Source: an uncultured bacterium (lineage in GTDB: Bacteria; Patescibacteriota; JABMPQ01; CAVVCK01). Taken from it: a stretch of 64,000 bases of DNA. The DNA is taken from positions 431,656-495,655 of the forward strand of contig CAVVCK010000002.1 of NCBI GenBank assembly GCA_963746775.1, in the 5' to 3' direction. Under the pieces are notes generated by a model. It made no database searches. It had not been told where the DNA came from and saw only the letters and a list, made by a program, of their open reading frames with translations. Positions 1 through 64,000 of this stretch are shown here, one piece after another. The position numbers were made by a program, and so were the translations under genes. How positions within the stretch are numbered: position 1 is the first letter of the stretch; each line of letters begins with the position of its first letter.

Positions 1-399
1 TAATTTATCTTGGCTAAATCCAGGAGCTATCAAAAACATCAAATGATCCATAAATATAAAAATCAAACTAGAAATTACCACTGTAACTAAAAGTAAAATA
101 TTTAATAATGAATTAGCAATTTCCCAAGCTTCATTTTTTTTATCTTTAGATAAATACTTAACAAAAACTGGCACAAAGGCAGATGATAGGGCACCTAATA
201 TTAATAGATTAAAGATAAAATCAGGTATACGAAAAGCAGCATAATAAGCATCTAACATATCTCCAGCTCCAAATTTGGCAGCAAAAAGACGATCTCTTAT
301 TAAGCCTAAAAATCTACTCAATAAAGAGGAAATGCCTAAAATAAAAGCGCCACGAGAAATAGCGGATTTTGATGAAAAATTTTTAAAAAATTTAAACAT
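1..399 (-). CDS. murJ: Lipid II flippase MurJ/MviN, N-terminal fragment (gene starts at 399 and runs off the window start)
   Basis: Translation of the minus strand gives MFKFFKNFSSKSAISRGAFILGISSLLSRFLGLIRDRLFAAKFGAGDMLDAYYAAFRIPDFIFN, a typical MurJ N-terminus. ATG at 397-399. Confidence 0.7.
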   Translation of the reverse strand, partial: MFKFFKNFSSKSAISRGAFILGISSLLSRFLGLIRDRLFAAKFGAGDMLDAYYAAFRIPDFIFNLLILGALSSAFVPVFVKYLSKDKKNEAWEIANSLLNILLLVTVVISSLIFIFMDHLMFLIAPGFSQDKL

Positions 400-417
400 A
401 AATAAAATTATACCTTA

Positions 418-2769
418 TTACTCTTTCTTACCTAACACAAACCCATAAACTTTATCACTGTTTATTTTATCTTCAACCCTAAATGTATTTTGATCTACTT
501 TTAAATTATCTGGATATTGCCAAATTGACTCATAGTCTGAAGGAAATTCTATTTGAGCCTTAAAATTAACCATATTAGGAGTTCCTGGTTGTTTTTGGAC
601 TAATAAACTATGTTTTTCAGCTAATTTACTTCCTAATGATATTTTAAAAGGCAGCTTATATTTTAACACTATTTCTTTTTCTTCTCCTACCTCTAACCCA
701 GAAAAGTTCCCAAAAACTGTCTTACCACTTTCTTCCGTTATACGAGTCTGAGATGGCTCATGAATCACTGTACTATCCTCAATCTCTTTTATTAAAGAGT
801 CGTCCTTTGCATTTCCATCTGCAGGCATTAAAACATTATAAAATTGATTATCAAAGCCAGAAGCATCTATTAAAATACTTCCTTTGGGTACATAGAGCCT
901 GAGATAAGAAACATTCTTAGTTCTAGTCCAAAAATCATTTTTATCACCATTGTGTTTTCTTTTTATTTTAACAGTATTTATGATTGACCCATCTGACTGT
1001 ATCTCGGAATTATAATCTATTCCTTGATCTATCACCTGATCTGTTTTACCTCCTCCAATATTACTTGCTACTAAAGATAAATAGTCTCCTTCTGTCTCCT
1101 TAACTTCCCCTCCCCAACCAAAATCTTTAATTAAATTTTCTAACTCTTCATCGGAAAAGTAAATTAAAATATCTTTCTTATAAAAACTATTTATAAATGC
1201 ATCCAGAACTTCTGGCCACTTATCTTTGTCGACATTAGATATTTTTTCAAAAAATTTTGGAAATAAATCAGCAATAAATTTTTTAGGTTTATTTAATTGC
1301 TTATCGTAATCTATCTCGACTTCTTTTTGAGCTTCGTTGAAAAAATTTTCGGAGGTAACTGTAACATTATAATCAGGCATTTCAATCGGTCCAGTTACTT
1401 TTAATAAATCTTCAAAAACAGAAGCTGTGAAAGTAACTACACCATCAACAGTTGGTCCACCTGCTTTCTCTTGCATTATATTAACTTTTTCAGCTGATGT
1501 TGGAAAATCTAGAAACCAATTAGCATCACGCATATATAACCTGGTTTGTATTAAGCGCATAGCTTCAGGAGCTTTTACATTATCTGTCAGCTGGCCATCA
1601 ATATTATAGGGTCCCTCTATTTTTAAATTGTTAATTTTACCCTCATCCATATCAAAAATACCATAAGTACCAATAAATCCTCCTGTAGCTCTTAACTCAC
1701 GATTGTTTTGAAAAAGTAATAAATATTTACGAGGCTGATTATGACCCAATAACTTTAATATTAAATCTACGTGAGCTGAAAAATATTCTAAGCCTTTTTC
1801 TAATTTAGGAATGCTTGATTTAAGTATTATCACTTGTGATTTATACTCTTCGGGAAAATCTTCTGCTTTTACATCTTCTAAATCAAGATTTGCTTGTTTA
1901 ATATTTTTTTGAGCTAATAAAATGTTTTCATAAGAAGAAGCCAGAGCAGTAGTAAATGATATTTTATTGTAAGAGGGTACTTTTTCGTTATTTTCTCCCT
2001 TAAATTCTGAAAATATATCTTCGGTTTTTGAAAAAGGTTCAAAAGCCTGAGTTAAACATTTAGAAGCATAGGAAACATTGGCACCAGCCTCTAATAATTT
2101 TTCTCCAGAATAAATACTTGATCCGCCAGGTACTTCTCTTAATAAACGAGCTATTATCTCACCTGTTCTGCCTAATTCTGATCCAGCCGCTTCAAAACGC
2201 TCAGCCGCTACATTAAACTTATAAGAAGCGAGATTATAGTCTTTTTCCATTATCGATCCTTCACCTGACATTAAATATTGATAAGCCACATTTGTATCAT
2301 CTAATATTTTGCCTTTTGTCTTAGATAAATTATTATCAACAAAAGCAAACCCTTTAATTGAAGATGTAAAAAATAAAGCAATTATTATAAAGGCAGTAAA
2401 TGATTTTTTTAAAAACAATAGCTTTTTAAATGAAATAAGCCCATTAGTCACTTGGTTAAAATTAAAATTTTTAACCACTGATTTTATAGTATTTAGCAAA
2501 TATTTCAATACTTTATCGTTCTTTCCCTTAAAACTTAAAATACTACTATTTTCTAAGTTTTGATTGGTCGCTCTTTCTGTCCCCTGTAACCTTAAATTAG
2601 ACTGAGTCGATTCATTAAATATTTTGTTTTGCTTATTTATATCAATGCTTCTTTTCTTATATACTTTATTTTTTTGGTCACCAAAATATTCCTGTTTTCT
2701 TTTTATCACTAAAACAGGTTTGATATCTGAGTAAAACCTTTTTTTATTTTTATTTGATTTTTCCTCCAT
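418..2769 (-). CDS. DUF4012-like membrane-anchored protein (N-terminal TM helix, large extracytoplasmic domain)
   Basis: 783-aa ORF. Motif LLFQNNRELRATGGFIGTYG resembles the DUF4012 signature. N-terminal TM segment. Context is next to glycosyltransferases. Confidence 0.55.
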   Translation of the reverse strand: MEEKSNKNKKRFYSDIKPVLVIKRKQEYFGDQKNKVYKKRSIDINKQNKIFNESTQSNLRLQGTERATNQNLENSSILSFKGKNDKVLKYLLNTIKSVVKNFNFNQVTNGLISFKKLLFLKKSFTAFIIIALFFTSSIKGFAFVDNNLSKTKGKILDDTNVAYQYLMSGEGSIMEKDYNLASYKFNVAAERFEAAGSELGRTGEIIARLLREVPGGSSIYSGEKLLEAGANVSYASKCLTQAFEPFSKTEDIFSEFKGENNEKVPSYNKISFTTALASSYENILLAQKNIKQANLDLEDVKAEDFPEEYKSQVIILKSSIPKLEKGLEYFSAHVDLILKLLGHNQPRKYLLLFQNNRELRATGGFIGTYGIFDMDEGKINNLKIEGPYNIDGQLTDNVKAPEAMRLIQTRLYMRDANWFLDFPTSAEKVNIMQEKAGGPTVDGVVTFTASVFEDLLKVTGPIEMPDYNVTVTSENFFNEAQKEVEIDYDKQLNKPKKFIADLFPKFFEKISNVDKDKWPEVLDAFINSFYKKDILIYFSDEELENLIKDFGWGGEVKETEGDYLSLVASNIGGGKTDQVIDQGIDYNSEIQSDGSIINTVKIKRKHNGDKNDFWTRTKNVSYLRLYVPKGSILIDASGFDNQFYNVLMPADGNAKDDSLIKEIEDSTVIHEPSQTRITEESGKTVFGNFSGLEVGEEKEIVLKYKLPFKISLGSKLAEKHSLLVQKQPGTPNMVNFKAQIEFPSDYESIWQYPDNLKVDQNTFRVEDKINSDKVYGFVLGKKE

Positions 2770-2800
2770 TGTTTTTGTTTTGCTTTTAAAATTATATCAC

Positions 2801-2840
2801 AAATACGTAGGGGTTCAAAATTTTGAACCCCTACGTATTT
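2801..2840. terminator. Perfect 18-bp palindrome AAATACGTAGGGGTTCAAAATTTTGAACCCCTACGTATTT, likely terminator after the GT4 gene
   Basis: Inverted repeat read directly from the sequence. It lies between two co-oriented genes. Confidence 0.5.
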
Positions 2841-2858
2841 GTAAATTATGTTTCATAT

Positions 2859-3995
2859 TTATTTTACATTTTCATAAATTTTTTGTGTCTCCTTCGCACA
2901 ATCTATCCAATTAAACTTTTTTATCTGTCTATAACCGTTATTAATCATATTATTTCTTAGTTGCTTATCTTTTAAAACTTTTTCGATATTTAAAACTATA
3001 TCTTCCCTATCTTTAGAATTAAAATATATTGCCGCCCTACCCAATATTTCAGGTAAAGAAGAAGTATTAGACGATATAACCGGTAAACCAAAACTCATTG
3101 CTTCTAGTCCTGGCAAACCAAAGCCTTCTATAAATGAAGGAAAAATATAAAGACTAGCTTTGGTATATAAATAAGCTAAATCTTTCTGGGAAGCAAAACC
3201 AAAAAATACTATTGAATTATCATGTAAAAGTCCTGTGCTATAAGCATCTTGTTTTAATCTTTTATAAAAATAATCTTCTTTCCCAATTAAAACTAGCTGG
3301 TGTGAAAAATTATTTCTTTTTTTAAATTCTTTGTAGGCCTCAATCATTCCTTCTAAGTTTTTATGAGGATAAGCATTGCCTACATACAAAATATAAGGCT
3401 TGGTTATTTTATGCTTTTCTAAAAATCCCGGCTCCGGAATGGATAACTGCCCACTCTCTACTCCGTCACAAGCCTCATAAGTAACTTCTACTTTATCTGA
3501 TCTTATTTTAAAATAACTTATCAAATCTTTTTTGGTAAATTCCGAAACCGTAATAACCTTTTTCGCTCTTCTAACAGCTGAATTAATAGCTAACTTATAG
3601 CCCAAATATTTAAATTTATACAATAATGGCCCTAAGGTAGTTGCCCTTTTAGTTGGAAATCTTAATAAAATTAAATCATGAATAGTAACTACGAAATCCC
3701 CTCGATATAATACTGGCACATTAAAATGAGGAAAATGCATCAAGTCAATCTTGTGCTCTTTTATCAATTTAGGCATTTTTAATTGTTCATCTAACGAATA
3801 CCATTTTAAATCAGCAACTATCTTTTCAAAATTTTCATTTTCAGGAATATATTCATCAAAATTTTCTTGGCGTAAAAAAATAATATACTGATTTGTTCTA
3901 TCAACTTTTTCTAAATTCTTTATTAATTTTTCTGTATAACGTCCCAGGCCTTTACCTTTAGGGCCGTAAAAGCGAGCATCTATTCCAATACGCAT
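2859..3995 (-). CDS. Glycosyltransferase family 4 (GT4)
   Basis: N-terminus MRIGIDARFYGPKGKGLGRYT and C-terminal EGFGLPGLEAMSFGLPVI motif are typical of GT1/GT4 retaining glycosyltransferases. Confidence 0.85.
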   Translation of the reverse strand: MRIGIDARFYGPKGKGLGRYTEKLIKNLEKVDRTNQYIIFLRQENFDEYIPENENFEKIVADLKWYSLDEQLKMPKLIKEHKIDLMHFPHFNVPVLYRGDFVVTIHDLILLRFPTKRATTLGPLLYKFKYLGYKLAINSAVRRAKKVITVSEFTKKDLISYFKIRSDKVEVTYEACDGVESGQLSIPEPGFLEKHKITKPYILYVGNAYPHKNLEGMIEAYKEFKKRNNFSHQLVLIGKEDYFYKRLKQDAYSTGLLHDNSIVFFGFASQKDLAYLYTKASLYIFPSFIEGFGLPGLEAMSFGLPVISSNTSSLPEILGRAAIYFNSKDREDIVLNIEKVLKDKQLRNNMINNGYRQIKKFNWIDCAKETQKIYENVK

Positions 3996-4164
3996 AATAG
4001 AATAAATATAATTAGTATCAAAATTCCTAATTTCTAATAAAATTTTTAATATCCAATGACAAATTATTTTTGAAATTTGACATTTGGATTTTTATTAGGA
4101 ATTAGAAATTGGTAATTGGAAATTAAAACACTGTATTACATAAAACAATATTAGTATAATCCTA
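3996..4164. repeat. Family-1 intergenic inverted-repeat element (GGAATTAGAAATTGGTAAT words)
   Basis: Arms AAAATTCCTAATTTCTAATAAAA and TTTTATTAGGAATTAGAAATTGG flank a nested palindrome ATCCAATGACAAATT...AAATTTGACATTTGGAT. The words are shared with five other loci. Confidence 0.6.
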
Positions 4165-5304
4165 TTACTTTTTATCTTCAAGCACACTTAACACGCTCTT
4201 TGCACATTCTTCCCATCTAAACTCCTTCACTCTCCCTAATCCTTTATTAATCAACCTTTGTCGCAAATTTTTATCAACTATTCCATTATAAACACCCAAA
4301 GCCAAATCATCAATATTATAAGGATCAATCAACAAAGCTGCATCTTGACATACTTCCGGTAAAGAAGAAACAAAAGAAGTTACTACCGGCACTCCACAAG
4401 CCATCGCCTCTAGTGCCGGAAAACCAAAGCCTTCATAAAAACTAGGATAAACAAATAATTTGGTTAAATTATATAAATAAGGCTTATCTTCTTCTTCTAT
4501 AAATCCTGGAAAAATTATATCTTTTTTATATTTTGATTTTTCCCAATTTTCAAATATCTTTTTATAGCACCAAGCTTTCTCCCCCGCAATAACTAATTTA
4601 TTATTAATTTTATTCTGGTCTCTTAATTTTTCATAAGCAGATATAAGCCCTACAATATTTTTGCGCGGCTCTATTGATCCTAGTGATAAAATAAAATCTT
4701 TTGGTAAATTATATTTTTTTCTAATTTCTTCCAATTTATTGTCGTTATTACAAACCTTTAAATTCTCATTTATTCCAGAATATATTATCCTGATTTTTTC
4801 TTCCGAAATGCCATATGTTAAAACTAGGTCATCTTTAGTAGCTTCTGATACTGCAATAATGTAATCATTGTCTTTAGCTAATTTCTTGGGGTTTACCACT
4901 CTATGCCAGAGTCTTCTCTTTAATGAGTAGAAATGGGAATAATGAGAAAAGGCTAAATCATGGAAAGTAATAATGTTTTGGCAATTTTTATCTAATGAAT
5001 AAAAAGAAATATTTGGTGCAAAGAATATATCACAATCTAAGATTTTACTTATTTTGGGATAGTTAAATAAAACAAAAGACAAATTTAATAATTTATTAGG
5101 TATTTTTGTTTTTTTTATCTCTACATTAGGAAAATCAAAGGCCTTATCTATATCAAAGGAAGGACCCTTAAATGAATTAAAAAAAAGCTTATATTGATTT
5201 TCTTGATCAATTTTAAAAAGATTAGTTAGAAGATTCAGGGTATAACCCTCTACTCCTGTTCTTTTACCTTCAGATAACATGCGAATATCTATACCTATTT
5301 TCAT
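4165..5304 (-). CDS. Glycosyltransferase family 4 (GT4)
   Basis: MKIGIDIRML N-terminus and EGFGFPALEAMACGVPVV motif. Confidence 0.85.
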   Translation of the reverse strand: MKIGIDIRMLSEGKRTGVEGYTLNLLTNLFKIDQENQYKLFFNSFKGPSFDIDKAFDFPNVEIKKTKIPNKLLNLSFVLFNYPKISKILDCDIFFAPNISFYSLDKNCQNIITFHDLAFSHYSHFYSLKRRLWHRVVNPKKLAKDNDYIIAVSEATKDDLVLTYGISEEKIRIIYSGINENLKVCNNDNKLEEIRKKYNLPKDFILSLGSIEPRKNIVGLISAYEKLRDQNKINNKLVIAGEKAWCYKKIFENWEKSKYKKDIIFPGFIEEEDKPYLYNLTKLFVYPSFYEGFGFPALEAMACGVPVVTSFVSSLPEVCQDAALLIDPYNIDDLALGVYNGIVDKNLRQRLINKGLGRVKEFRWEECAKSVLSVLEDKK

Positions 5305-5358
5305 TTATTTTTAGCTAATTTATCTTATTATATTAAATAAATATTTTATATTCAACAT

Positions 5359-5390
5359 AAATAGCCTAAATATGAATATTTAGGCTATTT
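5359..5390. other. Perfect inverted repeat AAATAGCCTAAATAT-gaa-TATTTAGGCTATTT (hairpin)
   Basis: Seen directly. It is followed by a T-rich run on the plus strand. Confidence 0.4.
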
Positions 5391-5414
5391 TAAACTATTT
5401 TTCACAAAAAAACC

Positions 5415-5444
5415 TTGACATTATTACTATTATGTGTTATCCTT
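5415..5444 (+). promoter_or_regulatory. Sigma70-like promoter candidate (TTGACA, ~17 bp, TGtgTTATCCT) facing the GC-rich RNA region
   Basis: TTGACA at 5415-5420. Weak -10 with a TG extension. Orientation matches the downstream plus-strand structured region. Confidence 0.3.
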
Positions 5445-5489
5445 TATTGTTTGTTCATTTACAAAATTTCCTTTTCTCTTTATAGCCCT

Positions 5490-5960
5490 AAAATTTAAGG
5501 CTTTAATGAGGAAAGGAGGTAGCATGAGTAGCTACCCGAGTGGGTTTGTCTAACAATAGGCAAAAATGCGAACCAGACCAAGATTCGACGGGGCGTCGAG
5601 GTCTGGTTGAACTTATTTTCCCCGTTAAACCTCTAACTGACAGAAGAAAGGAGGTTAACCCTGATTAAATCAGATTATGGCATGACGGCTTGCCATTTTC
5701 TGAAGAGCAAGAATAACCGTCAAACCCCCTGCATATTAAGGAGGTAAAATGCAGGTACACAAACGCTGGTTAGCAATGCTAACTAGCGCGATCTGAGAAA
5801 ACGCCACTCAGATCGTACAGAGGCGGTTCCCTGGGAGTTACCGCCGGGCGAAAAACTCCCAAACGGCCACGCTCAAGGCCACACCGAGACAGGCGATCTC
5901 GGCATTGAGCACAGGGGGCAAGCACCACATCGATCTTTTGCTTCGCCCCCACCCTTTTCA
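5490..5960 (+). ncRNA. GC-rich structured RNA candidate of unknown class (tmRNA-like D-loop motif, but not a canonical tmRNA or RNase P)
   Basis: About 55% GC against a ~30% background. No ORF longer than 62 aa. Pseudoknot-capable stems GGCGG(5822-5826)/CCGCC(5841-5845) interleave with GGGAGTT(5833-5839)/AACTCCC(5854-5860). Several nested hairpins. Motif GATTCGACGGGG. Three AAGGAGGT-ATG mini-ORFs. A promoter-like site lies upstream and a terminator downstream. Confidence 0.45.
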
Positions 5961-5993
5961 GAAAATATAATTAAATTGTATTTTGTGAAAATT

Positions 5994-6022
5994 AAAAAAT
6001 CACGCCTTAGGCGTGATTTTTT
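5994..6022. terminator. Bidirectional rho-independent terminator AAAAAATCACGCC-ttag-GGCGTGATTTTTT
   Basis: Perfect GC-containing stem with A/T tracts on both sides. Confidence 0.65.
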
Positions 6023-6048
6023 ATTATCTATTATTTTATTCAAAGTAC

Positions 6049-6069
6049 AGACAGGTTTCAAACCTGTCT
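6049..6069 (-). terminator. Hairpin AGACAGGTT-tca-AACCTGTCT immediately after the stop of the Wzz-like gene
   Basis: 9-bp perfect stem, 5 nt downstream of the stop at 6074. Confidence 0.45.
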
Positions 6070-6073
6070 TACC

Positions 6074-6688
6074 TTATTCTTCTTCCTTCAAATATTCTCT
6101 AAAAAATGCCAACCCCAAACCAATAAATATACCACCCAATAAACCAAACGCACCTACCAAATAAGGGTTATATTTTTTTAAAGTAATAATGGGTTCATCC
6201 GCTTCTACAGAAAACGAACTGTTACCTTCAGCATTTATTTCTAGAGTTTCAACTTTTTTCTTAGTCTCCTCTACTAAGGCTTTAGATAATTTACCCACCA
6301 CATCTCTATTGCTATTATTTAACCTCACGTCTATTAAATGAGAAGATAATTGCTTTGTCTTAACTTTTTTAGCTTCTTGATAAGCATCGCTCATTTTATC
6401 TTCTAAACCTGCTTCTTTGTAAACTAGGATTATAACTTCTGGAGTCTCAAGCCAACCGGTAATAGTATTGCTTAAATATTCAGCTGCCTGAATTGAATAA
6501 TAATTATCATACTGAAAATCTTCTGTTTTTTCTCTTTCAACTCTATGAATAGTCATTAAGATTGAGGCGTCAAAGCTGTCTTTTTGTAAAAACCCTAAAA
6601 TTAAAGATAAAGCTCCACATAAAACCCCTATAATTATAATAAATTTAATTTTTTCTTTTAGCACTTTAAAATAATCCTTTAAGTTCAT
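6074..6688 (-). CDS. Wzz/CpsC-like polysaccharide chain-length determinant (PCP family)
   Basis: 204 aa with an N-terminal TM (IIIIGVLCGALSLILGF), a periplasmic coiled segment and a C-terminal TM (LVGAFGLLGGIFIGLGLAFF). Confidence 0.6.
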   Translation of the reverse strand: MNLKDYFKVLKEKIKFIIIIGVLCGALSLILGFLQKDSFDASILMTIHRVEREKTEDFQYDNYYSIQAAEYLSNTITGWLETPEVIILVYKEAGLEDKMSDAYQEAKKVKTKQLSSHLIDVRLNNSNRDVVGKLSKALVEETKKKVETLEINAEGNSSFSVEADEPIITLKKYNPYLVGAFGLLGGIFIGLGLAFFREYLKEEE

Positions 6689-6785
6689 AAGTTTATGTTG
6701 TTTAAATATTGTTAATTATAAATTTAGACATTGGACATTTATTCGCCATTCAGATTCCTTAATTCTTAATTTTTAACAAATTACA

Positions 6786-7904
6786 CTAACTATATGTGCT
6801 TCTAATTTTCTCTTGGTATTTACTATACTCTTCTTCCACATAATTCTTAATCTTTTCTTTAAATAATTCAATATCATATTGCTTGGCATGTTCTCTAATC
6901 GCTTCTGGATCATATTTTTCCGCATCAAATTCTCTAATCTTATCAACTAATTTCCAAGGAGTTTGTTCGTCAAAAAATTCTCCTGTTATCCCTTCTTTAA
7001 TAGTCTCCCTGGCTCCGCCTTTGCGTAAAGCTATAACCGGCCTGCCCGATGCCATAGCTTCTACGGCCGATATGCCAAAGTCTTCTTCCTGAGGATATAT
7101 CAAAGCTCGGCAAGATGATAAATATTTGCTTTTTTCCTCATCACTTAATGGTCCTAGAAATTCTATATTTTTCTTGGCTTTTTTCTTTAAATTGTCATAC
7201 TCTTCTCCCGTACCAATTATTTTTAAAGGATATTCTAAGGCGTTAAAAGCTTCGACAGCCAAATCAACACGCTTATATGGCCTAAGCCTGGATACAATTA
7301 AAAAGTAATCCCCCACACTTTTAGAAACATAAAATTTATCCGTTTCAACTGGAGGATAAATAATATCACTTTCTTTCCCATAATATTTTTTAATTCTATG
7401 AGCTACAGTTTTGGAATTAGCAATATATTTGTCTACTCTATCAGCTGCCACCCTATCCCATTGCCTTATTCTATTTAAAACTAAAGGGAGCATTCTTTTA
7501 ATAACTGCCGGCTGTTTTAGTTCTTCTGTATAGCTATGCGTATCATTCCATAAATACCTAGTTGGTGAATGGCAATAACTAATATGTAGCGTATCCGGCT
7601 GTACAATCACGCCCTTCGAATAAGCTGAGCTATCAGATAAAACCACATCATAGCCTGATAGATCTAATCTTTCGATTGCAGCTGGCATTAAACTTAAATA
7701 CCATTTATATTGGCCGGATCCTCCGGGTAATTTTTGAATAAAGGAAGTTCTAATATCCATATCTTCAAAAAGCCCCCTAGTCTCTTTCTTGTCATAAGTT
7801 AGAGTATAGACTGGGGCCTTAGGATATAGCTCGTGGAATATTTCTAAAACTTTTTCTGCTCCACCAACTTGGTTTAGAAAATCATGTACTAAGGCAACCT
7901 TCAT
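6786..7904 (-). CDS. Glycosyltransferase family 4 (GT4)
   Basis: MKVALVHDFLNQVGGAEKV N-terminus and EDFGISAVEAMASGRPVIA motif. Confidence 0.85.
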   Translation of the reverse strand: MKVALVHDFLNQVGGAEKVLEIFHELYPKAPVYTLTYDKKETRGLFEDMDIRTSFIQKLPGGSGQYKWYLSLMPAAIERLDLSGYDVVLSDSSAYSKGVIVQPDTLHISYCHSPTRYLWNDTHSYTEELKQPAVIKRMLPLVLNRIRQWDRVAADRVDKYIANSKTVAHRIKKYYGKESDIIYPPVETDKFYVSKSVGDYFLIVSRLRPYKRVDLAVEAFNALEYPLKIIGTGEEYDNLKKKAKKNIEFLGPLSDEEKSKYLSSCRALIYPQEEDFGISAVEAMASGRPVIALRKGGARETIKEGITGEFFDEQTPWKLVDKIREFDAEKYDPEAIREHAKQYDIELFKEKIKNYVEEEYSKYQEKIRSTYS

Positions 7905-7973
7905 AGGTTAGATATTAGTTAGTAGTTAGTGGTGATTAGTAGATTCTACTCATCACAAACTACTCACTACAAA

Positions 7974-9353
7974 CTAATACGCTGCCCTCCCTATTATCAC
8001 AATCACCAACGTTCTAAAAAATATTTGTAAATCTAATTTTAGTGACCAATTTTCAATATAATAAGTATCTAGTTTTACTTCATCATCAAATTCTAACTCT
8101 GCTCCTCCGCTTACTTGGGCCATACCAGTCATACCAGGTTTAATAGCTAAAACTTTCTTATGCCATTTCTGGTATTGAGCTACTTCTTCTGGCTCATGAG
8201 GACGTGGTCCAACTAAACTCATTTCATTTCTTAATACATTAAAGAATTGTGGTAATTCGTCAATACGAGTTTTTCTTAAAATTCTACCCACTTTGGTAAT
8301 TCTAGGATCATCTTTCATTTTGAATAAAGGCCCTTTACGTTCACTGTATTTTAATAATTTCTTTTTCATTTTGTGGGCATTTTCAACCATGGAACGAAAT
8401 TTATACATCTGAAATTCATTTTTATTACCTACTCTCTTTAGTTTAACAAAAACAGATCCCTTAGAACCAAGCTTGATTACGATTGCTACAATTAGGAAAA
8501 GTGGTGAAAATATTATTATTCCAATTAATGAACCAATAATGTCTAGAGATCTTTTTAAAATTCTTCCCCAACCATCCAATGGTGTTCTTTTAAGCTCGAC
8601 TAAAGGAAATCCAGCTAGAGGCCTGACATCTATATTAGTTGCCTGAGTACCAAAAAAATCAGGAACGTACTTAAAGTCAATCTTTGCCTCATCAGCAAAA
8701 TCTTTTATTTCTAAAGTTTTACTTTTGGATATTTTAGAATCTGTCTGGATAATTTCATCAATTCCTTTACTTTTGCTTATTTTCCCTAAAGAGCCCATAA
8801 CTGAATCATTATACTCTTTGATATGTGCTACAACTATATAGCCTGATAAAGGTTTTTCGAAATTGCGAATTAAGTGTTTGCTAGCTGATCCATTGCCAAT
8901 CAATACTACTCTGTAAACACCAATTCCATATTTATATAATCTTCTTTTTATAACACGAATTATAGACCGACCAAAGATAACAAATATAATTGACAGCAAC
9001 CAAGTCACAATAATTAAAAATCTAGATGAAAAAAGTTCAGCTCTTAAAAATATATAAAAAGAAAAAATAGCTACACAAACAGTAACTCCTATAAAAGCAC
9101 CGTACAAATCATCAATAAATCTCCTTTTGGATATTTTATAAAATCCTAATATAGCAAATACAAGAAGACAAAAAGGTGCAGCAACTAATATTAGCAGTAA
9201 ATATTTTGATAAAGATAAATCAAATAATATTGGTCTGACTTCTGTAAAATAATTGGTAAAACGTAAAAAATAAGAAGCAAGAGCTGCTAATAGTATCATT
9301 AAAAAATCTAACGGTAAAAGCACAACTGTAAAAAATAATTCCGATTTTTTCAT
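7974..9353 (-). CDS. Polyprenyl-phosphate sugar phosphotransferase (WbaP/EpsL-like initiating 'bacterial sugar transferase')
   Basis: N-terminal TM helices. C-terminal KFRSM...DELPQFFNVLRNEMSLVGPRP catalytic motif. Confidence 0.85.
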   Translation of the reverse strand: MKKSELFFTVVLLPLDFLMILLAALASYFLRFTNYFTEVRPILFDLSLSKYLLLILVAAPFCLLVFAILGFYKISKRRFIDDLYGAFIGVTVCVAIFSFYIFLRAELFSSRFLIIVTWLLSIIFVIFGRSIIRVIKRRLYKYGIGVYRVVLIGNGSASKHLIRNFEKPLSGYIVVAHIKEYNDSVMGSLGKISKSKGIDEIIQTDSKISKSKTLEIKDFADEAKIDFKYVPDFFGTQATNIDVRPLAGFPLVELKRTPLDGWGRILKRSLDIIGSLIGIIIFSPLFLIVAIVIKLGSKGSVFVKLKRVGNKNEFQMYKFRSMVENAHKMKKKLLKYSERKGPLFKMKDDPRITKVGRILRKTRIDELPQFFNVLRNEMSLVGPRPHEPEEVAQYQKWHKKVLAIKPGMTGMAQVSGGAELEFDDEVKLDTYYIENWSLKLDLQIFFRTLVIVIIGRAAY

Positions 9354-9431
9354 ATATTAAATAATTGACCGCAAACTCTTTATTAGTACAGACAAGTTTA
9401 AAACTTGTTTCTTCATTATTAACTTTAAATA

Positions 9432-9882
9432 GGCAGGCTATAAGCCGAATTCTGTCTCATCCGCCATAGATTAACAGCGAAGGCGGATTGCCTTCATTGA
9501 AAACTACGGCGAATACTATGATCATCTATCTAGCCTTACTATTACTAGCAAGGTCATGCTTTTTATAAATTACACCAGATGGGGTTTACCCTATTATAAT
9601 GTTACCATTATAACCTGTGAGCTCTTACCTCACTCTTTTCACCATTGCCTGCCATAGCCTATAAAGGCGACGGCTGGCTGTATATGTCTCTGTGGCACTT
9701 TCCCTCACCCTATCTAGAAGATAGAGTGCAATTGCCGTTAGCAATCACCTTGTTTCAAAGTCCCAAGGATTAATAGAAAATCCTATGAGGTTTTTCTACT
9801 CTCGAATCCATAAGCTCTGAGGTGTTCGGACTTTCCTCCCCTTATTATTATATAAATAATAAGAAGCGATCATAAACCTGCC
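9432..9882 (-). ncRNA. rnpB: RNase P RNA, bacterial type A
   Basis: Minus-strand motifs GGGGAGGAAAGTCCGAAC (P4 5' strand), GGTGAAAAGAGTGAGGTAAGAGCTCAC (J11/12-P12 region) and GACAGAATTCGGCTTATAGCCTGCC (P4 3' strand/P1). The 5' GGCAGG pairs with the 3' CCTGCC. Confidence 0.85.
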
Positions 9883-10010
9883 TACTATAATAATAAAATA
9901 GCAAAGAAATTTATGCTATTATTAAAGTGGATTGGCTTATAACAAGCAATTTAGATAATATGTGAAAATTTTAACTACTCATATTATACTTATTTTAAGT
10001 CTTTTGTCAA

Positions 10011-10931
10011 CTATAACGATCCTTTTTTTCTATATAAATACACAATTGTTACAATCACAGCTAATAGAACACCGAAAATTAACCAAACAATCATAGAATT
10101 ATGAGCAAAAGGAAGACCTTCAATGTTCATGCCGTAAATTCCAGATAAAAGAGTTAGGGGTAGCAAAGATACAGAAATAATTGTTAATAATTTCATTATT
10201 TCGTTAGTCTTCAAGGAAACAATACTTTCATTAGTTTCAAATAAGCCATCTGAAATATTTTTATAATCATCCAAAATAGTCCAAACCTTCTCTAAATAGT
10301 CCCTAATATCATCAAAATATACTATATATTCTCTTCTTAAAATAAAATCTTTCTTAGAATGAGATAAACTATCAATTATAAATTTTTCCATACTCACGGT
10401 TCTCCTTATATCAAGAATTATTCTCCTAGCAAAAGCCAGCTCCTCAATAGTTTCTTTGTCTGCTTTTCTATCATAAATTTCTTCTTCTACGTTTGATACA
10501 AATTTACTTAATGATTTTAAACTTTCTGAATAATATGTTTTAAAAAGTGGGTCTAAAATTTTATAAAGTAAATAGCCTGATCCTCGGTTAGATAATTTCT
10601 TTTTATAATTATCACTTTTAGCAACTTTCAAAAATAAATTTTGGACAATATCAATTTTATTTTTTTGAATAGTTATTAAATAATTCTGTCCTACAAAAAT
10701 ATTTAATTCTAAATTTTTAAGCTTATTTTTTATAATTTGCGGAAAGTTTAAGATTGAAAAAATATAATGCTTATAAACATCAACTTTAGGAGGTTGCTTT
10801 TCTCCTAAAACATCCTGAATATCTAATTGATGAAATTGAAAATTTTCTTCTAGATAGTTAATGTCTTCATCTTGAGGATCAATAATATTTACCCAGTTAA
10901 TATTTCCAATTTTTGTAGATTTTAGAGCCAT
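10011..10931 (-). CDS. corA: Magnesium/cobalt transporter CorA
   Basis: 306 aa with two C-terminal TM helices and the GIYGMNIEGLP (GMN) signature. Confidence 0.8.
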   Translation of the reverse strand: MALKSTKIGNINWVNIIDPQDEDINYLEENFQFHQLDIQDVLGEKQPPKVDVYKHYIFSILNFPQIIKNKLKNLELNIFVGQNYLITIQKNKIDIVQNLFLKVAKSDNYKKKLSNRGSGYLLYKILDPLFKTYYSESLKSLSKFVSNVEEEIYDRKADKETIEELAFARRIILDIRRTVSMEKFIIDSLSHSKKDFILRREYIVYFDDIRDYLEKVWTILDDYKNISDGLFETNESIVSLKTNEIMKLLTIISVSLLPLTLLSGIYGMNIEGLPFAHNSMIVWLIFGVLLAVIVTIVYLYRKKGSL

Positions 10932-10935
10932 ATTT

Positions 10936-11370
10936 TTATTTCTTTAAGGCTTTATCTAAAACTAAATTTACCAGCCTGTCAGCTTCTTTATTTTTTTCTC
11001 TTCTTATATGTTTAAAAGTAACGGATTTAAAGCCCAAAGTCAAATTATGTATTTTGATAAAAAGCGGCTCTAAGTTCTTGTCTTTTACTCTATACTCTCT
11101 GTTCAGTTGTTTTACTACTAATTCACTATCTAAATAGCATAAAACCTCTATGGCTTTAAGCTTCTTTGCTCTTTCTAAACCTAAAATTAAAGCCCTGTAT
11201 TCTGCCTGATTATTTGTATTTATACCAATGTACTGTCCAATTTTAGCAATTATTTTTCTTTTAGAATTATAAACAACCGCCCCACAACCTGCTGGTCCTG
11301 GGTTACCTCTTGATCCTCCGTCTGAAAATATTATTAGTTTTTGGTTTTTCATAAATAAATACACTACCAA
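10936..11370 (-). CDS. rnhA: Ribonuclease HI
   Basis: DGGSRGNPGPAGCGAV N-terminal motif. Conserved catalytic Asp/Glu pattern. Confidence 0.85.
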   Translation of the reverse strand: MVVYLFMKNQKLIIFSDGGSRGNPGPAGCGAVVYNSKRKIIAKIGQYIGINTNNQAEYRALILGLERAKKLKAIEVLCYLDSELVVKQLNREYRVKDKNLEPLFIKIHNLTLGFKSVTFKHIRREKNKEADRLVNLVLDKALKK

Positions 11371-11442
11371 CCCTGGATATGATTGGTTTTTTAAATTTTA
11401 TTACTTTTATTTTAACTCAAAATTTATAAACACACAAACTGC

Positions 11443-11475
11443 TTGACTTGATAATTGAAAGTAATATTATACTAA
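11443..11475 (+). promoter_or_regulatory. Sigma70-like promoter candidate for the antiporter gene (TTGACT, ~17 bp, ATTATAct)
   Basis: TTGACT at 11443-11448. An AT-rich -10-like hexamer follows. The site is in a divergent intergenic region. Confidence 0.3.
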
Positions 11476-11531
11476 TTAATATCTAACTTTTTTCAGATAT
11501 TTTTTATTTATTTAATTTTAAAAACAAAAGG

Positions 11532-13067
11532 ATGAAAAAACTAAAACAATTAGTAAATCTAGACAATTTCTCTAAATTATGGAGAGGAAAAGTTGCTTTT
11601 CTAATAGTCTTAGCAGCTTTAGTGATTGTTCCTATGGTTTCTGCTTCAAATAATGATGAGGTAGATAAAAATAAAGAAGAAATAACTTCAGAAAAATCTA
11701 CGGAGAACAATAATCAAGAAGTAATAAATGAAGAAAAAAACAATCAAGAAGCTGGTACCAATGAAGGAGAAGAGAGTACTGCTAGTAATACTGCTTCTAC
11801 TTTTCTCTGGATTGCTGTCATCTTGATTGCTGCTAAATTAGCTAGTTTAGTGGAAAGATTTGGCCAACCCTCTGTTTTAGGTGAACTTGTTATTGGCGTA
11901 GTTTTAGGTAATTTAGTTCTTTTGGGTTTAAATATCTTCGAACCTATTAAAGAAAATGAAATTATAGCTTTCTTAGGCGAACTTGGTGTAGTAATTTTGC
12001 TGTTCCAGATAGGACTAGAATCAAATATTCAGAAAATGAAACAAGTAGGATTTCGTGCTTTCCTAGTAGCAGTCGTTGGTGTAGTATTACCCTTTGTAAT
12101 GGGTTATTTTATAGGACCAATACTTTTACCTGGTTTAACTAATAATGCTTACTTATTTTTAGGTGCTGCCCTAACCGCTACTTCAGTTGGTATTACTGCT
12201 CGTGTCTTTCAAGATTTAGGTAAATTAAAAATTCCCGAAGCACAAATTGTGCTTGGTGCGGCCGTTATTGATGATGTCTTGGGTTTAATTATACTTGCCG
12301 TAGTATCAGCCATGGCAACATTGGGTGCTGTGAGTATAGGTATGATATCCTGGATTGCAGCCAAGGCTGTTTTATTCTTAGTCGGCGCTATTGTTTTAGG
12401 TCAGCTACTTGCACCTAGAGTTGGAAAATTATTTTCCAAAATACATACCGGAGTAGGTATGAAATTCACCTTAGCCATTTCTTTCGGCTTAATCTTCGCC
12501 TACTTAGCTCAGGAAATTGGCTTAGCTCCTATAGTTGGTGCTTTTGCTGCAGGTTTAGTACTTGATCCTGTCCACTTTAAATATTTTAAAGATCCTAAAG
12601 TTGTTACTGATGTTAAAAAATGTGTTGAAAGCTGTGATGCTAGCTTAAAAGAAAAAGTATTGAAAACAATTGAACCACATGCTCATCGTCATATAGAGGA
12701 TATTATTGAACCCGTTGGTTTTTTATTAATCCCTATCTTTTTCGTCATGACTGGCATGGCTGTAAAAATTGAAACTTTATTCAATTTGCCGGTATTATTA
12801 GTAGCCTTAGGAATCACCGTTGTTGCTTTTGTAGGTAAAATTTGTGCTGGCTTAGCCGCTGGTAAGGTAAATAAAGCCTTAGTCGGCTTTGGTATGATAC
12901 CTCGAGGAGAAGTTGGACTTATTTTTGCTGCCATTGGTAAATCTATTGGCGTAGTTAATGATGAAGTATATTCAGTTATTGTTATTATGGTTATCTTTTC
13001 TACCTTATTTACTCCTCCCATTCTTACCTATCTCTTAAAGAAATATAAAGAACCAAAAGAAGCTTAA
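11532..13067 (+). CDS. Cation:proton antiporter (CPA family Na+/H+ or K+/H+ exchanger) with an acidic low-complexity N-terminal extension
   Basis: 511 aa with more than 10 TM helices and a sodium/hydrogen-exchanger-like membrane core. It is the only long plus-strand gene in the window. Confidence 0.7.
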   Translation: MKKLKQLVNLDNFSKLWRGKVAFLIVLAALVIVPMVSASNNDEVDKNKEEITSEKSTENNNQEVINEEKNNQEAGTNEGEESTASNTASTFLWIAVILIAAKLASLVERFGQPSVLGELVIGVVLGNLVLLGLNIFEPIKENEIIAFLGELGVVILLFQIGLESNIQKMKQVGFRAFLVAVVGVVLPFVMGYFIGPILLPGLTNNAYLFLGAALTATSVGITARVFQDLGKLKIPEAQIVLGAAVIDDVLGLIILAVVSAMATLGAVSIGMISWIAAKAVLFLVGAIVLGQLLAPRVGKLFSKIHTGVGMKFTLAISFGLIFAYLAQEIGLAPIVGAFAAGLVLDPVHFKYFKDPKVVTDVKKCVESCDASLKEKVLKTIEPHAHRHIEDIIEPVGFLLIPIFFVMTGMAVKIETLFNLPVLLVALGITVVAFVGKICAGLAAGKVNKALVGFGMIPRGEVGLIFAAIGKSIGVVNDEVYSVIVIMVIFSTLFTPPILTYLLKKYKEPKEA

Positions 13068-13084
13068 ATAAAATTAATTATCAT

Positions 13085-13116
13085 AAAAGCCCAGCATTTT
13101 GTAGCTGGGCTTTTTA
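13085..13116. terminator. Bidirectional rho-independent terminator AAAAGCCCAGC-attttgta-GCTGGGCTTTTT
   Basis: GC-rich 11-bp stem between convergent genes, with flanking A/T tracts. Confidence 0.7.
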
Positions 13117-13137
13117 AATTATTTTATTATCATTATT

Positions 13138-13827
13138 TTATATCTCTATTACTGCCACTGGGTTCCCTTCTTTCTCTTCTATTGTAACTTTCTTAATAAT
13201 AACATCATTAACAGGTTTATCATTGCTATTAGTTGGAGTCTCTGAAATTGCTTCAACTACATCCATTCCTTCAATTACTTTACCAAAAACAGCATGCTTA
13301 CCATCAAGCCAAGGTGTACCTTCCTTGGCATCTATTATAAAAAATTGGCTACCGCCAGTATTAGGTCCGGCATTGGCCATCGAAATTGATCCATATTCAT
13401 TAATCAAACTCTCATCAAATTCATCTGGAATGACCCAAGTACTCTCATCATTAGGGTCACCATAACTTTCGTGATATTTGGCGGCATGTCCACCCGTACC
13501 ATTTTTATTAGTAAAATCTCCTCCTTGAATCATAAAATCATTAATTATTCTGTGGAAAGGTGCACTATTGTATTTTCCAGCGCGAGCGAGATCTATAAAA
13601 TTTTGGGATGTTACAGGAGCCTTATCTTTATATAATTCAAGCTTTATCGTGCCAGCGATTTTATTTACCTCTTTTTCTGTTTCCATGTTATTTTCTTTTA
13701 AATTATTATTTATGTTTTTTGTACCCCCTACTACTTCCCCACTTATATTATTGTCACTACCACATCCAGCCGTAATTAAAGCAAATGAAAATAATAGAAT
13801 AATACTAAAAATTAATTTCTTTTTCAT
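13138..13827 (-). CDS. Cyclophilin-type peptidyl-prolyl cis-trans isomerase, lipoprotein
   Basis: Lipobox LITAGCGSD. Cyclophilin core FHRIINDFMIQGGDFT. Confidence 0.85.
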   Translation of the reverse strand: MKKKLIFSIILLFSFALITAGCGSDNNISGEVVGGTKNINNNLKENNMETEKEVNKIAGTIKLELYKDKAPVTSQNFIDLARAGKYNSAPFHRIINDFMIQGGDFTNKNGTGGHAAKYHESYGDPNDESTWVIPDEFDESLINEYGSISMANAGPNTGGSQFFIIDAKEGTPWLDGKHAVFGKVIEGMDVVEAISETPTNSNDKPVNDVIIKKVTIEEKEGNPVAVIEI

Positions 13828-13850
13828 GATTTTTATTACTTAATAATTAT

Positions 13851-13930
13851 TTTATAAAACCATCCGCTTTATCCGCCAAATCCGCTAATCCGTAAACAAT
13901 AGATAACGGATTAGGCGGATTATTGCGGAT
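13851..13930. repeat. Family-2 palindromic element (ATCCGC/GCGGAT words, REP-like)
   Basis: CCGCTTTATCCGCCAAATCCGCTAATCCGT ... ACGGATTAGGCGGATTATTGCGGATAAGCGG form an imperfect ~30-nt inverted repeat. The same core is seen at 45172, 50854 and, degenerate, at 29610. Confidence 0.65.
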
Positions 13931-13944
13931 AAGCGGAAAATATA

Positions 13945-14484
13945 TCAACGAGTCTTGTAATTCATGTTCATTATTTCTAAAAATTTTATAAATACTTGTG
14001 CTGTTACTTTAACATCACCTAAAGCTCTATGTCTATCTTCTTCTTGTATCCCTACCCCCATTCTCCTCGCTACAACATCCAAGTTGTGGCTCCTCTCATA
14101 GGGAAATAATTTTCTAGACAAATTAAGGGTACATACGAATTTTGGAATTGGCAAATTAATTCCGCAAAGATTAATCTCCGCTTGTAAAAATTTTTTATCA
14201 AAAGAAGCATTGTGGGCAACTAAAGCACTATCTCCAACGAATCGTAAAAACTTAGGTAATACTTTATACATCGTAGGCTTATTCTCAACCATTTCATCAG
14301 TTATACCATTTACTGCTGAAGCACTAAGAGATATAGGCCTTTCCGGATTAACCAGAGCTTCAAATTTTTCATTAGTTATTTTGCCATCAACTATTTTTAT
14401 AGCTGCCATTTCAATGATACGATCTCCTTGATCGGGACTTAAACCCGTGGTCTCTGTATCAAAAATTGTATACATTCTTCTCAT
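13945..14484 (-). CDS. DnaQ-like 3'-5' exonuclease (DNA polymerase III epsilon family)
   Basis: MYTIFDTETTGLSP (Exo I motif). DEDDh-family layout. Confidence 0.75.
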   Translation of the reverse strand: MRRMYTIFDTETTGLSPDQGDRIIEMAAIKIVDGKITNEKFEALVNPERPISLSASAVNGITDEMVENKPTMYKVLPKFLRFVGDSALVAHNASFDKKFLQAEINLCGINLPIPKFVCTLNLSRKLFPYERSHNLDVVARRMGVGIQEEDRHRALGDVKVTAQVFIKFLEIMNMNYKTR

Positions 14485-14488
14485 TTTT

Positions 14489-15100
14489 TTATTTTTCTTC
14501 TATAAAATATTTCTTTAAGTCTTTTCTACTCTTCATTTCAGGTAGACAATTATCTATGAAGTTTTTGTAAGTATAATTCTTATGTGGGAATTGGCTTAAA
14601 ACTATCTCTTTATTACATAAAGTCCCTGATCTTTGATTTACATAGTCTAGATAGTTAGACCAAGGATATTTATTGAGGTTATGGGTTATTTTGTGTAGTT
14701 TAGGATTTAGATTAATGTAGGCAGAGAGCCAGAGAAGATATTCGTTGGAGTTAATGCGGATGGATTTGAAGCGGTCCTGGAATAATATACCGGATTTATC
14801 ATGTTTTTTATTAAAATAAATGGTATAGCTCGTTCCTAACCTATACATAAATTCTGAAATAGCATTATCTGACGTTTGTTTTAATATGAAATGATAATGA
14901 CTAGGATTTAGGCAGTAGGCTATAAATTCTACTCCCAAAGACTCAGCCTTTTTCAGAAAGGCTGAGTCTTGAGATTTTAAGCTTCTTATGGTTTTAATAA
15001 AGCGAATATAATCTCTTGTTTCTAAAAAAATATTTCTTTTATCTACACCACGGTTGTAGATATGATAATACTCGTTATTAGAAAATATAGTCCTCCTCAT
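14489..15100 (-). CDS. IS200-like/RAYT-type HUH tyrosine-transposase-domain protein
   Basis: YHIYNRGV...YCLNPSHYHFIL (HuH motif)...GILFQDRFKS matches the Y1 transposase/REP-associated tyrosine transposase fold. Confidence 0.6.
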   Translation of the reverse strand: MRRTIFSNNEYYHIYNRGVDKRNIFLETRDYIRFIKTIRSLKSQDSAFLKKAESLGVEFIAYCLNPSHYHFILKQTSDNAISEFMYRLGTSYTIYFNKKHDKSGILFQDRFKSIRINSNEYLLWLSAYINLNPKLHKITHNLNKYPWSNYLDYVNQRSGTLCNKEIVLSQFPHKNYTYKNFIDNCLPEMKSRKDLKKYFIEEK

Positions 15101-15109
15101 GAAGAATTA

Positions 15110-16846
15110 TTACTTAGCCTTCCTAAAATCAACTACCCTAATTTGCAAATTTTTCTTCCCATTCCATTCATTACAATCAATTTCAAAAATAATATCTATT
15201 TCATTGCCAAGCTCTTTTAATTTACCATTTTTAATATTAAAATATACACCTTCAATTTGCCCTTTATTATTTTGATCATTTAAAATTAATTTTAAATGAT
15301 CCCGCCTTTTACCAATTCTATCAAAACTCATTACCAATACTTTATGAGATATAAATAAAGGTTTTTCATTATTAGCACCATATGGCTTTAATTTTTCTAG
15401 CTCATTATAAAAATCCCAATTGATATTTTTTAAATCAATCTCTGCTTCTATATTTATTTTAGGTATTAAATCTTCTTCGCTTAGTTTTTCTTCAGCAATT
15501 TTATTAATTTTTTCAGAAAATTTATCTAAATTTTCATTTTCTAAAGTACAACCAGCCGCTCCTTTATGCCCACCAAACTCTAATAATAAATCCGAGCAAT
15601 CATTTATAGCCTCAATAATATTAAAGCTTGGAATACTACGAGCAGAGCCAGCACTCTCCTTCTCTCCTCGCGTTAAGACAAAACTTGGCCTAAAATATTC
15701 CTCGCAAATCTTAGAAGCTACTATACCCATCACTCCTAATGGCCAACCTTCTTTATTAGCTATTAAAACTTTCTTTGATAAATCTAATTCTTTCTTAATT
15801 TCCCTAAAAATTTGGTCCGTTATTCGCTGTCTTTTCCTATTAGATAATTCTAGTTGATAAGATAGAAGCTTCGCAATGCCATAAGATTCTGTGGCTAATA
15901 ATTTATAGGCAGCATTAGCATGATCTAGACGTCCTGCCGAATTAATACGTGGAGCTAAATAGAAACCTACTCCAAAACTATCAACCTTGAGTAAATCTAC
16001 TTGAGCAGACTTAGCTAGAGCTTGAAATCCCTGCCTTTTGGACTTAGATAATACTTTTAATCCTTCTTGCACTAAAATTCTATTTTCACCTGTCAGAGGC
16101 GAGCAATCAGCTATTGTCCCTACCGCTACTAAATCTAATAAACTTTTTTCAAATTCTTCTTGTAGTTCCTTATTTTCCTTAAATTCTGTATTAGTTTTTT
16201 TAATTATTTCAGACCTAAAAATTGCTTGAGCTAATTTAAAAACAATTCCTACTCCAGATAGTTCTTTATAGGGATATTCATCCTTTCCTTGTTTAGCATT
16301 AACAATTATATAATCATCAGAAAATTCTTCCGACAAATGATGATGATCAAAAACAATTACATCTACTCCCTTTTCTTTAGCATAATCAATTTCGAGCTTA
16401 TTCGCTACCCCACAATCACAAGTAACAATCAATTTTATATCTTTTTTAATTAACCAATCTATCGCTTTTTTATTTAACCCATATCCCTCACGCGCCCTAT
16501 CTGGAATATACAATTGCCCGGATAAACCCAAAACTTTCTTAAATATTTCTGTTAAAACGAGAGAAGAAGTTACTCCATCAGCGTCATAATCGCCATATAT
16601 CCCTACTCTCTCTTTATTATCCATAGCTTTTCCAATTCGCTCCAGGGCCCTATCCATATCTTTAAATAAAAATGGATCATATAAATCAGAATATTTTAAA
16701 TTATAAAACTTATCGATTTTATCTTTTGTATCAATTTTTCTATTAAATAGTAATTGTAAAATAGTAGAATTATATTGAGAAAAGTGAGAAATAAATTCCT
16801 GAGGTGCTTTTTCTAATATATTCCATTTTTTTGAAATTTCAGACAT
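15110..16846 (-). CDS. recJ: Single-stranded-DNA-specific exonuclease RecJ
   Basis: DHH motifs (GIYGDYDADGVTS, DHH) and a DHHA1 region. 578 aa. Confidence 0.85.
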   Translation of the reverse strand: MSEISKKWNILEKAPQEFISHFSQYNSTILQLLFNRKIDTKDKIDKFYNLKYSDLYDPFLFKDMDRALERIGKAMDNKERVGIYGDYDADGVTSSLVLTEIFKKVLGLSGQLYIPDRAREGYGLNKKAIDWLIKKDIKLIVTCDCGVANKLEIDYAKEKGVDVIVFDHHHLSEEFSDDYIIVNAKQGKDEYPYKELSGVGIVFKLAQAIFRSEIIKKTNTEFKENKELQEEFEKSLLDLVAVGTIADCSPLTGENRILVQEGLKVLSKSKRQGFQALAKSAQVDLLKVDSFGVGFYLAPRINSAGRLDHANAAYKLLATESYGIAKLLSYQLELSNRKRQRITDQIFREIKKELDLSKKVLIANKEGWPLGVMGIVASKICEEYFRPSFVLTRGEKESAGSARSIPSFNIIEAINDCSDLLLEFGGHKGAAGCTLENENLDKFSEKINKIAEEKLSEEDLIPKINIEAEIDLKNINWDFYNELEKLKPYGANNEKPLFISHKVLVMSFDRIGKRRDHLKLILNDQNNKGQIEGVYFNIKNGKLKELGNEIDIIFEIDCNEWNGKKNLQIRVVDFRKAK

Positions 16847-16896
16847 TCAATATAATTAATAACATGACTCATACTATCATAAATTTCCATATATGC

Positions 16897-16922
16897 AAAA
16901 AAGAGCATCCTGCTCTTTTTTT
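16897..16922. terminator. Bidirectional terminator AAAAAAGAGCA-tcc-TGCTCTTTTTTT
   Basis: Perfect stem with T/A tracts. It lies downstream of the ROK kinase gene. Confidence 0.6.
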
Positions 16923-16932
16923 AAATTTATAC

Positions 16933-17847
16933 CTATCTAGCTAACTCCGCCGCCCCCACAACACCTGCATCTTTACCCAGCTTTGCTTTTTTAATTTCTA
17001 TCTTTCTCTTTTTAAAAAATACATTTTTGGTCGTTTCTTTCTTGGCTAATCTAAAAAGTAATTCAGATTTTCCTAAGCCCCCGCCAATTACTATTAAATC
17101 AGGATCTAAAATATTTACTAAATTAGAAATGCCCACGCCTAGATATTCGCCTGCATTTTGATATATCTTATAAGCTACACTTTTTGTACCTTTATCCATA
17201 GCTTCTTTTTCAATCTCTAAAGCGCTCTTCTTTTGTTTAGTTTTTTTATAATATTCATTTTCAATACTAGTACCAGAAGCATAGGCCTCCAGACAGCCTT
17301 CCTGCCCACAGCTGCATTTCCTACCACCATATTTAACAATCATATGCCCAGGTTCAGAAGCAAAGCCCTGCCCTTGATACATTTGTCCATTCAAAATTAA
17401 TCCTCCGCCCACCCCTGTACCCAAAGTAATCCCCACCACGCTGGAAAAACCCTTGCCTGCTCCATAAGTAGCTTCTGCTAAAGTAAAACAATTAGCATCA
17501 TTAGCTATTTTTACTGTAATTTTTTTACTTTTTTTAAATTCAAAACCAAGCTTGCTTTCTAGTGTCTTGGCTACTGGAATATTTTTCCAGCGGGAAATAT
17601 TGGGTGAATGCACAATTATACCAGTCTTTGAATCTATCTGACCAGCAATACCAACCCCAATTTTTTCTATTTTATCTACCTTTAATTTTTTAAAACCGGC
17701 AATTATTTCATCTAACAAATGCTGAAAACTCTGCGTATTTTCAGTCTGAAATTCCACTTTGGAAACTAATTTACCGCTATTATTAACTAATCCCATAGCC
17801 GTTTTTGTGCCTCCTACATCAATGCCAATTGTATTGTTTTGTATCAT
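16933..17847 (-). CDS. ROK-family glucokinase
   Basis: IGIDVGGTKTAMGLV ATPase motif. ROK zinc motif CSCGQEGCLE. Confidence 0.7.
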   Translation of the reverse strand: MIQNNTIGIDVGGTKTAMGLVNNSGKLVSKVEFQTENTQSFQHLLDEIIAGFKKLKVDKIEKIGVGIAGQIDSKTGIIVHSPNISRWKNIPVAKTLESKLGFEFKKSKKITVKIANDANCFTLAEATYGAGKGFSSVVGITLGTGVGGGLILNGQMYQGQGFASEPGHMIVKYGGRKCSCGQEGCLEAYASGTSIENEYYKKTKQKKSALEIEKEAMDKGTKSVAYKIYQNAGEYLGVGISNLVNILDPDLIVIGGGLGKSELLFRLAKKETTKNVFFKKRKIEIKKAKLGKDAGVVGAAELAR

Positions 17848-18246
17848 TTATATATTGTTTATCGTTTTTTTTAATTCTACTAAAACCTCATCAACTACTT
17901 TTTCTACCTTATTTATATCTTCTCTAGTAGTTTTTGCTTTAAGCCCAAAATCTTTACTTTGAAACTCCTTAGCACATGCCTCAATGTCTGCTTGAATTTC
18001 TTCTGAAATATCTAATTCCCCCCTTTTGGCATAATCTAATATTACAGCCAAACCACCCGTTACAGCAGTAAACCATCCTTTTTGTAATTTGTATCTTGTT
18101 TGAGAAGTATCAGAATGAACAATTTTTCCCGGATCTTCATCGCTCCACATTTTCAACCTTTCTAACATTGGTATAATCTTAGTTCTTATAGCCTCTGGAA
18201 TCTTATTTGATAAATCAGGATTTTCTTCAAATCTTCTCTCGGTCAT
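17848..18246 (-). CDS. Hypothetical protein
   Basis: 132-aa ORF overlapping ackA by 4 nt (18243..18246). No recognised family. Confidence 0.4.
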   Translation of the reverse strand: MTERRFEENPDLSNKIPEAIRTKIIPMLERLKMWSDEDPGKIVHSDTSQTRYKLQKGWFTAVTGGLAVILDYAKRGELDISEEIQADIEACAKEFQSKDFGLKAKTTREDINKVEKVVDEVLVELKKTINNI

Positions 18247-19310
18247 TTTATTTTATTAATTATTTGTTTAGCGATTTGTAATTCTTCATCCGTCTCCACC
18301 GCCTCAACCTTAATTCTTCCCAAAAAAGGTAACCCTTCACATATAACTCCCCTCGTTCTTTCATCTCCTGACCCAATAGAGCCCGTAAAAATCAATACAT
18401 CCGATCCGCCCAATTCTGCATAATATGCTCCAATATATTTTTTAACTCGTAGGCAAAACATATCAAAAGCAAGCTTGGCCGTTTTATCTCCTTCTTCTAC
18501 CCTATTTAAAACTTTCAACCAATCTTTCTCGCCACATATCCCATATACTCCACTTTCAAAATTTAACATTTTATCTATTTCATCAACATCCAAATTTTCT
18601 TTTCTTTGTAAATAGGTAATCACCCCCGGATCAATATCTCCTGATCTGCTCATCATCATTAATCCTTCCATAGGTGTAAACCCCATAGAAGTATCTACTG
18701 CCTTGCCACCTAACGATGCCGTTATTGAACATCCCCCACCAAGATGACATGATATAATCTTTAAATCTTCAGCTACTGTTTTGGTCTGTTGATCCTTGAT
18801 CTCTGATCCTTGATTACTCTCAATCATCTTGCTCACCACATAATTATGCGACAACCCATGAAATCCATACCTTCTCACATCAAATCTCCCCGGTATCGCA
18901 TATCTATACACTTTCTCTTCTAAATCTTTATAAAAAGCGGTATCAAAACAGGCATAATTTGAAACATTTGCTAATAAATTTATGGCTGCCTCTATTCCCA
19001 TTAAATTAGCTGGATTATGTAATGGTGCTAATTCATTATATTTTTCTAATTCTTTTAAATTTTCAGCTGTTATTTTAGTAGTTTCTACAAATTCCTCGCC
19101 TCCGTGCACAACACGATGCCCTACTATCTTAATACGCTCCAAATCACCTATCTCTTTCAGGGCAATCTCTAAAGCCTCTTTATGATCCTTAACTTCTTCT
19201 CCAATATTTTGAATATAGCCAAATTTTTCTTCTTTTAAATCTCCACTGTTAAAAAATTTATATTTCAAGGAAGTGGAGCCGGAATTTATAATTAATATTT
19301 TATCTTTCAT
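18243..19310 (-). CDS. ackA: Acetate kinase
   Basis: MKDKILIINSGSTSLKYKFF N-terminus. ASKHA-fold motifs. Confidence 0.85.
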   Translation of the reverse strand: MKDKILIINSGSTSLKYKFFNSGDLKEEKFGYIQNIGEEVKDHKEALEIALKEIGDLERIKIVGHRVVHGGEEFVETTKITAENLKELEKYNELAPLHNPANLMGIEAAINLLANVSNYACFDTAFYKDLEEKVYRYAIPGRFDVRRYGFHGLSHNYVVSKMIESNQGSEIKDQQTKTVAEDLKIISCHLGGGCSITASLGGKAVDTSMGFTPMEGLMMMSRSGDIDPGVITYLQRKENLDVDEIDKMLNFESGVYGICGEKDWLKVLNRVEEGDKTAKLAFDMFCLRVKKYIGAYYAELGGSDVLIFTGSIGSGDERTRGVICEGLPFLGRIKVEAVETDEELQIAKQIINKIK

Positions 19311-19447
19311 TTATTTCTTAATTAATCGATTTTTTAATTATAACATAAATCTTGTCTTAAAAAAAGAAAATACCGATATTTTAGCTTAATATAGGCATTT
19401 ATAGTAATATAACTATTATAAAAAATTTATTCCCTAATTTAAAAATT

Positions 19448-19726
19448 CTAAAAACTTCTTTCTTCGAATACTTCTTTTTTCAATTCTTCTATCTGCCTAA
19501 ATAATTCTTTGGCTTCTTCTACTGATAATTCTCCCTTGACCTGCCTTGCAATAATCTTTTGTCTTAAAGAAATAAAATATTCTCTCCCAAAAGCTTCTTT
19601 TCCTTTATTTGGATCTTGTTTTCTAAGTTCTTCTAACACCTTAGACATTTTGTCTTGTGTTTTAGCTCTCTTTAATTTTTCTTCTGCCAAATTTATTACT
19701 TCTGCTCCTTCTGATCTCTCATTCAT
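19448..19726 (-). CDS. Hypothetical small coiled-coil protein
   Basis: 92-aa charged ORF. No recognised family. Confidence 0.35.
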   Translation of the reverse strand: MNERSEGAEVINLAEEKLKRAKTQDKMSKVLEELRKQDPNKGKEAFGREYFISLRQKIIARQVKGELSVEEAKELFRQIEELKKEVFEERSF

Positions 19727-19730
19727 ATTT

Positions 19731-20312
19731 TTATATTATTAATTTCCCATAATCCCCTAGCCCTACATCAGCTGCATTCCCCTCATCCGTATCCATTTGA
19801 AAAGATAAACTGAATTTAGGGTGAATACGCACAATAACATCTTTAAAAATTAAAGCACGAGAACCAGTTATCTCCACTGATACTCTCTGCTTAGCTTCCA
19901 ATCCAAATTGCTTTGCTTCATCTGGAGATATATGTATATGACGCATAGCACAAATCAATCCTTTATCTAATTTTATTTCTCCTTTTGGACCTTTTACTAA
20001 TATGCCAGGTGTACCAATAATATCACCAGATACTCTGACCGGTGGAATATCGCCTAGTTTTCTGCCATCAGTTATAGAAACTTCTACCTGACTAAATAGA
20101 CGGCAGGGTCCAATCACCCTGACATTTTTAATTTCTCCCTTGGGACCAACTATATCAACTACCTCTTTAGATGCATATTGTCCTGGCTGAGATAATTCTT
20201 TTAGCGGTGATATTTTATATCCTTTGCCAAAAAGCTTCTCAACATTTTCCTGAGTTAAGTGGATATGGCGAGCAGATATTTCGACGGGAACTTTGTTGTA
20301 TGTATTTTTCAT
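19731..20312 (-). CDS. pduL: PduL-type phosphate acyltransferase (phosphotransacetylase function)
   Basis: Two PduL repeats, each with the xxRHIH signature (VEISARHIHLT and ICAMRHIHIS). Adjacent to ackA. Confidence 0.75.
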   Translation of the reverse strand: MKNTYNKVPVEISARHIHLTQENVEKLFGKGYKISPLKELSQPGQYASKEVVDIVGPKGEIKNVRVIGPCRLFSQVEVSITDGRKLGDIPPVRVSGDIIGTPGILVKGPKGEIKLDKGLICAMRHIHISPDEAKQFGLEAKQRVSVEITGSRALIFKDVIVRIHPKFSLSFQMDTDEGNAADVGLGDYGKLII

Positions 20313-20355
20313 ATTTTTTTCGTAGGAGCAAAACAGTGTTCTACTCCTACATTAG

Positions 20356-21912
20356 TTATATATATTCTAAAAGATTTGTCCCCGTCATCTCTTCCGGCTT
20401 ATCTAATCCCATCAAACTCAATACGGTAGTCGTCACATCAGTTAAAATCCCAATAGGTAATAATAAACTTAAATCTTCCAACTTGCCTTGCCCTTTTTTA
20501 TTATTTGAAATAGCTATAAAAGGCACCGGATTTACCGTATGCTCTTTATTTATTTCGCCATTTATCAAATTAATCATAATATCAGCATTACCATGATCGG
20601 CAGTAATTATGACATTGCCATCTTTTTCTAAAATTTTTGGCATAACTTTACTCAAACACTTGTCTATCGTCTCTATACCTTTTATGGCTGCCTGTAAATT
20701 TCCGGTATGACCTACCATATCTGAATTAGCATAATTAATTAGGGTAAAATCATGTTCTCCTTTTTCTATATCTTCTAAAACTTTATCCGTTACTTCTAAA
20801 GCACTCATTTCTGGCTTCTTATCATATGAATCTACTTGTGGTGAAGGAATTAACATTCTATCTTCACCCTTAAATGGATCAATACGACCACAGTTAAAAA
20901 AAACAGTTACATGGGCATATTTTTCTGTTTCAGCAATACGTAATTGTTTTAAATTATTTTTACTCACCACTTCACCTAAAACATTATTTATTTTGTTTTC
21001 TGTAAATACAATTTTTACTGGCAAGCCTTCGTCATATTTAGTCATGCAGACAAAATATAGATTAGGGATTAGTTCCCTCTTAAATCCATCAAACTCCGGA
21101 GAAGTTATGGCTCTGGTTATTTGTTTGGCTCTGTCAGACCGGAAATTAAAAAATATTACCGCATCATTAGCTGATATTTTACCGTCAACTCCTTTTATTA
21201 CTACCGGCTCTAGCTCTTCATCATAAATATTTCTTTTATAAGAATCTTCTATGGCTTCTTTAGTGTTTTTACTCTCTCTGCCTTCTCCTAAAACCATAAC
21301 GCGATAAGCTTTCTCTACTCTCTCCCACCTATTATCACGATCTAAAGCATAAAACCTACCAGAAATTGTAGCAATTTTACCAACTCTTAATTTTTTAATT
21401 TTTTGCTCTAGCTCTAAAATAAAATCTTTGGCAGAATCTTTGGGCGTATCACGGCCATCAGTAAAAGCATGAATATAAACGTTCCTAACTTTTTCCTTTT
21501 TTGCTAATTCTAAAAGTGCATATAAATGTCTGCTGTGGCTATGAACCCCGCCAGGACTTACTAATCCCATTAGGTGTAAAGAAGAGTTATTTTTTTTAAC
21601 ATGCTCAATAGCACCTATTAAAGCTTTATTGGTAAAAAAAGACTTATCTTGAATAGCTTTATCTATTTTAGGCAATTCTTGATACATTACCCTACCTGAT
21701 CCCAAGTTCATATGCCCCACTTCCGAATTGCCAAATTCAAATTTAGGCAAGCCTACTTCTTCTCCGGAAGCTTGTAATAAAGCATGTGGGTAATCGCGAA
21801 TCAGGCTATCAAAAAAAGGCTTTTTGGCTCGAGCTACCGCATTTCCTTCGTGCATGGGAGCTATGCCAAAGCCATCTAGAACTATTAAGATTGTAGGTTT
21901 AATATTTGACAA
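20356..21912 (-). CDS. gpmI: 2,3-bisphosphoglycerate-independent phosphoglycerate mutase
   Basis: ILIVLDGFGIA N-terminus. 518 aa, iPGM family. Confidence 0.9.
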   Translation of the reverse strand: MSNIKPTILIVLDGFGIAPMHEGNAVARAKKPFFDSLIRDYPHALLQASGEEVGLPKFEFGNSEVGHMNLGSGRVMYQELPKIDKAIQDKSFFTNKALIGAIEHVKKNNSSLHLMGLVSPGGVHSHSRHLYALLELAKKEKVRNVYIHAFTDGRDTPKDSAKDFILELEQKIKKLRVGKIATISGRFYALDRDNRWERVEKAYRVMVLGEGRESKNTKEAIEDSYKRNIYDEELEPVVIKGVDGKISANDAVIFFNFRSDRAKQITRAITSPEFDGFKRELIPNLYFVCMTKYDEGLPVKIVFTENKINNVLGEVVSKNNLKQLRIAETEKYAHVTVFFNCGRIDPFKGEDRMLIPSPQVDSYDKKPEMSALEVTDKVLEDIEKGEHDFTLINYANSDMVGHTGNLQAAIKGIETIDKCLSKVMPKILEKDGNVIITADHGNADIMINLINGEINKEHTVNPVPFIAISNNKKGQGKLEDLSLLLPIGILTDVTTTVLSLMGLDKPEEMTGTNLLEYI

Positions 21913-21953
21913 TATGTTTATTTTATGATTTTATTAAATTACAGGAGGTAAAA

Positions 21954-22079
21954 GTGGCGAAGATATATTACTCAAAACAAAAGGCCGAGAGAAGAGGGGC
22001 TGCTGCTGGATTAGCAATAGGAATTTTTTTCTTTTTATTTTTGTTAATAGCACTAACACCTAACCACTTGTTCTTTTAG
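21954..22079 (+). CDS. Small single-TM peptide (41 aa), candidate
   Basis: SD CAGGAGGT 6 nt before GTG. MAKIYYSKQKAERRGAAAGLAIGIFFFLFLLIALTPNHLFF. A terminator hairpin follows. Confidence 0.3.
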   Translation: MAKIYYSKQKAERRGAAAGLAIGIFFFLFLLIALTPNHLFF

Positions 22080-22142
22080 AGAGTTTGTATGTCAATTACT
22101 CTCTTAAAATCAGAAAACATAATTATTTGTGTTTTGTGGTTT

Positions 22143-22168
22143 ATCCCCCACCATTTATGGTGGGGGAT
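22143..22168. terminator. Hairpin ATCCCCCACCA-ttta-TGGTGGGGGAT between the small plus ORF and eno
   Basis: GC-rich 11-bp stem with T-rich plus-strand tail. Confidence 0.6.
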
Positions 22169-22172
22169 TTTA

Positions 22173-23432
22173 TTATTTTAGCAGATTCTCAATTTCCATT
22201 AACCTATTATACTTAGCAATTCTTTCTCCTCTTGATAATGATCCCGTTTTTATAAATCCTGCTCCGGTACCAACTGCAAGGTCAGATATAAAAGTATCAG
22301 TGGTCTCCCCTGATCTGTGAGATATAATTGCTTTAAAACCAGCATCAAAAGCTTTTTTAATACACTGCAGAGTTTCAGTTACAGATCCAATTTGATTTAA
22401 TTTTATTAAAATAGAATTGGCTAATTTTTTCTCAATTCCCATCTCCAACCTCTTCATATTGGTAACAAATAAATCATCACCAACAATTTGAATTTTGTCA
22501 CCCAATCTTTTCGTCACCTTCTGCCAACCTTCGAAATCATCTTCATCCAAAGGATCTTCTATAGATAAAAATGGATATTTTTCAACCCAATCAGCATACA
22601 TTAAAACTAATTGTTCTGCATCTAGAGTTTTATCTTGAGCTTTAAAGTAATAATTTTTAGACTCCTTCTTATAAAATTCAGAAGCGGCAGCATCTATAGC
22701 TAGCATAATATCACTACCTGCCTTGTATCCTGCTTTTTCAATTGCTTCTATTATATATCCAAGAGCTTGATCATTATTTTCTAGGCTAGGAGCATAACCA
22801 CCTTCATCACCTACAGTTGTAGTATAGCCTGCTTGTTTTAAAATTTTACCTAAACTATGAAATACCTCAGCGCCTTGTCTTAGGCGCTCAGCAAAAGACT
22901 CTGCTTGAGGCATAATCATATATTCCTGAATATCTAAACCTGAATCAGCATGTGCTCCTCCATTAACAATATTCATTTGAGGATAAGGAAGACTATATTC
23001 AGCACTACCACCTATTTTTTCAAAATTCTCTTTTACATATTCATAGGGCTCTAGTCCTTTTGATTTGGCAACTGCATTAAATATAGCTAGCGATACTCCC
23101 AGGATTGCATTGGCGCCTAGCTCGGATTTGTTTTCTGTCCCATCTAAATCTATCATTATTTTATCTACCTGTGCATGATCTGAAACATCTTGGTTTATCA
23201 ATGCTTTTAATATTTTTGTATTTACATTTTCACAAGCTTTAAGTGTTCCCTTGCCACCATATCTATTGGAATCACCATCACGAAGTTCTAGGGCTTCATG
23301 AGTACCCGTAGATGCGCCTGATGGTACTAAACCTAAACCTTCCGTTCCGTCTTCTAGTATAGCTTTTACTTCTACAGTTGGATTGCCGCGTGAATCTAAG
23401 ATTTCACGAGCTTTTAATGTTTTTAATTTCAT
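22173..23432 (-). CDS. eno: Enolase
   Basis: [15 protein letters not shown]-terminal signature. 419 aa. Confidence 0.92.
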
Positions 23433-23517
23433 TATGTTTTATATTAATTTATGTAGTACCAACCCCTCCTGGTTGGTTTTCTAAACATACCAGCCTAAAG
23501 AGGCTGGTACTACTTTT

Positions 23518-24699
23518 TTATTTATCATTCAAGGCTGCAATTCCTGGTAGTTCCTTCCCTTCCAAAAACTCCAACATCGCTCCGCCACCAGTCGATACAA
23601 AGGTTAATTTTTCCTCTAAACCTAAGCTTCTAACCAAATCAAGTGTCTCCCCCCCACCAATAATACTTTTAGCATTGCTGTTTGCTACAGCCTGGGCTAT
23701 TTCATAAGAACCTTTGGCAAATTCTGGAACTTCAAAAAGCCCCATGGGACCATTCCAAATTACCATATTTGAATAATTTATAATTTCTTTATATTGAGCA
23801 ATGGTCTTTGGTCCAATATCTAGAATCATTTCAAAGTCTTTTAAATCTGTCCCATTTGAAATCCTAGATTTAGCGTTTTCATTTGGACTGCTAGCTACAA
23901 TATAATCTTGAGGCATATATAATTTATTCTCCCCTTCTTCTAGATATGGTAATAATTTTTTTGCCTCAAATGCCATTTCTCTCTCTACTTTAGATTTGCC
24001 AACATTCTGTCCTTTTTCTATAAGAATATTATTAACCAAAGCTCCACCTAATAAAACTTTCTCTGCTAGCTCTAATAATTTTTCAATAACTTTAATTTTA
24101 GTAGAAATTTTAGCTCCACCTATTAAACAAACCAAAGGATGTTCCGGATTTCTTAAAATATTAGATAAATTATTAATTTCTTCTTCCATTAATAATCCGG
24201 CTACAGCTGGTATAAATTTTGTTACTCCTTCAGTTGAAGCATGAGCCCGATGAGCTGTCCCAAAGGCATCATTAACATAAATATCAGCTAAGCTTGCTAG
24301 TTTCTTGGCAAATTCTGGATTATTTTCTTCTTCCTCAGCATGAAATCTTAAATTTTCTAGTAAAACAATGTCTCCTTTCTGCATACCGGCTACCTCAGTT
24401 TCTACTTCTTCTCCGATACAATCACTTAACATTAGAACTGATTCATTTAGTAAGGTTGATAAATATCTGGCTACTGGTTCTAATCTTAATTCTTCTACTA
24501 TTTTTCCTTTTGGTTTTCCTAAATGAGACATTAAAATAATTCTGGCTCCTTGTTCTATTAAATATTTAATAGTAGGTAATGCTTTTACAATTCTAGTATC
24601 ATCACTTACTTTTCCCTCCGAGGTTAGAGGCACATTAAAATCCACACGCATTAATACTTTTTTGCCCCTAATGTCGATGTCTTTTATTGTTTTTTTCAT
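23518..24699 (-). CDS. pgk: Phosphoglycerate kinase
   Basis: RVDFNVP motif and GGGA...NGPMG motifs. 393 aa. Confidence 0.92.
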   Translation of the reverse strand: MKKTIKDIDIRGKKVLMRVDFNVPLTSEGKVSDDTRIVKALPTIKYLIEQGARIILMSHLGKPKGKIVEELRLEPVARYLSTLLNESVLMLSDCIGEEVETEVAGMQKGDIVLLENLRFHAEEEENNPEFAKKLASLADIYVNDAFGTAHRAHASTEGVTKFIPAVAGLLMEEEINNLSNILRNPEHPLVCLIGGAKISTKIKVIEKLLELAEKVLLGGALVNNILIEKGQNVGKSKVEREMAFEAKKLLPYLEEGENKLYMPQDYIVASSPNENAKSRISNGTDLKDFEMILDIGPKTIAQYKEIINYSNMVIWNGPMGLFEVPEFAKGSYEIAQAVANSNAKSIIGGGETLDLVRSLGLEEKLTFVSTGGGAMLEFLEGKELPGIAALNDK

Positions 24700-24764
24700 T
24701 TTTTAAAGTTAGAATTTTAAATTTAGAATCTAGCTATTTTATTCTATATTCTACATTATAAATT

Positions 24765-25019
24765 CTACATTCCTTCAATCTCTTTTATTTTAACATAAGG
24801 ACCGCTAATTTGGCTAATTTCTACTTTAGAACCGCTCAAAACTGTCCCTTTACTTAATAATTTAATATTAAATTTCAAATTAGAAGGTAGAATAGTTTCT
24901 CCATGCTCAGAAATTTTTCCCAAGCCAATTTTAATATTAGTAATTTTTTTTAAGCCATTTTTTCTGGCATACTCTTTTATATCCCGAACTATTTTGTCTG
25001 CTGCATGTAGGTCGTGCAT
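24765..25019 (-). CDS. HypA-like hydrogenase nickel-insertion protein, N-terminal domain only (no zinc finger)
   Basis: MHDLHAADKIVRDIKEYARKNG resembles the HypA MHE(L/M)S(L) N-terminus. There are no cysteines, so the Zn-ribbon is absent. Confidence 0.4.
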   Translation of the reverse strand: MHDLHAADKIVRDIKEYARKNGLKKITNIKIGLGKISEHGETILPSNLKFNIKLLSKGTVLSGSKVEISQISGPYVKIKEIEGM

Positions 25020-25060
25020 AAAATCAATATAACATTAAAACAATATAATTAAATAACAAT

Positions 25061-25429
25061 TTATTTTTTATTATCTATACTTTTTCCTAAAGTTTTCAGT
25101 TCTGTCCAAAGCATAACACCTATTTCATCGGCTAATTTTAAAGCAATAATGTAATCTTCTTTTTTTATATAATTCTCATTTAAAGAGAAATAGAGAAGGT
25201 ACTTAGACTCTTTTAATGATCCATAAGATATTTCAAGAAAATTCAACTGGACAGCTCTTTTCCTTCTAGCAAAACCTTCAATATAATTAAGTATCACCGA
25301 GAGTAATGATCTTCTTATCTATGAAACAACTCCATATAATTCTGCCTTTGGATATCCCCTGGTTAATTTATACATTGAATGAACATATTCATCCATTTTT
25401 AATTTTAACTCATCTTGAAACTTAGGCAT
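25061..25429 (-). CDS. Four-helix-bundle (TIGR02436/Avd-like) protein gene interrupted by an in-frame TAG at 25319-25321
   Basis: Continuous frame MPKFQDELKLKMDEYVHSMYKLTRGYPKAELYGVVS-TAG-IRRSLLSVILNYIEGFARRK...DEIGVMLWTELK. The stop sits where the family has a conserved Gln (..LTSQLRRA..). Confidence 0.55.
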
Positions 25430-25466
25430 TTGTTATTTTGTTCTTGTGTTATCTTGTTATTTTGGC

Positions 25467-26735
25467 TTAATGTACCGAACACGTAATACAAGGATCATAA
25501 GCTCTGATCATCATTTTTATTTTCCTTGTTCTTTCTTCTTCTGTCAAATTTAGAACTCTTGATAAATATTGTTCTAAATCTCTTTCCATATTAGATATTA
25601 GTTGCGCTGTTGGTGTAATAATATTTAGTTTAGTAATCTTTCCCTTGCTACTTATTCCATAGGCATGATAAAGCGTTCCCCGAGGCGCTTCTATCGCTCC
25701 TACTCCGTAGCCTTCTTTCACTTTATAATCTGTAGCTATATTTTTCAAATCTGATTTTAAAACTTTTTCTAATAATTTTATACTTTCTTCAATACTATCA
25801 ATAATTTCAATCATTTGCGCTAAAATATTGTAAAAAGAATTACAAGAAGGCAATATAATACCCGATTTTTTTAATAATTTTTGCGCTTCTCTGTTTAATT
25901 TTTCATGATTAATATTAAGCCGGGCCAGTGCCCCTACCATAATTTCTTTATCGTTTTTCTTAACCCTCTTAACTGCTTCATAGGGCAATTGAATTTCTTC
26001 TATATTATTTTCAAATTTATCTGGTGAAATATTTAATCCTTTCGTTGATACTACGCTACCATCATATATTGAATATTCCTTTTTATTGCTCAAAGCTACA
26101 TATTCCGTCTCCCGACTAAAGCCTGGATATTTTAATTTGCTAAAAAATTCTCCTAGAATTGCAGCTTCTTTTAATATCTGACCACTTTGTTTTAGTAATT
26201 TCTCTACTTTAGATCGATTTGGTGCTACTCTAAAACCTCCTATTTTGCCAGACACAGGATGTATTGATCTTCCACCAAAAACATGAATCAGCTCATTACC
26301 ATATTCTCTAATGGACAAAGCTAGCTTAGTATATTCTGGAAATTGTTTAATTAAAGTAGAAGCTTCTGAAATATCAAAGAAATCTGATAGAGATAAAAAA
26401 TAAATATGCAGTGTATGGCTTTGAATAAATTGGCCCAGCATTAAAATTTTACGCATTATAACTGCATCTTCGGGAATTTTAACGTCTAAAGCTGATTCAA
26501 CGGCTTTTAGCGCAGTTAAGTAGTGAACAACCGGACATACTCCGCAAATACGAGCTGAAATATTAGCTGCTTCTTCAAAATTCCTGCCTACCATTATTCT
26601 CTCAAAAAGCCTAATGCCCATTATTACTTCAAAGCGAGCTTTTTGAACATTACCATTAACAATATCACCAATAAATCCAGCATGGCCTTCAATTTTGTCT
26701 ATTTGATTAATTTTAATTGTTCTTTTATTACTCAT
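25467..26735 (-). CDS. [NiFe] hydrogenase large (alpha) subunit, group 3b-like
   Basis: N-terminal RICGVCPVVH (L1) and C-terminal DPCITCSVH (L2). The protein ends at the His, with no C-terminal extension. Confidence 0.85.
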   Translation of the reverse strand: MSNKRTIKINQIDKIEGHAGFIGDIVNGNVQKARFEVIMGIRLFERIMVGRNFEEAANISARICGVCPVVHYLTALKAVESALDVKIPEDAVIMRKILMLGQFIQSHTLHIYFLSLSDFFDISEASTLIKQFPEYTKLALSIREYGNELIHVFGGRSIHPVSGKIGGFRVAPNRSKVEKLLKQSGQILKEAAILGEFFSKLKYPGFSRETEYVALSNKKEYSIYDGSVVSTKGLNISPDKFENNIEEIQLPYEAVKRVKKNDKEIMVGALARLNINHEKLNREAQKLLKKSGIILPSCNSFYNILAQMIEIIDSIEESIKLLEKVLKSDLKNIATDYKVKEGYGVGAIEAPRGTLYHAYGISSKGKITKLNIITPTAQLISNMERDLEQYLSRVLNLTEEERTRKIKMMIRAYDPCITCSVH

Positions 26736-27478
26736 TGTTTTTTTAATTTTTCAATTTTTACTCCATAAACTTCCATCATTTCATAAATCTCTTTCTCACT
26801 CACCCTATCTTTCAATGCTTTAATTATATTTTCCCAGTTAGCCTCTTTCAAAAATCCTCTACAACCATAGCACTCTAACCCACCAGATAAACAAGCAGCA
26901 CCACATCCTCCAGCTGTAGCCGGTCCCAAGCATGGCTTTCCTTCTTGTAATAAGCATTTATAACCATTTATTTGGCACTCATAACAAACTGGCCTTTGGA
27001 TATTCTTAGGATTACGGCCAGCTAGCAGCATATATACTATTCTCAAGAAATCTTTATTATCAATAGGACAGCCCAGCACTTCATAATCAACTTTAACGAC
27101 TTCTTTAACTGATTCTACTTTATAATCTTCCACTTCCTTTGGTCTTTCGTAAACAAATTTAGGCTTCACTAATTTAGGATGATAATTTTTCATTTTCTGC
27201 ACTCCCCCATGAGTAGCGCAAGTACCCAGCGCTATTAAAATCTTACTTCGTCCGCGAATACTTTTTAAAAATTTAAATTGTTCATCTAATAATGGAGTAC
27301 CTTCTACAAAGACAATATCATAGTTGCCTTCCTCGGGTAGTTCTTCAATCAAATGAAATTCTGCCAAATCAATTCTTTTAGTTAATTCTAAAAATTTCTC
27401 ACCTAAATCTAGGATAGCAAATTCACATCCCTCACAGCATGTTAAGCTTACTATCCCTACTTTTGGTTTCTTAGTCAT
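26732..27478 (-). CDS. [NiFe] hydrogenase small (delta) subunit, group 3-type
   Basis: GIVSLTCCEGCEFAI proximal-cluster motif. ATGA overlap with the large subunit gene. Confidence 0.8.
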   Translation of the reverse strand: MTKKPKVGIVSLTCCEGCEFAILDLGEKFLELTKRIDLAEFHLIEELPEEGNYDIVFVEGTPLLDEQFKFLKSIRGRSKILIALGTCATHGGVQKMKNYHPKLVKPKFVYERPKEVEDYKVESVKEVVKVDYEVLGCPIDNKDFLRIVYMLLAGRNPKNIQRPVCYECQINGYKCLLQEGKPCLGPATAGGCGAACLSGGLECYGCRGFLKEANWENIIKALKDRVSEKEIYEMMEVYGVKIEKLKKQ

Positions 27479-27510
27479 AAAAAGATAAAAATTTTAAAAC
27501 ATTAAAACAA

Positions 27511-27870
27511 TTATTTTGAATCTTTGATATTTTTTATTTCAGTCCAAAGCAGAGCACCTATTTCATCTGCTAATTCCATTCCCTTTTTATATTGATTTTC
27601 GTTAATAAATCCTTCCATTAAAGAAAAATGTAAAAGATATTTAGTTTCTTTCAATAATCCATACGACATCATTGAAAAATTTCTCTGATTACCCTTATTA
27701 AATCTTGCAAAACCTTCTATATAATTAAGTATTACTGACAATGAAACTCGTTTAAGTTAAGAAACTATACCGAATAATTCTTCTTTTGGAAAATTGTATG
27801 ATATCTTATAGCAATAATGAGCATATTGATCCATTTTCTTTTTCAATATTTCTCTATAATTCTCTTTCAT
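27511..27870 (-). CDS. Four-helix-bundle (TIGR02436/Avd-like) protein gene interrupted by an in-frame TAA at 27757-27759
   Basis: Continuous frame MKENYREILKKKMDQYAHYCYKISYNFPKEELFGIVS-TAA-LKRVSLSVILNYIEGFARFNK...DEIGALLWTEIK. Paralog of 25061..25429, with the stop at the identical aligned position. Confidence 0.55.
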
Positions 27871-27905
27871 TAATTTTGTTCTCGTGCTCTAGTGTTTTAA
27901 TGTTT

Positions 27906-28652
27906 TTATAATCCTATATTCGCCAACCCTACACTATACCCATTCCACTTATTCAAATTCATCACTTGCAAATCACTCAACTTATCACAAGCCCAAAACC
28001 AGTGCATGGAGACAAAGTCTCCTATTTTTATATTTTCAATAAACTTCTTATTATTAAATTTAAAATATATATCTTTATTTTCTAAATTTCCAAAGATAAA
28101 CTGATTATCTTTAAATATTAAAGGCCTATATTTTATTTCTAATTTTCCAGATTTTATTTTTAAAACACGTGTAGGCAATATTAAACATTCATTAATAGTC
28201 TCCAAAGTATGCTCTACTGGATAATAACCTGTTCGCTTGGGAATATTCAGCACATGAAAGCTATGATGAGGCTTCGCTCCCATCGGAATCTTACCAATTA
28301 CCTTCTCTGCCATTTTCATTTTAAACTTTTTCTTCAAGTTCTGCTTATCAATCAAATAACTATAGAAATTATTCATAGAAACATTATTCAGAAGATCATT
28401 CCCTATCCAATAAGCTTCACTAACTTTAGAATTAAGTGGATCTGAAATATGACTAGCATCAGCAATTAATTTTAAATAAGGATACATAGTCTGAAATTCA
28501 GCTAAAATCTCTTCTAACCCTTTATCTTGCTGATTCTGAGATACATATTCAAAAAGATTGCTATTCTTATCACCTCCGCAATACTGCAGCTTATTAGGAC
28601 TAAAGGCATAACGAGCTGCAATCAACATTCCATTATACGATAGGTTTTCCAT
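27906..28652 (-). CDS. Hypothetical protein
   Basis: 248-aa ORF, no family recognised. Overlaps the upstream DMT transporter gene by 20 nt. Confidence 0.4.
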   Translation of the reverse strand: MENLSYNGMLIAARYAFSPNKLQYCGGDKNSNLFEYVSQNQQDKGLEEILAEFQTMYPYLKLIADASHISDPLNSKVSEAYWIGNDLLNNVSMNNFYSYLIDKQNLKKKFKMKMAEKVIGKIPMGAKPHHSFHVLNIPKRTGYYPVEHTLETINECLILPTRVLKIKSGKLEIKYRPLIFKDNQFIFGNLENKDIYFKFNNKKFIENIKIGDFVSMHWFWACDKLSDLQVMNLNKWNGYSVGLANIGL

Positions 28653-29553
28653 GTAATTGTTTTTGATCTTCTAGTTTCTCTCTAAATTTCCAAAACAAAA
28701 CTACTCCCACTAAAATTATTAACGCTCCCAATATTTTATCTAACGACAATTTATGAGTTACAAAAGTAGCGTTTAAAAATGTTGTAATTGGTGAAGCTAA
28801 TACTAAAACCGAAGCTGTCACCGTCACTGGCAATTTCTTCAAAGCACTATACCAAGTAATTACATACCCGCCTAAAAATAGTGAGACCAATAATATCCAA
28901 GCCATTTGATTAGAGCTTAAATCTAGCAAACCTCCCATATTCCCTGTAAATAATAAAAATAAAACTAAAATAATTGATCCAAAAAACATTCTGCCCCAAG
29001 CTAGGACCATCGAATCAATATTCTTTAGAGCAATTTTGGCAATAATATTTTCCGCAGCCCATAAAAGCGTGGCTATCAATATTAAAATTTCAGCGTACCC
29101 GAATTTCAGTCCAGAAAAGCCTTCAAAAATTACATTGCCTGTTAATAAAATTCCCAAAGCTATAAATTGCAATTTACTTAGCTTCTCTTTTAAAATCGGA
29201 AAGGCTAGGATAGCCACCCAAATAAATAAAGTTTTATGTATAAATGAGGCAGATACTGGAGAGGTAAGGCTTAAGCCTTGGAAAAACAATAAAAAAGGAA
29301 CGCTGCCACCTATTAAGCCTATTAAGCTTAATTTCAGCCAGTCTTTTTTACTTAATAATTTTAATTTCTTAAAAATAAAAGGAGTTAGAACTATTAATGT
29401 CAAAAATAGAGCAACTACTACATTTTTCAAGGTCGTATATTGAAAAGCATTTTTACCTAAAGCCTGCATGCCAAATTTATTAAAAAAATTGGCTAAGCCA
29501 GAGATGACGGCCGTTGCTAGGACTAAATAGAATCCTTTTTGAATATTGATCAT
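28633..29553 (-). CDS. DMT-superfamily (EamA-like) transporter
   Basis: 306 aa with ~10 TM helices in two EamA-like halves. Confidence 0.7.
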   Translation of the reverse strand: MINIQKGFYLVLATAVISGLANFFNKFGMQALGKNAFQYTTLKNVVVALFLTLIVLTPFIFKKLKLLSKKDWLKLSLIGLIGGSVPFLLFFQGLSLTSPVSASFIHKTLFIWVAILAFPILKEKLSKLQFIALGILLTGNVIFEGFSGLKFGYAEILILIATLLWAAENIIAKIALKNIDSMVLAWGRMFFGSIILVLFLLFTGNMGGLLDLSSNQMAWILLVSLFLGGYVITWYSALKKLPVTVTASVLVLASPITTFLNATFVTHKLSLDKILGALIILVGVVLFWKFREKLEDQKQLHGKPIV

Positions 29554-29609
29554 TTTTTTGTTAATACAAATTACAAATTAAACAATTATCTACACTATTC
29601 TGTTTTTGA

Positions 29610-29670
29610 CCTGCTTATCTGTAATATTTAAAAAGCGGACTTAGCGGATTTTAGCAGATACGCGGAAAAA
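29610..29670. repeat. Family-2 palindromic element, degenerate copy
   Basis: CTGCTTATCTGTAAT...AGCGGACTTAGCGGATTTTAGCAGATACGCGGAAAAATAT shares the GCGGATT..GCGGAAAA core with 13851-13930. Confidence 0.45.
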
Positions 29671-29729
29671 TATATTATTTAATATTTTTATTTTACTACT
29701 TATAGAGCCTTGGTGCAATGTTGAAAAGT

Positions 29730-29936
29730 TTATTTATTACTAAAAATATCCATAATTTCCTCAGCCTCTTTCCTGAAAACCTTTTTTATAGCCAAATTAG
29801 CATTATGTAAAATGTAATCTCCCACTTTAAGATTTTTTAACATACTAATATTAACTTCTAATTTATTCTTTTTATCTTGAATTAGAGCTATTTCTCCTTT
29901 AATTTTTAATATTTTAGCAGGATAGGTTAGACACAT
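29730..29936 (-). CDS. hypC: HypC/HupF-family hydrogenase maturation chaperone
   Basis: MCLTYPAKILKIKGE N-terminus (essential Cys2) and GDYILHNANLAI C-terminal motif. 68 aa. Confidence 0.7.
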   Translation of the reverse strand: MCLTYPAKILKIKGEIALIQDKKNKLEVNISMLKNLKVGDYILHNANLAIKKVFRKEAEEIMDIFSNK

Positions 29937-29937
29937 T

Positions 29938-32232
29938 TTATTCTTCTTTTAGTTTATATAAGTAATATTCTCCTTCATGGGCTACTAGATCCATGTGTTT
30001 GTTTTTAAATTTTATCACCCTTTTGTAATTATCTAAAGTAAAATTAGCATATTCTTGTGAGCCATTTTCTTGTTTAGCCCACAATATTCTTTCCGAAATA
30101 TTTTCCGTATACCCTCTCCAAATAAAATATCTTATGTTAAAATTTTTTAATACTCGGATAACATGTTCCTCAGTATTATTTTTTAATAAATAACTAATAT
30201 ATAATAAATAATGATCTTGTATATAACGGTTATTAGAGTTATCTATATAATAACCCCTTGCTTGATCTAATCCCCAAATCATTTCTTTATTATCTAAATT
30301 ATTATTTAAATATTCTGACATTAAATACAATTTATCTCTCGATATACTCGGATCTGGTGAATATAGAGACATATAATTTATTCTTTTGTTAAATTGTAAA
30401 TTTCCAATTGTAATTATCCAGATCGATAAGAATGTATATAAAAATAATTTTAGGTATTTATTTCTTGTAAAAAATATTTGACTCAATAAAACAAAAAATA
30501 AAACATACAATGAAATAGCATACCAGATAACAACATGTCCTATATAAACCCAACCGAAATATAGAATAATAGTAGCAAACAATAGTAAAATAAATTCCCT
30601 TTTCAATTTCCTATAAAATATATTCTTTATATAATAAAATATTATAACTGGAGCAAAAAGAATAAATGTAAAACCTATGTTTAACGCATCAGAAATATAT
30701 TTTTTATTTCCTATATAAGTAATATCAAAAGGTATATTTAAAAAATAACTCAAATCCTTTTTTTGTTTATCATCCCATATCAAGTAAGCTTCATTTCTCA
30801 TCTCATTAACTATATATTTTTGTGAATCTCGACCTAAAGTATCATAAAAAGATTGTTTTGAAGCTAACTTCTCACTTAAAATTGGGTCAATCGGGTTACC
30901 GCTAAATTTAATATTTCTGACAAACCATGGCAACATAAAAATAAATATTATTAATCCCCAAATAAAAAAATATTTTACTTTTATTTTATTTCTAATTATT
31001 TGTACTAGAAAAAATATTACCAACGGAACAATATACCATGTTAGAAAAAAATATTTTAACCCGGCCGCGATACCACAGAAAACACTAAAAATAATTAAGT
31101 CTTTTATTTTTCTTTTTTTTAGATAGTTTATAAAAGAACAATAACTGATCAATGTATAAAAAACAAAAATCATTTCTATTTTATGGTCTTCTAAATTTTG
31201 AAAAAATATTACAGGCAATGTTAAATAGGCAATAATAGCATAAACGCCACCCTTTAATTTATTTTTTCTAAAGAAATAATAAATGCATAAAACAATTAAT
31301 AAAGTAAAAATAAAAATAAGCGCTAAAGTTATTTGGAAGTTAAAAAGTAAATATCCTAAAGTAAATAACATTTCTCCATTTTGAGGAAAACCATAATAAA
31401 TCCAATAAGGAAAATTTACTATCCCATGATTCTCAACGAAAATCTTAGGATAAGTTAAATAGGAAATGAAAGCATCAAAACCAGAAGGAAATTGCTGAAA
31501 TATACCCGAAATATCAATTCCTAAAATCACAGGAATAATTAAAAAAATACCTTTTCCAAATAAAGTTAATTTTTTGAGTTCATAAAAATTATTTTTATCT
31601 TTAAAATAAGTCCACAATTCTATAATTTCTTTATAAGTAACAAAGGTTACAATAATCATTAAAACATAAGCAATAATTCTATAATATAAACCAAACATTC
31701 CTAAAAAATACACAATAAACATTAAAGCACCAAATCCTAGAGCACAAGAAAATAAAAACTTTTCTAAAAAAAAGCTAGTTTTATATTTAAATATTTTTAA
31801 TGTTTTACAACCTAAAGAAAAAGATATTAAAAATATCCAGGAAACTAAAATAATAGTAATTATATCATTACCAATAACGCCTAAATTATAAGAAGATCTA
31901 GCATAAATCCAGATAATCCATAAAAATGTAAAAAAATATAAAGACAAAGGCAAATAATATACAGGTATTTTTAAATCATTTATCTTATTTTTAAGTCCTT
32001 TTCTGCTTATTGACATAAAGTCTTTAATTTTTTTGCTTGGCCAAAAAATAATTAAAACTATTTTAAACAAAGCTAAAATATTAGCTATAAGTAAAGCAAA
32101 AGTAACAAACAAAGCTACTGATGATATAAATGCTTCTCCATAGTTAGGAAAACTATAAAAATAATAAACTATTACAACAATTCCCCACATCAGGAATAAT
32201 CCTGCAAAAATTTTTGAATAATATTTTTTCAT
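29938..32232 (-). CDS. Large polytopic membrane protein (more than 15 TM), possible GT-C/YfhO-like glycosyltransferase
   Basis: 764 aa, extremely hydrophobic, with a C-terminal soluble domain. Function not assignable from sequence alone. Confidence 0.4.
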   Translation of the reverse strand: MKKYYSKIFAGLFLMWGIVVIVYYFYSFPNYGEAFISSVALFVTFALLIANILALFKIVLIIFWPSKKIKDFMSISRKGLKNKINDLKIPVYYLPLSLYFFTFLWIIWIYARSSYNLGVIGNDIITIILVSWIFLISFSLGCKTLKIFKYKTSFFLEKFLFSCALGFGALMFIVYFLGMFGLYYRIIAYVLMIIVTFVTYKEIIELWTYFKDKNNFYELKKLTLFGKGIFLIIPVILGIDISGIFQQFPSGFDAFISYLTYPKIFVENHGIVNFPYWIYYGFPQNGEMLFTLGYLLFNFQITLALIFIFTLLIVLCIYYFFRKNKLKGGVYAIIAYLTLPVIFFQNLEDHKIEMIFVFYTLISYCSFINYLKKRKIKDLIIFSVFCGIAAGLKYFFLTWYIVPLVIFFLVQIIRNKIKVKYFFIWGLIIFIFMLPWFVRNIKFSGNPIDPILSEKLASKQSFYDTLGRDSQKYIVNEMRNEAYLIWDDKQKKDLSYFLNIPFDITYIGNKKYISDALNIGFTFILFAPVIIFYYIKNIFYRKLKREFILLLFATIILYFGWVYIGHVVIWYAISLYVLFFVLLSQIFFTRNKYLKLFLYTFLSIWIITIGNLQFNKRINYMSLYSPDPSISRDKLYLMSEYLNNNLDNKEMIWGLDQARGYYIDNSNNRYIQDHYLLYISYLLKNNTEEHVIRVLKNFNIRYFIWRGYTENISERILWAKQENGSQEYANFTLDNYKRVIKFKNKHMDLVAHEGEYYLYKLKEE

Positions 32233-32299
32233 AAAACTATAAATAAATAACCCTACTCCTTAAAGCAGGGTCATTTATATTTTAATTATTTTAGTTATA

Positions 32300-33124
32300 T
32301 TAAATCACCCCCTCAATCCCTCTCAACTGCTCCCAACTAAATACCGGCCCATCCTTACAGACATAATAAGGACCAACAGCACAATGTTCACATACCCCAA
32401 TACCACATTCCATACGACGCTCCAGGGATAAATAAATATTTTCATCTTGAAAACCTTTTTCTTTTAATTTATCTATGACAAATTTACACATAATGGGCGG
32501 CCCGCAAACTAAGGCTACACCAGAAGCATCTGTTTCTTGCTGATCAAATAAAGCTGTGATTAAACCTATATTACATTTTACTCCTGAAATATTTTCTTCC
32601 CTACCTTTATCCAAAGTAATACTTATTTCTATATTCTTGCACCAATCATCAATTTCATCTTTAAATATTAATTCCTCCTTATCCCTGGCTCCATAAAATA
32701 CCTGCATATTGCTAGATTTGGCGCTACAATAGGACTTAATTAGGGATCTAAAGGGAATAATGCCAATTCCACCAGCAACAATTAAAACTTTTTTATTATT
32801 AATTTTATCTATTGGCCAACCATTGCCATAAGGTCCTCTAATGCCAACTGTATCACCTACTTTCATAGTGTGCATTCTCTTAGTCAATTCTCCCACTTTA
32901 CGGATACAAATCTCTATATATTTTTTATCATAAATAGATCCACAATAAGCAAAAGGAGCTTCATTAAAACCAGGAATGGATAACTCTAAAATTTGCCCCG
33001 GACTAAACTGAAAATTTTTTCTATATTTTCTATTTTCAAATCTTAATTTATAGAGATTGATAGTATCGTTTTCCTTCTTTATACTTATTATTTTTGCTTT
33101 TTCTGTTTGGTATTGGTTTTGCAT
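32300..33124 (-). CDS. Hydrogenase gamma subunit-like FAD/NAD(P)-binding oxidoreductase with a C-terminal [2Fe-2S] motif
   Basis: FNR-like fold (VLIVAGGIGIIPFRS). C-terminal CGIGVCEHCAV cluster motif. Typical partner of group 3b hydrogenases. Confidence 0.7.
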   Translation of the reverse strand: MQNQYQTEKAKIISIKKENDTINLYKLRFENRKYRKNFQFSPGQILELSIPGFNEAPFAYCGSIYDKKYIEICIRKVGELTKRMHTMKVGDTVGIRGPYGNGWPIDKINNKKVLIVAGGIGIIPFRSLIKSYCSAKSSNMQVFYGARDKEELIFKDEIDDWCKNIEISITLDKGREENISGVKCNIGLITALFDQQETDASGVALVCGPPIMCKFVIDKLKEKGFQDENIYLSLERRMECGIGVCEHCAVGPYYVCKDGPVFSWEQLRGIEGVI

Positions 33125-33281
33125 TTTTTAAACTAATTATGAAATTAATGTCCTTGTAGATATTACTTCTAGCTAGATTAATAGCCTCAAATCTACTTCT
33201 TATGTATATTTTTTGATTTTTTTCTAAACGTTTTGAAATGTAATACTTTATATTGAGTTGTTATTTTTTCACTAAGTACCT

Positions 33282-33310
33282 TTGACTATATTAACATAAT
33301 ATGATATAGA
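33282..33310 (+). promoter_or_regulatory. Sigma70-like promoter candidate (TTGACT, 17 bp, TATAGA) upstream of the small plus-strand ORF
   Basis: TTGACT 33282-33287 and TATAGA 33305-33310 with a 17-bp spacer. SD AAGAGGAGG follows before the ATG at 33342. Confidence 0.35.
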
Positions 33311-33341
33311 TAAACGTCAGACAAAAGAGGAGGACGACGCA

Positions 33342-33623
33342 ATGGCTGCGTTCGAAACTATAAAAGTACCTAGTATCGACCAAATTACAATGGCCTTCGC
33401 AACACGAAAGGAAGAAAAACGCTACGTTTTTTTTCAGGTCCGTAATATTAGAGATATAACAAAAAAAGTAATAGAATTAAGAGTAATAGTTGAAGCCATT
33501 AGCCGCGATAAAACACGGCTGAATCTGGTTATAAAAGGTACTGCTATTATTTATGGCAGAATTCGTAAGGTACTTTGTAGCTTTAACACGCTCTCTCGGA
33601 CAGGTAGCATTGTTACTACATAA
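33342..33623 (+). CDS. Hypothetical small basic protein (93 aa), opposite strand, inside the hydrogenase cluster
   Basis: Strong SD (AAGAGGAGG 7 nt upstream), a promoter-like site, locally elevated GC. No recognised family. Confidence 0.45.
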   Translation: MAAFETIKVPSIDQITMAFATRKEEKRYVFFQVRNIRDITKKVIELRVIVEAISRDKTRLNLVIKGTAIIYGRIRKVLCSFNTLSRTGSIVTT

Positions 33624-33710
33624 CCCCCTCGTTCTTTCCCTTTCATTTTATATTATTTCCTTCTATATATCCTCAATATAGGACAAAGTTGATTTTAATG
33701 ACCAAAGGAA

Positions 33711-34688
33711 TTATTTATCCTCTAAAATCTCCTTCAAAACCTCGCTTATTTCAATCCCCACCGGACAAACTCTAGAACACCTCCCACAACCCACACAACC
33801 GGAAATACCAAATTTATCAGGAGTTCTGACAAATTTGTGGGTATACCAATAATATATTCTTTCCTCGGTAGAATTTAAAAATTTATGATTACCGGCCACT
33901 TCTGAAAATTCATGATAAAAACAAGCATCCCAACATCGAACTCTCTCACCTTCGTCTTCTTCTAAACTCGGCCTATCATCTATTCTAAAACAATAGCAAG
34001 TAGGACAAGCTAGGGTACATTTACCACATTCTATACATCTCTTACCCAGCTCTTCCCATACTTTCTTATTATATCCTTTTTTCATTTTCTCTCTAATTTT
34101 CAACATTATAGGATCTTGGCCTTCCTCTTTTATTGGTCCTGCAAACTGAATATGATTATAATTCCTATAACCAAATTCTTCTAGTATTCTCTGCCCTTTT
34201 TCTGATCCGGTGAATACTTCATACAAATCTCCATGCTTTTCTAAAAATATATCAAATCGAACATGCTCCAAAATATGTTCTTCAAAATTTTCTAAGAATA
34301 TTTTAAAAGATTTACTATCTTTATTATTTGAACTACCTTGACCAATAACTATAATATTTCTCCTTCTCGTTTGATAATTTAAATCTTTTTCAAAAACATG
34401 GTCATACAAATTTAGAGCTTTTAAATCAAAAATGGTCATACCCAAAGCTATGGTTGGTTTCAGATTAAGTTTACCCTCTTCCAAATTACTACCCTTATAT
34501 TTAAATAAAGTTTCACACGGGGGTAGAAATAATTTTTTAAAATTTTTTCTGGCAACGGCGCCATTTAAAACAATATCTTGATAATCTTTGACATAGCCTA
34601 AGTCAAGGCCATCAGGTGCAAGTGGGGCGTATATTTTATGGGTTTCTAATAAATATTTTATTAGCTCTTTTAATTTTGTTTTTGTCAT
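33711..34688 (-). CDS. Hydrogenase beta subunit-like 4Fe-4S ferredoxin-domain protein
   Basis: CIECGKCTLACPTCYCF and CVGCGRCSRVCPVGI cluster motifs. Sulfhydrogenase beta-like. Confidence 0.7.
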   Translation of the reverse strand: MTKTKLKELIKYLLETHKIYAPLAPDGLDLGYVKDYQDIVLNGAVARKNFKKLFLPPCETLFKYKGSNLEEGKLNLKPTIALGMTIFDLKALNLYDHVFEKDLNYQTRRRNIIVIGQGSSNNKDSKSFKIFLENFEEHILEHVRFDIFLEKHGDLYEVFTGSEKGQRILEEFGYRNYNHIQFAGPIKEEGQDPIMLKIREKMKKGYNKKVWEELGKRCIECGKCTLACPTCYCFRIDDRPSLEEDEGERVRCWDACFYHEFSEVAGNHKFLNSTEERIYYWYTHKFVRTPDKFGISGCVGCGRCSRVCPVGIEISEVLKEILEDK

Positions 34689-34764
34689 AATATTTTATAA
34701 AGCACCAAACTACAAATAACAAATTCTAAAGTAGTTTTAATTTTTGTAATTTGTGTATTGTTTG

Positions 34765-35550
34765 TTATTTTGTATTTGCTTTTTGAGATTTAATTTCATC
34801 AGTTCTCTCAATCACCTTTACAAAATCCTCTGCCTTTAAACTTACTCCTCCCCCCAACACACCATCAGCATCTTCTTTTGCCATGAATTCTTCAATATTA
34901 TCTGGCGTAACGCTGCCTCCATACAAAATTCTAACTTTATTTGATATCCCTGCACTATATCTTTCAGCAATAATTTTTCTAATTAGTTGTAATACCTTTT
35001 CTGCATCTTCTCCTGTAGCAGCCTTGCCAGTACCTATAGCCCAAACAGGTTCATAGGCTATAATTGTTTTTTCGATTTGTTCTTTATTCAAACCGCTAAT
35101 AGCAGCCTCTAATTGATTCTGAATTATTTTATTAGTTTTATTCTCTTTTCTTTCTTCTTCTTTTTCCCCCACGCATATCACAGGAATTAAATTATTTTTA
35201 AAAGCTGATTTAGCCTTTTTGTTTACCTCCTCATTTTTCTCGCCAAAAATATGTCGCCTTTCAGAATGACCTAAAATTACATAATAACAGCCTATTTCTT
35301 TTATTTGTGCTCCGGATACTGCTCCAGTAAAAGCACCTTTATCTTCAAAATACATATCCTGTGCTCCTAGCTTTATATAGTCAGGCTTTATTTTGGATAC
35401 TTCAAATAAATGAGGATAAGAAGGGCAGACCGCTATTTCAACATTGCCCTTAAAATCAAAAAGTGAATCCCTTAAATCTGTAATTAATTTTAAACTTTCA
35501 GATAAATTTAGTTGCATTTTCCAGTTACCCATAATAAGTGGTTTACGCAT
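34765..35550 (-). CDS. tpiA: Triosephosphate isomerase
   Basis: MRKPLIMGNWKMQLN N-terminus. AYEPVWAIGTGKAAT active-site loop. Confidence 0.9.
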   Translation of the reverse strand: MRKPLIMGNWKMQLNLSESLKLITDLRDSLFDFKGNVEIAVCPSYPHLFEVSKIKPDYIKLGAQDMYFEDKGAFTGAVSGAQIKEIGCYYVILGHSERRHIFGEKNEEVNKKAKSAFKNNLIPVICVGEKEEERKENKTNKIIQNQLEAAISGLNKEQIEKTIIAYEPVWAIGTGKAATGEDAEKVLQLIRKIIAERYSAGISNKVRILYGGSVTPDNIEEFMAKEDADGVLGGGVSLKAEDFVKVIERTDEIKSQKANTK

Positions 35551-35685
35551 ATGATTGTAGAAATTAATTATTTAAAAATTTGATATTTGCAATAGAAACT
35601 TGGAATTAGAAAATAGTTATATACTAATTTCATTTTTCCAATTTCCATTACCAATTTCTAATATCCAAACAGCTATTTTCAATTA
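35551..35685. repeat. Family-1 intergenic inverted-repeat element
   Basis: TTGGAATTAGAAAATAG ... CCAATTTCCATTACCAATTTCTAATATCC. Confidence 0.55.
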
Positions 35686-36189
35686 TTATTTTAAAGAATC
35701 AATTGAAATTCCTACTCCTCTTGTTACTAACACAACTATTATTCCAGCAAACATAAGTCCAATAAAAATTAAAGGTAATGCTTTCTTAGCTGGTATACCA
35801 AAAACAAAAGAGGCTAGTGCTCCGCTCCACCCACCTGTTACAGGTAAAGGTATAGCTACAAAAGCGATTAAGGCTAGCGCTCCCCATTTTTCAAATTTTT
35901 CCGTGTGTTTTTTTCTAGTCTTTTCAAAAAGCCAATTAAATATTTTATTAAATATCTTAAATTTAGCCATCAAAAATTTGGAAACTGGTTCTAAAAATAA
36001 TAATATAATAGCCACAATCAGAGTATTTCCTAAAACTGAATAAAAATAAGCCCAATACCAAGACATATTATAAACAGTAATAGCAATTGGAATTGATGCG
36101 CGAAGTTCTCCTATAGGAATCATGGCAATCAGAAGGGTCGCTAATTCCTCGGGAAAATTTTGGAATAATGAAATATAGTCTAGATGCAT
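35686..36189 (-). CDS. Small membrane protein, putative small multidrug export family (COG2426-like)
   Basis: 167 aa with four TM helices. PIGELR and PLPVTGGWSGA motifs. Confidence 0.45.
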   Translation of the reverse strand: MHLDYISLFQNFPEELATLLIAMIPIGELRASIPIAITVYNMSWYWAYFYSVLGNTLIVAIILLFLEPVSKFLMAKFKIFNKIFNWLFEKTRKKHTEKFEKWGALALIAFVAIPLPVTGGWSGALASFVFGIPAKKALPLIFIGLMFAGIIVVLVTRGVGISIDSLK

Positions 36190-36218
36190 TTATATTATTT
36201 TGTTCTTGTGTTATGTTG

Positions 36219-36959
36219 TTATTTTGAACTTTTATACGCTCCTGTCCAAAGCCACCATCTAACTTTGAATAAATCTTTGAATACGCTTAAATAAGAAGAT
36301 AAATTTACCTTGCTACCTGCCATATCATGCCAAGTAACAGGTTCTTCAGCTATCTTATATCCAAATTTGCGAGCAAGTGCCAATATTTCTATATCAAATC
36401 CCCAACCACCTAATTTTTGTACGTTGAAAATTTTATCAACCGCGCTGGCACTAAATAATTTAAAACCACATTGAGTATCATAAATTCCAGGTACTGCCAC
36501 TATTTGAATTAAGATATTACCCATCTTGCCTGCAAGCTCTTTATACCAAGGCTGTGCTTTATCTAATTTGGCTCCCCTGGTATCACGCGATCCAATCACT
36601 ACATCATAACCTTTATCAATTTGTGGCCAAAAATGATCTAATTCATTAATCTTAGTAGCATTATCTGCATCCATAAACATCACATATTGTCCCTGTGCTT
36701 TTAGAAATCCTTTTTTAACTGCTCCACCTTTACCAGGCACTCCTGGTCCTAAATCTAGGAGATTTAAATTAGCAATATTTTGTTTTTCCCTTTCAATAAT
36801 TTTATCAGTATTATCAGTACAATTATTGGCAATAACCATTATTTCATAACTATAATTTTGCCTTTTTAAATATTCATCAACTGATTTTAAGGTTGGAACT
36901 ATTCTTTCACCTTCATTATAGGCCGGAATTACTACGGAAAGTTTTATTTGATCTGGCAT
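36219..36959 (-). CDS. GT2 polyprenol-phosphate glycosyltransferase (DPM1/GtrB-like)
   Basis: LSVVIPAYNE. DAD motif (FMDADNA). 246 aa. Confidence 0.8.
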   Translation of the reverse strand: MPDQIKLSVVIPAYNEGERIVPTLKSVDEYLKRQNYSYEIMVIANNCTDNTDKIIEREKQNIANLNLLDLGPGVPGKGGAVKKGFLKAQGQYVMFMDADNATKINELDHFWPQIDKGYDVVIGSRDTRGAKLDKAQPWYKELAGKMGNILIQIVAVPGIYDTQCGFKLFSASAVDKIFNVQKLGGWGFDIEILALARKFGYKIAEEPVTWHDMAGSKVNLSSYLSVFKDLFKVRWWLWTGAYKSSK

Positions 36960-37076
36960 TTGTTTTTTTATTCCCCTCCTTTAATAAGGAGGGGTAGGGG
37001 AGGTTTCGTGGGTACAAAAATACTGTTATTTTATCCACGGAATCCCTCTTAATCTCCCCTTATTAAAAGAGGGAAA
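36960..37076 (-). promoter_or_regulatory. Structured leader with SD-sequestering hairpin upstream of the GT2 gene
   Basis: On the mRNA strand, CCCCTCCTT-attaa-AGGAGGGG holds the only SD-like AGGAGG (about 15 nt before the ATG). Two further GC stems (CCCTCTT/AAGAGGG and CGTGG/CCACG) fit within 117 nt. Confidence 0.3.
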
Positions 37077-37478
37077 TTATATTTTATCTAAATACGCTTG
37101 TAATATATAATAAGCTGCCATCTGATCTTTATCAATGTTGTTAGCAATTTCCCCATTCTTAATCAATTTTTCTGCTTCAACTGTAGTTAACCTCTCGTCT
37201 GCTAATATTATTTTAACATTAATATTATTTTTTAGAAAATCACTAAACCTTTTAACTTTTTCTACTTGTATTCCCACCTCTCCAGATAACATAAAAGGAT
37301 TACCAATAATAATCTCTTCTACATTTTCTTTCTGACAAATTTCTTTTATTTGGCTAAAAATATACTTCTTACCCCTATTTTCTAGAGTTTTATAGGGTTT
37401 GGCAATAACTTGAGATTCATCCGACATAGCCAGACCAATACGGACATCACCAAAATCGATTGATAAAATTCGAGACAT
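37077..37478 (-). CDS. ruvX: Holliday-junction resolvase-like YqgF/RuvX
   Basis: MSRILSIDFGDVRIGLAMSD N-terminus. Confidence 0.8.
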   Translation of the reverse strand: MSRILSIDFGDVRIGLAMSDESQVIAKPYKTLENRGKKYIFSQIKEICQKENVEEIIIGNPFMLSGEVGIQVEKVKRFSDFLKNNINVKIILADERLTTVEAEKLIKNGEIANNIDKDQMAAYYILQAYLDKI

Positions 37479-37644
37479 ATTTTTTTATAACCAATTTACT
37501 AAGAAACAAGATACAAACAAATTTCAATTTCTAAATAATCAATAATCAAGCATTTTGTAATTTAGGATTTGCAATTTGTTTGCAGTTTGTATTTTTTTAT
37601 TTGAGGTTTGTTTGGTTTATTACATTTTGTATTCTTGTATCTTT

Positions 37645-38391
37645 CTAATTTATTGTTAATATTTCATACCCTCCATCAACCACCGCCACCGTATGTTCAA
37701 AATGCGCTGATAAACTTCCATCTTTAGTTACAAATGTCCAGCCATCATCAAATAATTTTACCTCATAGCTACCGATATTTACCATGGGTTCAATCGCAAT
37801 TACCATTCCTTTCTTTAACATCGGACCCCTACCTTTGACTCCAAAATTGGGAATTTGTGGATCTTCGTGAACTGCCCGACCTACTCCATGTCCAACTAAT
37901 TCTCGCACCACAGAATAACCATTTGCTTCCACATAAGATTGTACTGCATTGCCAATATCACCTACTTTACTTCCTGGTCTGACTTGATCAATGCCTAAAT
38001 TCAAAGAATCCCTAGTTACATTAATTAATTTCTCCGCTTCTTTAGAAATATTTCCTACCCCTATAGTTCTTGCCATATCAGTAAAATAATCTTTGTAACA
38101 CAAACCAAAGTCTATACCGATAATATCACCATCTTCTAAAATTTCATCTCGAGGAATACCATGAACCACTTTGTCATTTACAGATGTGCAAACACTGGCT
38201 GGATAGCCTCTATATCCCCTGAATGATGGCTTAGCCCCATATTCTTCTGTTAATTGAGTAGCTTTATTATCTATATCTATAGTTGCTATTCCCGGAACTA
38301 CCATTTCCTCCAATTCATCCATTACACTGGCTAAAATCTTGCCCCCTTCTCTAATTAATTCTATTTCTTTATCAGATTTTATTATTATCAT
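37645..38391 (-). CDS. map: Methionine aminopeptidase type I
   Basis: IIKSDKEIELIREGGKI. Metal ligands HGVG and E-containing motifs. Confidence 0.9.
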   Translation of the reverse strand: MIIIKSDKEIELIREGGKILASVMDELEEMVVPGIATIDIDNKATQLTEEYGAKPSFRGYRGYPASVCTSVNDKVVHGIPRDEILEDGDIIGIDFGLCYKDYFTDMARTIGVGNISKEAEKLINVTRDSLNLGIDQVRPGSKVGDIGNAVQSYVEANGYSVVRELVGHGVGRAVHEDPQIPNFGVKGRGPMLKKGMVIAIEPMVNIGSYEVKLFDDGWTFVTKDGSLSAHFEHTVAVVDGGYEILTIN

Positions 38392-38432
38392 ATTTTCAAA
38401 ATTAAGAAAGCCACTTTAATGGCTTTCTTTTT

Positions 38433-39107
38433 TTATATATATTCCTGTAAATTTCTTAAAATCTCATTTTGTACTTCCTGTTGATCATTCTCACCATTTA
38501 TAGTAATTAATGCACCTTTCTTTCTATACATTTCAAGTACTGGGTCCAAATCTTTATGTCCCCATTCTAATCTTTTTTTAATCATTTCTGGCTGATCATC
38601 TTCTCTCATAATTAGCTCCACTTCATTACAACTTTTGCATTTCTGACTTTTACTGCCATTAGAAATATAAATTTCTTTACAAGCCGGACAAATTCTTCTT
38701 CTTGATAATCTTTTAATAGCCTCGGTATCAGATATTTTTATATGTAAAACTAATAGATTATATTTTTCAATACCTATTTCTTCTAATATTTTATCTAAAT
38801 TTTCTGCCTGAATCAATGTCCTTGGGAAACCATCCAAAACTACATTAGAATCATCTTTTACTTCTAAAATTTTCTCTTTTAATAATTTTGTGGAAATATG
38901 ATCTGGGACTAATTCACCTTTTATATTTATTATTTCATTGATTTTCCTGCCTAATTCAGTATCGCTAGCTGCTTCAGTTCTTAACATATCGCCCATTACT
39001 AAATAGGTATAATCTATTTTATCTCTAAGCATTTTTGCTTGAGTACCCTTTCCTGAACCAGAAAGACCGGAAAGGATGATGAATAAAGGCTTTTTTGTTT
39101 TAGACAT
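38433..39107 (-). CDS. adk: Adenylate kinase (zinc-lid type)
   Basis: P-loop LSGLSGSGKGTQA. Lid CPACKEIY...CKSC. Confidence 0.88.
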   Translation of the reverse strand: MSKTKKPLFIILSGLSGSGKGTQAKMLRDKIDYTYLVMGDMLRTEAASDTELGRKINEIINIKGELVPDHISTKLLKEKILEVKDDSNVVLDGFPRTLIQAENLDKILEEIGIEKYNLLVLHIKISDTEAIKRLSRRRICPACKEIYISNGSKSQKCKSCNEVELIMREDDQPEMIKKRLEWGHKDLDPVLEMYRKKGALITINGENDQQEVQNEILRNLQEYI

Positions 39108-39323
39108 TTTTTCTATATATAAATATAATTATGTATTTAATTACATTTTAAATTTCTAATACCTAATATCCAATTTCTAATAAAATTTCCAATGATTGAA
39201 TGTCTAATTGAACATTAGTAATTTGTCATTTTCTTGGAAATTGTTAATTGGTAATTGAGAATTATAAAATAAAAATTTACACAAACATTCAAAAAATCAA
39301 ATAGTTTCTATTAACACTCAAAT
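39108..39323. repeat. Family-1 intergenic inverted-repeat element
   Basis: AAATTTCTAATACCTAATATCCAATTTCTAATAAAATTTCCAATG ... TTGGAAATTGTTAATTGGTAATTGAGAATT. Confidence 0.55.
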
Positions 39324-40604
39324 TTAATAAAAACTTTCATAATCTCTCATCACTAATTGCGACTCAATTTGCTTTACAGTTTCCAAGACAACACTTACTA
39401 CAATTAATATACCTGTACCACCAATAGTTAATCCCGGAATATTAAATACTCCTTGTACTATAAATGGTAAAACAGCTACAAAACCTAAAAACAAAGCTCC
39501 AGCTAGAGTTATTCTACTTAGTGTTTTTTGTAAATATTCCGAAGTTAATCGTCCCGGTCTGATACCTGGCACAAAACCTCCTTGTTTTTGAATATTTTCA
39601 GAAATATTTTTTGGATCAAAGGTAACTGCAGTATAGAAATATGTAAAGAAAAACACTAAAATAAAATATAATACTCCATAAAATATTTGGTTCTGGAACA
39701 AATCAACAATATTTTGAGAAATAGTTTTAAGTAAGTTATTATCCGAATTTACAAAAAAATTACCTACCATGCCAGGGAAGATCATAATTGATAAGGCAAA
39801 AATAATTGGAATAACACCAGCTTGATTAACTCGAAGCGGCAAATGCGTAGAAGTTCCTCCATACATTTTCATACCTCTTACTCTTCTAGCATAGTTTATG
39901 GGTATATTTCTTTGTCCTTCGGTAATAAAAACAATACCAGCAATAACTATAACGGCGATAGCTGCGAAAATACCCATATTAAATACTTTAGAAGCATCAA
40001 AATCTACCAAAGCCTGTTGGATAGCTTTAGGAATACTAGATACAATACCAGCAAATATTATCAAAGACACTCCATTACCTATTCCTTTCTCGGTAATAAG
40101 CTCTCCTAACCACATTAGAAATATAGTACCACCAGCTAAAGTAATTATGGTTGTAATTAATTGAAAGATAGATAATTCTCCTAAGATATTTTGTCCTGCC
40201 CTTTGCAATAAATTGATCATAGCATAAGCCTGTAAGCAAGCTAGGGGAACGGTCAGGTATCTAGTTATCATATTGATCTTACGCCTACCAACTTCTCCTT
40301 CTTCTTTCTGTAACTTTTCTAACCTAGGAACAACCATAACGAGTAGCTGCATTATAATTGAAGCAGTAATATAAGGACCAACACCCAAGGCTACTACAGA
40401 AAAATTTTTCATGCCTCCTCCAGAAAACATATTCAATAGACCCAATATTTGATTACTTTGAAAAAAATTTTTAAGGTTTTCAATATCTACTCCAGGAACA
40501 GGAATATGTGCTCCTAATCTGAAGACTACTAACAAAGAAAAAACAAAAAATATCTTTTTTCTAAGATCTTTTATACTAAATATTTGTAATATTTTTTTCC
40601 ACAC
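39324..40604 (-). CDS. secY: Preprotein translocase SecY
   Basis: 426 aa, 10 TM. Conserved SecY plug and ring motifs (GIMPYITASIIMQLL-like). Confidence 0.9.
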   Translation of the reverse strand: MWKKILQIFSIKDLRKKIFFVFSLLVVFRLGAHIPVPGVDIENLKNFFQSNQILGLLNMFSGGGMKNFSVVALGVGPYITASIIMQLLVMVVPRLEKLQKEEGEVGRRKINMITRYLTVPLACLQAYAMINLLQRAGQNILGELSIFQLITTIITLAGGTIFLMWLGELITEKGIGNGVSLIIFAGIVSSIPKAIQQALVDFDASKVFNMGIFAAIAVIVIAGIVFITEGQRNIPINYARRVRGMKMYGGTSTHLPLRVNQAGVIPIIFALSIMIFPGMVGNFFVNSDNNLLKTISQNIVDLFQNQIFYGVLYFILVFFFTYFYTAVTFDPKNISENIQKQGGFVPGIRPGRLTSEYLQKTLSRITLAGALFLGFVAVLPFIVQGVFNIPGLTIGGTGILIVVSVVLETVKQIESQLVMRDYESFY

Positions 40605-40663
40605 TATGATTAAAAGTTAAACGTAGGTCATTAAATGTATAAATAATTTTAAACAGATTCGTT

Positions 40664-41377
40664 TTATTCTTTTGGCTTACTCTTATTAACATCACTGCCT
40701 TTTGACACACACCACCACCAAAAGTTAAACCTTTCACTACCATCAGGTTCAGGTATTAATCTTTGCCGAGCTTCATTTATTAAATATATATAATTTTTTC
40801 TCCCATTCTTGGCTATATTTTCTTCCATAGCATGATCATAATCAAGGATACTTAAATATTGTTTGGCATGAATATCCATTTTAGAAGCTTTTGCTCCTGC
40901 TTGCCATCTACCTAGCCATACCTCCATTTCCCTATAGAAATATTCAACTTTATTTCTCTCTTTCATCATCATTATAATGTCTTCCTTGGAATCATTACCC
41001 ATATTCTCAATATACATTTTATATTTTTCGAAACTATCATCTAAATAAACTCTGATATAATCTACAATTTCATCTATTCTAATCTCATCAAAAATATCAT
41101 ACAATTTTTTATAAAGTTCACTCGCTTCTTTTTTTCTAGTATCAAATTCTTCTTTGTTTATTACTTTATTGGGAATACCGTGTAATTTAACAAAATAATC
41201 AAATTCATTGCTTAACTTTTGCCCTAAATATAAACATTCCGGTAACTCTTTATATTCTAAAGAAGCACTTGAAATATTTTGTTTTAAATCTAATATTGTT
41301 TCAAGTATCAATAGCCAGTCTTTTTTTATCTGGCTCAGCTCTTCATCGGATAAAATCTTTTTTCCGACTGTGTACAT
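40664..41377 (-). CDS. Hypothetical protein inserted between rplO and secY
   Basis: 237-aa soluble, Trp-rich C-terminus (FNFWWWCVSKG). No recognised family. Confidence 0.45.
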   Translation of the reverse strand: MYTVGKKILSDEELSQIKKDWLLILETILDLKQNISSASLEYKELPECLYLGQKLSNEFDYFVKLHGIPNKVINKEEFDTRKKEASELYKKLYDIFDEIRIDEIVDYIRVYLDDSFEKYKMYIENMGNDSKEDIIMMMKERNKVEYFYREMEVWLGRWQAGAKASKMDIHAKQYLSILDYDHAMEENIAKNGRKNYIYLINEARQRLIPEPDGSERFNFWWWCVSKGSDVNKSKPKE

Positions 41378-41438
41378 GGATTAGATGTTATATATGAGAT
41401 ATTAAATGTTAGACTTATAAACACCTACATTTAATAAT

Positions 41439-41930
41439 TTAAGATGCTTTTTTGCTTTTTGAAGCTTTTCTTTCTTTTTTCTTTAATTCAATCTTCTTAA
41501 TTTCACCGCCAGCTTTTTTTATTTTATCTTCTGCACTTTTGGAAAAACTATCTACTTCAACTATTAATTTTTTATCTATATTACCTTCTCCTAAAATTTT
41601 TACTTTTATCTTAAGATTATCAATTAAACCAACTTTCAACAGATTCTCTTTACCTACATTATCACCGTCTTTAAACTTTTTTGCAAGACTAGCTATATTA
41701 ATAATTTCAGGTTTTTCGAAAATTGATTTAAAGCCTCTTTTCTTTGGGATTTGTGAAATTAAGCGAGTTCTGCCACCTTCAAAACCAGGCTTTCTCTTTG
41801 AACCTGATCTTGCTTTCTGACCTTTCATGCCTCTAGCAGAATAGGTACCTTTTCCAGAACCTAGTCCACGACCAACTCTTTTCCCCTTTCTTTTTATACC
41901 TTTGCTTGGTTTTAAATCATTTAATTTCAT
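41439..41930 (-). CDS. rplO: 50S ribosomal protein L15
   Basis: MKLNDLKPSKGIKRKGKRVGRGLGSGKGTYSARG. Confidence 0.9.
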   Translation of the reverse strand: MKLNDLKPSKGIKRKGKRVGRGLGSGKGTYSARGMKGQKARSGSKRKPGFEGGRTRLISQIPKKRGFKSIFEKPEIINIASLAKKFKDGDNVGKENLLKVGLIDNLKIKVKILGEGNIDKKLIVEVDSFSKSAEDKIKKAGGEIKKIELKKKERKASKSKKAS

Positions 41931-41956
41931 ATTTTAAGCTAATAATTATTTAAGTA

Positions 41957-42562
41957 TTATTTCTCAGTCTTTTGTAGTTTCTTAACATTCTTATCTATAG
42001 TTTTATTATCAACGCTAGAGGAACCATTCACTGATTTTTCTTTTTTAAGAAAATATGGAGCAATTTCTCTTAAGCCCTTGCCTCTCCCATCAGCAATTTC
42101 TTGAGGACTCCTAATATTACCTAGTATTTTAATAGCGGCTGTAACATTATTGATCTTATTATTAGAACCTAACATTTTTCCTGAAATATTTTTAATTCCT
42201 GCTAACTCCAAAACAGATCTGACAGCACCACCAGCGATAATACCAGTACCCTCGCTAGCAGGCATTAAAATAATTTTTGCACCTTTATATCTACCTTCAA
42301 CTTTATATGGAATCGTACCATTTACAACCGAAATATTAATTATTTTCTTTTTTGCTTGTAGAACTGCTTTCGATATTGCACCTGAAACATCATTACCTTT
42401 AGCAATGCCTATACCAACTCTGCCTTTTCTATCACCAATACAAATACAAGCTCTAAACCTAAATCTCTTTCCACCAGAAACAACTCTAGATACCCTAGCT
42501 AAATCAACTAGCTTTTGATCAAATTCTGGTTTTTTATCTCTTCTTTTTGAAAATTTCCTCAT
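41957..42562 (-). CDS. rpsE: 30S ribosomal protein S5 (with C-terminal extension)
   Basis: LVDLARVSRVVSGGKRFRFRA core. Confidence 0.9.
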   Translation of the reverse strand: MRKFSKRRDKKPEFDQKLVDLARVSRVVSGGKRFRFRACICIGDRKGRVGIGIAKGNDVSGAISKAVLQAKKKIINISVVNGTIPYKVEGRYKGAKIILMPASEGTGIIAGGAVRSVLELAGIKNISGKMLGSNNKINNVTAAIKILGNIRSPQEIADGRGKGLREIAPYFLKKEKSVNGSSSVDNKTIDKNVKKLQKTEK

Positions 42563-42577
42563 AAAATTATTTAATCT

Positions 42578-42955
42578 TTAAAATTTTAACCCACCAGATC
42601 GAGCACCTTCAGCAAAAGCTCTAACTCTTCCTAAATATCTATATCCACCTCTATCAAATACAACTTCAACAATTTTTTTATCCTTAGCTTTCTTGGCAAT
42701 TAATTCTCCTAATTTTTTTGCTTTTTCGGTTTTATTTAACTTCTCGCTTTTTAATTCTTTATCTAAAACTGAAACTAGTGTTTTGCCATCTTCATCATCA
42801 ATGATCTGTGCGTAATTATTCATATTACTTTTGAAAAAAGATACTCTGGGTCTTTTGGCAGTACCAAAAACTTTACTTCTAATTCTAGTATGTCTTTTTA
42901 TTCTCTTTAATTTTTTAATCTTAGCTTGCTTTGTCTTCTTAAATCTTATTTTCAT
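42578..42955 (-). CDS. rplR: 50S ribosomal protein L18
   Basis: [17 protein letters not shown]-like core. C-terminal [23 protein letters not shown]. Confidence 0.9.
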
Positions 42956-43058
42956 TTTTTCTATACTAATTATTACGATGCTAATATACTAATGCATACG
43001 AATCATACGAATGAATTATTAGTATAATTAGTATTCATTCGTATATTTGTATCGCCTA
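42956..43058. repeat. Family-3 intergenic palindromic element (CGATGCTAATATACTAAT ... ATTAGTATTCATTCGTATA)
   Basis: Shares words with 52765-52856 and 55499-55586. Internal inverted repeat ATACGAAT/ATTCGTAT. Confidence 0.55.
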
Positions 43059-43598
43059 TTATGCTTCAGAAGCTGTAGCTTTTTTACCCTCTTTCTTTCT
43101 AACATGTTCATCAATATATCTAATCCCTTTACCTTTATATGGTTCAGGCGATCTCACTTCTCTTATTTCAGCGGAAATTTGCCCTACGAGCTGCTTATCA
43201 ATCCCTGAAATAATAATAATGTTTTTCTCAACTTTAAATTCAATTCCTGCTGGAGCCTCAATTTCTACTGGATTAGTATAACCAATTGTTATAACTAGCT
43301 TTTTACCTTGAATTTGCGCTTTATAACCAACACCAACAATTTCTAATTTCTTTTCAAAACCACGGACAACCCCTTCTACTAAATTACTAACAAGCTGCCT
43401 ATATGTACCCCACATGGCTTTCATTGCTTTATTCTTTAATGATACAATAATTTGTGAATCTTTCTTTTCAATTCCAACATTAGGATTTAAATCTAGTTTC
43501 AATTCTCCTTTTGGTCCTTTGCAAATAATATTGCTCTCTGTAATTTTTATTTCTACCCCTTCTGGAATTGTAATTGGTAGTTTTCCTATTCTAGACAT
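43059..43598 (-). CDS. rplF: 50S ribosomal protein L6
   Basis: MSRIGKLPITIPEGV. Confidence 0.9.
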   Translation of the reverse strand: MSRIGKLPITIPEGVEIKITESNIICKGPKGELKLDLNPNVGIEKKDSQIIVSLKNKAMKAMWGTYRQLVSNLVEGVVRGFEKKLEIVGVGYKAQIQGKKLVITIGYTNPVEIEAPAGIEFKVEKNIIIISGIDKQLVGQISAEIREVRSPEPYKGKGIRYIDEHVRKKEGKKATASEA

Positions 43599-43615
43599 AT
43601 TTTAAAAATATTCGT

Positions 43616-44005
43616 TTAATAAATATAACAAACAACTTCTCCGCCTAAATTATTCTTTTTAGCATTTTTATTAGTCATTAAGCCCTTGGAAGTTGAGATA
43701 ATAGCTACTCCCAAACCATTTAATACATTTGGCAGATTAGCTTTATTTACATAAATTCTTTGTCCTGGTTTGCTTATTTTTCTAATCTTTTGGATTATTG
43801 ATCTTTTTTGTGAATCGTATTTCAATTCTAAAATAATTTCTTTAGGAAATTTATCTTTTACTTTAATAGACTTAATATATCCTTCTTCTTTTAAAATTTT
43901 AGCTAAAGAATTTTTTTCTTTAGACATAGGAATAGAAACCACAGCCAGTTTTGCATTCTGGGCGTTTCTAATTCTGGTTAACATGTCAGATATTGGATCG
44001 GTCAT
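43616..44005 (-). CDS. rpsH: 30S ribosomal protein S8
   Basis: MTDPISDMLTRIRNAQ. Confidence 0.9.
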   Translation of the reverse strand: MTDPISDMLTRIRNAQNAKLAVVSIPMSKEKNSLAKILKEEGYIKSIKVKDKFPKEIILELKYDSQKRSIIQKIRKISKPGQRIYVNKANLPNVLNGLGVAIISTSKGLMTNKNAKKNNLGGEVVCYIY

Positions 44006-44074
44006 ATTTATTCTTTAAAAACATTAAACTTTAAATATAAAACTATAAGAAAAAACAACTACTATTCTTAACTT

Positions 44075-44266
44075 TTACCAACTAGATTTTTTAACACCAG
44101 GAATTTCTCCGTTTGATGCTAGCTCACGAAAATGAATTCTGCAAACACCATATTTTCTCATATAACCATGAATTCTGCCACAACCAGGAATTTTACACCT
44201 ATTTATTTTTCTAGTGCTAAACTTTGGTTTTTTTTCTGCTTTTGCAATTAATGCTGTTCTAGCCAT
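44075..44266 (-). CDS. rpsN: 30S ribosomal protein S14, zinc-binding type Z
   Basis: 63 aa. [25 protein letters not shown]. Confidence 0.88.
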
Positions 44267-44277
44267 ATTTTATTTAA

Positions 44278-44820
44278 TTATTCTTTTTTCTTAAATGGAA
44301 ATCCATATAATTCTAATAACTTCTTTACTTCTTCGTCTTTCTTAGCATTGGTTGTTATACATACTTCCAACCCATAAACCCTCTCTACATCGCTTGAACC
44401 TACTTCTGGAAAAACAGTGTGCTCCTTGAATCCTATGGAATAATTGCCAGATCCATCAAAACTTTTAGTAGATATACCTCTAAAATCTCTAACACGAGGA
44501 AATACTACATTGATTAACTTATTCAAAAATTCATACATATATTCTCCGCGCAAAGTTACTTTTAATCCTATTACTTGTCCTTCTCTTATAGAAAAACCAG
44601 ATATAGCTTTTTTTGCTGTAGTTTTAACTGGAGCTTGTCCTGTAATTTTTTTAATAGTCTCAATTACCTCATCAATATATTTAGTTTCTTTTAAAAATGG
44701 TCCAAGTCCAACATTTACAGTTACTTTCTTAATATTAGGTACTTGTAGATTATTTTTAAAACCAAACTTTTCCTTCATTTTCGGTACTATTTCTTTTTTG
44801 TATCTTTCCTTTAATGTCAT
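44278..44820 (-). CDS. rplE: 50S ribosomal protein L5
   Basis: MTLKERYKKEIVPKMKEKFGFKN. Confidence 0.9.
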   Translation of the reverse strand: MTLKERYKKEIVPKMKEKFGFKNNLQVPNIKKVTVNVGLGPFLKETKYIDEVIETIKKITGQAPVKTTAKKAISGFSIREGQVIGLKVTLRGEYMYEFLNKLINVVFPRVRDFRGISTKSFDGSGNYSIGFKEHTVFPEVGSSDVERVYGLEVCITTNAKKDEEVKKLLELYGFPFKKKE

Positions 44821-44829
44821 AAATATTTA

Positions 44830-45153
44830 CTAAATTACGTTTTTACATTTTTTACAAATTCTTGTCTTCTTTTTATCTTGAATCTTTGTTCCAACTCTTA
44901 CTGGTTTATTGCACTTTGAACAAAATATCATAGCGTTAGAGCTAGATATAGGCGCATTAAATTCAATTCTCTCACCTTTTTCCTTGCCTTTTCTTTGCTT
45001 TAAATGTTTGTACATCTTATTTACACCTTCAACTACAACTTTGTTATTTTCAGAAAATATCTGCAAAACTTTGCCTTTTTTACCTCTATCTTTTCCATTA
45101 ATAACTACTACTATATCGTCTTTTTTTATCTTCATAATATTTATACTTAACAT
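44830..45153 (-). CDS. rplX: 50S ribosomal protein L24 with C-terminal Cys4 zinc-ribbon-like extension
   Basis: MKIKKDDIVVVINGKDRGKKGKVLQI KOW core. C-terminal CSKCNKPV...CKKCKNVI. Confidence 0.85.
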   Translation of the reverse strand: MLSINIMKIKKDDIVVVINGKDRGKKGKVLQIFSENNKVVVEGVNKMYKHLKQRKGKEKGERIEFNAPISSSNAMIFCSKCNKPVRVGTKIQDKKKTRICKKCKNVI

Positions 45154-45171
45154 AAATCATTAACTATGTAA

Positions 45172-45250
45172 TTATCCGCTTTATCCGCCAAATCCGCTAT
45201 ATCCGTAAACTACAAATAGCGGATAAAGCGGATTCTGCGGATAGACGGAA
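45172..45250. repeat. Family-2 palindromic element (ATCCGC words) inserted between rplN and rplX
   Basis: TTATCCGCTTTATCCGCCAAATCCGCTATATCCGTAAAC...TAGCGGATAAAGCGGATTCTGCGGATAGACGG. CCGCTTTATCCGC and GCGGATAAAGCGG are exact reverse complements. Confidence 0.65.
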
Positions 45251-45280
45251 AAAACATACTGATAAATTTTATAATCTACT

Positions 45281-45649
45281 CTATAATACTTCTGGTGCTA
45301 ATGAAATAATTTTCATATAGCCAGCTTTTCTAACTTCACGAGCAATTGGACCAAATATACGACTTCCTTTTGGCTCTTTTCCATCCAATATAACTGCTGC
45401 ATTATCATCAAATCTAACAAAACTACCGTCTGCTCTAGTAAACTCTTTTCTTTGCCTGACAATCACAGCCTTTACTACTTCCTTTTTCTTAACTATACCA
45501 CGAGGTAGAGCTTCTTTTACTGAGGCAACTATAATTTCTCCTATTCCAGCATAAGTTTTTTTATTCCCACCAGGTAGAACTTGAATACACTTAATTACTT
45601 TTGCTCCGGTATTATCAGCTACTATTAGCTTTGTTCCTTTTTGTATCAT
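45281..45649 (-). CDS. rplN: 50S ribosomal protein L14
   Basis: [17 protein letters not shown]. Confidence 0.92.
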
Positions 45650-45658
45650 ATAAATAAA

Positions 45659-45916
45659 TTATTTAACAATTTTTACAACTCTCCATCTTTTATCTCTTGA
45701 TAGGGGCCGACATTCTCTAATTATAACTTTATCTCCTTCATGATATTCATTCTTCTCATCGTGAGCTTTGTATTTTTTAGTTATTTTATATCTTTTCTTG
45801 TATAATCTGTGTGTTTTAAAAGTATCAACTGCTACCACAACAGTTTTATCTGCTTTATCACTTACAATAACACCCGTTAAATTCCTATATATTTTATTAA
45901 CTTTTTTATTATCCAT
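45659..45916 (-). CDS. rpsQ: 30S ribosomal protein S17
   Basis: GVIVSDKADKTVVVAVDTFKTHRLYKK. Confidence 0.9.
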   Translation of the reverse strand: MDNKKVNKIYRNLTGVIVSDKADKTVVVAVDTFKTHRLYKKRYKITKKYKAHDEKNEYHEGDKVIIRECRPLSRDKRWRVVKIVK

Positions 45917-45924
45917 AATTTTAC

Positions 45925-46140
45925 TTATTTACTTTCGTTAGATACTTTTTCTAATAATATCTTTTCTTTCATAATAGTTAAAATTTGACTTATACCTTTC
46001 TTAATTTTATCTACTTTTTTATAATCTTTAACTTGTCTTGAAGCAACTTTAAATCTGACTTCACGCAATTCATTCCTCTGTTCTGCTAAAAGCTTATGTA
46101 ATTCTTTATTAGTCTTTTTTCTTATTTCTTCTACTTTCAT
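45925..46140 (-). CDS. rpmC: 50S ribosomal protein L29
   Basis: MKVEEIRKKTNKELHKLLAEQRNELREVRFK. Confidence 0.85.
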   Translation of the reverse strand: MKVEEIRKKTNKELHKLLAEQRNELREVRFKVASRQVKDYKKVDKIKKGISQILTIMKEKILLEKVSNESK

Positions 46141-46149
46141 TATTTTTAT

Positions 46150-46566
46150 CTATTGTTCTTTTGATACAAACTTAGTTTTAATTGGTAATTTATTGGAAGC
46201 AAGTCTCATTGCTTCTTTAGCAATGTCAAAACTTACACCATCCATTTCAAATACAATTCTGCCCGGTTTTACTGGTACTACATAATGGTCAACTGCGCCC
46301 TTTCCCTTACCCATAGGAACTTCAGCACCTTTCATAGTAACTGGCTTATCTGGAAATATTCTAATCCAGACCTTTCCACCTCTTTGAATAAAACGTGTCA
46401 TTGCTCGCCTAGCTGCCTCAATCTGACGTGAAGTAATCCATTTTTGCTCTAAAGCTTTCAATCCATAAGTTCCAAAATCTAAATTACATCCAGCCTTAGA
46501 TTTACCTTTGGTTCTTCTGGTTCCCTTATGCCATTTTCTATGTTTTACTTTCTTAGGAATTAACAT
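46150..46566 (-). CDS. rplP: 50S ribosomal protein L16
   Basis: [15 protein letters not shown] ... RIFPDKPVT. Confidence 0.92.
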
Positions 46567-46574
46567 ATATATAA

Positions 46575-47240
46575 TTATTTCTTATCCTTATTTTTACTTT
46601 TATTAAAAATCTCACCTTTATAAATCCAAACTTTAATACCTATAATACCATATGTCGTTAAAGCATTGTACTTAGCAAAGTCTACATTAGCGCGCAGCGT
46701 ATGTAAAGGAATTTTTCCTTCGGCTAACCATTCTCTTCTGGCAATATCAACTCCTCCAAGACGTCCAGCTACCATAATTTTAATTCCTTCTACATCCCTT
46801 GCCTGCATTGATTTTTCTATAGCTTTCTTTAAAGCTTTTCTATATGATATTCTTTTTTCTAACTGTTCAGCAATATTTTGGGCAACCAGATTAGCGTTTT
46901 CTTCTGGGTTCTTTATTTCTTTAATATTTATTTCAACTTTAGATTTTTTTGAAGATATAAGCTTCTTAGCATCTTTCTTTAATTCTTCTACCCCTACACC
47001 CGATCTGCCAATAATTATACCTGGTCTAGAAGAATAAATATTAATTTTTACAACTTGTGGACCTCGTTCTATCTGACAATCAGCAACACCAGCATTTTTT
47101 AATTTTTTATTTATAAAATCCTTTAACTTAAGGTCTTCAAGAAAATAATTTCTATATTTTTTGCCATCAGCAAACCACTTAGAATGCCAAGTCTTATTTA
47201 TACCTAAACGAAAACTAATTGGATTTATTTTGTGTCCCAT
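46575..47240 (-). CDS. rpsC: 30S ribosomal protein S3
   Basis: [25 protein letters not shown] domain. Confidence 0.92.
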
Positions 47241-47258
47241 AATAAATTTTTAAAATTA

Positions 47259-47798
47259 TTATACGCTCTTACGTCTAAATATTTTCTTTAATACTCCACC
47301 ATTTCTAGATGGTTTAGTATTTCTTTTATTATTTATATCAAATTTATTTTTCTTCTTATCGTTTCTATTATCTTTATTATCCTTATCATCTTTTTCATTT
47401 TTTAGATTAGTCTGAGTTATGGTTTTTTTATCTTTTACTATACTTTTAGCTTTTTTTTTGCCAGCTACCCTTTCATCTAAAACTAAGGTAACATGCGAAG
47501 TTCTTTTTATTATTGGATTAGCCCTGCCAAAAGCTCTTGGTTTCCATCTCTTCAATACAGCACCTCCATCTACAAAAACCTTACTAATATATAGATTGCT
47601 TTTTTCCATACTATAATTATGTTCTGCTGTAGCTACTGCTGAATTTAATAATTTTAAAATTGGTAAAGATGCTTTTTTTCTTAGATTTTTCAATTGCATC
47701 TCACCTTTTTCTACATCTAATCCCCTAATCAAATCAACTACCAAGCGGCATTTCTGAGGAGACATATGTAAATGTTTTGATTTACTAGTTAATTTCAT
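47259..47798 (-). CDS. rplV: 50S ribosomal protein L22 (with long basic C-terminal extension)
   Basis: L22 core (SPQKCRLVVDLIRG...). C-terminal KD-rich low-complexity tail. Confidence 0.88.
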   Translation of the reverse strand: MKLTSKSKHLHMSPQKCRLVVDLIRGLDVEKGEMQLKNLRKKASLPILKLLNSAVATAEHNYSMEKSNLYISKVFVDGGAVLKRWKPRAFGRANPIIKRTSHVTLVLDERVAGKKKAKSIVKDKKTITQTNLKNEKDDKDNKDNRNDKKKNKFDINNKRNTKPSRNGGVLKKIFRRKSV

Positions 47799-47816
47799 AA
47801 TTATTGAATATCAATA

Positions 47817-48149
47817 TTATTCTTTTTTATCTTTTACTGGAGCAGCAGGTGCTGATTCTTTTACCTTTGCTTCTGCTTCTTCTTCTTTAGCCATTCTGCC
47901 ACCATGTACTACGAATTTCTTAGTAGGTGAAAATTCACCTAATTTATGCCCCACCATTTCTTCTGTTATAAATACAGGAATATGTTCTTTCCCATTATGA
48001 ACACCTAAAGTAAAATTGATCATTTCAGGAAAAATGGTTGATCTTCTAGACCAGGTTTTAATGATTCTTTTATCTCCTGGCTTTAGGTCTTTAATTTTTT
48101 TTAATAACTTAGGATCACAGAATGGTCCTTTTTTAAGTGATCTGGACAT
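47817..48149 (-). CDS. rpsS: 30S ribosomal protein S19 (with C-terminal Ala/Lys/Glu tail)
   Basis: [10 protein letters not shown] ... [10 protein letters not shown]. Confidence 0.9.
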
Positions 48150-48153
48150 AATA

Positions 48154-48996
48154 TTATTTTCTTCTTTTAATAATCAATTTACTTGATCTCTTTTTCTTAT
48201 TTCTTGTCTTAACACCGATGGCTGGCTTACCCCAAGGTGTTTTAGGATGTTTCATACCTATCGGAGTTGATCCTTCACCACCACCATGCGGATGATCAAC
48301 TGGATTCATTGCTTTACCTCTGACGTGCGGTCTAATACCTTTCCATCTTTTTCTACCTGCTTTACCTATCTCTATATTAATATGTTCTACATTACTTACT
48401 TGGCCAACAGTTGCCATACAACTAGATAATATATTTCTTACCTCACCCGAAGAAAGTTTTACCTGGGCATATTTATTCTCTATAGACATTAACTGAACTT
48501 GTGAACCAGCACTTTTGGCTAACTGTGAACCTCTACCAGGGTAAAGTTCTATTTCAGAAATAAATGTACCTGTTGGAATATATTTCATAGGCATTCTATT
48601 ACCTATATTTGCATCTATTTTCTTTTTAGATGATAAAATTTTGTCTCCTACTTTAATTAATTCAGGAGCAACTATATAACTTTTTTTACCATCTTCATAT
48701 TTAATTAAAGCAATAAAAGCGGTCCTATTTGGATCATACTCTAGGGCAATTACTTCTGTAATCTCATCATATCTACTTCTTTTGAAATCAACTATTCTAT
48801 ATCTTCTACTATTACCACCACCTCTGTGTCTCGAAGTAACTCTACCAGTACTTTTACTTCTGCCAGTTTTTTTTCTGGATTTCAATAATAAAGATTTCTC
48901 CGGTTTTTTCTTTGTTAGAACACTATAATCAACCGTTTTCATATAACGTCTCGATGGGGTTGTTGGTTTGTAAGTTTTTACTGACATATCTAACAA
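48154..48996 (-). CDS. rplB: 50S ribosomal protein L2
   Basis: [11 protein letters not shown] signature. Confidence 0.92.
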
Positions 48997-49181
48997 TTAA
49001 TAATTGATAATAAATAATGAAAATGAAATTAGTTATTTAGAAAATAGAAATTTGTAATAGATATTAGAAACTAGAATTACAAATTTCTATTTTCTACTTT
49101 CAATTACCCTTTTCTAGTTTCTGTACATCCAGTTTCATGTAAAATATTTTAAATGTGATCACTTTCAATAACAAATATAAT
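48997..49181. repeat. Family-1 intergenic inverted-repeat element inserted between rplW and rplB
   Basis: TAGAAAATAGAAATTTGTAATAGATATTAGAAACTAGAATTACAAATTTCTATTTTCTA (imperfect palindrome). A 185-nt gap in an otherwise tightly packed operon. Confidence 0.55.
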
Positions 49182-49574
49182 TTATACACCATCATATATC
49201 TGAATCGTCTGTCCTTTAGGTAAAGCTACTATAGCTTTTTTGTAAGTAGATGTCCTGCCTTGTACTTTGCCATATCTTCGCTCTTTTCCACCAACCTTTA
49301 TAGTATTAATACTTATTGGTTTTATTCCATAAACATCTTTAATTGCCTGACTTATTTCTTTTTTATTAGCTTTATTTGATACTATAAAAATATATTTATT
49401 CTCTTCACTTAAATAAGTTGCTTTCTCAGAAATTTGGGGATAAAGTAAAATTTTGTGAGCATTGCTTTCAATTTTAGCTTTCGATTTTTCAACCTTTTTA
49501 GGAGTTTTCTTTTTGCTATCTTTCTTTTTACTATCAACTTTTTCTTCTTTTTTAAATTTATCTAAAATACTCAT
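49182..49574 (-). CDS. rplW: 50S ribosomal protein L23 (with N-terminal Lys-rich extension)
   Basis: LLYPQISEKATYLSEENKYIFIVSNKANKKEI. Confidence 0.88.
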   Translation of the reverse strand: MSILDKFKKEEKVDSKKKDSKKKTPKKVEKSKAKIESNAHKILLYPQISEKATYLSEENKYIFIVSNKANKKEISQAIKDVYGIKPISINTIKVGGKERRYGKVQGRTSTYKKAIVALPKGQTIQIYDGV

Positions 49575-49583
49575 TTTATAAAT

Positions 49584-50216
49584 TTATTGTTTATAATTAT
49601 TTTGCAAATTTTCTACAGCCTGAACAGTCATTAAAAGTGAATCATATTTTAAAATATCATATAAATTTAGACTTTCGGTAGTAGTTAATTTCATCTTAGG
49701 AGCATTCTTAATAGACTTTAATATTGTTTTATCTTGTATTCCTAAAACTACTAAAGCATTTTCATTTTTAACTGGTAATTTATTAATACTTTTTACAAAT
49801 TCCTTAGTGCTAATTTTCTTCATTTTTAATTCATCAACTAAAATCAATTTTTTATCATTTACTTTAGAACTCAGAGTCATGAATAAAGCTTTTTTTCTTT
49901 CTTTCTTGTTAATTTTTTTCTTGAAATTAATATTAGAACTTGGTCCAAAAGTAACACCACCACCAACCCAGATAGGAGATCTATTTGATCCATGACGTGC
50001 TCTGCCTGTACCTTTTTGTTTCCATGGTTTTCTACCACCACCTCTTACTTCACTTCTATCTTTTACGTGTGCTACTACGTTTCTTTTATTGGAAAGATGA
50101 GCAACTACAACCTTATGAATAACTTCTTTTTTTACTTCAATATCAAAAATATCCTTATCTAAATCTAGATCTTTTACTTTCTTACCTTCCATATTGTAAA
50201 CTGTAACTTTCGCCAT
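49584..50216 (-). CDS. rplD: 50S ribosomal protein L4
   Basis: RGGGRKPWKQKGTGRARHGS. Confidence 0.92.
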   Translation of the reverse strand: MAKVTVYNMEGKKVKDLDLDKDIFDIEVKKEVIHKVVVAHLSNKRNVVAHVKDRSEVRGGGRKPWKQKGTGRARHGSNRSPIWVGGGVTFGPSSNINFKKKINKKERKKALFMTLSSKVNDKKLILVDELKMKKISTKEFVKSINKLPVKNENALVVLGIQDKTILKSIKNAPKMKLTTTESLNLYDILKYDSLLMTVQAVENLQNNYKQ

Positions 50217-50217
50217 T

Positions 50218-50832
50218 TTATGATTTTATAAAAACTAAACTTTCTCTAGCACCAGGAATACCACCTTTTAAAATAATTAAATTTTTATCAACATCTAAAT
50301 CTATAACTTCAGAATTTAAGGTTACTTTATCTCCGCCCATTCTACCAGCCATCCTTAAACCTTTTATAACATGTTCAGGATAACCAGCACCGATTGAACC
50401 AGGTTTTCTTAAATCATGTTTGTGACCATGTGTTTTTGGAGATCCATGAAATTTATGTCTCTTAACAACTCCAGCGAATCCCATACCTTTTGATTTAGCA
50501 ATAATTTTCACTTTATCCCCTTTTTCGAAAACATCAACTTTTATTTCTTGTCCTTCTTTAACATCATTCAATTCATCTACTCTTAATTCTCTTAGATATC
50601 TTAATTTGTCTTTTCCTTTTAATGCTTTATTCAAATGTCCTGTTCTTGGTTTATTATTTTTTGCAGTTTCGGAAAAACCAATTTGTAAACTATTATATCC
50701 TTCTTTTTCAACTTTTTTTATTTGGGTAACATAACAAGGTCCAGCAGTAACTAAAGTAACAGGAATAGCTTTCCCTTTTTCGTTATAAATTCTGCTCATT
50801 CCAATTTTTTTTCCTATAATTACTTTATACAT
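50218..50832 (-). CDS. rplC: 50S ribosomal protein L3
   Basis: IIGKKIGMSRIYNEKGKAIPVTLV. Confidence 0.92.
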   Translation of the reverse strand: MYKVIIGKKIGMSRIYNEKGKAIPVTLVTAGPCYVTQIKKVEKEGYNSLQIGFSETAKNNKPRTGHLNKALKGKDKLRYLRELRVDELNDVKEGQEIKVDVFEKGDKVKIIAKSKGMGFAGVVKRHKFHGSPKTHGHKHDLRKPGSIGAGYPEHVIKGLRMAGRMGGDKVTLNSEVIDLDVDKNLIILKGGIPGARESLVFIKS

Positions 50833-50853
50833 AATAAAATAATATTAAATTAA

Positions 50854-50915
50854 TTCCGCGCTATCCGCAAACTAAGTTATTGCGGATGATACGGATAAAG
50901 CGGATTACGCGGATC
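50854..50915. repeat. Family-2 palindromic element (ATCCGC words) in the rpsJ-rplC spacer
   Basis: TTAATTCCGCGCTATCCGCAAACTAAGTTATTGCGGATGATACGGATAAAGCGGATTACGCGGAT. Confidence 0.6.
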
Positions 50916-50932
50916 AATAAATTACGTAAATT

Positions 50933-51100
50933 AATATTTACCTATCAAAAACCGGAAATTTAAGAAGCCAGAAAACATACGCCGGCTTCTAAAATTTCCG
51001 GACCTTGCTTACTTTAAATTTACTAAATAACAATAAAATAATTATTTAGTAAATTCTTTAGCTTATACTTTTAAGTCCCGATTTTAATCGGAACTTTAAT
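50933..51100. other. Three consecutive hairpins in the rpsJ-rplC spacer
   Basis: CCGGAAATTTAAGAAGCC...GGCTTCTAAAATTTCCGG (17/18 bp). TTACTAAATAA...TTATTTAGTAA (11 bp perfect). AAGTCCCGATT-tta-AATCGGAACTT. Confidence 0.5.
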
Positions 51101-51111
51101 TATAAACTATC

Positions 51112-51441
51112 CTACATTTTAATCTCAATATCAACTCCAGCTGGTAAATTCAGATTAGTTAATGCTTCAATAGTATCTGGCTTCGGTTTTAAAATATCAA
51201 TCAATCTTTTATGAATTCTCATTTCAAATTGCTCTCTGGCATCTTTATGAACAAAGGTAGATTTATTAACTGTCTCTACTCTTTTCTCTGTAGGCAGAGG
51301 GACTGGCCCGCAAATCTCCGCCCCAGTTCTCTTGGCTGTTTCTACAATTTGAATAACTGCTTGATCAATTATCTTATGATCAAATGCTTTAATTTTTATT
51401 CTTATTCTTTGGGTTATCTCTTCTTCTTGGTTTTTAGACAT
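51112..51441 (-). CDS. rpsJ: 30S ribosomal protein S10
   Basis: [19 protein letters not shown] ... GPVPLPT. Confidence 0.92.
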
Positions 51442-51468
51442 TTTAATTAAAAGGTACTATTCAATTAA

Positions 51469-52659
51469 TTATTTAATAATTTTAGTAACCACACCAGCTC
51501 CAACCGTCTTGCTACCTTCTCGGATAGCAAACTTTTGTTTTTCTTCCATAGCAATTGGTGCTCCAAGCTTTACATTTAAATTAGCTGTATCACCAGGCAT
51601 AACCATTTCTGTACCTGCGGGTAATTCTACTTCTCCTGTTACATCAGTAGTTCTGAAATAAAATTGTGGCTTATATCCTTTAGCGAAAGCTGTATGTCTT
51701 CCACCTTCTTCTTTAGTTAGAGCATAAATTTCTGCTGAAAATTCAGTATGAGGAGTAATTGTCCCCGGTTTAGCTAAAACTTGACCTCGCTCTACATCTT
51801 CTTTCTTTGTTCCACGAAGCAGAATACCTGCGTTATCACCTGCTTGGCCTTCATCTAATTGTTTATTAAACATTTCAATTCCTGTCACAACTGTCTTTGG
51901 AGTATCTTTAAGACCAACTATTTCAACTTCATCATTTAAATTAACTTTTCCTCGCTCAATTCTACCAGTCACAACTGTACCACGTCCTTCAATTGAGAAA
52001 ATGTCTTCGATTGGCATTAAGAAAGGTTGATCAACATCTCTTTTTGGTTCTGGAATATATGAATCTAACTTTTCGAATAATTCTAAAATTGGTTTAGCAT
52101 CATCACCTGTTGGATTTTCTAAAGCTTTTAGAGCCGAACCACGAATGATGGGTATTTCATCGCCAGGATATTCATATTTTTTCAATAAATCTCTTACTTC
52201 CTCTTCAACTAAATCAACTAATTCAGGATCATCAACCTGATCAACTTTATTCAAAAATACAATAATAGAAGGGACACCAATTTGATGAGCTAATAAAATA
52301 TGTTCTCTCGTTTGAGGCATGGGACCATCAGTAGCAGAGACTACTAGAATTGCACCGTCCATTTGAGCAGCACCTGTAATCATATTTTTAATATAATCAG
52401 CATGGCCTGGACAATCAACGTGGGCGTAATGTCTTTTTTCAGTCTCATATTCACAGTGAGCAGTAGCAATAGTAATTCCTCTTTCTCTCTCTTCAGGTGC
52501 GGCGTCAATTTGATCAACTCCTTTTTCCTGAGCTTTTCCTTTACCAGAAGCATTTAAAACTTTAAGCATAGCGGCTGTTAGCGTAGTTTTACCATGGTCA
52601 ACATGACCAATTGTACCAACATTAATGTGAGGTTTTCCTCTTTCAAATTTATCTGCCAT
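51469..52659 (-). CDS. tuf: Elongation factor Tu
   Basis: [19 protein letters not shown]. 396 aa. Confidence 0.95.
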
Positions 52660-52764
52660 TTTTTTATTTTTAGTTAATAGTTATATAAAATATTAGTTTA
52701 TATTATAGCTGTAAATTTACTTATGTCAAATGTTTTTTGGGCTTTTTCACAGTATTAATATACC

Positions 52765-52856
52765 AATTTATGCGAATTATACGAATAAATACTTGATTAG
52801 TATTATTAATATCAATTAGTATGCTTATCTCGAGTATTTTCGAGAGATTAGCATCG
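52765..52856. repeat. Family-3 intergenic palindromic element
   Basis: TATGCGAATTATACGAATAAATACTTGATTAGTATTATTAATATCAATTAGTATGC...GATTAGCATCG. Confidence 0.5.
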
Positions 52857-52861
52857 AAATA

Positions 52862-53191
52862 TTAGAAATCATCATCTAGATCTTCATATAGATATTGGGT
52901 TTCATTTTTTAAATCTTCATCAGTAGAATCGCCTGTTAAAAAATGATCATCTAGATTTTTTTCCTCTTCATTTTGACTAGCGTGCCAAATAGCTATATCT
53001 TTATTGATTTTCTCTACTAATTCTTCTTTAGACATTTCTCCTATAAAAACATTTTCTGAATTAGAGACTATTTTCTTATATTCCTTAATATCCATTAATA
53101 CATATGAGGGTTTACCTTCTTCTACAATAATATACTTACCACTAGAATTTTTTAATAGATCAATAATTTCGGAAAAATCTTTTGAATTCAT
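52862..53191 (-). CDS. Small acidic protein with Phd/YefM-antitoxin-like N-terminal domain, inserted between fusA and tuf
   Basis: N-terminus YIIVEEGKPSYVLMDIKEYKKI resembles the Phd/YefM fold. Highly acidic C-terminus (EDLDDDF). No cognate toxin adjacent. Confidence 0.4.
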   Translation of the reverse strand: MNSKDFSEIIDLLKNSSGKYIIVEEGKPSYVLMDIKEYKKIVSNSENVFIGEMSKEELVEKINKDIAIWHASQNEEEKNLDDHFLTGDSTDEDLKNETQYLYEDLDDDF

Positions 53192-53392
53192 AAAATTATG
53201 TTAAATTATTTATATTATTTCTTTTATTGTAATCTATCAATAAAGACAAATCTAATATAAATATTGAAATATATAGAAACTTATTGAAATTCACAGAAAT
53301 TAATTGTTGTTTACCATGTACTCAGAAAAACAACAACGAATTTCCTATACTTCGACAAACTCAGCACAAGATTTCTATTAATTTCTAAGTTT

Positions 53393-55498
53393 CTATTTCT
53401 TTTCATCTTCTCCAATAATTTCTTTAGCGACATTGCCTGGAACTTGCTCATATTTCTCGAATTCCATTGTATAATTAGCTCGTCCTTGAGTTAGAGATCG
53501 TAGTGAAGTTGAATATCCGAACATGGAAGCTAAGGGTACAAAAGCTTTGATAACTTTCATATTTGTTCTATCAGTCATTTCTTGAATCTGCGCTCTTTTT
53601 GAATTTAGATCACCTACTACATCACCCATTGATTTTTCTGGAGTAAGTACTTCGACTCTCATTACTGGTTCGAGTAAAACTGGATTAGCTTTTTTAACAC
53701 CACTACGGAAAGCCATAGATCCAGCTATTTTAAAGGCAGCTTCTGAAGAGTCAACATCATGATAAGAACCATCATATAAAGTTACTTTTACATCTATAAC
53801 CGGATAACCAGCTAATACTCCATTATCAGATGCTTCTTTGGCTCCTTTACCAACTGGCTGTATATATTCTTGAGGAATAACTCCTCCTTTTATTTCATTA
53901 ACAAATTCAAAACCCTTACCTCTTTCCTGAGGTTCAAGTCTTAACCAAACATGACCGTATTGTCCACGTCCTCCTGATTGCTTAATATATTTTCCTTCAA
54001 CTTCTGTAGCAATTGTTATTGCTTCTTTATAAGCTACTTGCGGTTTGCCTACTGTTGCTTCTACTTTAAATTCTCTCTTCATGCGATCAACTAAAACATC
54101 TAAATGAAGCTCTCCCATACCAGCTATGATTGTCTGCCCAGTATCCTCATCAGTTTTAACTCGAAAAGTAGGATCTTCTTCAGCTAATTCTCTAAGTGCA
54201 TGAGCCATTTTTTCTTGATCTGCTTTAGTCTTTGGTTCAATAGCAACTGATATAACCGGCTCAGGAAAAGTAATTTTTTCTAATATTATAGGATTATCTT
54301 CATCACATAAAGTATCACCAGTCGTTGTACCTTTTAAACCTACAATAGCAGCAATATCACCAGTATATACTTCTTTAATTTCTTCTCTTTTATTGGCATG
54401 CATACGCACAATTCTACTAACCCTTTCTTTCTTGCCAGTTGAAGCATTAAGGATATATGATCCAGCTTTTAATACTCCCGAATAAACTCTGAAAAATATT
54501 AATTTACCAACAAAAGGATCTGTGGCTACTTTAAAAGCAAGCCCGGCAAATGGTTCGTTATCATCTGTTTTTCTAATTATCTCTTTTTCTTCGTCGTGAA
54601 CATCGCAGCCATGAGCTGGTGGAACATCTAATGGCGAAGGAAGTAAATCAACTACAACATCGAGTAATTTTTTTATAACAGCTTTTCTACCATCACCGCC
54701 AAGTACTGGATAATATTCTCCAGAAATAACACCCTTGCGCATTGCTCTTTTATATTCATCTACGGATATTTCTTGGCCATCTAGAAATTTTTCCATAACC
54801 TTATCATCAGCTTCTACAATTATTTCTAACATTTCATTTCTATATTTCTCACAAATTTCTTTCATATCTTCTGGAATTTCTTTTGCTTCAGATAATTCTA
54901 AACCATCTGTACCTTCAGTATAATAAGCCTTCATTTCTAGTAAATCAACTAAGCCTTTGATATCTTCTCCTTGACCAATCGGTAACATTATAGGAAAAGC
55001 TTTATTGCTTAATCTTTCTTTAATAGAATCTAGAGATCTATAAAAATCTCCACCAACTAAATTCAATTTATTTAAAAAACATATTCTGGGAACTTTATAT
55101 TTATCAGCTTGATGCCAAACTGTTTCCGATTGTGGTTCAACACCCATTTTACCATCAAATATTACTACTGCACCATCTAAAACTCGCAGTGATCTTTCCA
55201 CTTCCACAGTAAAATCAACATGACCTGGTGTATCAATAATATTTATACGATGTTCGTTTTTTTCTTTTAAATTAGTCGGAGACCAAAAACAAGTCGTAGC
55301 TGCCGAAGTGATAGTAATACCTCGCTCTCTTTCTTGTTCCATCCAATCCATAGTAGCTTCACCTTCATGAACTTCACCAATTTTATAAGAAATTCCAGTG
55401 AAATATAAAATACGCTCTGTGACTGTGGTTTTTCCAGCATCAATATGAGCGATTATTCCTATATTTCTTATTTTTTCGAGTGGATATTGTCTTGGCAT
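53393..55498 (-). CDS. fusA: Elongation factor G
   Basis: [21 protein letters not shown]. 701 aa. Confidence 0.95.
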
Positions 55499-55586
55499 AT
55501 TTTCGATACTAATATACTAATTTATACGAATTATACTAATACAAAATTATTCGTATTATTAGTATTCATTCGTATATTGGCATCGA
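55499..55586. repeat. Family-3 intergenic palindromic element between rpsG and fusA
   Basis: CGATACTAATATACTAATTTATACGAATTATACTAATACAAAATTATTCGTATTATTAGTATTCATTCGTATA. Confidence 0.55.
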
Positions 55587-56054
55587 TTATCTTGCATAGT
55601 GTGCAAAAGCCTTATTGGCTATAGCCATTCTATGAACATCCTCTTTCTTTTTAACAGCACTACCTAAACCTTTGGAGGCTTCGATAATTTCAGAAGCTAA
55701 TTTTTGAGCCATAGGCTGACCCTTTTTGCCTCTAGCAACTTCAAGCATCCAGCGCATAGCTAGGGTGTTTTTGCGACTACCTCTAACTTCAAAAGGTATT
55801 TGGTAATTAGCTCCACCAATTCTGCGACCTTTAATTTCTAGTGTTGGAGAAACATTTTTCATGGCTTGATTAAAAACTGACATAGGATCTTTTTTGGTTT
55901 TCTCTGCTACAATATCAAAAGCATCATAAATTATAGATACAGCTACTGATTTCTTGCCACCTTTCATAATATGATTAATAAATTTGCCTATTAAAGCATT
56001 TTTATGTTTTGGATCTAGATATTCTTCTCTTTTATATACTTGTTTTTTTCGCAT
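55587..56054 (-). CDS. rpsG: 30S ribosomal protein S7
   Basis: KFINHIMKGGKKSVA ... conserved S7 core. Confidence 0.92.
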   Translation of the reverse strand: MRKKQVYKREEYLDPKHKNALIGKFINHIMKGGKKSVAVSIIYDAFDIVAEKTKKDPMSVFNQAMKNVSPTLEIKGRRIGGANYQIPFEVRGSRKNTLAMRWMLEVARGKKGQPMAQKLASEIIEASKGLGSAVKKKEDVHRMAIANKAFAHYAR

Positions 56055-56139
56055 AATATTAGGGTTTAATTATTAAAGAATAGGGTGTAGAATTTTATTA
56101 ATTACTGACTACTAACTATTCTCTATTCCCTTAAAAAAA

Positions 56140-56610
56140 TTATTTACTTTCTTCTTTAGGAACTTCGGCAGGCGCTGCCTTCTTCTTGGCTCCCTTACTG
56201 CTTTTATCTAATTTAGCACCATATAGACTTCTTCCCTGTTTTCTGCCATCTACACCGCCTGTATCAAGCGGTCCACGAACAATATGATATTTAACACCGG
56301 GCAAATCTTTTACTCTACCACCACGGACAAGTACTACAGAGTGTTCTTGTAAATTATGACCTTCTCCTGGAATATAGGCAGTAACTTCCGTACCATTAGT
56401 AAGTCTGACACGAGCAATCTTTCTTAGAGCAGAGTTTGGCTTCTTAGGAGTCATAGTGGTTACTTTCATACAAACTCCTCTTTTGAAAGGATTGCCAGTT
56501 TTTACAAATTTCTTTTTAATTTTATTAAAATCACGCTGCAGTGCAGGTGACTTGGGTTTTCTCTTAACAGTTTTTCTTCTTCTCTTTACTAATTGATTAA
56601 TAGTTGGCAT
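56140..56610 (-). CDS. rpsL: 30S ribosomal protein S12 (with C-terminal extension)
   Basis: [13 protein letters not shown] ... [10 protein letters not shown]. Extra C-terminal ~30 aa, Lys/Ala-rich. Confidence 0.92.
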
Positions 56611-56999
56611 TTATAGTTATAAATAAAAAAATATCTATATAAATAGATAGAAATTATATTAATTTCCTTTATCAATACTTATTATAGTAAGCAAAAAAAA
56701 GATGTCAAATGAATTTAATAAATTAGTTATTAGGAAATAGATATTATAAGATTATTTATCAAATAAAACCGAATAATCTTATTTAAAAAATAGAAACTGG
56801 CTATATAGAAAATAGAAATTGGTAATAGAAATTAGAAAAATTGAAAATAGTTATGATATAATTCAAATGAAACAAAAGCTATTTTCTAATTTCCAATTAC
56901 TATTACTATCTTCCAATTTCTAAATAGCTAATTTCAATTTCATTTTTTAAAATCTCTGATTTCATATGATATTCAATTATTAGATATTATTTCCCACAT
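56611..56999. repeat. Family-1 intergenic inverted-repeat element (largest copy) upstream of rpsL
   Basis: Left arm TAGAAACTGGCTATATAGAAAATAGAAATTGGTAATAGAAATTAGAAAAATTG. Right arm CTATTTTCTAATTTCCAATTACTATTACTATCTTCCAATTTCTAAATAG. Confidence 0.6.
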
Positions 57000-57410
57000 T
57001 TGCATTTATTCTTTATTTCGTATTATAATTACTCTATGCAAATAAACATCCTAAAAAGCAAAAATCTCCAGCAATCCACATCTGAAATTACTAGAGACAT
57101 TTTTGAAGTATTTTCTATTTTTTATTTAATTTTATTATTAGTAAATCAAATAAAAATAGGCTTTGTGAGTGATTTCTTAAATTTAAATCATATCTTAATA
57201 ATTGTTGTAGTCTCAGGACTTTTATCTCTCTGGAAAGAAAAATTAGAAGTGGGCAATAGAGATTATGTTTTTATTGTAATTTTGGCTCTGCTTGGAGCTA
57301 TGGCTATATTCTATAAAACTTCTATCTTCGGAAATTTTAAAGCTTCTATTTTCGCTTTCTTGAGTTTTGTTTTTATTATTTTAGTTTTATTTTTTTTATT
57401 AAAGAAGTAA
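57000..57410 (+). CDS. Hypothetical small membrane protein (3-4 TM), plus strand
   Basis: 136-aa hydrophobic ORF, divergent from rpsL. No family recognised. The true start may be the internal Met (MQINIL). Confidence 0.35.
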   Translation: MHLFFISYYNYSMQINILKSKNLQQSTSEITRDIFEVFSIFYLILLLVNQIKIGFVSDFLNLNHILIIVVVSGLLSLWKEKLEVGNRDYVFIVILALLGAMAIFYKTSIFGNFKASIFAFLSFVFIILVLFFLLKK

Positions 57411-57463
57411 ATTGTTTTGCATTAAAAAAGACTGCACAAGAGCAATCTTTTTTTATTTATTAT

Positions 57464-58489
57464 TTAATAACCAATAGCTTGCCACTGTATTTCAGCCTCA
57501 GCAGGATAAGTAGAGCTACTCCAGTATACCCTAAAAGTATCACCATCTACTCGACTTATATATAAATTACCCAATTCACTTTCAGTTAATGTAGGATTAT
57601 TTTGACTGGTTGTTACATTATAGCTCGTATTACTTGTAAAAAAATTAGATGGTAATTCAATGGTATCAGAACAGCCCGCGATTACTGGGCAACCTGCTCC
57701 CCCTGAGGCACTAACATTAGCTACTCCGACTATTATTTTACTTGGATAAGGGTTAGGATTAGGCGTAGTTAAATTTGTATCAGAACCACTATCAGTACTA
57801 TAATAAACAGCATTTTCATTAGATACATCCACTCCATCTACATCACCACTCACGGTTAAATTACTTATACTTAAATCATCATCCACCCTCAACGTCACCT
57901 CTCCACTTGTTCCTCCGCCAGATAATCCTGTTCCAGCAGTAATTCCGGTAATATCACCTCCATTTACCCATTCTAAAGCCTCTCCATTATAGGATAGTAC
58001 TTGATTAGTTGAAGCAGCATTAGTAGTAGCTAGGTTATTAGTATGAATTACTCCTGTTCCTAACAAATTACCTACAGTTACCTCACCAGCAAAATAGGCA
58101 TCTTTCCACTGATTATCTTCCGTCCCTATATCGTTAACATTATTTAGAGCAGGCATTAGCGTATCGGCTATCTTTAAAGGCATATCATCAGCTGTTCCTT
58201 TAGAAGGCCCTCTCCAAATCATACCATCTACTCTTAAGTCATCACCCATAGTCAGAGGAACACTACCTGCTGAATTATTAATCATGGTACCATTGAAAAA
58301 AGTTACTCCGCCTTCGCCGGTAGTTTTACCAATGTAAGCAGAATCAAACCTGGCAGTACCATTAACTGTTAGATCCTCGTTGTAGGTAATAGTTTGAGCT
58401 GGTTGAAGATCGGTAGCGGGGGAAGCAGAGGCTAGATCCACCAAAGCGAAGATGCCTAAAATTGTTAGGAAAGGCAATAGTTTTTTCAT
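57464..58489 (-). CDS. Secreted Gly/Thr/Asn-rich repeat protein (signal peptide), paralog of the downstream gene
   Basis: Signal peptide MKKLLPFLTILGIFALVDLASA. Conserved N-domain ...DDLRVDGMIWRGPSKG..DMPLKIADT..NDIG..N.WK.AYFAG.VTVG shared with the 58526..60526 protein. Confidence 0.55.
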   Translation of the reverse strand: MKKLLPFLTILGIFALVDLASASPATDLQPAQTITYNEDLTVNGTARFDSAYIGKTTGEGGVTFFNGTMINNSAGSVPLTMGDDLRVDGMIWRGPSKGTADDMPLKIADTLMPALNNVNDIGTEDNQWKDAYFAGEVTVGNLLGTGVIHTNNLATTNAASTNQVLSYNGEALEWVNGGDITGITAGTGLSGGGTSGEVTLRVDDDLSISNLTVSGDVDGVDVSNENAVYYSTDSGSDTNLTTPNPNPYPSKIIVGVANVSASGGAGCPVIAGCSDTIELPSNFFTSNTSYNVTTSQNNPTLTESELGNLYISRVDGDTFRVYWSSSTYPAEAEIQWQAIGY

Positions 58490-58525
58490 TTTCTAAAGAA
58501 TTATTAATATTTCCTATATTATCAC

Positions 58526-60526
58526 TTATTGCAAACTGAGCAAAGTCATAATTTTACATTCCTCTTGATCACAAGACTCTAACGCTTTACCAAAAATAGA
58601 ATTTCTTCTTTCTTCGTTTTCTTTTAAGATAGATTTTAGCCCATCAAAATCACTAGCCTCATCAGTATCGCGTAAAGTAAATTTCATTGCATATCCTTCT
58701 CGAGAGGAGGTTGTTAATAGATCTCCGATTTCTATATTACCATTTTCGTTGATAACTTTTGTCGGAATTCTACCCGCCAAGGTAATTGGTGCCAAATTTT
58801 CGGGCATTTCATAATCTGCATCTAGACCTCCTAAACTACTAAAATTATTTGATTCTCCATCGAAATTAAAAGAAATGTTAGGAGTAGTACTCACTACGCC
58901 AATTACTCTTTTATCATAAGATGTATTAGTATGACCAACTTTTACATTGTCTACTAAAACAACTACGTCTCCTTTTTCTAGTTTTTTATTCGTAGAAAAT
59001 CCTTCAGCAAGATCATAGGCAGCTCCATCAACCCCGGTATCATATGATATAGTACCGTCGCCAACATCTGGACAACCAGCTCCAGGATTATTGCTTGGAT
59101 CATCTACACAAAGTCCGCCAAAAACTGCAAATACACCTTCTCTATTATTTTCGCATAATGTTGAAGATGGATTACACTTATCTCCACCCCAACTATAACT
59201 TTTATCTCCACTTGTAGTAGCTCCATAGCCAGTTGATATAGCATATTCTCCAGTAGCACTGCCACGACCCAAAACAGCTGAGTAATCACCACTTGCCAAA
59301 GCATCATATCCTAAAGCCATAGAATAATCACCTATATTACTATTATCCCACTGAACACTGTCTACATATCCTGCTCTAAAAGCAGATTTTCTGGGATACC
59401 ATAATAATTTTGTAGCTTCACCAGAAGCTTCCAAGGTTGTAGCTGTACCATAATCACCTTGGGCCACTATCATGCCATCATCATAAATAGTTGTTCCGCC
59501 GTCTGTAGCATCTCCATATCCCCCACCCACAGAAGCAGTTCCAGTTACACCCAGTATTCCACCTAATGAAGTATTTCCACCAGCTAAAAAATTTCCATCT
59601 AAAAACAAGCTCCCGGTATCATAGATAGTAACTCCCGTAGATCCATACCCTCCGCCAACAGTTAAATTGCTAGATGCAATTACGTTACCTGTCAAAGCAC
59701 TTATTCCACCTACTGTCAACATCCCTCCTGTAGTAAGAGAACTTGCCGATAAAGCTCCATTAGCATTGATACCGCCCGTGGTGTCATAAATTGTTACCCC
59801 GCTATCACCAAATCCACCAGCGATATCAATATCAGTTCCATCATTATAAATTAAACTAGAAGCTTCCCAACCATTTGATCCATATCTTATCGTTTGGCCA
59901 GAAGTTCCCGCAGGTAAAATACCTCCGTCACTAGTTCCATCTCCATCTGAAGAACCTGTTATGGGTATCCAGGTAAATTGGCCATTTTGATTATAAGATA
60001 ATACCTGGCCAGCAGTTGCACTATTAGTTACATTAAGATTTTCTTCATTAATAATGTTTGCTCCTTCTAAATCTCCAACTGTTACTGCCCCGGCAAAATA
60101 ACCATTTTTCCATCTATTTGTAGTCGAACCAATATCATTAATATCAGTCATAGTTGGAATCATGGTATCAGATATTTTAAGGGGCATACCATCGGAAATA
60201 CCTTTGGATGTTCCTCTCCATATTTCACCATCAATACGGACATCATCTCCAAACGTTACTGGTATATTACTAATTCCATTATCATCTAAAGAAGAATTGA
60301 CAATTGTATGGTCGGCAAAAATAACACCGCCCAGATGCATGCCCTCGTAAAAATAACTTGCTCTGCCGGCACTTACAGCACTATCGGTTCTTAACCTTTC
60401 TCCGTAAATAACATCTTCGGCCGGTTGAATTTCCTCCGCAGTAGATGCCTTGGAAATATTTATATTGAAAAAGCAAAAAACAATCGCTAGAAATAAAATA
60501 ACTGCAAATTTAGCTATTTTAATCAT
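58526..60526 (-). CDS. Secreted Gly/Thr-rich beta-helix-like repeat protein with Cys-containing C-terminal domain (adhesin or tail-fibre-like)
   Basis: Signal peptide MIKIAKFAVILFLAIVFCFFNINISKA. N-domain paralogous to 57464..58489. Long GG.G/TT repeats. The DNA is locally GC-richer (~40%+) than its surroundings. Confidence 0.55.
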   Translation of the reverse strand: MIKIAKFAVILFLAIVFCFFNINISKASTAEEIQPAEDVIYGERLRTDSAVSAGRASYFYEGMHLGGVIFADHTIVNSSLDDNGISNIPVTFGDDVRIDGEIWRGTSKGISDGMPLKISDTMIPTMTDINDIGSTTNRWKNGYFAGAVTVGDLEGANIINEENLNVTNSATAGQVLSYNQNGQFTWIPITGSSDGDGTSDGGILPAGTSGQTIRYGSNGWEASSLIYNDGTDIDIAGGFGDSGVTIYDTTGGINANGALSASSLTTGGMLTVGGISALTGNVIASSNLTVGGGYGSTGVTIYDTGSLFLDGNFLAGGNTSLGGILGVTGTASVGGGYGDATDGGTTIYDDGMIVAQGDYGTATTLEASGEATKLLWYPRKSAFRAGYVDSVQWDNSNIGDYSMALGYDALASGDYSAVLGRGSATGEYAISTGYGATTSGDKSYSWGGDKCNPSSTLCENNREGVFAVFGGLCVDDPSNNPGAGCPDVGDGTISYDTGVDGAAYDLAEGFSTNKKLEKGDVVVLVDNVKVGHTNTSYDKRVIGVVSTTPNISFNFDGESNNFSSLGGLDADYEMPENLAPITLAGRIPTKVINENGNIEIGDLLTTSSREGYAMKFTLRDTDEASDFDGLKSILKENEERRNSIFGKALESCDQEECKIMTLLSLQ

Positions 60527-60683
60527 TTTTTTTATTTTTATTTTTGTTTTAAATATTTTTAAAGATATTTATACTCTTGCTTATATTATAGCAAATTATA
60601 GCCTTGCGGTCAATATACAAACCAAAAGTTATCCCCTGTTATCTTTATACCACCTAACAAATCTTTCTATCCCTTTTTCTATA

Positions 60684-61628
60684 CTAACCTTTCGGTCTAT
60701 ATCCTAATAATCTCCTTGATTTACTTATATCGGCATAAGTTTTTCCCACATCACCTGGTTGCATAAGCATTTTTTTAATTTTAGCTGATTTCCCTACTGC
60801 CTTCTCTATTACTTCTATAAAATATTTTAACTTAACTGTTTTGGAATTACCTAAATTAAATATTTCATAAGTACTCTTATTTTCCCCTACATAATTCATG
60901 GCTAAAATAATGCCACTTACAATATCATCTACATAAGTATAATCTCTAAAAGTATTTCCATCTCCATACATCTGTATCTCTTTGCCCTCAGAAATTAATT
61001 TGGTAAATTTATAAGGAGCCATATCCGGCCGACCACAAGGTCCGTAAACTGTAAAAAATCGTAAACAAGCTGTATTAATTTTATATAAATGATGATAAGT
61101 ATAGCATATTAATTCACCTGCCTTTTTAGTAGCGGCATAAGGAGATATGGGTTTATCTACTCTATCACTCTCAGAAAATGGTACTTTGTTATTATTACCA
61201 TAAATAGATGAAGAAGAAGCAAAAATAAAATTTTTAACTTTATATTTTTTAGCTAATTCTAGAAGATTGACAGTTCCTATAATATTTATCTGGTGGTAAA
61301 GCAATGAATTTTCAATAGAAGGTCGCACTCCTGCTCTAGCGGCCAAATGAATAATTATATCTATTTTATTACTTTTGAAAATCTTATCTAAACCTGCTAA
61401 GTTGCATATGTCCTCTTTATATAATATAAAATTTTTATTATCCAAAAATTCTTCAATATTTTCTTTTTTGAATTTTGGGTTATAATAACTATTTCCGCCT
61501 CTTTCGGCAGATGCGCCGCCAGAGGCACAAAAGTCATCCACACAGATGACTTTTTTATTTTGCTTTAATAATTTTTTAATCAAGTGGCTGCCAATAAAAC
61601 CAGCGCCACCAGTAACTAGAATAAACAT
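60684..61628 (-). CDS. NAD-dependent epimerase/dehydratase family protein (UDP-sugar epimerase-like SDR)
   Basis: VTGGAGFIGSHL Rossmann motif. YAATK catalytic YxxxK. Confidence 0.8.
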   Translation of the reverse strand: MFILVTGGAGFIGSHLIKKLLKQNKKVICVDDFCASGGASAERGGNSYYNPKFKKENIEEFLDNKNFILYKEDICNLAGLDKIFKSNKIDIIIHLAARAGVRPSIENSLLYHQINIIGTVNLLELAKKYKVKNFIFASSSSIYGNNNKVPFSESDRVDKPISPYAATKKAGELICYTYHHLYKINTACLRFFTVYGPCGRPDMAPYKFTKLISEGKEIQMYGDGNTFRDYTYVDDIVSGIILAMNYVGENKSTYEIFNLGNSKTVKLKYFIEVIEKAVGKSAKIKKMLMQPGDVGKTYADISKSRRLLGYRPKG

Positions 61629-61676
61629 ATATAATTATTATTCTAAATTCTAAATACAAGATACTATATACAGATT

Positions 61677-62969
61677 TCAAATTCTTCCTACTCCACTATA
61701 CTTAAACCCTAATTTTCTCATTTTCTCTGGATCCAAAATATTTCTACCATCAATAATATTTGGTTTCTTCATTAATCTTTTAATTTTCTTATAATCAAGT
61801 TTCTGAAATTCTGTCCAATCAGTAGCAATTACTAAGGCTTCAGCTTTTTCGACCGCTTCATAAGGATTCTGACAAAATTTTACATTTTTATCTTTTAAAA
61901 CTACTTGAGAATTTTTAGTTGCTTGAGCATCATAAGTTGAAATAGAAGCTCCAATATCAGACAGCATTTTAATAATATCAATCGCCGCTGATTCTCTAAT
62001 ATCATCAGTGTCTTTTTTAAAAGCAAGACCTAGTACACATACCTTTCTTTCTTTTAAATTATTGAAAAGATCTTCTAATTTATCAATAATTAAAGTTCTT
62101 TGTCTATTGTTTACTTCAATTACTGATTTTATAAGTTTAAAATCATAGCCATTTGTGCCGGCAATTTGATTGAGAGCATTTACATCCTTGGGGAAACAAG
62201 AACCGCCATAACCAATACCAGCTTTCAGAAAATCCATGCCAATTCGCTTATCCATTCCCATACCGCGAGCTACATCTTCTACATCAGCTCCAACCTTTTC
62301 ACAAATATTAGCAATTTCATTAATGAATGAAATCTTTGTAGCTAAAAAAGCATTTGAGGCATATTTAGTCATTTCAGACGATTCAACTGTAGTCGTTACT
62401 TTTGGATAATCAATAGGTTCATACACTCCCAGCATTATATCTCGAGCTTTATTTGTTCTAGTGCCAAAAACTATTCTGTCAGGTTTTAGAAAATCTTTGA
62501 CAGCCGAACCTTCTCTTAGAAACTCTGGATTAGAAACAACATCAAATTTACCTTTGTAATATTTGGAAATTATCTTTTCTATTTTTTGAGCTGTTCCAAC
62601 TGGCACAGTGCTTTTATTTACAATCACTTTATAATTATTCATATTCTTGGCAATTTCTTTGGCAGCCGCTTCTACATAAGTTAAATCTGCCCTACCATCT
62701 TTCCTGGAAGGAGTACCAACGGCAATAAAAATAACTTCACTATTTGGAATAGTATTTTTATATGAAGTTGAAAAAGATAGTCTTTTATTTTTCTGCTCTT
62801 CTAAAATTAATTTTCCTAGTCCTGGCTCATAAATAGGAACCTTGCCGCTTTTATATAAATCTATTTTTTCTTGATCTATATCGAGATTAATAACCTTGTG
62901 GCCTATTTTAGCTAGACAAGCTCCAGTAACTGAGCCAACGTAGCCGGTACCTATGATTGCGATGTTCAT
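61677..62969 (-). CDS. ugd: UDP-glucose 6-dehydrogenase
   Basis: MNIAIIGTGYVGSVTGACLA. Catalytic GGSCFPKD. Confidence 0.88.
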   Translation of the reverse strand: MNIAIIGTGYVGSVTGACLAKIGHKVINLDIDQEKIDLYKSGKVPIYEPGLGKLILEEQKNKRLSFSTSYKNTIPNSEVIFIAVGTPSRKDGRADLTYVEAAAKEIAKNMNNYKVIVNKSTVPVGTAQKIEKIISKYYKGKFDVVSNPEFLREGSAVKDFLKPDRIVFGTRTNKARDIMLGVYEPIDYPKVTTTVESSEMTKYASNAFLATKISFINEIANICEKVGADVEDVARGMGMDKRIGMDFLKAGIGYGGSCFPKDVNALNQIAGTNGYDFKLIKSVIEVNNRQRTLIIDKLEDLFNNLKERKVCVLGLAFKKDTDDIRESAAIDIIKMLSDIGASISTYDAQATKNSQVVLKDKNVKFCQNPYEAVEKAEALVIATDWTEFQKLDYKKIKRLMKKPNIIDGRNILDPEKMRKLGFKYSGVGRI

Positions 62970-63163
62970 ATATTATACTATTAGTTTATTGAAATATTAA
63001 TTCTACTACCAAAACTTTAAATTACTGAAATTGGCTGTATAGAAATTAGATATTGGTAATAAAAAGTGGAAAATGGATAAATATAACCTAGGTAAAATAA
63101 TATCTAATTTCTAACTTCTAATTTCCATCACTATTTTCCAATTTCTATATAATTAATTTCTGA
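62970..63163. repeat. Family-1 intergenic inverted-repeat element
   Basis: AATTGGCTGTATAGAAATTAGATATTGGTAATAAAAAGTGG ... TATCTAATTTCTAACTTCTAATTTCCATCACTATTTTCCAATTTCTATA. It shares GGCT(A/G)TATAGAAA(A/T)TAG with 56778. Confidence 0.6.
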
Positions 63164-64000
63164 CTAAATATATTTTCCTAAATCCTCAACTTTATCCTTC
63201 TCTTCCCAAGGAAATCCTTCACCTTCTCTGCCGAAATGCCCATAGGCTGCTGTTTTTTTATAAATTGGTCGCTCTAAATCCAGTGTTTTAATAATTCCTG
63301 AAGGGGTTAAATCAAAATTATTTCTGATAATTTCTACCAATTTTTCTTCACTTACTTTCCCAGTACCAAATGTTTCCGCCATAATTGAAATAGGTTCCGG
63401 ATAACCAATAGCATAAGATAATTGCACCTCGCAGGTATCAGCTAAGTCGGCAGCTACAATATTCTTAGCAATATAGCGTGCCATATAGGCTCCGGATCTA
63501 TCTTGTTTATTAGGACCTTTACCAGAGAAACAGCCACCGCCATGCGCTCCACGTCCGCCATAGGTATCAACTATAATCTTTCTGCCCGTAAGTCCAGTAT
63601 CAGCATGAGGACCACCTTCAACAAATCTGCCTGTTTCGTTAACATAATATCTGGTTTTTTCATCAATATAATCCTTGCAAATAGGTTTTATTACTTGCTC
63701 AATCACATCTTCTCTTACCTTTTTTAAATCAATATCTCCATCGTGCTGAGCGGCAATAACCACAGCCTCAACTCTGACTGGTTTTTCATCTTTATATTCT
63801 ACTGATACTTGAGATTTACCGTCTGGTCGCAAATACGATATTTCATTTGTTTTTCTTGCATCTGCTAATTTACGAGTAAGCCTATGAGCTAACATAATTG
63901 GCAGAGGCATAAGCTCTGGTGTTTCTTTACAGGCAAATCCAAACATCATACCTTGATCACCAGCTCCCATGGCCTGATGAGGACTTTTCCCTTCTTCCTC
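63164..64000 (-). CDS. metK: S-adenosylmethionine synthetase, C-terminal ~280 aa (5' part beyond window end)
   Basis: [26 protein letters not shown]-like [18 protein letters not shown]. The frame continues open to position 64000. Confidence 0.88.

Follow-up and report, generated by a model that had tools for sequence, protein, structure and literature searches.

The 64-kb stretch of DNA analysed here (the window) comes from a Parcubacteria-like genome, and positions 5490-5960, inside its polysaccharide locus, raise the question of what a GC-rich island without a long reading frame is doing among genes that all run the other way. The first-pass annotation had proposed a structured RNA candidate on the strand opposite to the neighbouring genes and had treated the mini-ORFs in it as incidental. 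Judged by fold z-scores, Rfam searches and homologs, the candidate stands: the island is a genuine, discrete and strongly folded accessory RNA gene on the + strand, without a known family. The mini-ORFs turned out to matter more than had been assumed.

The GC-rich island and its setting

The island has the highest GC content of all 470-nt segments in the 64 kb, 49.3% against a mean of 31.4% (sd 4.4%), or about 4 sd up. Its description as a strongly GC-rich stretch therefore holds, but the figure of about 55% that was attached to it applies only to the 3′ half (56.9% over 5750-5960). No second copy was found elsewhere in the window. Two other GC bumps, at 17251-17500 and around 59000-59900, are protein-coding. 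The island contains no ORF of 60 aa or more, and two 62-aa ORFs merely graze its 3′ edge, in agreement with the earlier claim that it holds no long ORF. The antiparallel setting was likewise confirmed, since every neighbouring gene between 418 and 11370 lies on the - strand. These neighbours encode GT4, Wzz, Bac_transf, CorA and DUF4012 proteins, and the island occupies the spacer between wzz and a glycosyltransferase gene.

Both ends of a transcription unit can be predicted. A sigma-70-type promoter-like site on the + strand (5415-5443, called from its consensus match alone) reads TTGACA-17-TATCCT with an upstream TG and matches the consensus at 10 of 12 positions. Transcription from it would begin near 5450. 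A counterpart, TTGACT-17-TAATAT, occupies the equivalent place at one related locus, L074. At the other end, the bidirectional intrinsic terminator noticed earlier spans 5993-6023, with 14 bp, a 3-nt loop, an A run before it and a T run after it; together with the preceding AT-rich spacer it is 91% identical to its equivalent at another related locus, L002. No gene lies between mini-ORF 1 and this terminator.

Known RNA families and protein genes

The Rfam comparison that had been recommended (tmRNA, SRP, 6S, OLE/ROOL/GOLLD/raiA, riboswitches) matched no family to the island. At the gathering threshold of Rfam 15, the only match in the window is RNase P RNA at 9425-9885 on the - strand, so the earlier remark that RNase P is accounted for elsewhere was right; at E <= 10, nothing credible and no tmRNA-clan match was found inside 5450-5960.

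The island resembles tmRNA (RF00023, permuted forms included) in size class, in being a GC island in an AT-rich genome, and in having an H-type pseudoknot and a short ORF; moreover, GAUUCGACGGGG presumably resembles the tmRNA 5′ region. Unlike tmRNA, it has no tRNA-like domain. ARAGORN, run with permuted forms, found 0 tmRNA genes in the window, and six-frame translation gave no tag frame that lacks SD and AUG and ends in a hydrophobic degron (..LAA). The mini-ORFs instead carry both SD and AUG. There is no acceptor or T-arm: the 3′ clamp has a G3-C pair rather than G3.U70, and its loops are not T-loop-like. The motif GATTCGACGGGG, previously matched to the tmRNA D-loop, is part of a local hairpin, UCGAC-GGGGC-GUCGA, which is movable and recurs elsewhere in L074. 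Finally, the element is not universal among related lineages. A tmRNA-like 5′ end seen at a further locus, L032, was confirmed by neither Rfam nor ARAGORN.

A match to a degraded protein gene had been named among the observations that would refute the RNA reading. Six-frame segments compared with the homologs by tblastn, together with Pfam searches, indicate that the island is not one: tblastn matched only the nucleotide-conserved ends and the mini-ORF, and the best Pfam match, to Glyco_transf_4 (E = 0.08, 13 bits), is noise.

Strand and structure of the RNA

The + strand of the island has a minimum free energy (MFE) of -193.8 kcal/mol, compared with -137.5 +/- 5.8 for shuffled sequences (z = -9.6), and the - strand gives z = -7.9. 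Homologous and equally structured RNAs occupy the same spacer in three related Parcubacteria (L002, L060 and L074), with z-scores of -8.2, -7.1 and -7.8, respectively. In three of the four homologs the + strand has the better fold, by 15-20 kcal/mol. Counting against the + strand, the - strand MFE is slightly lower in the window itself (-197.9 vs -190.8). The RNA is nevertheless assigned to the + strand because mini-gene and promoter both lie on it, and because the conserved helices hold G.U pairs, whose counterparts on the - strand would be A.C.

The motifs from which the first-pass annotation had argued all lie where it placed them: TTGACA at 5415, GATTCGACGGGG at 5582, GATCTGAG at 5790, CTCAGATC at 5807, GGCGG at 5822, GGGAGTT at 5833, CCGCC at 5841, AACTCCC at 5854, GCTCAA at 5871, CCGAGA at 5884, TCTCGG at 5897, TTGAGC at 5905, GGGGGCAAGC at 5914 and GCTTCGCCCCC at 5940. 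At the 5′ end of the RNA, hairpin P1 (5470-5516) appears in both MFE and centroid folds, where CCUUUUCUC (5470-5478) pairs with GAGGAAAGG (5508-5516) and is predicted to sequester the 5′ half of SD1 (AAGGAGGU, 5513-5520), separated by 3 nt from the downstream AUG at 5524. P1 is kept in L002, L060 and L074, with U.G changed to C-G on the 5′ strand and an invariant SD strand; in the SD1 region GAGGAAAGGAGG is identical in all four homologs. The predicted hairpin P2 (5518-5536, GGUAGC/GCUACC) places the start codon in its loop and pairs the codons for Tyr and Pro with the SD tail. Equivalents that sequester the start codon are found in L002 (GGAUG/UAUCC), L060 (AGGAUGCU/GGUAUCCU) and L074, so that SD and start are sequestered in the predicted folds of all four CPR homologs. 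This argues that ORF1 would be poorly translated in the ground-state fold. In Gram-positive 5′ stabilisers such as the aprE leader and STAB-SD, a 5′-end stem-loop and a very strong SD protect the RNA from 5′-end-dependent decay. P1, a stem-loop about 20 nt past the predicted start that adjoins a very strong SD, may by analogy have a stabilising role, although in the island RNA the SD is inside the stem.

Further along lies a hairpin module (5571-5608), AACCAGACC-AAGAU-UCGAC-GGGGC-GUCGA-GGUCUGGUU, which includes the tmRNA-like motif; its 20-nt core, AAGAUUCGACRGGGCGUCG, is 95% identical in L074, there in the 3′ half of the RNA. In the SD2 module (5628-5656) AACCUC pairs with GGAGGUU, sequestering an SD after which no start codon follows at a suitable distance. 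The module probably derives from a mini-gene that has decayed: the corresponding part of L002 has an intact second mini-gene, MFGYPSGFR*. The SD3 hairpin and ORF3 (5728-5796) have the form CCUGCAU-(AAGGAGGU in loop)-AUGCAGG, with ORF3, MQVHKRWLAMLTSAI*, at 5749-5796. Since the same type of hairpin in L060 (CUGCAU..GGAGGUAAAAAUGCAG) leads into MQKYPSGFV*, ORF3 is likely a decayed copy too. Three of the four occurrences of AAGGAGGT in the 64 kb fall within 233 nt, at 5513, 5648 and 5738. The earlier count of three such motifs thus stands, but not the claim that each has its own ATG: the one assigned to the second motif (5677) is 21 nt away, too distant for the 'MA' mini-ORF to be credible.

The 3′ part holds two perfect hairpins (5765-5815), GCUGGUUAGC/GCUAACUAGC with one G.U pair and CGAUCUGAG/CUCAGAUCG. 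They are followed by an H-type pseudoknot (5822-5860), in which S1 pairs GGCGG (5822-26) with CCGCC (5841-45), S2 pairs GGGAGUU (5833-39) with AACUCCC (5854-60), and L3 is GGGCGAAA (5846-53). Next come a two-tier hairpin (5871-5910, GCUCAA..CCGAGA..UCUCGG..UUGAGC) and a GC-clamp hairpin (5914-5953, GGGGGCAAGC/GCUUCGCCCCC) followed by ACC. Both homologs that bear the interleaved pair proposed as a pseudoknot, L002 and L060, preserve it with compensatory changes. S1 has two compensatory columns (GGUCG/CGGCC in L002, GGACG/CGUCC in L060), and S2 has two as well, with one mismatch in each homolog; the L3 sequence GGCGAAA is conserved. Between the 3′ domains of L002 and L060, 65 predicted pairs show no broken pair, 3 compensatory and 9 one-sided changes, statistics that are thin given four RNA-body homologs of mosaic build. 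In L002, L060 and L074 the clamp is directly preceded by an analogous two-tier hairpin, in which the first two differ by compensatory changes.

Distribution at the wzz-glycosyltransferase spacer

Nine related lineages could be compared at this spacer. The element is present in four (the window, L002, L060/61 and L074-76) and absent at the same locus, the only place covered by this count, in five (L001, L003, L062-64, L065 and L072/73). It is therefore an accessory element and does not qualify as a housekeeping RNA. The RNA bodies are mosaic, and what all four homologs keep is the 5′ SD-sequestering hairpin and the 3′ GC clamp. The clamp is kept in L002 (13 bp, with G.U) and in L060, and is weaker in L074, where ACC becomes AUU. 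When the four RNAs were compared by blastn with all 78 fetched loci, the RNA body was absent outside the wzz locus and the mini-ORF region alone was matched. A 'distant' blastn search of phages with the RNA gave no match, and with a pattern written specifically for the CPR 5′ module, viral contigs gave two matches, both due to chance.

In L002 and L060, orphan cargo genes lie directly upstream of the RNA. The former is about 60% GC; in the latter GC climbs along the gene from about 40% to 55-60%. Homologs of the DHH-motif cargo protein (P0016-24) are found at other loci with no mini-ORF RNA adjacent, and Pfam gave no informative matches for the cargo proteins and their neighbours.

A family of YPSGF mini-genes

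The first mini-gene (5524-5553, + strand) reads ATG AGT AGC TAC CCG AGT GGG TTT GTC TAA, or MSSYPSGFV*, and belongs to a family of the form x0-3-YPSGF-x-stop. Nine copies that were not picked by a search pattern allow its conservation to be judged. S-G-F is invariant in all nine, across four Ser codons (AGC, AGT, TCG, TCT), four Gly codons (GGA, GGC, GGG, GGT) and two Phe codons (TTC, TTT). Eight of the nine have exactly one codon between Phe and the stop, and an SD-like site precedes every start. In contrast to its dismissal as incidental, mini-ORF 1 thus belongs to a cross-phylum mini-gene family, and the codon pattern shows its S-G-F to be under selection at the amino-acid level. The residue after Phe is variable (V, D, R, T, P, L, S, M, C, I, N or G), and the N-terminal length is free, from 0 to 6 residues in the family. 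An RNA hairpin conserved in place of a peptide was considered and rejected: by eye, TAY Y does not covary with GGN N across copies. No shared local structure was found around the mini-ORF across phyla, and no Rfam family covers the mini-ORF RNAs at 17 related loci.

Other SD-led mini-genes of the same form were found in Saccharibacteria, Bacteroidota, gut Firmicutes (a probable assignment, made from gut-metagenome contigs) and other metagenome contigs. In a genome scan all three matches were in-frame mini-ORFs, where by our own arithmetic about 0.3 would be expected by chance, and two of the three loci hold a second related copy nearby. A metagenome scan yielded 14 distinct in-frame mini-ORFs and 5 out-of-frame matches, with about 2 in-frame expected on the same kind of estimate. 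The metagenome matches add nothing to the argument from synonymous substitutions, because the pattern let the core vary only synonymously; it also imposed the SD. A loose YPSGF pattern had 25 matches in viral contigs, all attributable to chance (within longer ORFs or without the stop). For the gut-Firmicutes locus, plasmids gave nothing and phages a single match, without annotation.

These mini-genes occur in two kinds of setting. At no fewer than eight loci a normal gene starts 40-80 nt downstream of the mini-ORF; those with a gene immediately downstream are L030/40, L039/42/54, L053, L033 and L034-38. The downstream genes include a Crp-like one in Olivibacter and, in L039, one for a secreted protein. 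Read by eye, the spacer in L039 and L042 seems to keep its helix with the final mini-ORF codons through a change of G-C to A-U. At L002, L060, L031, L032 and L047, stand-alone RNAs carry two or three related mini-genes without a downstream protein gene. The string YPSGF does not occur in the papers searched, and nothing relevant was found in the literature on GC-rich non-coding RNAs of CPR or heptapeptide upstream ORFs. As YPSGF is absent from the searched literature and no Rfam model exists, both RNA and peptide appear to be undescribed.

Possible function of the RNA

Comparison with two groups of known systems may provide some clues. First, short regulatory leader or arrest peptides include ErmCL/ErmDL, CatA86L/CmlAL, TnaC and SpeFL, and in eukaryotes the MAGDIS uORF. 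Like these, the YPSGF ORFs are very short and SD-led, mini-gene 1 having its own ribosome-binding site (AAGGAGGU, 3 nt before the AUG at 5524). They also combine C-terminal residues conserved under synonymous variation and a fixed distance to the stop (as to the stall or stop in known leaders) with a free N-terminus, lie 40-80 nt upstream of diverse genes at many loci, and have flanking RNA that pairs with the ORF's own codons. Unlike these, the YPSGF sequence is unrelated to any known leader, several copies may share one RNA, and no regulated gene follows in the window or at several CPR/MAG loci, whereas other family members do have a gene immediately downstream. To our knowledge, the mini-gene has no link to a ligand or an antibiotic. 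Second, dual-function sRNAs such as RNAIII/hld, SgrS/SgrT and SR1/SR1P are, like the island, stand-alone RNAs of a few hundred nt that run from promoter to terminator (both predicted here), with conserved structure and an embedded small ORF. Their peptides have 26-43 or more residues, against 7-12 for YPSGF, and the island RNA differs further in its mosaic body and accessory distribution. We know of no base-pairing target for it.

The interpretation that we favour, while giving it slightly less than an even chance, is a dual-function RNA in which the mini-gene exerts its effect by way of the ribosome translating it. The RNA gene would be a stand-alone accessory unit of about 570 nt on the + strand, from the promoter at 5415-5443 to the terminator at 5993-6023. 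Its 5′ end would hold a translated nine-codon gene with SD and start locked in the conserved P1 and P2, and the other 400 nt or so would form a chain of GC-rich hairpins with the conserved H-type pseudoknot and the terminal GC clamp, also holding the two apparently decayed modules (SD2; SD3 with ORF3). Conservation limited to the C-terminal residues and the stop distance suggests a sensor of the nascent chain, with a pause at the stop codon or beside it, and the mini-gene would act in cis. Ribosome occupancy would remodel the adjoining RNA, with effects on a downstream gene in other phyla and, in this RNA, on the stability of the scaffold or on modules further along it, its long life being due to the 5′ hairpin and GC-rich body. 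Against the sensor reading, a cis-acting sensor would find no downstream gene to control in the window. A wider generalisation is possible but doubtful, namely that x0-3-Y-P-S-G-F-x-stop defines a new cross-phylum class of nascent-peptide sensor. Such a portable module of 7-12 codons, at whose stop the ribosome would halt on a signal, would serve many unrelated genes as their upstream ORF and, in CPR, sit in one or sometimes several copies on a mosaic scaffold RNA that is GC-rich, contains a pseudoknot and constitutes a new RNA family.

A rather unlikely alternative that still deserves weight is that the RNA is an mRNA for a free, trans-acting x-YPSGF-x micropeptide of 7-12 residues (a signal, inhibitor or cofactor precursor), with scaffold and 5′ hairpin merely prolonging the life of the message and multiple copies raising the yield. 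The 7-codon mccA gene of microcin C is a precedent, with a similar length, a strong SD and a stabilising RNA structure after it, and both the stand-alone RNAs with two or three mini-genes and the peptide-level selection in the nine copies fit this explanation. However, the YPSGF genes lack the conserved C-terminal Asn of mccA and sit in diverse genomic contexts, many as classic upstream ORFs 40-80 nt before unrelated genes. N-terminal length and last residue are both free, and a stop fixed one codon past Phe is odd for a ligand. No MccB-like (ThiF-family) adenylating enzyme or exporter was found among the island's neighbours, nor was any co-occurring modifying enzyme, exporter or receptor seen among the diverse neighbours of the family. 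The predicted sequestration of SD and start in all four CPR homologs also speaks against a message made for yield.

It is unlikely that the RNA is purely non-coding, a protein or 30S sponge or a riboregulator in which the SD-like motifs are binding sites and the mini-ORFs are never translated. The extreme fold z-scores of all four homologs, the covarying pseudoknot and hairpins, the cluster of AAGGAGGU motifs, mostly in hairpins or loops, and an anti-SD-like CCUCC/GGAGG hairpin in L002 and L060 are what such an RNA would show. But an RNA motif hardly explains an invariant S-G-F through exchanges of Ser AGY and TCN and the use of all Gly and Phe codons, or the same peptide in unrelated contexts of other phyla without shared RNA structure, and the RNA body is not conserved beyond the four same-locus homologs.

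A further explanation is that the island is a non-functional scar of foreign GC-rich DNA, left by a decaying mobile cassette whose cargo gene was lost here and is still kept beside the element in relatives. Variable presence at one spacer, the GC-rich orphan genes of L002 and L060, the decayed look of SD2 and ORF3 and the mosaic bodies are all compatible with it. We regard it as quite improbable, given that mini-gene 1, P1, P2, pseudoknot, clamp, promoter and terminator are all intact, compensatory changes maintain the helices, z-scores of -7 to -10 are unexpected for decaying DNA, and no protein-level similarity was found in any frame.

Even less probable is an antisense or insulator role in the polysaccharide operon, in which terminator and convergent transcription uncouple wzz from the downstream glycosyltransferases or read-through runs antisense into wzz. 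The island is indeed opposite to every neighbour, shares its bidirectional terminator with wzz, and transcription of the downstream GT gene could restart from a promoter-like site on the - strand (5355-5327); yet empty sites already own a bidirectional terminator in the spacer, a strong terminator argues against read-through, and peptide, pseudoknot and 400-nt scaffold are left unexplained. A divergent tmRNA or another large RNA (OLE, ROOL, GOLLD, raiA, HEARO, SRP, 6S) is refuted as far as Rfam and ARAGORN reach, and we consider it close to impossible.

Conclusions

Genes of 7-12 codons escape annotation. A family of them conserved at the amino-acid level across CPR, Bacteroidota and probably Firmicutes would be a new portable device of translational control or a new micropeptide, and the YPSGF mini-genes are small enough for direct cell-free testing. 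In AT-rich CPR genomes, GC-rich islands can flag accessory RNA cassettes besides housekeeping RNAs. In these organisms, one hot spot for such cassettes is the polysaccharide locus.

A discrete accessory RNA gene

The candidate RNA at 5490-5960, on the plus strand of the spacer between wzz and a glycosyltransferase gene, is the GC-richest 470-nt segment in the 64 kb, about 4 s.d. over the mean (49.3%, with 56.9% over 5750-5960; window mean, 31.4%). Every motif named in the first-pass annotation is present in its place. The promoter-like site reads TTGACA-17-TATCCT with an upstream TG (5415-5443), and the bidirectional terminator has 14 bp (5993-6023). As also proposed there, the element is antiparallel to its neighbors: all genes from 418 to 11370, encoding DUF4012, three GT4 glycosyltransferases, the Wzz-like protein, a Bac_transf sugar transferase, CorA and an RNase H-like protein, are on the minus strand. 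The last of these (RNase H/RVT_3, 144 aa, 10936-11370) adjoins CorA, an arrangement kept in the contigs L001 and L002. On either side of the element lies a further perfect hairpin, AAATAGCCTAAATA/TATTTAGGCTATTT at 5359-5390 and ACAGACAGGTTT/AAACCTGTCT at 6047-6069, the latter just past the wzz stop and present in L060 too; the two may serve as terminators of the operon itself or mark where the cassette ends.

Related Parcubacteria contigs were reached through homologs of the adjacent Wzz-like protein (75-81% identity). Three lineages (L002, L060/61 and L074-76) carry a homolog of the RNA in the same place and orientation, and in five others (L001, L003, L062-64, L065 and L072/73) no GC-rich element lies between wzz and the next gene, the spacer being short and AT-rich or holding other cargo. 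The element is therefore accessory. In the window and L074 it has a TTGACx-17-TAnnnT promoter in front and no companion gene; it comes after a 270-aa DHH-motif gene (about 60% GC) in L002, and in L060/61 after an HD-motif gene of 356 aa that becomes more GC-rich along its course, from about 40% to 55-60%.

In these relatives, indels cluster around wzz (L001 4586-4852, L062 2541-2921, L063 799-1179 and 1846-2250, and L003 2525-3001), making it a hot spot. A 23S_rRNA_IVP-family gene is inserted upstream of wzz in some of them; after wzz, one has an Ocnus-like 158-aa gene and another an extremely AT-rich minisatellite (4-16% GC). Orphan protein genes far above their contigs (about 33%) in GC also occur in Parcubacteria (L002 6425-7237, minus strand; L066-L071 5001-5822; L060 3615-4703, minus strand; L068 7830-9874). 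The DHH-motif 270-aa family (60-65% GC) is found at several unrelated loci, with a tandem pair in L071, and at least its L002 and L066 copies lie behind a non-coding leader of 370-700 nt, the structure of which was analysed for L002. The other orphans are the HD-motif 356-aa protein and a pair of 385 and 296 aa, the latter with a weak radical-SAM match; Pfam gave nothing above cut-off for these GC-rich proteins.

All four RNAs are strongly structured. In the window, the plus strand has an MFE of -193.8 kcal/mol, versus -137.5 +/- 5.8 for dinucleotide shuffles (z = -9.6; minus strand, z = -7.9), and the z-scores of L002, L060 and L074 are -8.2, -7.1 and -7.8. Pairwise comparison of the four homologs obtained for the RNA body reveals a mosaic: the first 50-100 nt are common to all, a 235-nt 3' domain to L002 and L060, a 41-nt module to L060 and L074, and a 20-nt module, AAGAUUCGACRGGGCGUCG, to L074 and the window at differing positions. 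In the 5' hairpin P1 (5470-5516), CCUUUYCUC pairs with invariant GAGGAAAGG, burying half of the Shine-Dalgarno sequence SD1 (5513-5520), and a U.G pair of the window is C-G in L060. In the start-codon hairpin P2 (5518-5536), the SD tail or the start codon is paired with the mini-gene's Tyr-Pro codons in all four RNAs, by different sequences. The pseudoknot proposed earlier is found in the window, L002 and L060. Its stem S1 reads GGCGG/CCGCC, GGUCG/CGGCC and GGACG/CGUCC, respectively, and S2 reads GGGAGUU/AACUCCC, GUGGGUU/AACCCUC and GAGUGUU/AACUCUC (a single mismatch each in L002 and L060); each stem has two compensatory columns, and loop 3, GGCGAAA, is conserved. Among the 65 pairs that RNAalifold gives for the L002-L060 3' domain, none is broken, three changed on both sides and nine on one. 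All four RNAs retain the 3' GC clamp, and three retain the ACC after it. Three features favour the plus strand, namely the promoter, the mini-gene and the G.U pairs seen in conserved helices; it folds 15-20 kcal/mol better than the minus strand in three of the four homologs, the minus strand being marginally better in the window. The element is a discrete accessory RNA gene with a conserved, covarying structure.

A mini-gene under peptide-level selection

ORF1 (5524-5553, plus strand) reads MSSYPSGFV and a stop. The corresponding mini-genes are MLYPSGFD and MFGYPSGFR in L002, MLRRYPSWFEDI and MQKYPSGFV in L060, and xYNHTSGFN with a GTG start in L074, all stop-terminated. In nine copies found through synteny or as neighbours of other matches, not by peptide pattern, Ser-Gly-Phe is invariant as amino acids, and the codons vary: Ser is AGC, AGT, TCG or TCT, Gly uses all four codons and Phe both. 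Phe, one variable codon and then the stop occur in eight of the nine. A base-pairing scheme covarying within the peptide core was looked for and none was found; selection therefore acts on the peptide, at the amino-acid level.

The AAGGAGGT octamer has four copies in the whole window, three of them within 233 nt of the island. The mini-ORF MA, suggested earlier for the second, is not plausible, since its ATG lies 21 nt past the octamer. ORF3 (5749-5796) shares with MQKYPSGFV of L060 an SD-in-loop hairpin, CUGCAU..GGAGGUAAA..AUGCAG, and the first two codons, and looks like a decayed mini-gene copy; the SD2 module (5628-5656) looks like another decayed module.

A family across phyla

GTDB species genomes were scanned with a degenerate pattern (SD, ATG, one or two codons, TAYCCNAGYGGNTTY, one codon, stop). 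Three matched, versus a chance in-frame expectation of about 0.3 by our own arithmetic: Olivibacter (MLYPSGFT), a Saccharibacteria MAG (MVYPSGFT, then MKLIRWYLSGFK 150 nt on) and an unclassified MAG (MGYPSGFG, with MYTSGFV before it), each peptide ending at a stop. A somewhat looser pattern matched 27 metagenome contigs (35-61% GC), with 14 distinct mini-ORFs that are in frame and close with a true stop, against five matches out of frame; about two in-frame matches are expected by chance, again by our arithmetic. This pattern let only synonymous changes through, so that these matches count via frame, stop and co-occurrence statistics and not via codon usage. Two exact matches lie in L054, and the match in L047 is accompanied by a related copy, MFNFTSGFT with its stop, not selected by the pattern. 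The tiny ORF belongs to a cross-phylum family. The viral collection scanned gave chance matches only, no shared RNA fold around the mini-ORF was found across phyla, no Rfam family covers any of the mini-ORF loci, and the string YPSGF is absent from the literature searched.

At eight loci or more, the mini-gene is followed 40-80 nt downstream by the start of a conventional gene. These genes are mutually unrelated: a Crp-like regulator, secreted proteins, a DUF6133 Flp-pilin-like gene after tadC, and orphan proteins. Stand-alone structured RNAs lacking a downstream gene hold mini-genes in L031, L032, L047, L055 and the four Parcubacteria RNAs.

Several settings deserve description. In L055 (2340-3520) a pair of paralogous sRNA-like units stands in tandem; the two have an identical promoter and a conserved 3' domain in common but differ in their mini-ORFs (MYPSGFI and MLLLWW, each with a stop), which suggests that mini-gene cassettes are exchangeable on a common RNA chassis. 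L033, the carrier of MYPSGFT and a stop, also encodes, amid small genes, a tRNA-Pro and a suppressor tRNA with anticodon UUA (818-891 and 2500-2567); the contig resembles a phage that recodes a stop codon. Contigs from gut metagenomes with a GC content near 50% (L034-L038, L052, L056 and L057) carry stop-terminated MYPSGF[PL] (in L034 at 5186-5209, minus strand, in reverse-complement coordinates). On one side of it is a possible TadC-like membrane protein, on the other a DUF6133 Flp-pilin-like gene. From sequence reading, with no Pfam match behind the label, the setting resembles a pilus operon of the Tad type. A full AAGGAGG Shine-Dalgarno precedes the Olivibacter copy (L030 3024-3050, minus strand, in reverse-complement coordinates) and the L040 copy, which closely resembles it; in Bacteroidota, the phylum of Olivibacter, initiation led by an SD is generally rare.

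Possible function

We infer that the element is transcribed and its mini-gene translated. A ribosome-coupled, dual-function RNA is the reading we tentatively favour, at a little under an even chance; its mechanism would follow from the conservation pattern and the upstream-ORF placement. A free N-terminus, invariant S-G-F, one free residue and a stop form a pattern typically seen where a peptide works within the ribosome, a constant distance away from the stall site, and the upstream-ORF placement in other phyla fits a cis-acting translational sensor.

The RNA could instead be only the stable mRNA of a free micropeptide, in keeping with selection on the peptide; a diffusible ligand would less typically show this conservation pattern, and we consider the reading unlikely. 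A purely non-coding RNA, for which the covarying helices would speak and against which the amino-acid constraint stands, is less probable still. That the island is a functionless scar, as its patchy presence and decayed modules might suggest, is very doubtful beside the compensatory changes. Slighter again is the chance of an operon insulator or antisense element, to which the bidirectional terminator and antiparallel position would be suited and which would leave the conserved peptide unexplained. A known RNA such as tmRNA is rejected, its probability being negligible, since inside the island Rfam gave nothing credible at E <= 10 (its weak matches are terminator look-alikes), ARAGORN found no tRNA or tmRNA in the window, nothing like a tmRNA tag is seen in any reading frame, and the supposed tmRNA D-loop motif lies in a 20-nt local hairpin (UCGAC-loop-GUCGA). 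The sole Rfam 15 match in the window is the bacterial class A RNase P RNA (9425-9885, minus strand, 166 bits), which has long insertions relative to the model; L002 has RNase P RNA in the same relative position (1924-2337).

If the RNA is indeed ribosome-coupled, the Parcubacteria RNAs would be a sensor without a gene to control. A ribosome on the mini-gene would open P1, P2 and the adjacent hairpins, and this opening may control the lifetime of the scaffold or its later modules.

Follow-up and report, generated by a model that had tools for sequence, protein, structure and literature searches.

REP-associated tyrosine transposases (RAYTs) are known partners of REP sequences, and the occurrence of a RAYT-like gene close to a family of dispersed palindromes raises the question of whether the gene product has spread the repeats. 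Such a gene is found in a stretch of 64,000 nucleotides (the window) within a 547-kb contig of an uncultured bacterium assigned to the Patescibacteriota. Patescibacteria have very small, tightly packed genomes. No paper linking RAYTs or REPINs with Patescibacteria/CPR was found in the literature searched, although the gene family considered here is abundant in these organisms (2292 homologs). In a preliminary description of the locus, the gene and the neighbouring palindromes, built of ATCCGC words, had been interpreted as a RAYT and its cognate REPs. The gene, a palindrome that it contains and its immediate neighbours are as follows.

14489 to 15100, minus strand: Y1/HUH (RAYT-like) gene, 203 aa, assigned by PF01797, motifs and fold match
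14938 to 14970, unstranded: perfect palindrome in frame within the Y1 gene, 14-bp stem
15110 to 16846, minus strand: recJ (DHH, DHHA1 and RecJ_OB domains, Pfam), in one operon with the Y1 gene and upstream of it
13945 to 14484, minus strand: gene for a DnaQ-like 3'-5' exonuclease (RNase_T family), downstream of the Y1 gene

The identification of ORF 14489-15100 as a Y1/HuH protein is borne out. The ORF matches Pfam PF01797 (Y1_Tnp) at 36.1 bits, above the cut-off of 23, and features the motifs NPSHYHFILKQ (HuH), SGILFQDRFKS and LSAYINLNP. The HuH corresponds to H68-Y-H70, and the candidate catalytic tyrosine is Y128 in SAYINLNP. All three residues are invariant in a first alignment of 30 sequences; in an alignment of 120 homologs Y128 is invariant, and H68 and H70 are at least 90% conserved. 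The proline of the Y---NP motif is not conserved throughout the family. Among the 120 matches listed, most of which aligned over about the full length, every homolog with a named source is from Patescibacteria. No relatives of the protein were found in the viral contigs searched. PDB sequence searches, run with the single sequence and with a profile, gave no match, and only fold comparison succeeded. The best PDB match of the AlphaFold model (pLDDT 81.5) is 4ER8_A (E 9.9e-7, TM 0.59/0.72), whereas the best IS608/ISDra2 chains score E about 1e-4 and TMq about 0.40. Judged from the model, the fold is nearer to RAYTs than to the TnpA proteins of IS200/IS605, and membership in the RAYT/IS200 superfamily, with the E. 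coli RAYT as nearest fold, is supported. The score in the equivalog model NCBIfam NF047646 (REP_Tyr_transpos) is 39.1 bits, under the cut-off of 80. The ORF would encode a RAYT-class Y1/HUH single-strand-DNA endonuclease with intact HuH and Y---NP motifs, belonging to a family spread across Patescibacteria.

The Y1 gene is separated by 9 nt from recJ and by 4 nt from the exonuclease gene. Gaps of this size leave it without flanking REPs; no REP or REPIN copies are found on either side, and the nearest palindrome is one gene away. The association with recJ is found likewise in the relative L123/L124, that with the exonuclease gene in both L123/L124 and L136, and in these close relatives the neighbours of the Y1 gene are unchanged. 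In distant Patescibacteria homologs have unrelated neighbours, gene arrays are always tightly packed, and flanking repeats were not found (L122, L134, L135). Only one Y1 copy is present in the window, where it is the sole candidate mobilising enzyme, and the gene seems to behave as a resident gene, not as an insertion sequence. Other Y1 copies, or palindromes of the ATCCGC type beside them, may reside elsewhere on the 547-kb contig.

The ATCCGC palindromes, denominated family A, are located at four sites, none of them assigned to a strand.

13862 to 13938: A1, a 14-nt loop between four words of the ATCCGC type and four of the GCGGAT type, in the spacer from the exonuclease stop to the PPIase start
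45174 to 45249: A2, in the spacer between the L14 and L24 genes (Pfam)
50854 to 50914: A3, in the spacer between the S10 and L3 genes (Pfam), asymmetric, its arms having two and four words
about 29610 to 29666: A4, decayed, between hypC and an EamA transporter gene (Pfam)

The family is real: three clear copies and a decayed one, all in spacers, are found in the window, where none are expected by chance. Two exact copies of the 23-mer CCGCTTTATCCGCCAAATCCGCT are found, at 13864 and 45176, and none in 100 shuffles. The pattern ATCCGC-N3-4-ATCCGC-N3-4-ATCCGY is found 6 times in the window versus 0 expected, and 15 of the 24 ATCCGC/GCGGAT hexamers of the window lie in the four sites. A1 and A2 have 34 of 35 nt of an arm in common. 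The arms of A1, A2 and A3 exhibit a 9-nt periodicity, and are direct arrays of units and not palindromes. Each arm would repeat a 9-nt unit (ATCCGC and a 3-nt spacer) about four times, the arms being inverted with respect to each other in such a way that the GC-rich words pair as a hairpin. The feet of the hairpins read TTTTCCGC... and ...GCGGAT(G/A). They carry no GTAG or CGTC tag, GTAG being found only in the A2 loop. The expectation that the elements fold as single-stranded hairpins holds for part of the family. Folding is strong for A1 (-26.3 kcal/mol, z -6.5 versus shuffles) and A2 (z -7.2), weak for A3 (z -2.8), while no hairpin signal is given by A4 (z -0.75), which has kept three GCGGA words in one arm and is mutated in the other.

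A2 and A3 do interrupt otherwise compact ribosomal-protein genes, as originally proposed. The S10-L3 spacer, in which A3 lies downstream of two conserved hairpins, measures 279 nt, and the L14-L24 spacer 127 nt (145 nt with the conserved L24 start of the relatives), versus 1-18 nt between neighbouring ribosomal-protein genes. Two copies would be tolerated within the S10/spc operon. The proximity of A1 to the Y1 gene is correct as to distance, about 550 nt, but a whole DnaQ-like exonuclease gene lies between them, and A1 does not flank the Y1 gene; it lies downstream of the Y1 operon, in the first spacer. The window hosts at least two more palindrome families, B and C. Arms of family B are clearly tandem repeats of 7-nt units, and periodicity in family C is only weak.

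No Rfam family matched the palindromes. A metagenome scan with the conserved 20-mer GGATTTGGCGGATAAAGCGG yielded five chance-like matches, none in Patescibacteria. Arrays from unrelated phyla, included among at least 120 pattern matches listed, were rejected as instances of the same element, because their word order is opposite (GCGGAT...ATCCGC), no Y1 gene is found within 8 kb and no neighbour recurs. Reading TTATCCGC as a DnaA box was also dropped: other word families are alike in build, and the sites are dispersed.

The presence of A1, A2 and A3 differs among related genomes. Upon alignment with L131 and L130, in which the spacer measures 48 and 10 nt, respectively, A2 stands out as an insertion of ~98 nt (~45158-45255 relative to L131). 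A3 is missing at the corresponding site in L130, and a decayed look-alike occupies that site in L133. The possibility, raised at the outset, that the repeats are sites conserved at the same loci in relatives receives a mixed answer: A1 has an orthologous copy at the same locus in L123/L124 (about 80% DNA identity), yet L136 lacks it, and there the end of the exonuclease gene overlaps the start of the PPIase gene. In the L123/L124 copy the PPIase-proximal arm is 100% identical; the other arm has four substitutions, L123 and L124 both counted, of which three are C to T and would preserve pairing as G-U in the sense RNA. A ~35-nt segment present once in L136 occurs here on both sides of A1, in diverged copies, and A2 is bordered by CAGTATG and TAGTTAATG, versus a single TAGTATG in L131. 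The direct repeats of A1 and A2 (~35 and ~7-9 nt) are unequal in length and could be over-read, because they are AT-rich and diverged. Other palindromes are found at other ribosomal-protein spacers in related genomes. On these comparisons family A palindromes look mobile, and the view that their presence and absence differ between relatives as expected of REP/REPIN-like mobile DNA is supported. Within spacers, copies plausibly arise, disappear and decay over times comparable to those in which species diverge.

The palindrome within the Y1 gene reads AAGACTCAGCCTTT-CTGAA-AAAGGCTGAGTCTT on the coding strand, and is the only GC-containing perfect stem of at least 14 bp found inside a well-supported gene in the 64-kb window. 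It encodes QDSAFLKKAESL (aa 44-55), a low-confidence linker (AlphaFold pLDDT <50 at residues 45-52) ahead of the HuH strand, 13-24 aa before the HuH motif and between helix A and strand 2. Of six homologous genes sequenced from other organisms, five have a different palindrome at this position (L136, L123/L124, L122, L135 and L137). Comparison of the window with L136 reveals a compensatory A-T to G-C change, which entails two substitutions in the protein (D to G and S to P). Upon back-translation of 120 Y1 homologs, a stem of at least 20 bp is possible in 46; in the controls the number is 3 for shuffled proteins, 7 for L4 and 2 for Y1 proteins from which the linker had been removed. The sequence of the internal palindrome is unrelated to family A. 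A dispersed family was considered and rejected, no second copies being found in the 9-64 kb flanks of four palindrome-bearing loci. These data indicate that a palindrome at a fixed position is probably a family-wide feature, found in most Y1 relatives. It would stay paired while both its sequence and the encoded peptide change.

The reading that we prefer, with a probability of about 0.55, is that family A consists of mobile, non-autonomous palindromes, that the Y1 gene is a resident gene encoding a RAYT-class nuclease, and that their closeness is most likely coincidental. Family A would be a small family of REPIN/MITE-like elements. A general process acting on hairpins, either slippage combined with hairpin-templated copying or the action of a structure-reading enzyme, may spread palindromes; it is suggested because at least three palindrome families occur, B clearly and C weakly sharing the tandem-unit build. 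Against coincidence, RAYTs are known REP partners and no candidate mobilising enzyme other than the Y1 protein is found in 64 kb; a functional link between gene and repeats is possible. The palindromes could also have a putative host function, for example as barriers at mRNA 3' ends, which is compatible with mobility.

The cognate pairing put forward in the preliminary description is not supported. In a true RAYT-REP pair the Y1 protein would recognise ATCCGC hairpins in single-stranded DNA at the replication fork, and cut and rejoin them, spreading the family into the ribosomal-protein operon. The nearest fold is a REP-bound E. coli RAYT, HuH and tyrosine motifs are intact, A1 and A2 form stable single-stranded hairpins, copies are gained and lost among relatives, and A1 lies in the first spacer past the operon; moreover, one Y1 copy is found in 64 kb and its neighbours persist in close relatives, consistent with the vertical inheritance of RAYTs in single copy (PMC5581495). 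This explanation nevertheless appears rather unlikely. No repeat fits in the short gaps beside the gene, and homologs in other Patescibacteria similarly lack flanking repeats. The NCBIfam score is under the cut-off, and the motifs match those of TnpAY1 subclass 2.1, reported without REPs (PMC6006769). The feet of family A lack the GTAG/CGTC tag, the arms are made of tandem 9-mers instead of small palindromes, the palindrome internal to the gene is of unrelated sequence, and the single Y1 gene faces two additional palindrome families in the window.

Family A could alternatively represent host cis-regulatory elements, either mRNA decay barriers, attenuators or processing sites, or operator arrays tuning PPIase, L24 and L3. 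All copies are indeed located in spacers directly upstream of a gene, on the transcribed strand, and words are regularly spaced; the persistence of A1 in a relative, with one arm identical and G-U pairing kept in the other, fits the same idea. C to T changes are, however, also the mutation bias expected in an AT-rich genome, and the absence of A1 at the same locus in L136 argues against a fixed regulatory site. The corresponding junctions lack the elements in L136, L130 and L131, A3 is asymmetric and A4 decayed, no terminator-like sites were found, promoter-like sites do not exceed those in shuffles, and Rfam has no matching family, all of which makes regulation an improbable explanation. A promoter in the conserved arm (TTGGCG-17-TATAAA) was discarded, as it was not called by the scan and shows no excess over shuffles. 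A GC-rich hexamer clustered by chance, or an artefact of assembly, would suit the small copy number only; with zero matches in shuffles, and with A1 present in an independent assembly of a related organism, either is hardly credible. A further, speculative and equally improbable proposal is that the internal palindrome serves its own enzyme in cis, as a hairpin substrate or a control site, like the origins located within phiX174 gene A and pT181 rep. On that view the family would be a domesticated nuclease for hairpin processing. In this lineage it would act on single-stranded DNA together with RecJ and the DnaQ-like exonuclease, and it would either generate or remove the tandem-word palindromes of the genome, those of family A among them.

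Under the preferred reading of mobile palindromes and a resident nuclease gene, hairpin insertions of ~100 nt that affect the most conserved operon and vary from one close relative to another imply that spacers of streamlined genomes are still being remodelled. Arms made of tandem 7-9-nt units are an unusual palindrome build, and hint at how such elements grow. The internal palindrome provides a concrete handle on what RAYT-like enzymes recognise. It also bears on why these enzymes persist in single copy, an open question for RAYTs generally.

The closest known systems are the associations of REPs or REPINs with RAYTs, such as E. coli REP/BIME with YafM (PDB 4ER8) and Pseudomonas REPINs. Shared features are hairpin repeats of 60-100 nt confined to spacers, often in operons, repeat gain and loss between relatives, and a Y1/HUH protein with Y---NP, having 4ER8 as best fold match and encoded by a single-copy gene (here, within 64 kb). 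The present locus differs because it has no REPtron arrangement and no GTAG/CGTC tag, and the Y1 protein remains under the NCBIfam RAYT cut-off. REPINs are made of two small inverted REP palindromes, whereas family A arms are tandem 9-mers; copy number here is 3-4 per 64 kb.

Two RAYT subclasses are of direct relevance. TnpAY1 subclass 2.1, equivalent to Bertels group 1 RAYTs, has been reported without nearby REPs (Quentin et al. 2018, PMC6006769). The likeness, in motifs only, involves the NH[YF]H HuH (here NHYH), FQ replacing WQ/WE, Y[IV]xLNP and an SS tail (here WSSY); a gene without adjacent REPs is likewise shared, and copy number may be low in both (here, one copy in 64 kb). The Y1 family is distinguishable for length (~200-230 aa versus a median of 238), for the lack of a C-terminal HTH/DnaA_C-like domain by Pfam, for the internal palindrome, and for its source-named homologs, all Patescibacteria among the 120 listed. 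In TnpAY1 subclass 2.4 (Bertels group 4), the tnpA_REP gene itself harbours in-frame REP insertions (PMC6006769). A palindrome that keeps the frame, in a variable, surface-exposed stretch of a RAYT-like coding sequence, is common to both. It is located between HuH and Y in subclass 2.4, and ahead of HuH here, where it occupies one fixed position in most members and has no repeat copy in the 9-64 kb flanks of the four loci. Core motifs of subclass 2.4 (NH[IFV]H, WQ, YIxNNP) also differ.

Members of the IS200/IS605 group have the same catalytic fold as the Y1 protein. The Y1 gene differs from them because it lacks adjacent subterminal hairpins, for which there is no room, an adjacent tnpB-like ORF and a second copy in 64 kb, and because the tyrosine motif is Y---NP instead of Y---Q. 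Rickettsia palindromic elements (RPE) are an instance of palindromic DNA tolerated in frame in protein-coding genes. RPE are a dispersed, multi-copy family hitting many genes; here a unique palindrome is found at one position of a single gene family. MITEs are defined by terminal inverted repeats and short target-site duplications of constant length; in family A the whole element is an inverted repeat, and direct repeats of unequal length border A1 and A2.

The Y1 gene of the window (ORF 14489-15100, minus strand) encodes a 203-aa protein carrying NPSHYHFILKQ, SGILFQDRFKS and LSAYINLNP. As the preliminary description had supposed, the protein matches the Pfam Y1_Tnp profile PF01797 (36.1 bits, cut-off 23); the NCBIfam REP_Tyr_transpos model scores 39 bits, below its cut-off of 80. 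Across the best 120 of 2292 homologs, Y128, F107 and Q75 never vary, and at least 90% keep H68, H70, the N-terminal YYHIYNRGVDKR and the WSSY tail. Where the matches listed name a source, it is a Parcubacteria, Paceibacteria, Moranbacteria or "Patescibacteria group" genome, which places the organism in the Patescibacteria (CPR). By sequence, the PDB yielded no match. The AlphaFold model (pLDDT 81.5) best fits the REP-hairpin-bound E. coli RAYT, 4ER8 (E 1e-6, TM 0.59/0.72); IS608, ISDra2 and IS200 transposases are weaker fold matches (E about 1e-4). Y---NP defines class 2, i.e. TnpA_REP (Quentin et al. 2018, PMC6006769), and NH[YF]H, FQ, Y[IV]xLNP and an SS tail mark subclass 2.1, or Bertels group 1 (PMC6006769). 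The Y1 protein resembles subclass 2.1 in all four, an assignment made by motifs only; members of this subclass are reported to have no REPs nearby (PMC6006769). The gene thus encodes a predicted intact RAYT-class HUH enzyme, and does so inside an operon, with gaps of 9 nt to recJ upstream and 4 nt to an exonuclease gene downstream. The order recJ-Y1-exonuclease is kept in a relative represented by two contigs (L123/L124), and the Y1-exonuclease-PPIase part in another (L136). Distant homologs lie beside other genes (for inositol monophosphatase and Ham1 in L122, for an SLT/SH3 protein in L134, for FAD oxidoreductase and MgsA/RarA in L135), every gap to a co-oriented gene being 9-37 nt. No room is left between the neighbours of the Y1 gene for IS ends.

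The Y1 gene hosts a palindrome within its coding sequence:

14938-14970: AAGACTCAGCCTTT-CTGAA-AAAGGCTGAGTCTT, in frame, encoding aa 44-55, a low-confidence linker from helix A to the strand preceding HuH

Perfect stems of at least 11 bp with 3-8-nt loops number eight in the whole window, and this is the only GC-containing one located inside a well-supported gene. Different palindromes are found at the same position in L136, L123/L124 and L122 (stems of 14-15 bp). A hairpin scan of homologous loci revealed a perfect 32-bp stem in the L135 coding sequence, and the L137 gene has a 40-bp stem within an 86-nt palindrome; the L134 gene has no internal palindrome. At stem pair 4, A-T in the window is G-C in L136, at the cost of two replacements, D to G and S to P. 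DNA evidence comes from seven genes (the window and six from other organisms), and other homologs were assessed by back-translation, as the longest perfect stem compatible with each protein under any choice of codons. The method recovered the known palindromes; for the homolog P0019 it predicted 43 bp, and the DNA then gave 40.

Proteins in which a long perfect stem is possible
120 Y1 homologs: at least 20 bp in 46, at least 24 bp in 22
120 shuffled Y1 proteins: at least 20 bp in 3, at least 24 bp in 0
120 L4 proteins: at least 20 bp in 7, at least 24 bp in 0
117 Y1 proteins with the linker removed: at least 20 bp in 2

Stems of at least 15 bp are possible in 94 of the best 120 of 2292 homologs, and in 82 of these 94 fall within 25 residues before HuH. 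This excess and placement indicate that the palindrome is a trait of the family, in which pairing is kept and sequence turns over. The internal palindromes have no second copy in the 9-64 kb flanks of four loci (window, L122, L123/L124, L135), and do not resemble the ATCCGC/GCGGAT palindromes of the window, denominated family A:

A1, 13862-13938: palindrome
A2, 45174-45249: palindrome between the L14 and L24 genes
A3, 50854-50914: palindrome between the S10 and L3 genes
A4, about 29610-29666: decayed palindrome between hypC and an EamA transporter gene

The reported co-occurrence of a RAYT-like ORF and ATCCGC palindromes, one degenerate, is borne out, A1-A3 being clear and A4 decayed; Pfam assignments likewise place A2 and A3 inside the ribosomal-protein operon, as claimed. 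A1 and A2 have in common an exact 23-mer, with 0 matches in shuffles, and the pattern ATCCGC-N3-4-ATCCGC-N3-4-ATCCGY occurs six times in the window vs 0 expected. Folding as single-stranded DNA, suggested as a check, is strong in A1 and A2 (z -6.5 and -7.2 against shuffles) and reaches z -2.8 in A3; A4 gave no signal. On either strand, ATCCGC-type words are followed by an AT-rich loop of 12-15 nt and GCGGAT-type words. A new word begins every 8-10 nt, mostly 9, and self-similarity in A1-A3 is maximal at lag 9, a level reached by 0/300 shuffles. In the hairpins GC-rich words are paired and the 3-nt spacers often are not, so the arms are tandem 9-mers and not small palindromes. One arm is nearly identical in A1 and A2 (34/35 nt), and the others differ in spacers and register; A3 is asymmetric, with arms of four and two words.

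Insertion sites were compared with relatives, as had been suggested, and A1, A2 and A3 all vary in presence. For the ribosomal-protein cluster, relatives (L130, L131, L133) were found via L4 homologs, 72-75% identical. The L24 start kept in relatives (ATGAAGATAAAAAAAG) is at 45133-45135, and the first in-frame ATG, taken as the start in the mechanical ORF call, lies 18 nt upstream of it; the L14-L24 spacer is therefore 145 nt long, not 127 nt. The same spacer measures 48 nt in L131 and 10 nt in L130. The first 26 and last 15 nt align with L131, and about 98 extra nt, including A2, are found in the window. The S10-L3 spacer lacks A3 in L130, and L133 has a decayed look-alike at the same point. 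L131 has other palindromes in other spacers, e.g. L16-L29, S17-L14 and L18-S5. The gene order around A1 is shared by L123/L124 (Y1 65% and DNA about 80% identical), where the spacer is likewise 117 nt long and contains an orthologous A1; its PPIase-proximal arm matches exactly, and the other differs by CC to TT and G to T. In L136 (Y1 at 73% identity) the stop codon of the exonuclease gene and the start codon of the PPIase gene share ATGA, leaving no spacer at the A1 locus. On each side of A1 lies a diverged copy of a stretch of about 35 nt that occurs once in L136, and L131 has a single TAGTATG where CAGTATG and TAGTTAATG enclose A2; being of unequal length and AT-rich, these duplications are suggestive only. 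Comparison with close relatives thus shows gain or loss of family A at three loci, and decay in place is seen in A4 and L133.

Hairpin-forming, confined to spacers, multi-copy and variably present, family A behaves as REP/MITE-like DNA and not as fixed regulatory sites, and a purely regulatory origin is improbable. The elements would spread as non-autonomous palindromic DNA, with arms that, as their tandem units suggest, would grow by slippage and hairpin-templated copying. Having no U-tract, they probably do not terminate transcription, and would thus be tolerated in the ribosomal-protein operon. The Y1 protein would act on single-stranded DNA hairpins, candidate substrates including those of family A and the one within its own gene. 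That Y1 and family A form a cognate RAYT-REP pair, as initially claimed, is doubtful. A1 does lie near the Y1 gene, though with a complete DnaQ-like exonuclease gene in between; flanking REPs are the arrangement that defines RAYTs, and no repeat flanks the Y1 gene. Somewhat more likely than not, the palindromes are mobile DNA that happens to lie beside a resident RAYT-like gene.

The window has a G+C content of 31%, with nearly all genes on the minus strand, and hosts at least two further palindrome families. Family B is AT-rich, with arms made of tandem 7-nt units (AGAAAT/TAGAAA vs TTTCTA), at six or more sites. Family C features ATACGAAT/TACTAAT-type words, with weak periodicity near 9-10 nt, at three sites.

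Family B: 4008-4128, 35559-35687, 39214-39274, 48999-49110, 56782-56961, 63016-63161; sites include the L23-L2 spacer and the spacer 56611-56999 bordering the S12 gene
Family C: 42956-43064 (L6-L18 spacer), 52730-52842 (upstream of EF-Tu), 55484-55595 (S7-EF-G spacer)

Several of these elements thus fall within the str/S10/spc cluster (L23-L2, L6-L18, S7-EF-G, upstream of EF-Tu), and L131 has a family C-related element in the same L6-L18 spacer. Unrelated to families A-C is a near-perfect palindrome at 2788-2853 (20-bp perfect core ACAAATACGTAGGGGTTCAAAA/TTTTGAACCCCTACGTATTTGT), in a spacer between two minus-strand genes.

Other features of the window
About 50940-51111 (minus), S10-L3 spacer: two hairpins kept in the window, L130 and L133, AAAGTTCCGAT..ATCGGGACTT and CCGGAAAyTTTAGAAGCCGG...CTGGCTTCTaAAgTTTCCGG, the latter followed by TTTTT; no match in an Rfam search; probably a conserved leader or attenuator between rpsJ and rplC in this clade
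52862-53191 (minus): 109-aa ORF between the EF-G and EF-Tu genes, weak Phd/YefM antitoxin match, same place in L130 and L133
41439-41930: ORF matching in size and place, and assigned by position only, the DJ-1/PfpI family gene found between S5 and L15 in L130 (17918-18433) and L131 (9459-9968)
9425-9885 (minus): RNase P RNA, bacterial class A, 166 bits
5305-5872: 568-nt spacer, G+C 38%, very stable predicted fold (-188 kcal/mol on the minus strand), no tmRNA, tRNA or, even at relaxed threshold, Rfam match; may be an undescribed structured RNA

A pattern scan of other genomes identified palindromes organized as (GCGGAT-N3-4) x3-4, loop, (ATCCGC-N3-4) x3-4, as in L039 (7302-7402), L013 (727-810), L113 (2523-2595), L067 (4049-4138) and L009 (7299-7371). 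Hosts are Acidobacteriota, Chloroflexota, Gemmatimonadota, Planctomycetota, Verrucomicrobiota, Bacteroidota and Rhodothermales. At least 2+2 words were found in 21/120 loci among the matches listed, always as GCGGAT...ATCCGC, the reverse of the family A order. Spacers pair between the arms, and several of those examined have similar outer flanks, AGAATGGGAC...GTCCCATTCT or GAAATAGAAC...GTTCTATTCT. This cross-phylum element corresponds to no Rfam family; no gene recurs as its neighbour, and within 8 kb there is none for a Y1 protein.

A full-text literature search found no paper linking RAYT or REPIN with Patescibacteria. RAYT-like genes, palindromes of REP type and palindromes lying in frame within RAYT genes are all of known kinds; variants of these are the build of the repeats from tandem units, the Y1 family, CPR-wide and embedded in operons, and the palindrome at its fixed place ahead of HuH. 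The nearest precedent for this last is subclass 2.4, in which REPs that also flank the gene are found in frame inside tnpA_REP (PMC6006769); there they are located between HuH and Y, whereas the palindrome of the Y1 family precedes HuH.

Follow-up and report, generated by a model that had tools for sequence, protein, structure and literature searches.

A group 3b [NiFe] hydrogenase locus of a Patescibacterium with a distinctive set of maturation genes

The locus described here raises two questions: why the four subunit genes of a [NiFe] hydrogenase stand in two separate groups within a string of glycolytic genes, and how the enzyme could be matured with the few accessory genes found beside them. 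We analyzed a 64-kb stretch of DNA from an uncultured Patescibacterium (the window) and compared it with related loci. ORF calls and translations placed all the genes named in an earlier note on this DNA where that note had put them, on the minus strand. Dozens of related loci repeat the same genes in the same order, so the pattern is not due to chance. The earlier interpretation was borne out in part: the assignment to group 3b, the lack of a C-terminal extension on the large subunit and the linkage to glycolysis stood, and the proposed insertion and the proposed HypA remnant did not.

The genes hydB, hydG, hydD and hydA are shown by homology to encode a predicted cytosolic, NAD(P)-linked group 3b [NiFe] hydrogenase of the Patescibacterial 'hyd1' form. 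Profile libraries (Pfam, NCBIfam) were applied to the ORFs of the cluster only. The beta subunit gene hydB (33711-34688; Fe-S electron transfer, diaphorase half) matched Pfam Fer4_22 (3.8e-32) and NCBIfam sulfhyd_HydB (1.2e-35) and ShyB (6.3e-33), and is AsrA-like; its sole PDB match was the beta subunit of Pyrococcus furiosus sulfhydrogenase I (9nez_B, 9.5e-25), with which its Cys motifs align. The gamma subunit gene hydG (32300-33124; FAD- and NAD(P)H-binding, 2Fe-2S) contains FAD_binding_6, NAD_binding_1 and DHODB_Fe-S_bind domains and matched sulfhydrogenase I gamma (9nez_C, 7e-54). The delta (small) subunit gene hydD (26732-27478) matched Pfam Oxidored_q6 (4.5e-22), NCBIfam ShyD (6.6e-49) and sulfhydrogenase I delta (9e15_A, 9e-47), again with aligned Cys motifs. 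Its stop overlaps the start of hydA (25467-26735; Pfam NiFeSe_Hases), which encodes the alpha (large, catalytic) subunit, by 4 nt. For HydA, the top NCBIfam matches were ShyA (4.8e-81) and HydA (9.8e-72), and the closest solved relative was sulfhydrogenase I alpha (6e-65), with other groups ranking lower (3c, 7.7e-52; 3d, 3e-35). The N-terminal region of HydA bears RICGVCPVVH, and the Ni-Fe and Fe-S ligand motifs are intact in the hyd subunits. Because all four subunits best match sulfhydrogenase I, the beta and gamma genes do not represent a stand-alone sulfide dehydrogenase, and the group 3b assignment in the earlier note holds. The window cluster thus has the same four subunits, Ni-Fe Cys motifs, Fe-S Cys patterns and FAD/NAD(P) module as P. 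furiosus HydBGDA (PDB 9e15, 9nez), and shares its motifs with Thermococcus kodakarensis Hyh, likewise a group 3b enzyme (HyhL, PDB 5yxy). However, its scores fall well under the NCBIfam equivalog cut-offs (273 versus 700 bits), indicating a distinct clade.

HydA ends in DPCITCSVH directly before the stop codon. Since this is the last metal-site histidine, no endopeptidase step is needed, as had been proposed, and we found this to be a trait of the whole clade. HydA ended at the histidine in 46/46 Patescibacterial loci but in only 3/33 other relatives, the remaining 30 of which carry an extension of 5-24 aa; the extension was also missing from the best 120 database homologs of HydA. A maturation protease directly follows hydA in 16/31 non-Patescibacterial relatives and in 0/39 Patescibacterial loci. 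The archaeal precursors (Pyrococcus/Thermococcus; 428 aa) continue for four residues past the final His, and the window protein for none. Large subunits that naturally lack an extension are known from groups 2b and 4 (HoxC of the regulatory hydrogenase, CooH and the Ech-type); these stop at, or close to, the last metal-site residue and so mature without an endopeptidase. Here, in contrast, the loss lies within group 3b, and the closest relatives of the clade outside the Patescibacteria retain both extension and protease.

The 84-aa HypA-like protein (24765-25019; Pfam HypA 1.8e-08, profile positions 1-68 of 112) had been taken for a truncated remnant. We rejected this view: the protein belongs to a conserved family of 79-109 aa (ORF lengths as called) that starts with an invariant Met-His-Asp and adjoins hydA in 31/39 Patescibacterial loci. 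It is a conserved HypA nickel domain that folds as a complete unit, with the zinc domain cleanly removed. Standard HypA proteins (T. kodakarensis, 3a43; Helicobacter pylori, 6g81) have a zinc domain with two CxxC pairs, which was absent from the window protein and from the Patescibacterial short-HypA homologs examined among the loci and database matches. A further difference is that no hypB was recognized by eye in the window. Cut down to its nickel domain, HypA would probably still serve nickel insertion.

Three more genes lie between the gamma and delta genes in many Patescibacterial loci. The first, hypC (29730-29936; Pfam HupF_HypC 1.4e-16; TIGR00074), encodes a canonical HypC of 68 aa with an N-terminal Met-Cys. 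It is followed by an EamA/DMT-superfamily permease with two repeats (28633-29553; Pfam EamA 1.1e-32), which recurs in these clusters. Its gene often overlaps the third gene; in the window and in L081, L023 and L028 (four lineages), the permease stop and the start of the third gene overlap by 20 nt. This third gene (27906-28652; Pfam DUF6390 1.5e-50), formerly a 'hypothetical protein', encodes a protein in which a novel helical domain is joined to a HypC fold: an all-alpha N-terminal domain (approximately residues 1-155), for which no solved structural relative was found, and a HypC-like OB domain (residues 156-242). C25, H129, H130, H133, C156, H217, W218 and C222 are invariant. The earlier note had named hypC and the HypA-like ORF as the only other maturation-like genes; both are present, but the DUF6390 protein is maturation-like too.

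The DUF6390 protein shares the HypC fold and its Cys and His positions with HypC paralogs that carry extra parts (HybG; HupF/HoxL, with a C-terminal extension). Its gene, like those of HupF/HoxL, neighbors a canonical hypC within a hydrogenase cluster (PMC12134894). It differs in that its extension is N-terminal, approximately 155 aa long and all-helical, in its additional invariant Cys and His residues, and in the overlap of its gene with a DMT permease gene. With the extension at the N-terminus, the Cys aligned to HypC Cys2 cannot be a free N-terminal residue; it is internal (position 156), and the protein may therefore not act like HypC. It is probably a chaperone or scaffold that keeps the apo-large subunit open and passes on a metal, and the permease might bring in this metal or some other ligand. 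To our knowledge, EamA permeases have no established link to nickel or iron. Among its structural genes, the cluster carries a lineage-specific streamlined kit of HypC, DUF6390 (with EamA) and nickel-domain HypA.

The block lies between tpiA (34765-35550; the L081 ortholog is Pfam TIM) at its upstream edge and pgk (23518-24699) at its downstream edge. Directly downstream on the same strand, pgk, eno (22173-23432), gpmI (20356-21912), pduL (19731-20312) and ackA (18243-19310) encode lower glycolysis and the acetate branch; these genes and tpiA were identified from translations, and the L081 orthologs of the pgk-ackA string carry the corresponding Pfam labels. The linkage to glycolysis pointed out in the earlier note is conserved: glycolytic genes were present in 18/21 Patescibacterial loci versus 0/8 others. 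The pgk-eno-gpmI-pduL-ackA order recurs in L012, L020, L028, L031-L033, L036-L038 and L075, and in L010, L011, L014 and L017 tpiA lies on the upstream side of the cluster. No GAPDH gene was found within the 64-kb window. The enzyme most likely re-oxidizes NAD(P)H from the glyceraldehyde-3-phosphate dehydrogenase step in a fermenter lacking a respiratory chain. This would release H2, or H2S given polysulfide, and allow glycolysis to acetate to continue.

Taken together, we favor, with reasonable but far from full confidence, a 3b enzyme that re-oxidizes NAD(P)H, is matured by a streamlined kit with HypD/E/F encoded elsewhere, and is encoded in the ordinary gene order of its clade with later insertions. 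The earlier note had instead suggested that a ~5-kb insertion or rearrangement broke a contiguous hydBGDA, or that a cassette was inserted horizontally between tpiA and pgk. The genes are contiguous in archaeal group 3b clusters and in non-Patescibacterial relatives, the DNA in between includes approximately 3.3 kb that is recent (a PMT_2 gene and two four-helix-bundle cassettes, described below), and published trees suggest that 3b hydrogenases entered the CPR by an ancient transfer (PMC7304191). However, hypC-EamA-DUF6390 occupies the slot between hydG and hydD in many Patescibacterial loci and in L081 (HydA 88% identical), and both this slot and the tpiA/pgk flanks are common to many divergent lineages, in which HydA identity to the window protein is only 43-55%. 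The arrangement hydB-hydG-hypC-EamA-DUF6390-hydD-hydA-hypA-pgk-eno-gpmI recurs in L006, L015, L028, L029, L033, L035, L037, L075 and L081. Of 30 Patescibacterial loci with 6 kb or more of sequence upstream, 28 contain hypC, and in 10 the EamA gene stands at the same position as in the window. The GC content of the block resembles that of the remaining window, with no compositional break except the PMT_2 gene (0.23). Recent insertion is thus upheld for the PMT_2 gene and the two cassettes; for the core it is largely refuted, and we consider it very improbable. The apparent split is simply how the clade arranges these genes.

Where the Fe(CN)2CO unit comes from bears on a second alternative, in which the lineage lacks hypD/E/F and assembles the iron-cyanide-carbonyl with HypC, a DUF6390 Cys/His iron scaffold substituting for HypD, and the EamA permease. 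No hypB, hypD, hypE or hypF was recognized by eye among translated ORFs of at least 100 aa in the window, no hypD/E/F occurred within 10 kb on either side in any DUF6390 locus, and DUF6390 and hypD occurred together in 0/30 Patescibacterial loci whose upstream sequence spans 6 kb or more; non-Patescibacterial relatives usually retain hypCDEF within 10 kb. Depending on the lineage, the same slot holds DUF6390, hypC-hypD-hypE or a HypC-HydE fusion; in sister lineages this fusion is in or next to the cluster, with HydG alongside where visible. DUF6390 also has, besides its HypC-type Cys, a further invariant Cys set within 'CGG/CGP', which presumably recalls the CGGH motif of Escherichia coli HypD. 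On the other hand, a DUF6390 versus HypD profile comparison gave nothing (probability 0.1%), no cluster enzyme could make cyanide or CO, and the inspection spanned 20-kb neighborhoods and 64 kb of the window genome, whereas hyp genes are often dispersed. We regard HypDEF-independent maturation as a tentative idea that is probably wrong. The unit most likely still comes from HypD/E/F encoded elsewhere, although their absence near DUF6390 loci fits awkwardly with such a location in genomes of ~0.5-1 Mb. It is less probable still that the complex acts mainly as a sulfhydrogenase/polysulfide reductase, or bifurcates electrons, instead of being a simple H2 valve driven by NAD(P)H. For the beta and gamma subunits, matches to anaerobic sulfite reductase AsrA/AsrB score almost as high as those to sulfhydrogenase subunits, P. 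furiosus sulfhydrogenase I reduces sulfur in vitro, and bifurcation has been suggested from an AlphaFold model of a Berkelbacterial enzyme (PMC10811913). But the cluster has no AsrC or sulfur-handling gene, the block encodes no ferredoxin-linked partner, and the genes conserved nearby belong to glycolysis and acetate formation, not to sulfur metabolism.

The enzyme is already known; what is new is the form of its maturation module. CPR 'hyd1' group 3b hydrogenases have been described (Jaffe et al. 2020, PMC7304191; Valentin-Alvarado et al. 2024, PMC10811913), with an electron-bifurcating role proposed for them (PMC10811913) and with the remark that in some genomes the beta and gamma genes are 'not immediately upstream' of the gene for the small subunit (PMC7304191). 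The window cluster is a 'hyd1' member, with large and small subunits, gamma, beta and a hypC-like neighbor. The passages of these papers that we consulted contain no description of the extension and protease loss, the zinc-less HypA, DUF6390, the EamA permease or the synteny with glycolysis. The novelty lies in the accessory genes: a trimming protease is missing, the nickel chaperone lacks its zinc finger, and a HypC-like protein that is uncharacterized is paired with a transporter.

Only three pieces are specific to the window: the PMT_2 gene (~2.4 kb) and two four-helix-bundle cassettes (~0.44 kb each). All are missing in L081, which is otherwise collinear (74-82% nucleotide identity) and in which hydG directly adjoins hypC. 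The PMT_2-like gene (29938-32232; Pfam PMT_2 5.7e-07) encodes a 764-aa polytopic membrane protein of the GT-C glycosyltransferase family; it has no homolog among 80 related loci and is a window-specific insertion outside the hydrogenase system. The four-helix-bundle gene (23S rRNA IVS protein family) of the earlier note is present, but in two copies rather than one. Cassette B (27482-27918; ORF 27511-27741) has an in-frame TAA and is flanked by inverted repeats, and cassette A (25022-25467; ORF 25061-25297) has an in-frame TAG at the same codon. Later, unrelated insertions probably brought in the PMT_2 gene and these two decaying cassettes.

A terminator-like hairpin (32243-32278, minus strand; 16 pairs, then a T-run) lies directly 3' of the hydG stop. 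It is weak evidence, because the count of terminator-like sites overall was not above that of shuffled controls. The 586-nt variable spacer between hydB and hydG (33125-33710) holds an opposite-strand ORF of 93 aa (33342-33623, plus strand) with a strong Shine-Dalgarno sequence, GAGGAGGA, before its start and no Pfam or PHROG match. This spacer and its ORF, the hydG hairpin and the inserted genes could interrupt the transcript. At the same spot, L081 has an unrelated opposite-strand gene of 239 aa, which by eye looks like a metzincin/archaemetzincin-type zinc protease (HEVGH motif, Cys pairs).

The large subunit HydA (alpha) carries both Ni-Fe ligand motifs, RICGVCPVVH and DPCITCSVH, which were conserved in 117-120 of its best 120 homologs, and the Fe-S cysteine patterns of the window subunits are in place. 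In searches of the PDB, the best solved relative of each subunit was its counterpart in Pyrococcus furiosus sulfhydrogenase I (SHI), with alpha matching at 6e-65, delta at 9e-47, beta at 9.5e-25 and gamma at 7e-54. The Thermococcus kodakarensis large subunit HyhL matched alpha at 7.7e-63, and matches of alpha to other groups were weaker (group 3c Mvh, 7.7e-52; group 3d, 3.3e-35; group 3a and group 1, 1e-25 or weaker over the full length). The top NCBIfam matches for HydA were ShyA and HydA. These comparisons place the enzyme in group 3b, as an earlier note on this DNA had proposed. All four genes for the hydrogenase module (alpha and delta) and the diaphorase module (beta, Fe-S; gamma, FAD/NAD(P) and 2Fe-2S) are present. 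The corresponding genes, hydB (beta), hydG (gamma), hydD (delta) and hydA, are contiguous in relatives outside the Patescibacteria (Scalindua, Actinomycetota, Bathyarchaeia, Anaerolineae and others). Because of this contiguity and the SHI matches, we regard beta and gamma as the diaphorase half of the same enzyme and not as a separate sulfide dehydrogenase. Judged by its sequence, the window enzyme is predicted to be a complete, ligand-intact group 3b [NiFe] hydrogenase with its own accessory genes.

Scores were far below the NCBIfam equivalog cut-offs (273 versus 700 bits), which fits a separate clade. That clade has already been published as the CPR 'hyd1' group 3b hydrogenase (PMC7304191; also PMC10811913). 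Its members have small, beta and gamma subunits and a gene resembling hypC close by, and in some of them the beta and gamma genes lie apart from the small-subunit gene. The hydrogenase itself and its presence in CPR bacteria are already known.

The window is a Patescibacteria/CPR-type segment of about 30% GC in which the minus strand carries almost every gene, and family assignments within it were made with Pfam and NCBIfam. In the direction of transcription, the block begins with tpiA (35550-34765) and continues with hydB (34688-33711), a 586-nt spacer with a single ORF, in the opposite orientation (33342-33623), hydG (33124-32300), a gene for a 764-aa PMT_2-like membrane protein (32232-29938), hypC (29936-29730), an EamA/DMT permease gene (29553-28633), a DUF6390 gene (28652-27906), a four-helix-bundle cassette (27918-27482), hydD (27478-26732), hydA (26735-25467), a second four-helix-bundle cassette (25467-25022) and a gene for an 84-aa HypA-like protein (25019-24765). 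These elements, other than the spacer ORF, are on the minus strand, and are followed by pgk, eno, gpmI, pduL and ackA, in that order. The coordinates and gene calls of the earlier note were correct, and the genes it had listed are there; it had missed the second four-helix-bundle copy, and what it called a hypothetical protein belongs to a defined family, DUF6390.

To compare gene order, we used 80 loci that surround relatives of HydA in species-representative genomes, together with a locus (L081) from a relative with an 88%-identical HydA, all annotated with the window proteins. Forty-seven loci were counted as Patescibacterial by record title or gene order, some titles being generic or contradictory. 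The order hydB-hydG-hypC-EamA-DUF6390-hydD-hydA-hypA was also found in L006, L015, L028, L029, L033, L035, L037, L075 and L081, usually with pgk-eno-gpmI-gpmI downstream. The window and L081 are collinear from secY to the ROK kinase gene at 74-82% nucleotide identity, and exactly three window segments are missing from L081: 32322-29940, which holds the PMT_2 gene, and the two cassettes (27918-27482 and 25467-25022). The PMT_2-like (GT-C) glycosyltransferase gene, between hydG and hypC, is absent from all 80 loci as well as from L081, and its GC content of 0.23 is the sole compositional break in the block. A terminator-like hairpin (32278-32243) lies directly after hydG and ahead of the PMT_2 gene, although hairpins of this kind were predicted no more often than in shuffled controls. 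The earlier note had described the operon as split by an insertion of about 5 kb, possibly a horizontal cassette. From the recurring order and the three gaps in L081, the sequence between the two halves is about 1.9 kb of conserved cluster content plus about 3.3 kb of recent, unrelated cargo. The notion of an insertion thus survives for the 3.3 kb; the rest, hypC-EamA-DUF6390, is the normal gene order of the clade, and a recent or horizontal origin of the whole intervening block was rejected on the synteny in the 47 Patescibacterial loci and in the 88% relative, so that the earlier idea is largely wrong.

The spacer between hydB and hydG is a variable spot, where the window and L081 carry opposite-strand genes that are unrelated to each other. 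The window ORF (33342-33623, plus strand) encodes 93 aa, follows a strong Shine-Dalgarno sequence and matched no family. The L081 gene (5597-6316, minus strand; 239 aa) resembles, by eye, a metzincin/archaemetzincin-type zinc protease, with an HEVGH motif and Cys pairs. There was no Rfam match to an RNA element in the spacer. L081 also has a long, near-perfect palindrome with arms of about 30 nt (9162-9257) between DUF6390 and hydD, at the site occupied by a four-helix-bundle cassette in the window.

The two cassettes (25022-25467 and 27482-27918), each about 440 nt, form direct repeats on either side of hydD-hydA, with 81% column identity in a two-sequence alignment; the short inverted repeats at their borders are predicted to base-pair. 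Both belong to the 23S rRNA intervening-sequence protein/four-helix-bundle family (TIGR02436), and in both the family's ORF of about 110-125 aa is interrupted at codon 37, which reads as an in-frame TAG in one cassette and TAA in the other. The stops fall on a conserved Gln codon, the frames are open on both sides of it, and dN/dS is 0.33 on both sides. A shared stop in an otherwise open frame could be read as recoding or programmed read-through. Elsewhere, related copies carry different defects, L082 a TAG at another codon and L083 a frameshift, so decay is likelier than recoding, which we consider unlikely; there is also no suppressor tRNA in the window, and no tRNA gene in the whole 64 kb. 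With 3-4 Gln codons per gene, two C-to-T changes at one codon, or a single ancestral change, are plausible. In L036 and L038, the corresponding intergenic slots hold intact copies.

HydA ends at the histidine of the second ligand motif in all of the best 120 database homologs. There are no residues past DPCxxCxxH in the window or in 46 of 46 Patescibacterial HydA sequences; by comparison, 30 of 33 other relatives have a C-terminal extension of 5-24 residues, mostly 7-9. The endopeptidase-cleaved extension that is usual in group 3b is therefore missing from the window HydA. The P. furiosus and T. kodakarensis precursors, in contrast, are 428 aa long, 4 beyond the mature 424. A maturation protease gene (155-169 aa) was found in 16 of the 31 non-Patescibacterial loci, mostly directly after hydA, and in 0 of 39 Patescibacterial loci. 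The suggestion that an enzyme without an extension needs no endopeptidase holds for the window and, given these counts, across the clade. It follows from the sequence that the proteolytic checkpoint would be absent for HydA.

A small HypA gene lies within 1.5 kb downstream of hydA in 31 of the 39 Patescibacterial loci, versus 0 of 31 others. The window protein is 84 aa long and contains no Cys; its homologs measure 79-109 aa by their called ORFs, a few of which begin upstream of the real start, and solved HypA proteins are 117-139 aa. It has the N-terminal Met-His-Glu-type nickel site of HypA on an alpha/beta nickel domain, here as an invariant Met-His-Asp, and lacks the zinc-binding domain with its two CxxC pairs. 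The short HypA sequences inspected, from the loci and from database matches, are Cys-free. The last strand, which in normal HypA comes after the zinc domain, is retained. The short HypA is thus a complete nickel domain from which the zinc domain has been cleanly excised. This ORF is not what is left of a truncated HypA.

HypC (29730-29936; 68 aa) begins with MCLTYPAK, with the Cys directly after Met that is characteristic of HypC/HupF, and matches the Pfam family at 1.4e-16. The neighbouring DUF6390 family has only 384 detectable members, most of them without a source name and every named one Patescibacterial, and our literature search found no paper on it. Its invariant residues in the alignment are C25, H129, H130, H133, C156, H217, W218 and C222. 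In a profile-profile comparison, residues 156-242 matched the whole of HypC (probability 95.9%, E 5.6e-9), including the OB fold with its C-terminal helix, and C156 aligned with the essential Cys2 of HypC. Because this Cys is internal, behind a conserved 155-aa domain, and not N-terminal as in HypC, we class the protein as HypC-fold-containing and not as HypC. Residues 1-155 are all-helical, and no relative of this part appeared among the listed matches of the structure searches. We also considered a divergent HypD, which is ruled out by an hhalign probability of 0.1% and by the lack of GPGCPVC or Fe-S Cys motifs in the alignment. The permease (28633-29553) matches Pfam EamA in two stretches (1.1e-32) and has the two-repeat, polytopic (about ten-helix) architecture of the DMT superfamily. 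The end of the permease gene, with its stop codon, and the start of the DUF6390 gene share 20 nt in the window and in L081, L023 and L028; this overlap favours translational coupling and a function in common. In other lineages of the Patescibacteria, this position is taken by different proteins with a helical N-domain plus a HypC-like domain, several of which have His in place of Cys.

When translations of ORFs of at least 100 aa from the 64 kb were read by eye, none was recognised as HypB, HypD, HypE or HypF. Thirty Patescibacterial loci include 6 kb or more of upstream sequence; among these, hypC was found in 28, DUF6390 in 10, hypD in 7 and a HypC-radical-SAM fusion in 3; DUF6390 and hypD never occurred together. 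In Moranbacteria-type loci, from which hydB and hydG are absent, hypD was found with hypE and a truncated hypF. Buchananbacteria have a HypC fusion in the slot held by hypC-EamA-DUF6390 in the window. The fused radical-SAM domain is like HydE, which, as HydG below, is an [FeFe]-hydrogenase maturase (TIGR03956, 248-274 bits; cut-off 254.6). A HydG gene, distinct from the subunit gene hydG, adjoins the fusion in L034 and L046 (TIGR03955, 575 and 523 bits; cut-off 312). The fusions, with their HydG neighbours in L034 and L046, are at L031:7941-9203, L034:6236-7501 and 7507-8874, L036:6822-8072, L044:11772-12307, L045:4267-5742, and L046:15580-16875 and 16872-18248. In Candidatus Scalindua and a Nitrospirae MAG the fusion lies a few kb downstream of hydA, with HydG alongside in L046; the contigs of L044 and L045 end at or just past the fusion, so their coverage stops short of a HydG neighbourhood. 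Literature searches for HypC-radical-SAM fusions, and for hypD, hypE and hypF with CPR, returned nothing relevant.

The Fe(CN)2CO unit of the window enzyme would most likely be made by HypDEF encoded elsewhere in the genome. HypC and DUF6390 might then handle the iron unit and hold the apo-large subunit, and the short HypA might insert nickel. That the window lineage does without HypDEF altogether seems to us doubtful. A broader proposal, which we also hold to be improbable, is that Patescibacterial group 3b hydrogenases mature without canonical HypD, HypE and HypF, without HypB and without a protease. DUF6390 would then be an iron (or nickel) scaffold supplied via the permease whose gene overlaps its own. 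The slot between the diaphorase and hydrogenase genes would be an interchangeable 'maturation cartridge', containing hypC-hypD-hypE in Moranbacteria-type loci, hypC-EamA-DUF6390 in the window and the HypC-HydE fusion in Buchananbacteria. If the HypC-HydE/HydG case were true, [FeFe]-type radical-SAM chemistry could supply the CO/CN-iron unit to a [NiFe] enzyme.

The Moranbacteria-type loci, with hydD-hydA and neither hydB nor hydG, are L002-L005, L007, L010, L011, L014, L017, L018, L024, L025 and L027. Many have hypC-hypD-hypE and an N-terminally truncated HypF with Kae1-like domains only. A gene between hydA and hypA encodes a protein with, by eye, a desulfoferrodoxin/superoxide reductase-like N-terminus, and gap lies downstream. 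The upstream genes in L014 appear by eye to be NuoF-like and 2Fe-2S/NuoG-like, which suggests a different diaphorase partner.

Of the Patescibacterial loci, 21 extend for 6 kb or more to either side; 18 of these contain glycolytic genes (tpiA, fba, gap, pgk, eno, gpmI) and 13 contain two or more, versus none of 8 comparable loci from other phyla. Spacing on the single strand of the window is tight, with 76 nt between tpiA and hydB and 65 nt between hypA and pgk. By gene order, the hydrogenase is embedded in a conserved, predicted fermentation gene string. It may re-oxidise glycolytic NAD(P)H, yielding H2, or reduce sulfur.

Textbook assembly of a [NiFe] hydrogenase uses six Hyp proteins and a protease. 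A bacterial radiation with tiny genomes has retained an apparently functional group 3b enzyme, its ligands conserved in nearly all of the best homologs. At this locus, HydA has lost its C-terminal extension and HypA its zinc domain, and the protease has gone; the gains are a HypC-fold protein, whose Cys/His site is conserved, and the permease that partners it. This accessory kit, comprising the extension-less HydA, the zinc-less HypA, DUF6390 with its permease, and the interchangeable sister modules, appears to be undescribed in the literature searched. Its proteins are small candidates for probing the true purpose of the extension-protease checkpoint and of the HypA zinc domain, and a simpler maturation route, if it exists, would be useful in heterologous hydrogenase production. 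The kit also bears on how the fermentative redox balance of episymbionts connects to glycolysis. The HypC-HydE/HydG clusters of sister lineages, if functional, would join two worlds of hydrogenase maturation.

Several other features of the window were recorded. A full-length bacterial class A RNase P RNA (9425-9885, minus strand; 166 bits) was the sole Rfam match in the window. From their translations, a gene about 14 kb from the hydrogenase (10011-10931, minus strand) encodes a CorA-type divalent-cation channel with a YGMN motif, and a 203-aa ORF adjoining recJ (14489-15100, minus strand) resembles an IS200/REP-associated tyrosine (Y1) transposase. CorA proteins can transport Ni or Co besides Mg. 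Two adjacent secreted proteins of 341 and 666 aa (57464-60526, minus strand) share a similar N-terminal region and Gly/Thr/Ser-rich repeats, and may be surface or adhesin proteins of an episymbiont.

Follow-up and report, generated by a model that had tools for sequence, protein, structure and literature searches.

A rare, undescribed helical protein family encoded between rplO and secY in a small subclade of Patescibacteria

The stretch of DNA analysed here, hereafter the window, comprises 64,000 nt from an uncultured bacterium, in which the genes of the spc operon follow the order L5, S14, S8, L6, L18, S5, L15, X, SecY, Adk, and Map; X is our name for the 237-aa protein encoded between rplO and secY, and all positions are counted in the window. 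The X coding sequence (40664..41377, minus strand; 237 aa plus stop, ATG start) is preceded by rplO (41439..41930, minus strand), which encodes ribosomal protein L15 of 163 aa and is identical to the gene in L005 that carries Pfam Ribosomal_L27A, and is followed by secY (39324..40604, minus strand; 426 aa, GTG start), for which the gene in L005 carries Pfam SecY. The adjacency of rplO and secY is among the most conserved in bacteria. All three genes share one orientation on the minus strand, and the soluble, Trp-rich reading frame that a preliminary description had placed between rplO and secY in that orientation is indeed found there, the peptide quoted in it being X residues 216–229. X is hydrophilic (GRAVY −0.69), contains six Trp residues, and has a pI of 5.4; a search for transmembrane segments found none, the best 19-residue Kyte-Doolittle window reaching 0.9. 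The GC and GC3 of the gene resemble those of its neighbours.

Neither the rplO-X spacer of 61 nt (41378..41438, minus strand) nor the X-secY spacer of 59 nt (40605..40663, minus strand) holds a terminator-like or strong promoter-like site. A Shine-Dalgarno sequence is not recognisable in the leader of any of the twelve genes examined between 37450 and 44850 (L5, S14, S8, L6, L18, S5, L15, X, secY, adk, map, and ruvX); the leaders of all twelve are A/T-rich, and that of X is like the rest. The X-secY spacer is not conserved among orthologs, and the RNA from the WWW codons near the end of X to the secY start forms no stable structure (z = +1.25, with 186 of 200 shuffles folding at least as well). 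Moreover, an Rfam search of 39000..43000 for a structured RNA in or around X returned no match at E up to 1. Elsewhere in the window, a bacterial class A RNase P RNA (9425-9885, minus strand; 166 bits) is 461 nt long against the 367 positions of its model and hence bears sizeable insertions, and a tRNA gene was not found at any point of the 64 kb.

X is a genuine protein-coding gene under purifying selection, and its family is very rare. About 20 homologs are known, at 24–79% identity: a word-indexed search of 5.8 billion protein clusters returned the identical protein and eight homologs at 69–79% identity, and an exhaustive HMMER scan of 1.84 billion representative proteins gave 13 matches, 11 of them real (24–46% identity, 210–230 aa, including one 90-aa fragment) and the other two a chimeric copy, P0009, and repetitive junk. 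Profile searches yielded only a few further homologs, and a scan of JGI metagenomes yielded four loci. The family is undescribed, its members being unnamed or listed as "hypothetical protein" in their sources. Pairwise dN/dS between the closer orthologs is 0.09–0.14, compared with 0.18 for L15, 0.08–0.13 for Adk, and 0.03 for SecY in the same genome pairs, all of these ratios being rough because dS is near saturation. The AlphaFold2 model of X had a mean pLDDT of 52 when built on eight close homologs and of 78.7 (pTM 0.78) after three diverged members were added, and such a gain with alignment depth is the behaviour expected of a real fold with co-varying positions.

That X might be a spurious reading frame or an assembly artefact, an outcome that the preliminary description had tied to a lack of conservation together with atypical codon usage, is vanishingly improbable: orthologs are present in independent assemblies (ENA, JGI, NCBI, Logan), dN/dS lies far below 1, the composition of the gene, including its codon composition, is typical of its surroundings, and the structure model improves as the alignment deepens. 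The sole odd copy, the truncated P0009 in L096, lies on a chimeric metagenome contig (L096 1-3539; JGI contig Ga0210020_1016476), of which the first ~540 nt (21–24% GC) carry the 5' part of an X ortholog and the remainder (about 40% GC) carries unrelated genes on the opposite strand. The jump in GC falls where the P0009 protein diverges from the family; the contig is chimeric, and the database protein P0009 is therefore an artefactual fusion.

X has no detectable relatives by sequence or by fold, as its earlier description as a protein of no recognisable family had anticipated. Pfam and NCBIfam gave no match above noise for X (Pfam was also run on 11 family members), and the known ribosome-associated factor that had been envisaged as an alternative identity did not emerge from profile search. 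Foldseek comparisons against PDB and BFVD found no whole-protein match, the best E being about 0.4–0.5 and the TM-score at most 0.39. Partial alignments to tandem three-helix bundles (spectrin/plakin repeats, syntaxin Habc, PhoU) have identities of 2–17%, and they are generic since they span unrelated families as well as de novo designs. X shows none of the features that would place it with PhoU or spectrin-like proteins, namely a shared whole-protein fold, a family profile, or an internal duplication: PhoU gave no Pfam match for X or for the family members, and a comparison for a duplicated three-helix unit within X gave an hhalign probability of 0.17%. A phage or defence origin was rejected, for PHROG and PADLOC gave only scattered single-member matches (E of 0.002 or weaker), none of them common to the members, and the composition of X is that of the host genome.

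Searches of PDB sequences, with X as a single sequence or as a profile, likewise gave no significant match, barring one obtained with the most diverse family profile (A5), which matched chain C of 8vsj at E = 1.5e-4. This chain (TRACeR-II) was engineered from the N-domain of the superantigen MAM, the Mycoplasma arthritidis mitogen, and its designed residues contributed to the score, reading L-A-Q-N-L-N-N where the native protein has F-V-Q-N-L-N-N. Native MAM chains were not matched by the X profile at E up to 10, and an hhalign comparison with the native segment gave a probability of 0.55%; homology to the MAM superantigen was therefore rejected, the engineered chain having matched and the native one not. 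The case illustrates how a designed protein in the PDB can yield a misleading profile match.

In the AlphaFold2 model, X consists of six long helices (residues 11–38, 42–66, 75–96, 101–124, 131–158, and 172–205, the last with two breaks) followed by a low-confidence tail. Conservation was read from an alignment of 20 members with 23–77% identity to the window copy, in which M1, Q53, N57, Y89, Y119, R141, E150, W154, D181, G213, R216, W221, and W222 are invariant. The helix 2 motif (residues 48–61, CLYLGQKLSNEFDY; 41195..41236, minus strand) follows C-x-x-L-[AG]-Q-x-[LF]-x-N and contains the invariant Q53 and N57, and the helix 5 motif (residues 141–154, RNKVEYFYREMEVW; 40916..40957, minus strand) follows R-[DN]-x-[IVF]-[KE]...[DE]-E-[LMF]-x-x-W and contains the invariant R141, E150, and W154. 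The polar invariants are spread over five helices, which in the model suggests either a specific binding site or a buried polar network. The pI of the members ranges from 4.7 to 9.3, so that net charge is not conserved; no simple electrostatic model consequently fits the protein, and models based on an acidic surface were dropped.

The most conserved segment of X is its tail motif (residues 213–222, GSERFNFWWW; 40712..40741, minus strand), which reads G-x-x-R-[FY]-x-[FY]-[WP]-W-W across the 20 aligned members and lies 2–19 residues before the stop. G213, R216, W221, and W222 do not vary at all, and F217, F219, and W220 hardly vary. The mean pLDDT is 55–62 over residues 211–230 and below 50 for residues 228–237; short docking motifs typically combine such high conservation with low structural confidence. 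Within the motif region, FNFWWWC is the best membrane-interface segment of X (−7.6 kcal/mol, Wimley-White), so that the end of X, as expected of a peripheral membrane anchor, is predicted to bind the interface strongly. In the window's subclade the motif is followed by a Lys/Ser-rich extension (residues 223–237, CVSKGSDVNKSKPKE; 40667..40711, minus strand), which has 15–19 residues with 4–7 Lys/Arg in that subclade and 13–19 residues with 3–7 Lys/Arg once P0013, which carries a 13-residue form, is included; outside these members, X ends 2–7 residues after the WW of the motif. The strict Gly, Arg, and spacing exceed what plain partitioning into lipid would need, which argues for a specific partner, perhaps besides lipid. 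In the window and in all fetched loci the motif occurs in X orthologs only, and 306 of 310 pattern matches in metagenomes belong to proteins unrelated to X. The tail is accordingly unsupported as a shared targeting signal.

The species-representative genomes nearest to the window are metagenome-assembled genomes of the ultra-small Patescibacteria (CPR), and even their SecY proteins are only 72–75% identical to that of the window. X is confined to one small subclade of this group. A pattern scan of species-representative genomes, with patterns that fitted the window's subclade only, gave no match for X, and a scan based on SecY revealed diverged copies in L006 and L010. The presence and gene order of X, which the preliminary description had proposed to check in relatives, were read in close relatives, in relatives at 28–39% identity (L006, L010, L086, L098), and on short contigs that carry the most diverged members (L089, L091, L092, L093). 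X is fixed in position: secY lies directly downstream in every non-chimeric homolog with a readable context, rplO lies directly upstream wherever the contig reaches, down to 26% identity, and the sole exception to the X-secY order is the chimeric L096 (P0009).

Within this subclade, X can also be lost. In the SecY tree, L010, which has X, is sister to L007 and L008, which lack it, and L006 together with L086, which have X, is sister to L009 and L020, which lack it, both groupings having 100% bootstrap; support for monophyly of the clade as a whole is poor (44%). The four genomes lacking X have rplO and secY 75–173 nt apart. The simplest history is a single gain followed by at least two clean losses in which the adjacency of rplO and secY was restored, and X is hence dispensable within its own clade. 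A comparison of SecY between genomes with and without X gave five discriminating columns only, one of them uniform on the side that has X, and no L15 column was found to track the presence or absence of the gene.

The spacing around X varies considerably between lineages. For example, the start codon of X in L093 begins on the final base of the gene before it (distance −1) and X overlaps secY by 11 nt, the X-secY gap is 9 nt in L089 and 6 nt in L092, and rplO and X are 8–9 nt apart in L010 and L089. In L010 and L089, a Shine-Dalgarno-like GGAAG for secY lies within the final codons of X, which would account for the conserved Gly codon right after WWW[HY] in their subclade. Counted from the junctions, the separation between the last Trp codon and the secY start runs from ~13 nt in L093 to ~107 nt in the window, and there is thus no fixed geometry. 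Translation of X is likely coupled to that of secY in the compact lineages. Co-transcription of X with rplO and secY, which had been considered probable on account of their shared orientation, gains indirect support from the short gaps of 59–61 nt free of terminator-like and strong promoter-like sites, from the kept gene order, and from the abutting or overlapping genes of some lineages.

Elsewhere in Patescibacteria, the rplO-secY junction is usually intact, yet not inviolable. The two genes adjoin in 65 of 76 informative secY loci; the junction is interrupted in 4, and rplO is absent within at least 2.9 kb upstream of secY in the other 7. In two Moranbacteria, L016 and L019, a 593-aa GTPase and a 106-aa Cys-containing ORF lie between rplO and secY (L016 1695-3868; the rplO-secY gap in L019 is 2.65 kb), the GTPase being assigned from TypA/BipA-like G-domain motifs judged by eye; this insertion is independent of X and unrelated to it. 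The apparent rplO-secY gap of 483 nt in L042 results from an L15 of 274 aa (3090-3914) with a C-terminal extension of ~110 residues. One slot further upstream, between rpsE and rplO, a gene of the DJ-1/PfpI family is present in L001 (2928-3443), L002 (2933-3445), and L011 (2646-3188), an assignment made from precomputed Pfam hits for L001 and L002 and from the N-terminal sequence only for L011; L001 and L002 are close relatives (SecY 92–93% identical), and L011 is more distant. In most bacteria, this slot holds rpmD (L30). In the window, S5 and L15 are 26 nt apart (41931-41956), with neither a DJ-1/PfpI gene nor rpmD between them. We also observed five loci in which secY lies apart from the ribosomal protein cluster: the genes upstream of it in L018, L022, and L025 encode a putative secreted protein, a glycosyltransferase-like protein, and a membrane protein of 168 aa, and those in L037 and L059 include an ORF of 149 aa whose N-terminus is EF-Ts-like, all of these being putative calls. 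Functionally unrelated genes also insert into this cluster in Gammaproteobacteria and Bacilli (PMC8046335). A junction and neighbourhood that take up unrelated genes make the position of X, by itself, weak evidence of function.

From these observations, a tentative model can be put forward in which X would be co-produced with SecY as an accessory protein whose tail docks it near the membrane, a reading that we regard as possible rather than probable. Captured once between rplO and secY, X would have been inherited vertically and transcribed with both genes, its translation being coupled to that of secY in the compact lineages. The body would be a cytoplasmic protein of six long helices bearing the invariant polar residues Q53, N57, Y89, Y119, R141, E150, and D181, and the Arg/aromatic tail would serve as a docking peptide, binding the lipid interface or a specific conserved partner and so keeping this body on the cytoplasmic side of the membrane. 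There X would be a non-essential helper of the SecY translocon, or of ribosomes bound to the membrane, acting on or close to them; since its translation immediately precedes that of SecY on a shared message, these are the likeliest sites of action. Both the membrane docking and the association with SecY are inferred with modest confidence, the link being gene position and a hydrophobicity scale. The Lys-rich extension in the window's subclade and the location of the strongest interface segment in the tail count for docking; the lack of convincing X-linked changes in SecY and L15, the two losses of X, the unconserved charge, and the tolerance of the region to insertions count against the model.

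About equally likely is that X is a passenger with a function unrelated to translation or secretion, residing at a site that gives strong constitutive expression and tolerates insertions; its tail might then bind some other partner or X's own helical body. Such a history would resemble that of the other genes at this junction and in its neighbourhood, namely the DJ-1/PfpI genes and the GTPase-like gene with its 106-aa companion, and it accords with the loci in which secY has left the cluster altogether, with the unrelated insertions reported in Gammaproteobacteria and Bacilli (PMC8046335), with the traceless loss of X on two occasions, and with the lack of convincing co-variation between X and either SecY or L15. 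It fits less readily with a position kept down to ~25% identity and with the close coupling to secY seen in several lineages, where the ribosome-binding site of secY can even fall inside X; these features fit selected co-expression, although operon inertia alone could also give them. Proximity to rplO, which X follows directly within a ribosomal protein operon and abuts or overlaps in some lineages, would instead suit a factor of the ribosome rather than of the translocon, for example an assembly helper, an escort for L15 or another basic ribosomal protein, or a hibernation or tunnel-exit factor. Many members are acidic, like the window copy, against a pI of 9.5–10.6 for the neighbouring ribosomal proteins, but this acidity is not conserved, some members having a pI of 8.5–9.3. 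X also resembles none of the ribosomal proteins or ribosome factors represented in Pfam, NCBIfam, or the PDB with its many ribosome structures, L15 shows no X-linked feature, and X is dispensable, all of which makes a ribosome-associated role unlikely.

A regulatory role in translation would bring X close to the Sec/YidC monitoring substrates (SecM, MifM, VemP, and RAPP-type), of which SecM, MifM, and VemP are arrest peptides that control secA, yidC2, and secDF2, respectively (PMC10987492). By analogy, the C-terminus of X would stall its own ribosome and thereby control the translation of secY. Like these monitors, X is a small unassigned ORF that immediately precedes a gene of the export machinery, with which it is probably co-transcribed, and it ends in a strongly conserved peptide that includes Arg and aromatic residues, which also matter in the SecM arrest motif (PMC10987492). 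Published criteria for a monitor include an ORF of fewer than 300 aa that has no assigned function and lies right before a sec or yidC gene (PMC10987492); X, with 237 aa ending 59 nt before secY and a tail motif conserved in 20 members, has three of the four published traits (PMC10987492). The trait it lacks, an N-terminal secretion signal or transmembrane segment, is a required one: the N-terminus of X (MYTVGKKILSDEELSQIKKD) is hydrophilic, as are those of the other members. Unlike the case described for SecM, no RNA structure sequesters the downstream ribosome-binding site, the RNA between WWW and the secY start being unstructured and the spacer unconserved; the distance from motif to secY is variable, and stalling at WWW in L093 would leave the secY start itself hidden under the ribosome. 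Furthermore, the body of ~200 residues is large, folded, conserved, and held by purifying selection, unlike the loosely conserved bodies of known monitors. By the published criteria, X is not a Sec/YidC monitoring substrate, and an arrest peptide at this locus is highly improbable. Slightly less improbable, though still very unlikely, is that the tail is a new kind of element that directly engages the translation or translocation machinery; it might be a pause-inducing peptide that lacks an export signal and adjusts SecY synthesis by way of translational coupling, or it might insert into a conserved site on SecY or at the ribosomal tunnel exit. If this were true, X would be a CPR-specific regulator of the translocon without counterpart in studied bacteria.

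For the accessory model, a possible comparison is Syd of E. coli, a small, soluble, non-essential cytoplasmic protein for which a role on the cytoplasmic side of SecY has been proposed. Syd has an alpha/beta fold and its gene is not known to lie beside secY, whereas X is all-helical with a Trp-rich tail, and Pfam scans of X and 11 family members gave no match to the Syd family; the resemblance may be a functional analogy only. The R-F-x-F-W-W-W of the X tail is close to the R-F-P-W-W-W core of tritrpticin (VRRFPWWWPFLRR). Trp side chains prefer the membrane interface, and Trp/Arg-rich peptides such as tritrpticin sit there (PMC11858513). Tritrpticin is a secreted cationic host-defence peptide of 13 residues, whereas the motif of X forms the C-terminus of an intracellular protein of 210–241 residues; the likeness is one of physical chemistry only and implies no ancestry. 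With regard to its genomic setting, X resembles the tusDCB, bfd-bfr, nrdHEF, and ilv-leu insertions of Gammaproteobacteria and Bacilli (PMC8046335) in being a lineage-specific gene caught in a highly conserved cluster, where such genes are sometimes subsequently lost or disconnect the cluster. Most of those insertions lie between operons and have known functions, whereas X interrupts the spc operon itself, between rplO and secY, represents an undescribed family, and appears to be translationally coupled to secY in some lineages. The capture of a lineage-specific gene in the ribosomal/secY cluster is hence a known kind of event, and what is new is the X family itself.

CPR bacteria have a reduced and unusual translation and export machinery, which to our knowledge has hardly been studied by experiment. 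X is probably a lineage-specific, non-essential add-on. Its persistence at a conserved junction through deep divergence, together with the likely coupling to secY in compact lineages, makes it a reasonable candidate partner of the ribosome or translocon in CPR, and the invariant Arg/Trp terminal motif offers a simple experimental handle. The importance of the family is limited by its great rarity, by its dispensability in its own clade, and by a link to function that is drawn from sequence. A minor feature of the locus is a heptamer repeat directly before the X start codon: in L001 (3971-4000), three copies of ATCTAAC are followed by ATCTAAT, and degenerate copies occur in L002 (3971-4000) and, as ATCTAA[CT]-like heptamers, in the rplO-X spacer of the window (...GTCTAACAT...ACATCTAATCC ATG). 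The repeat could be a translation or regulatory signal, or the product of simple repeat slippage.
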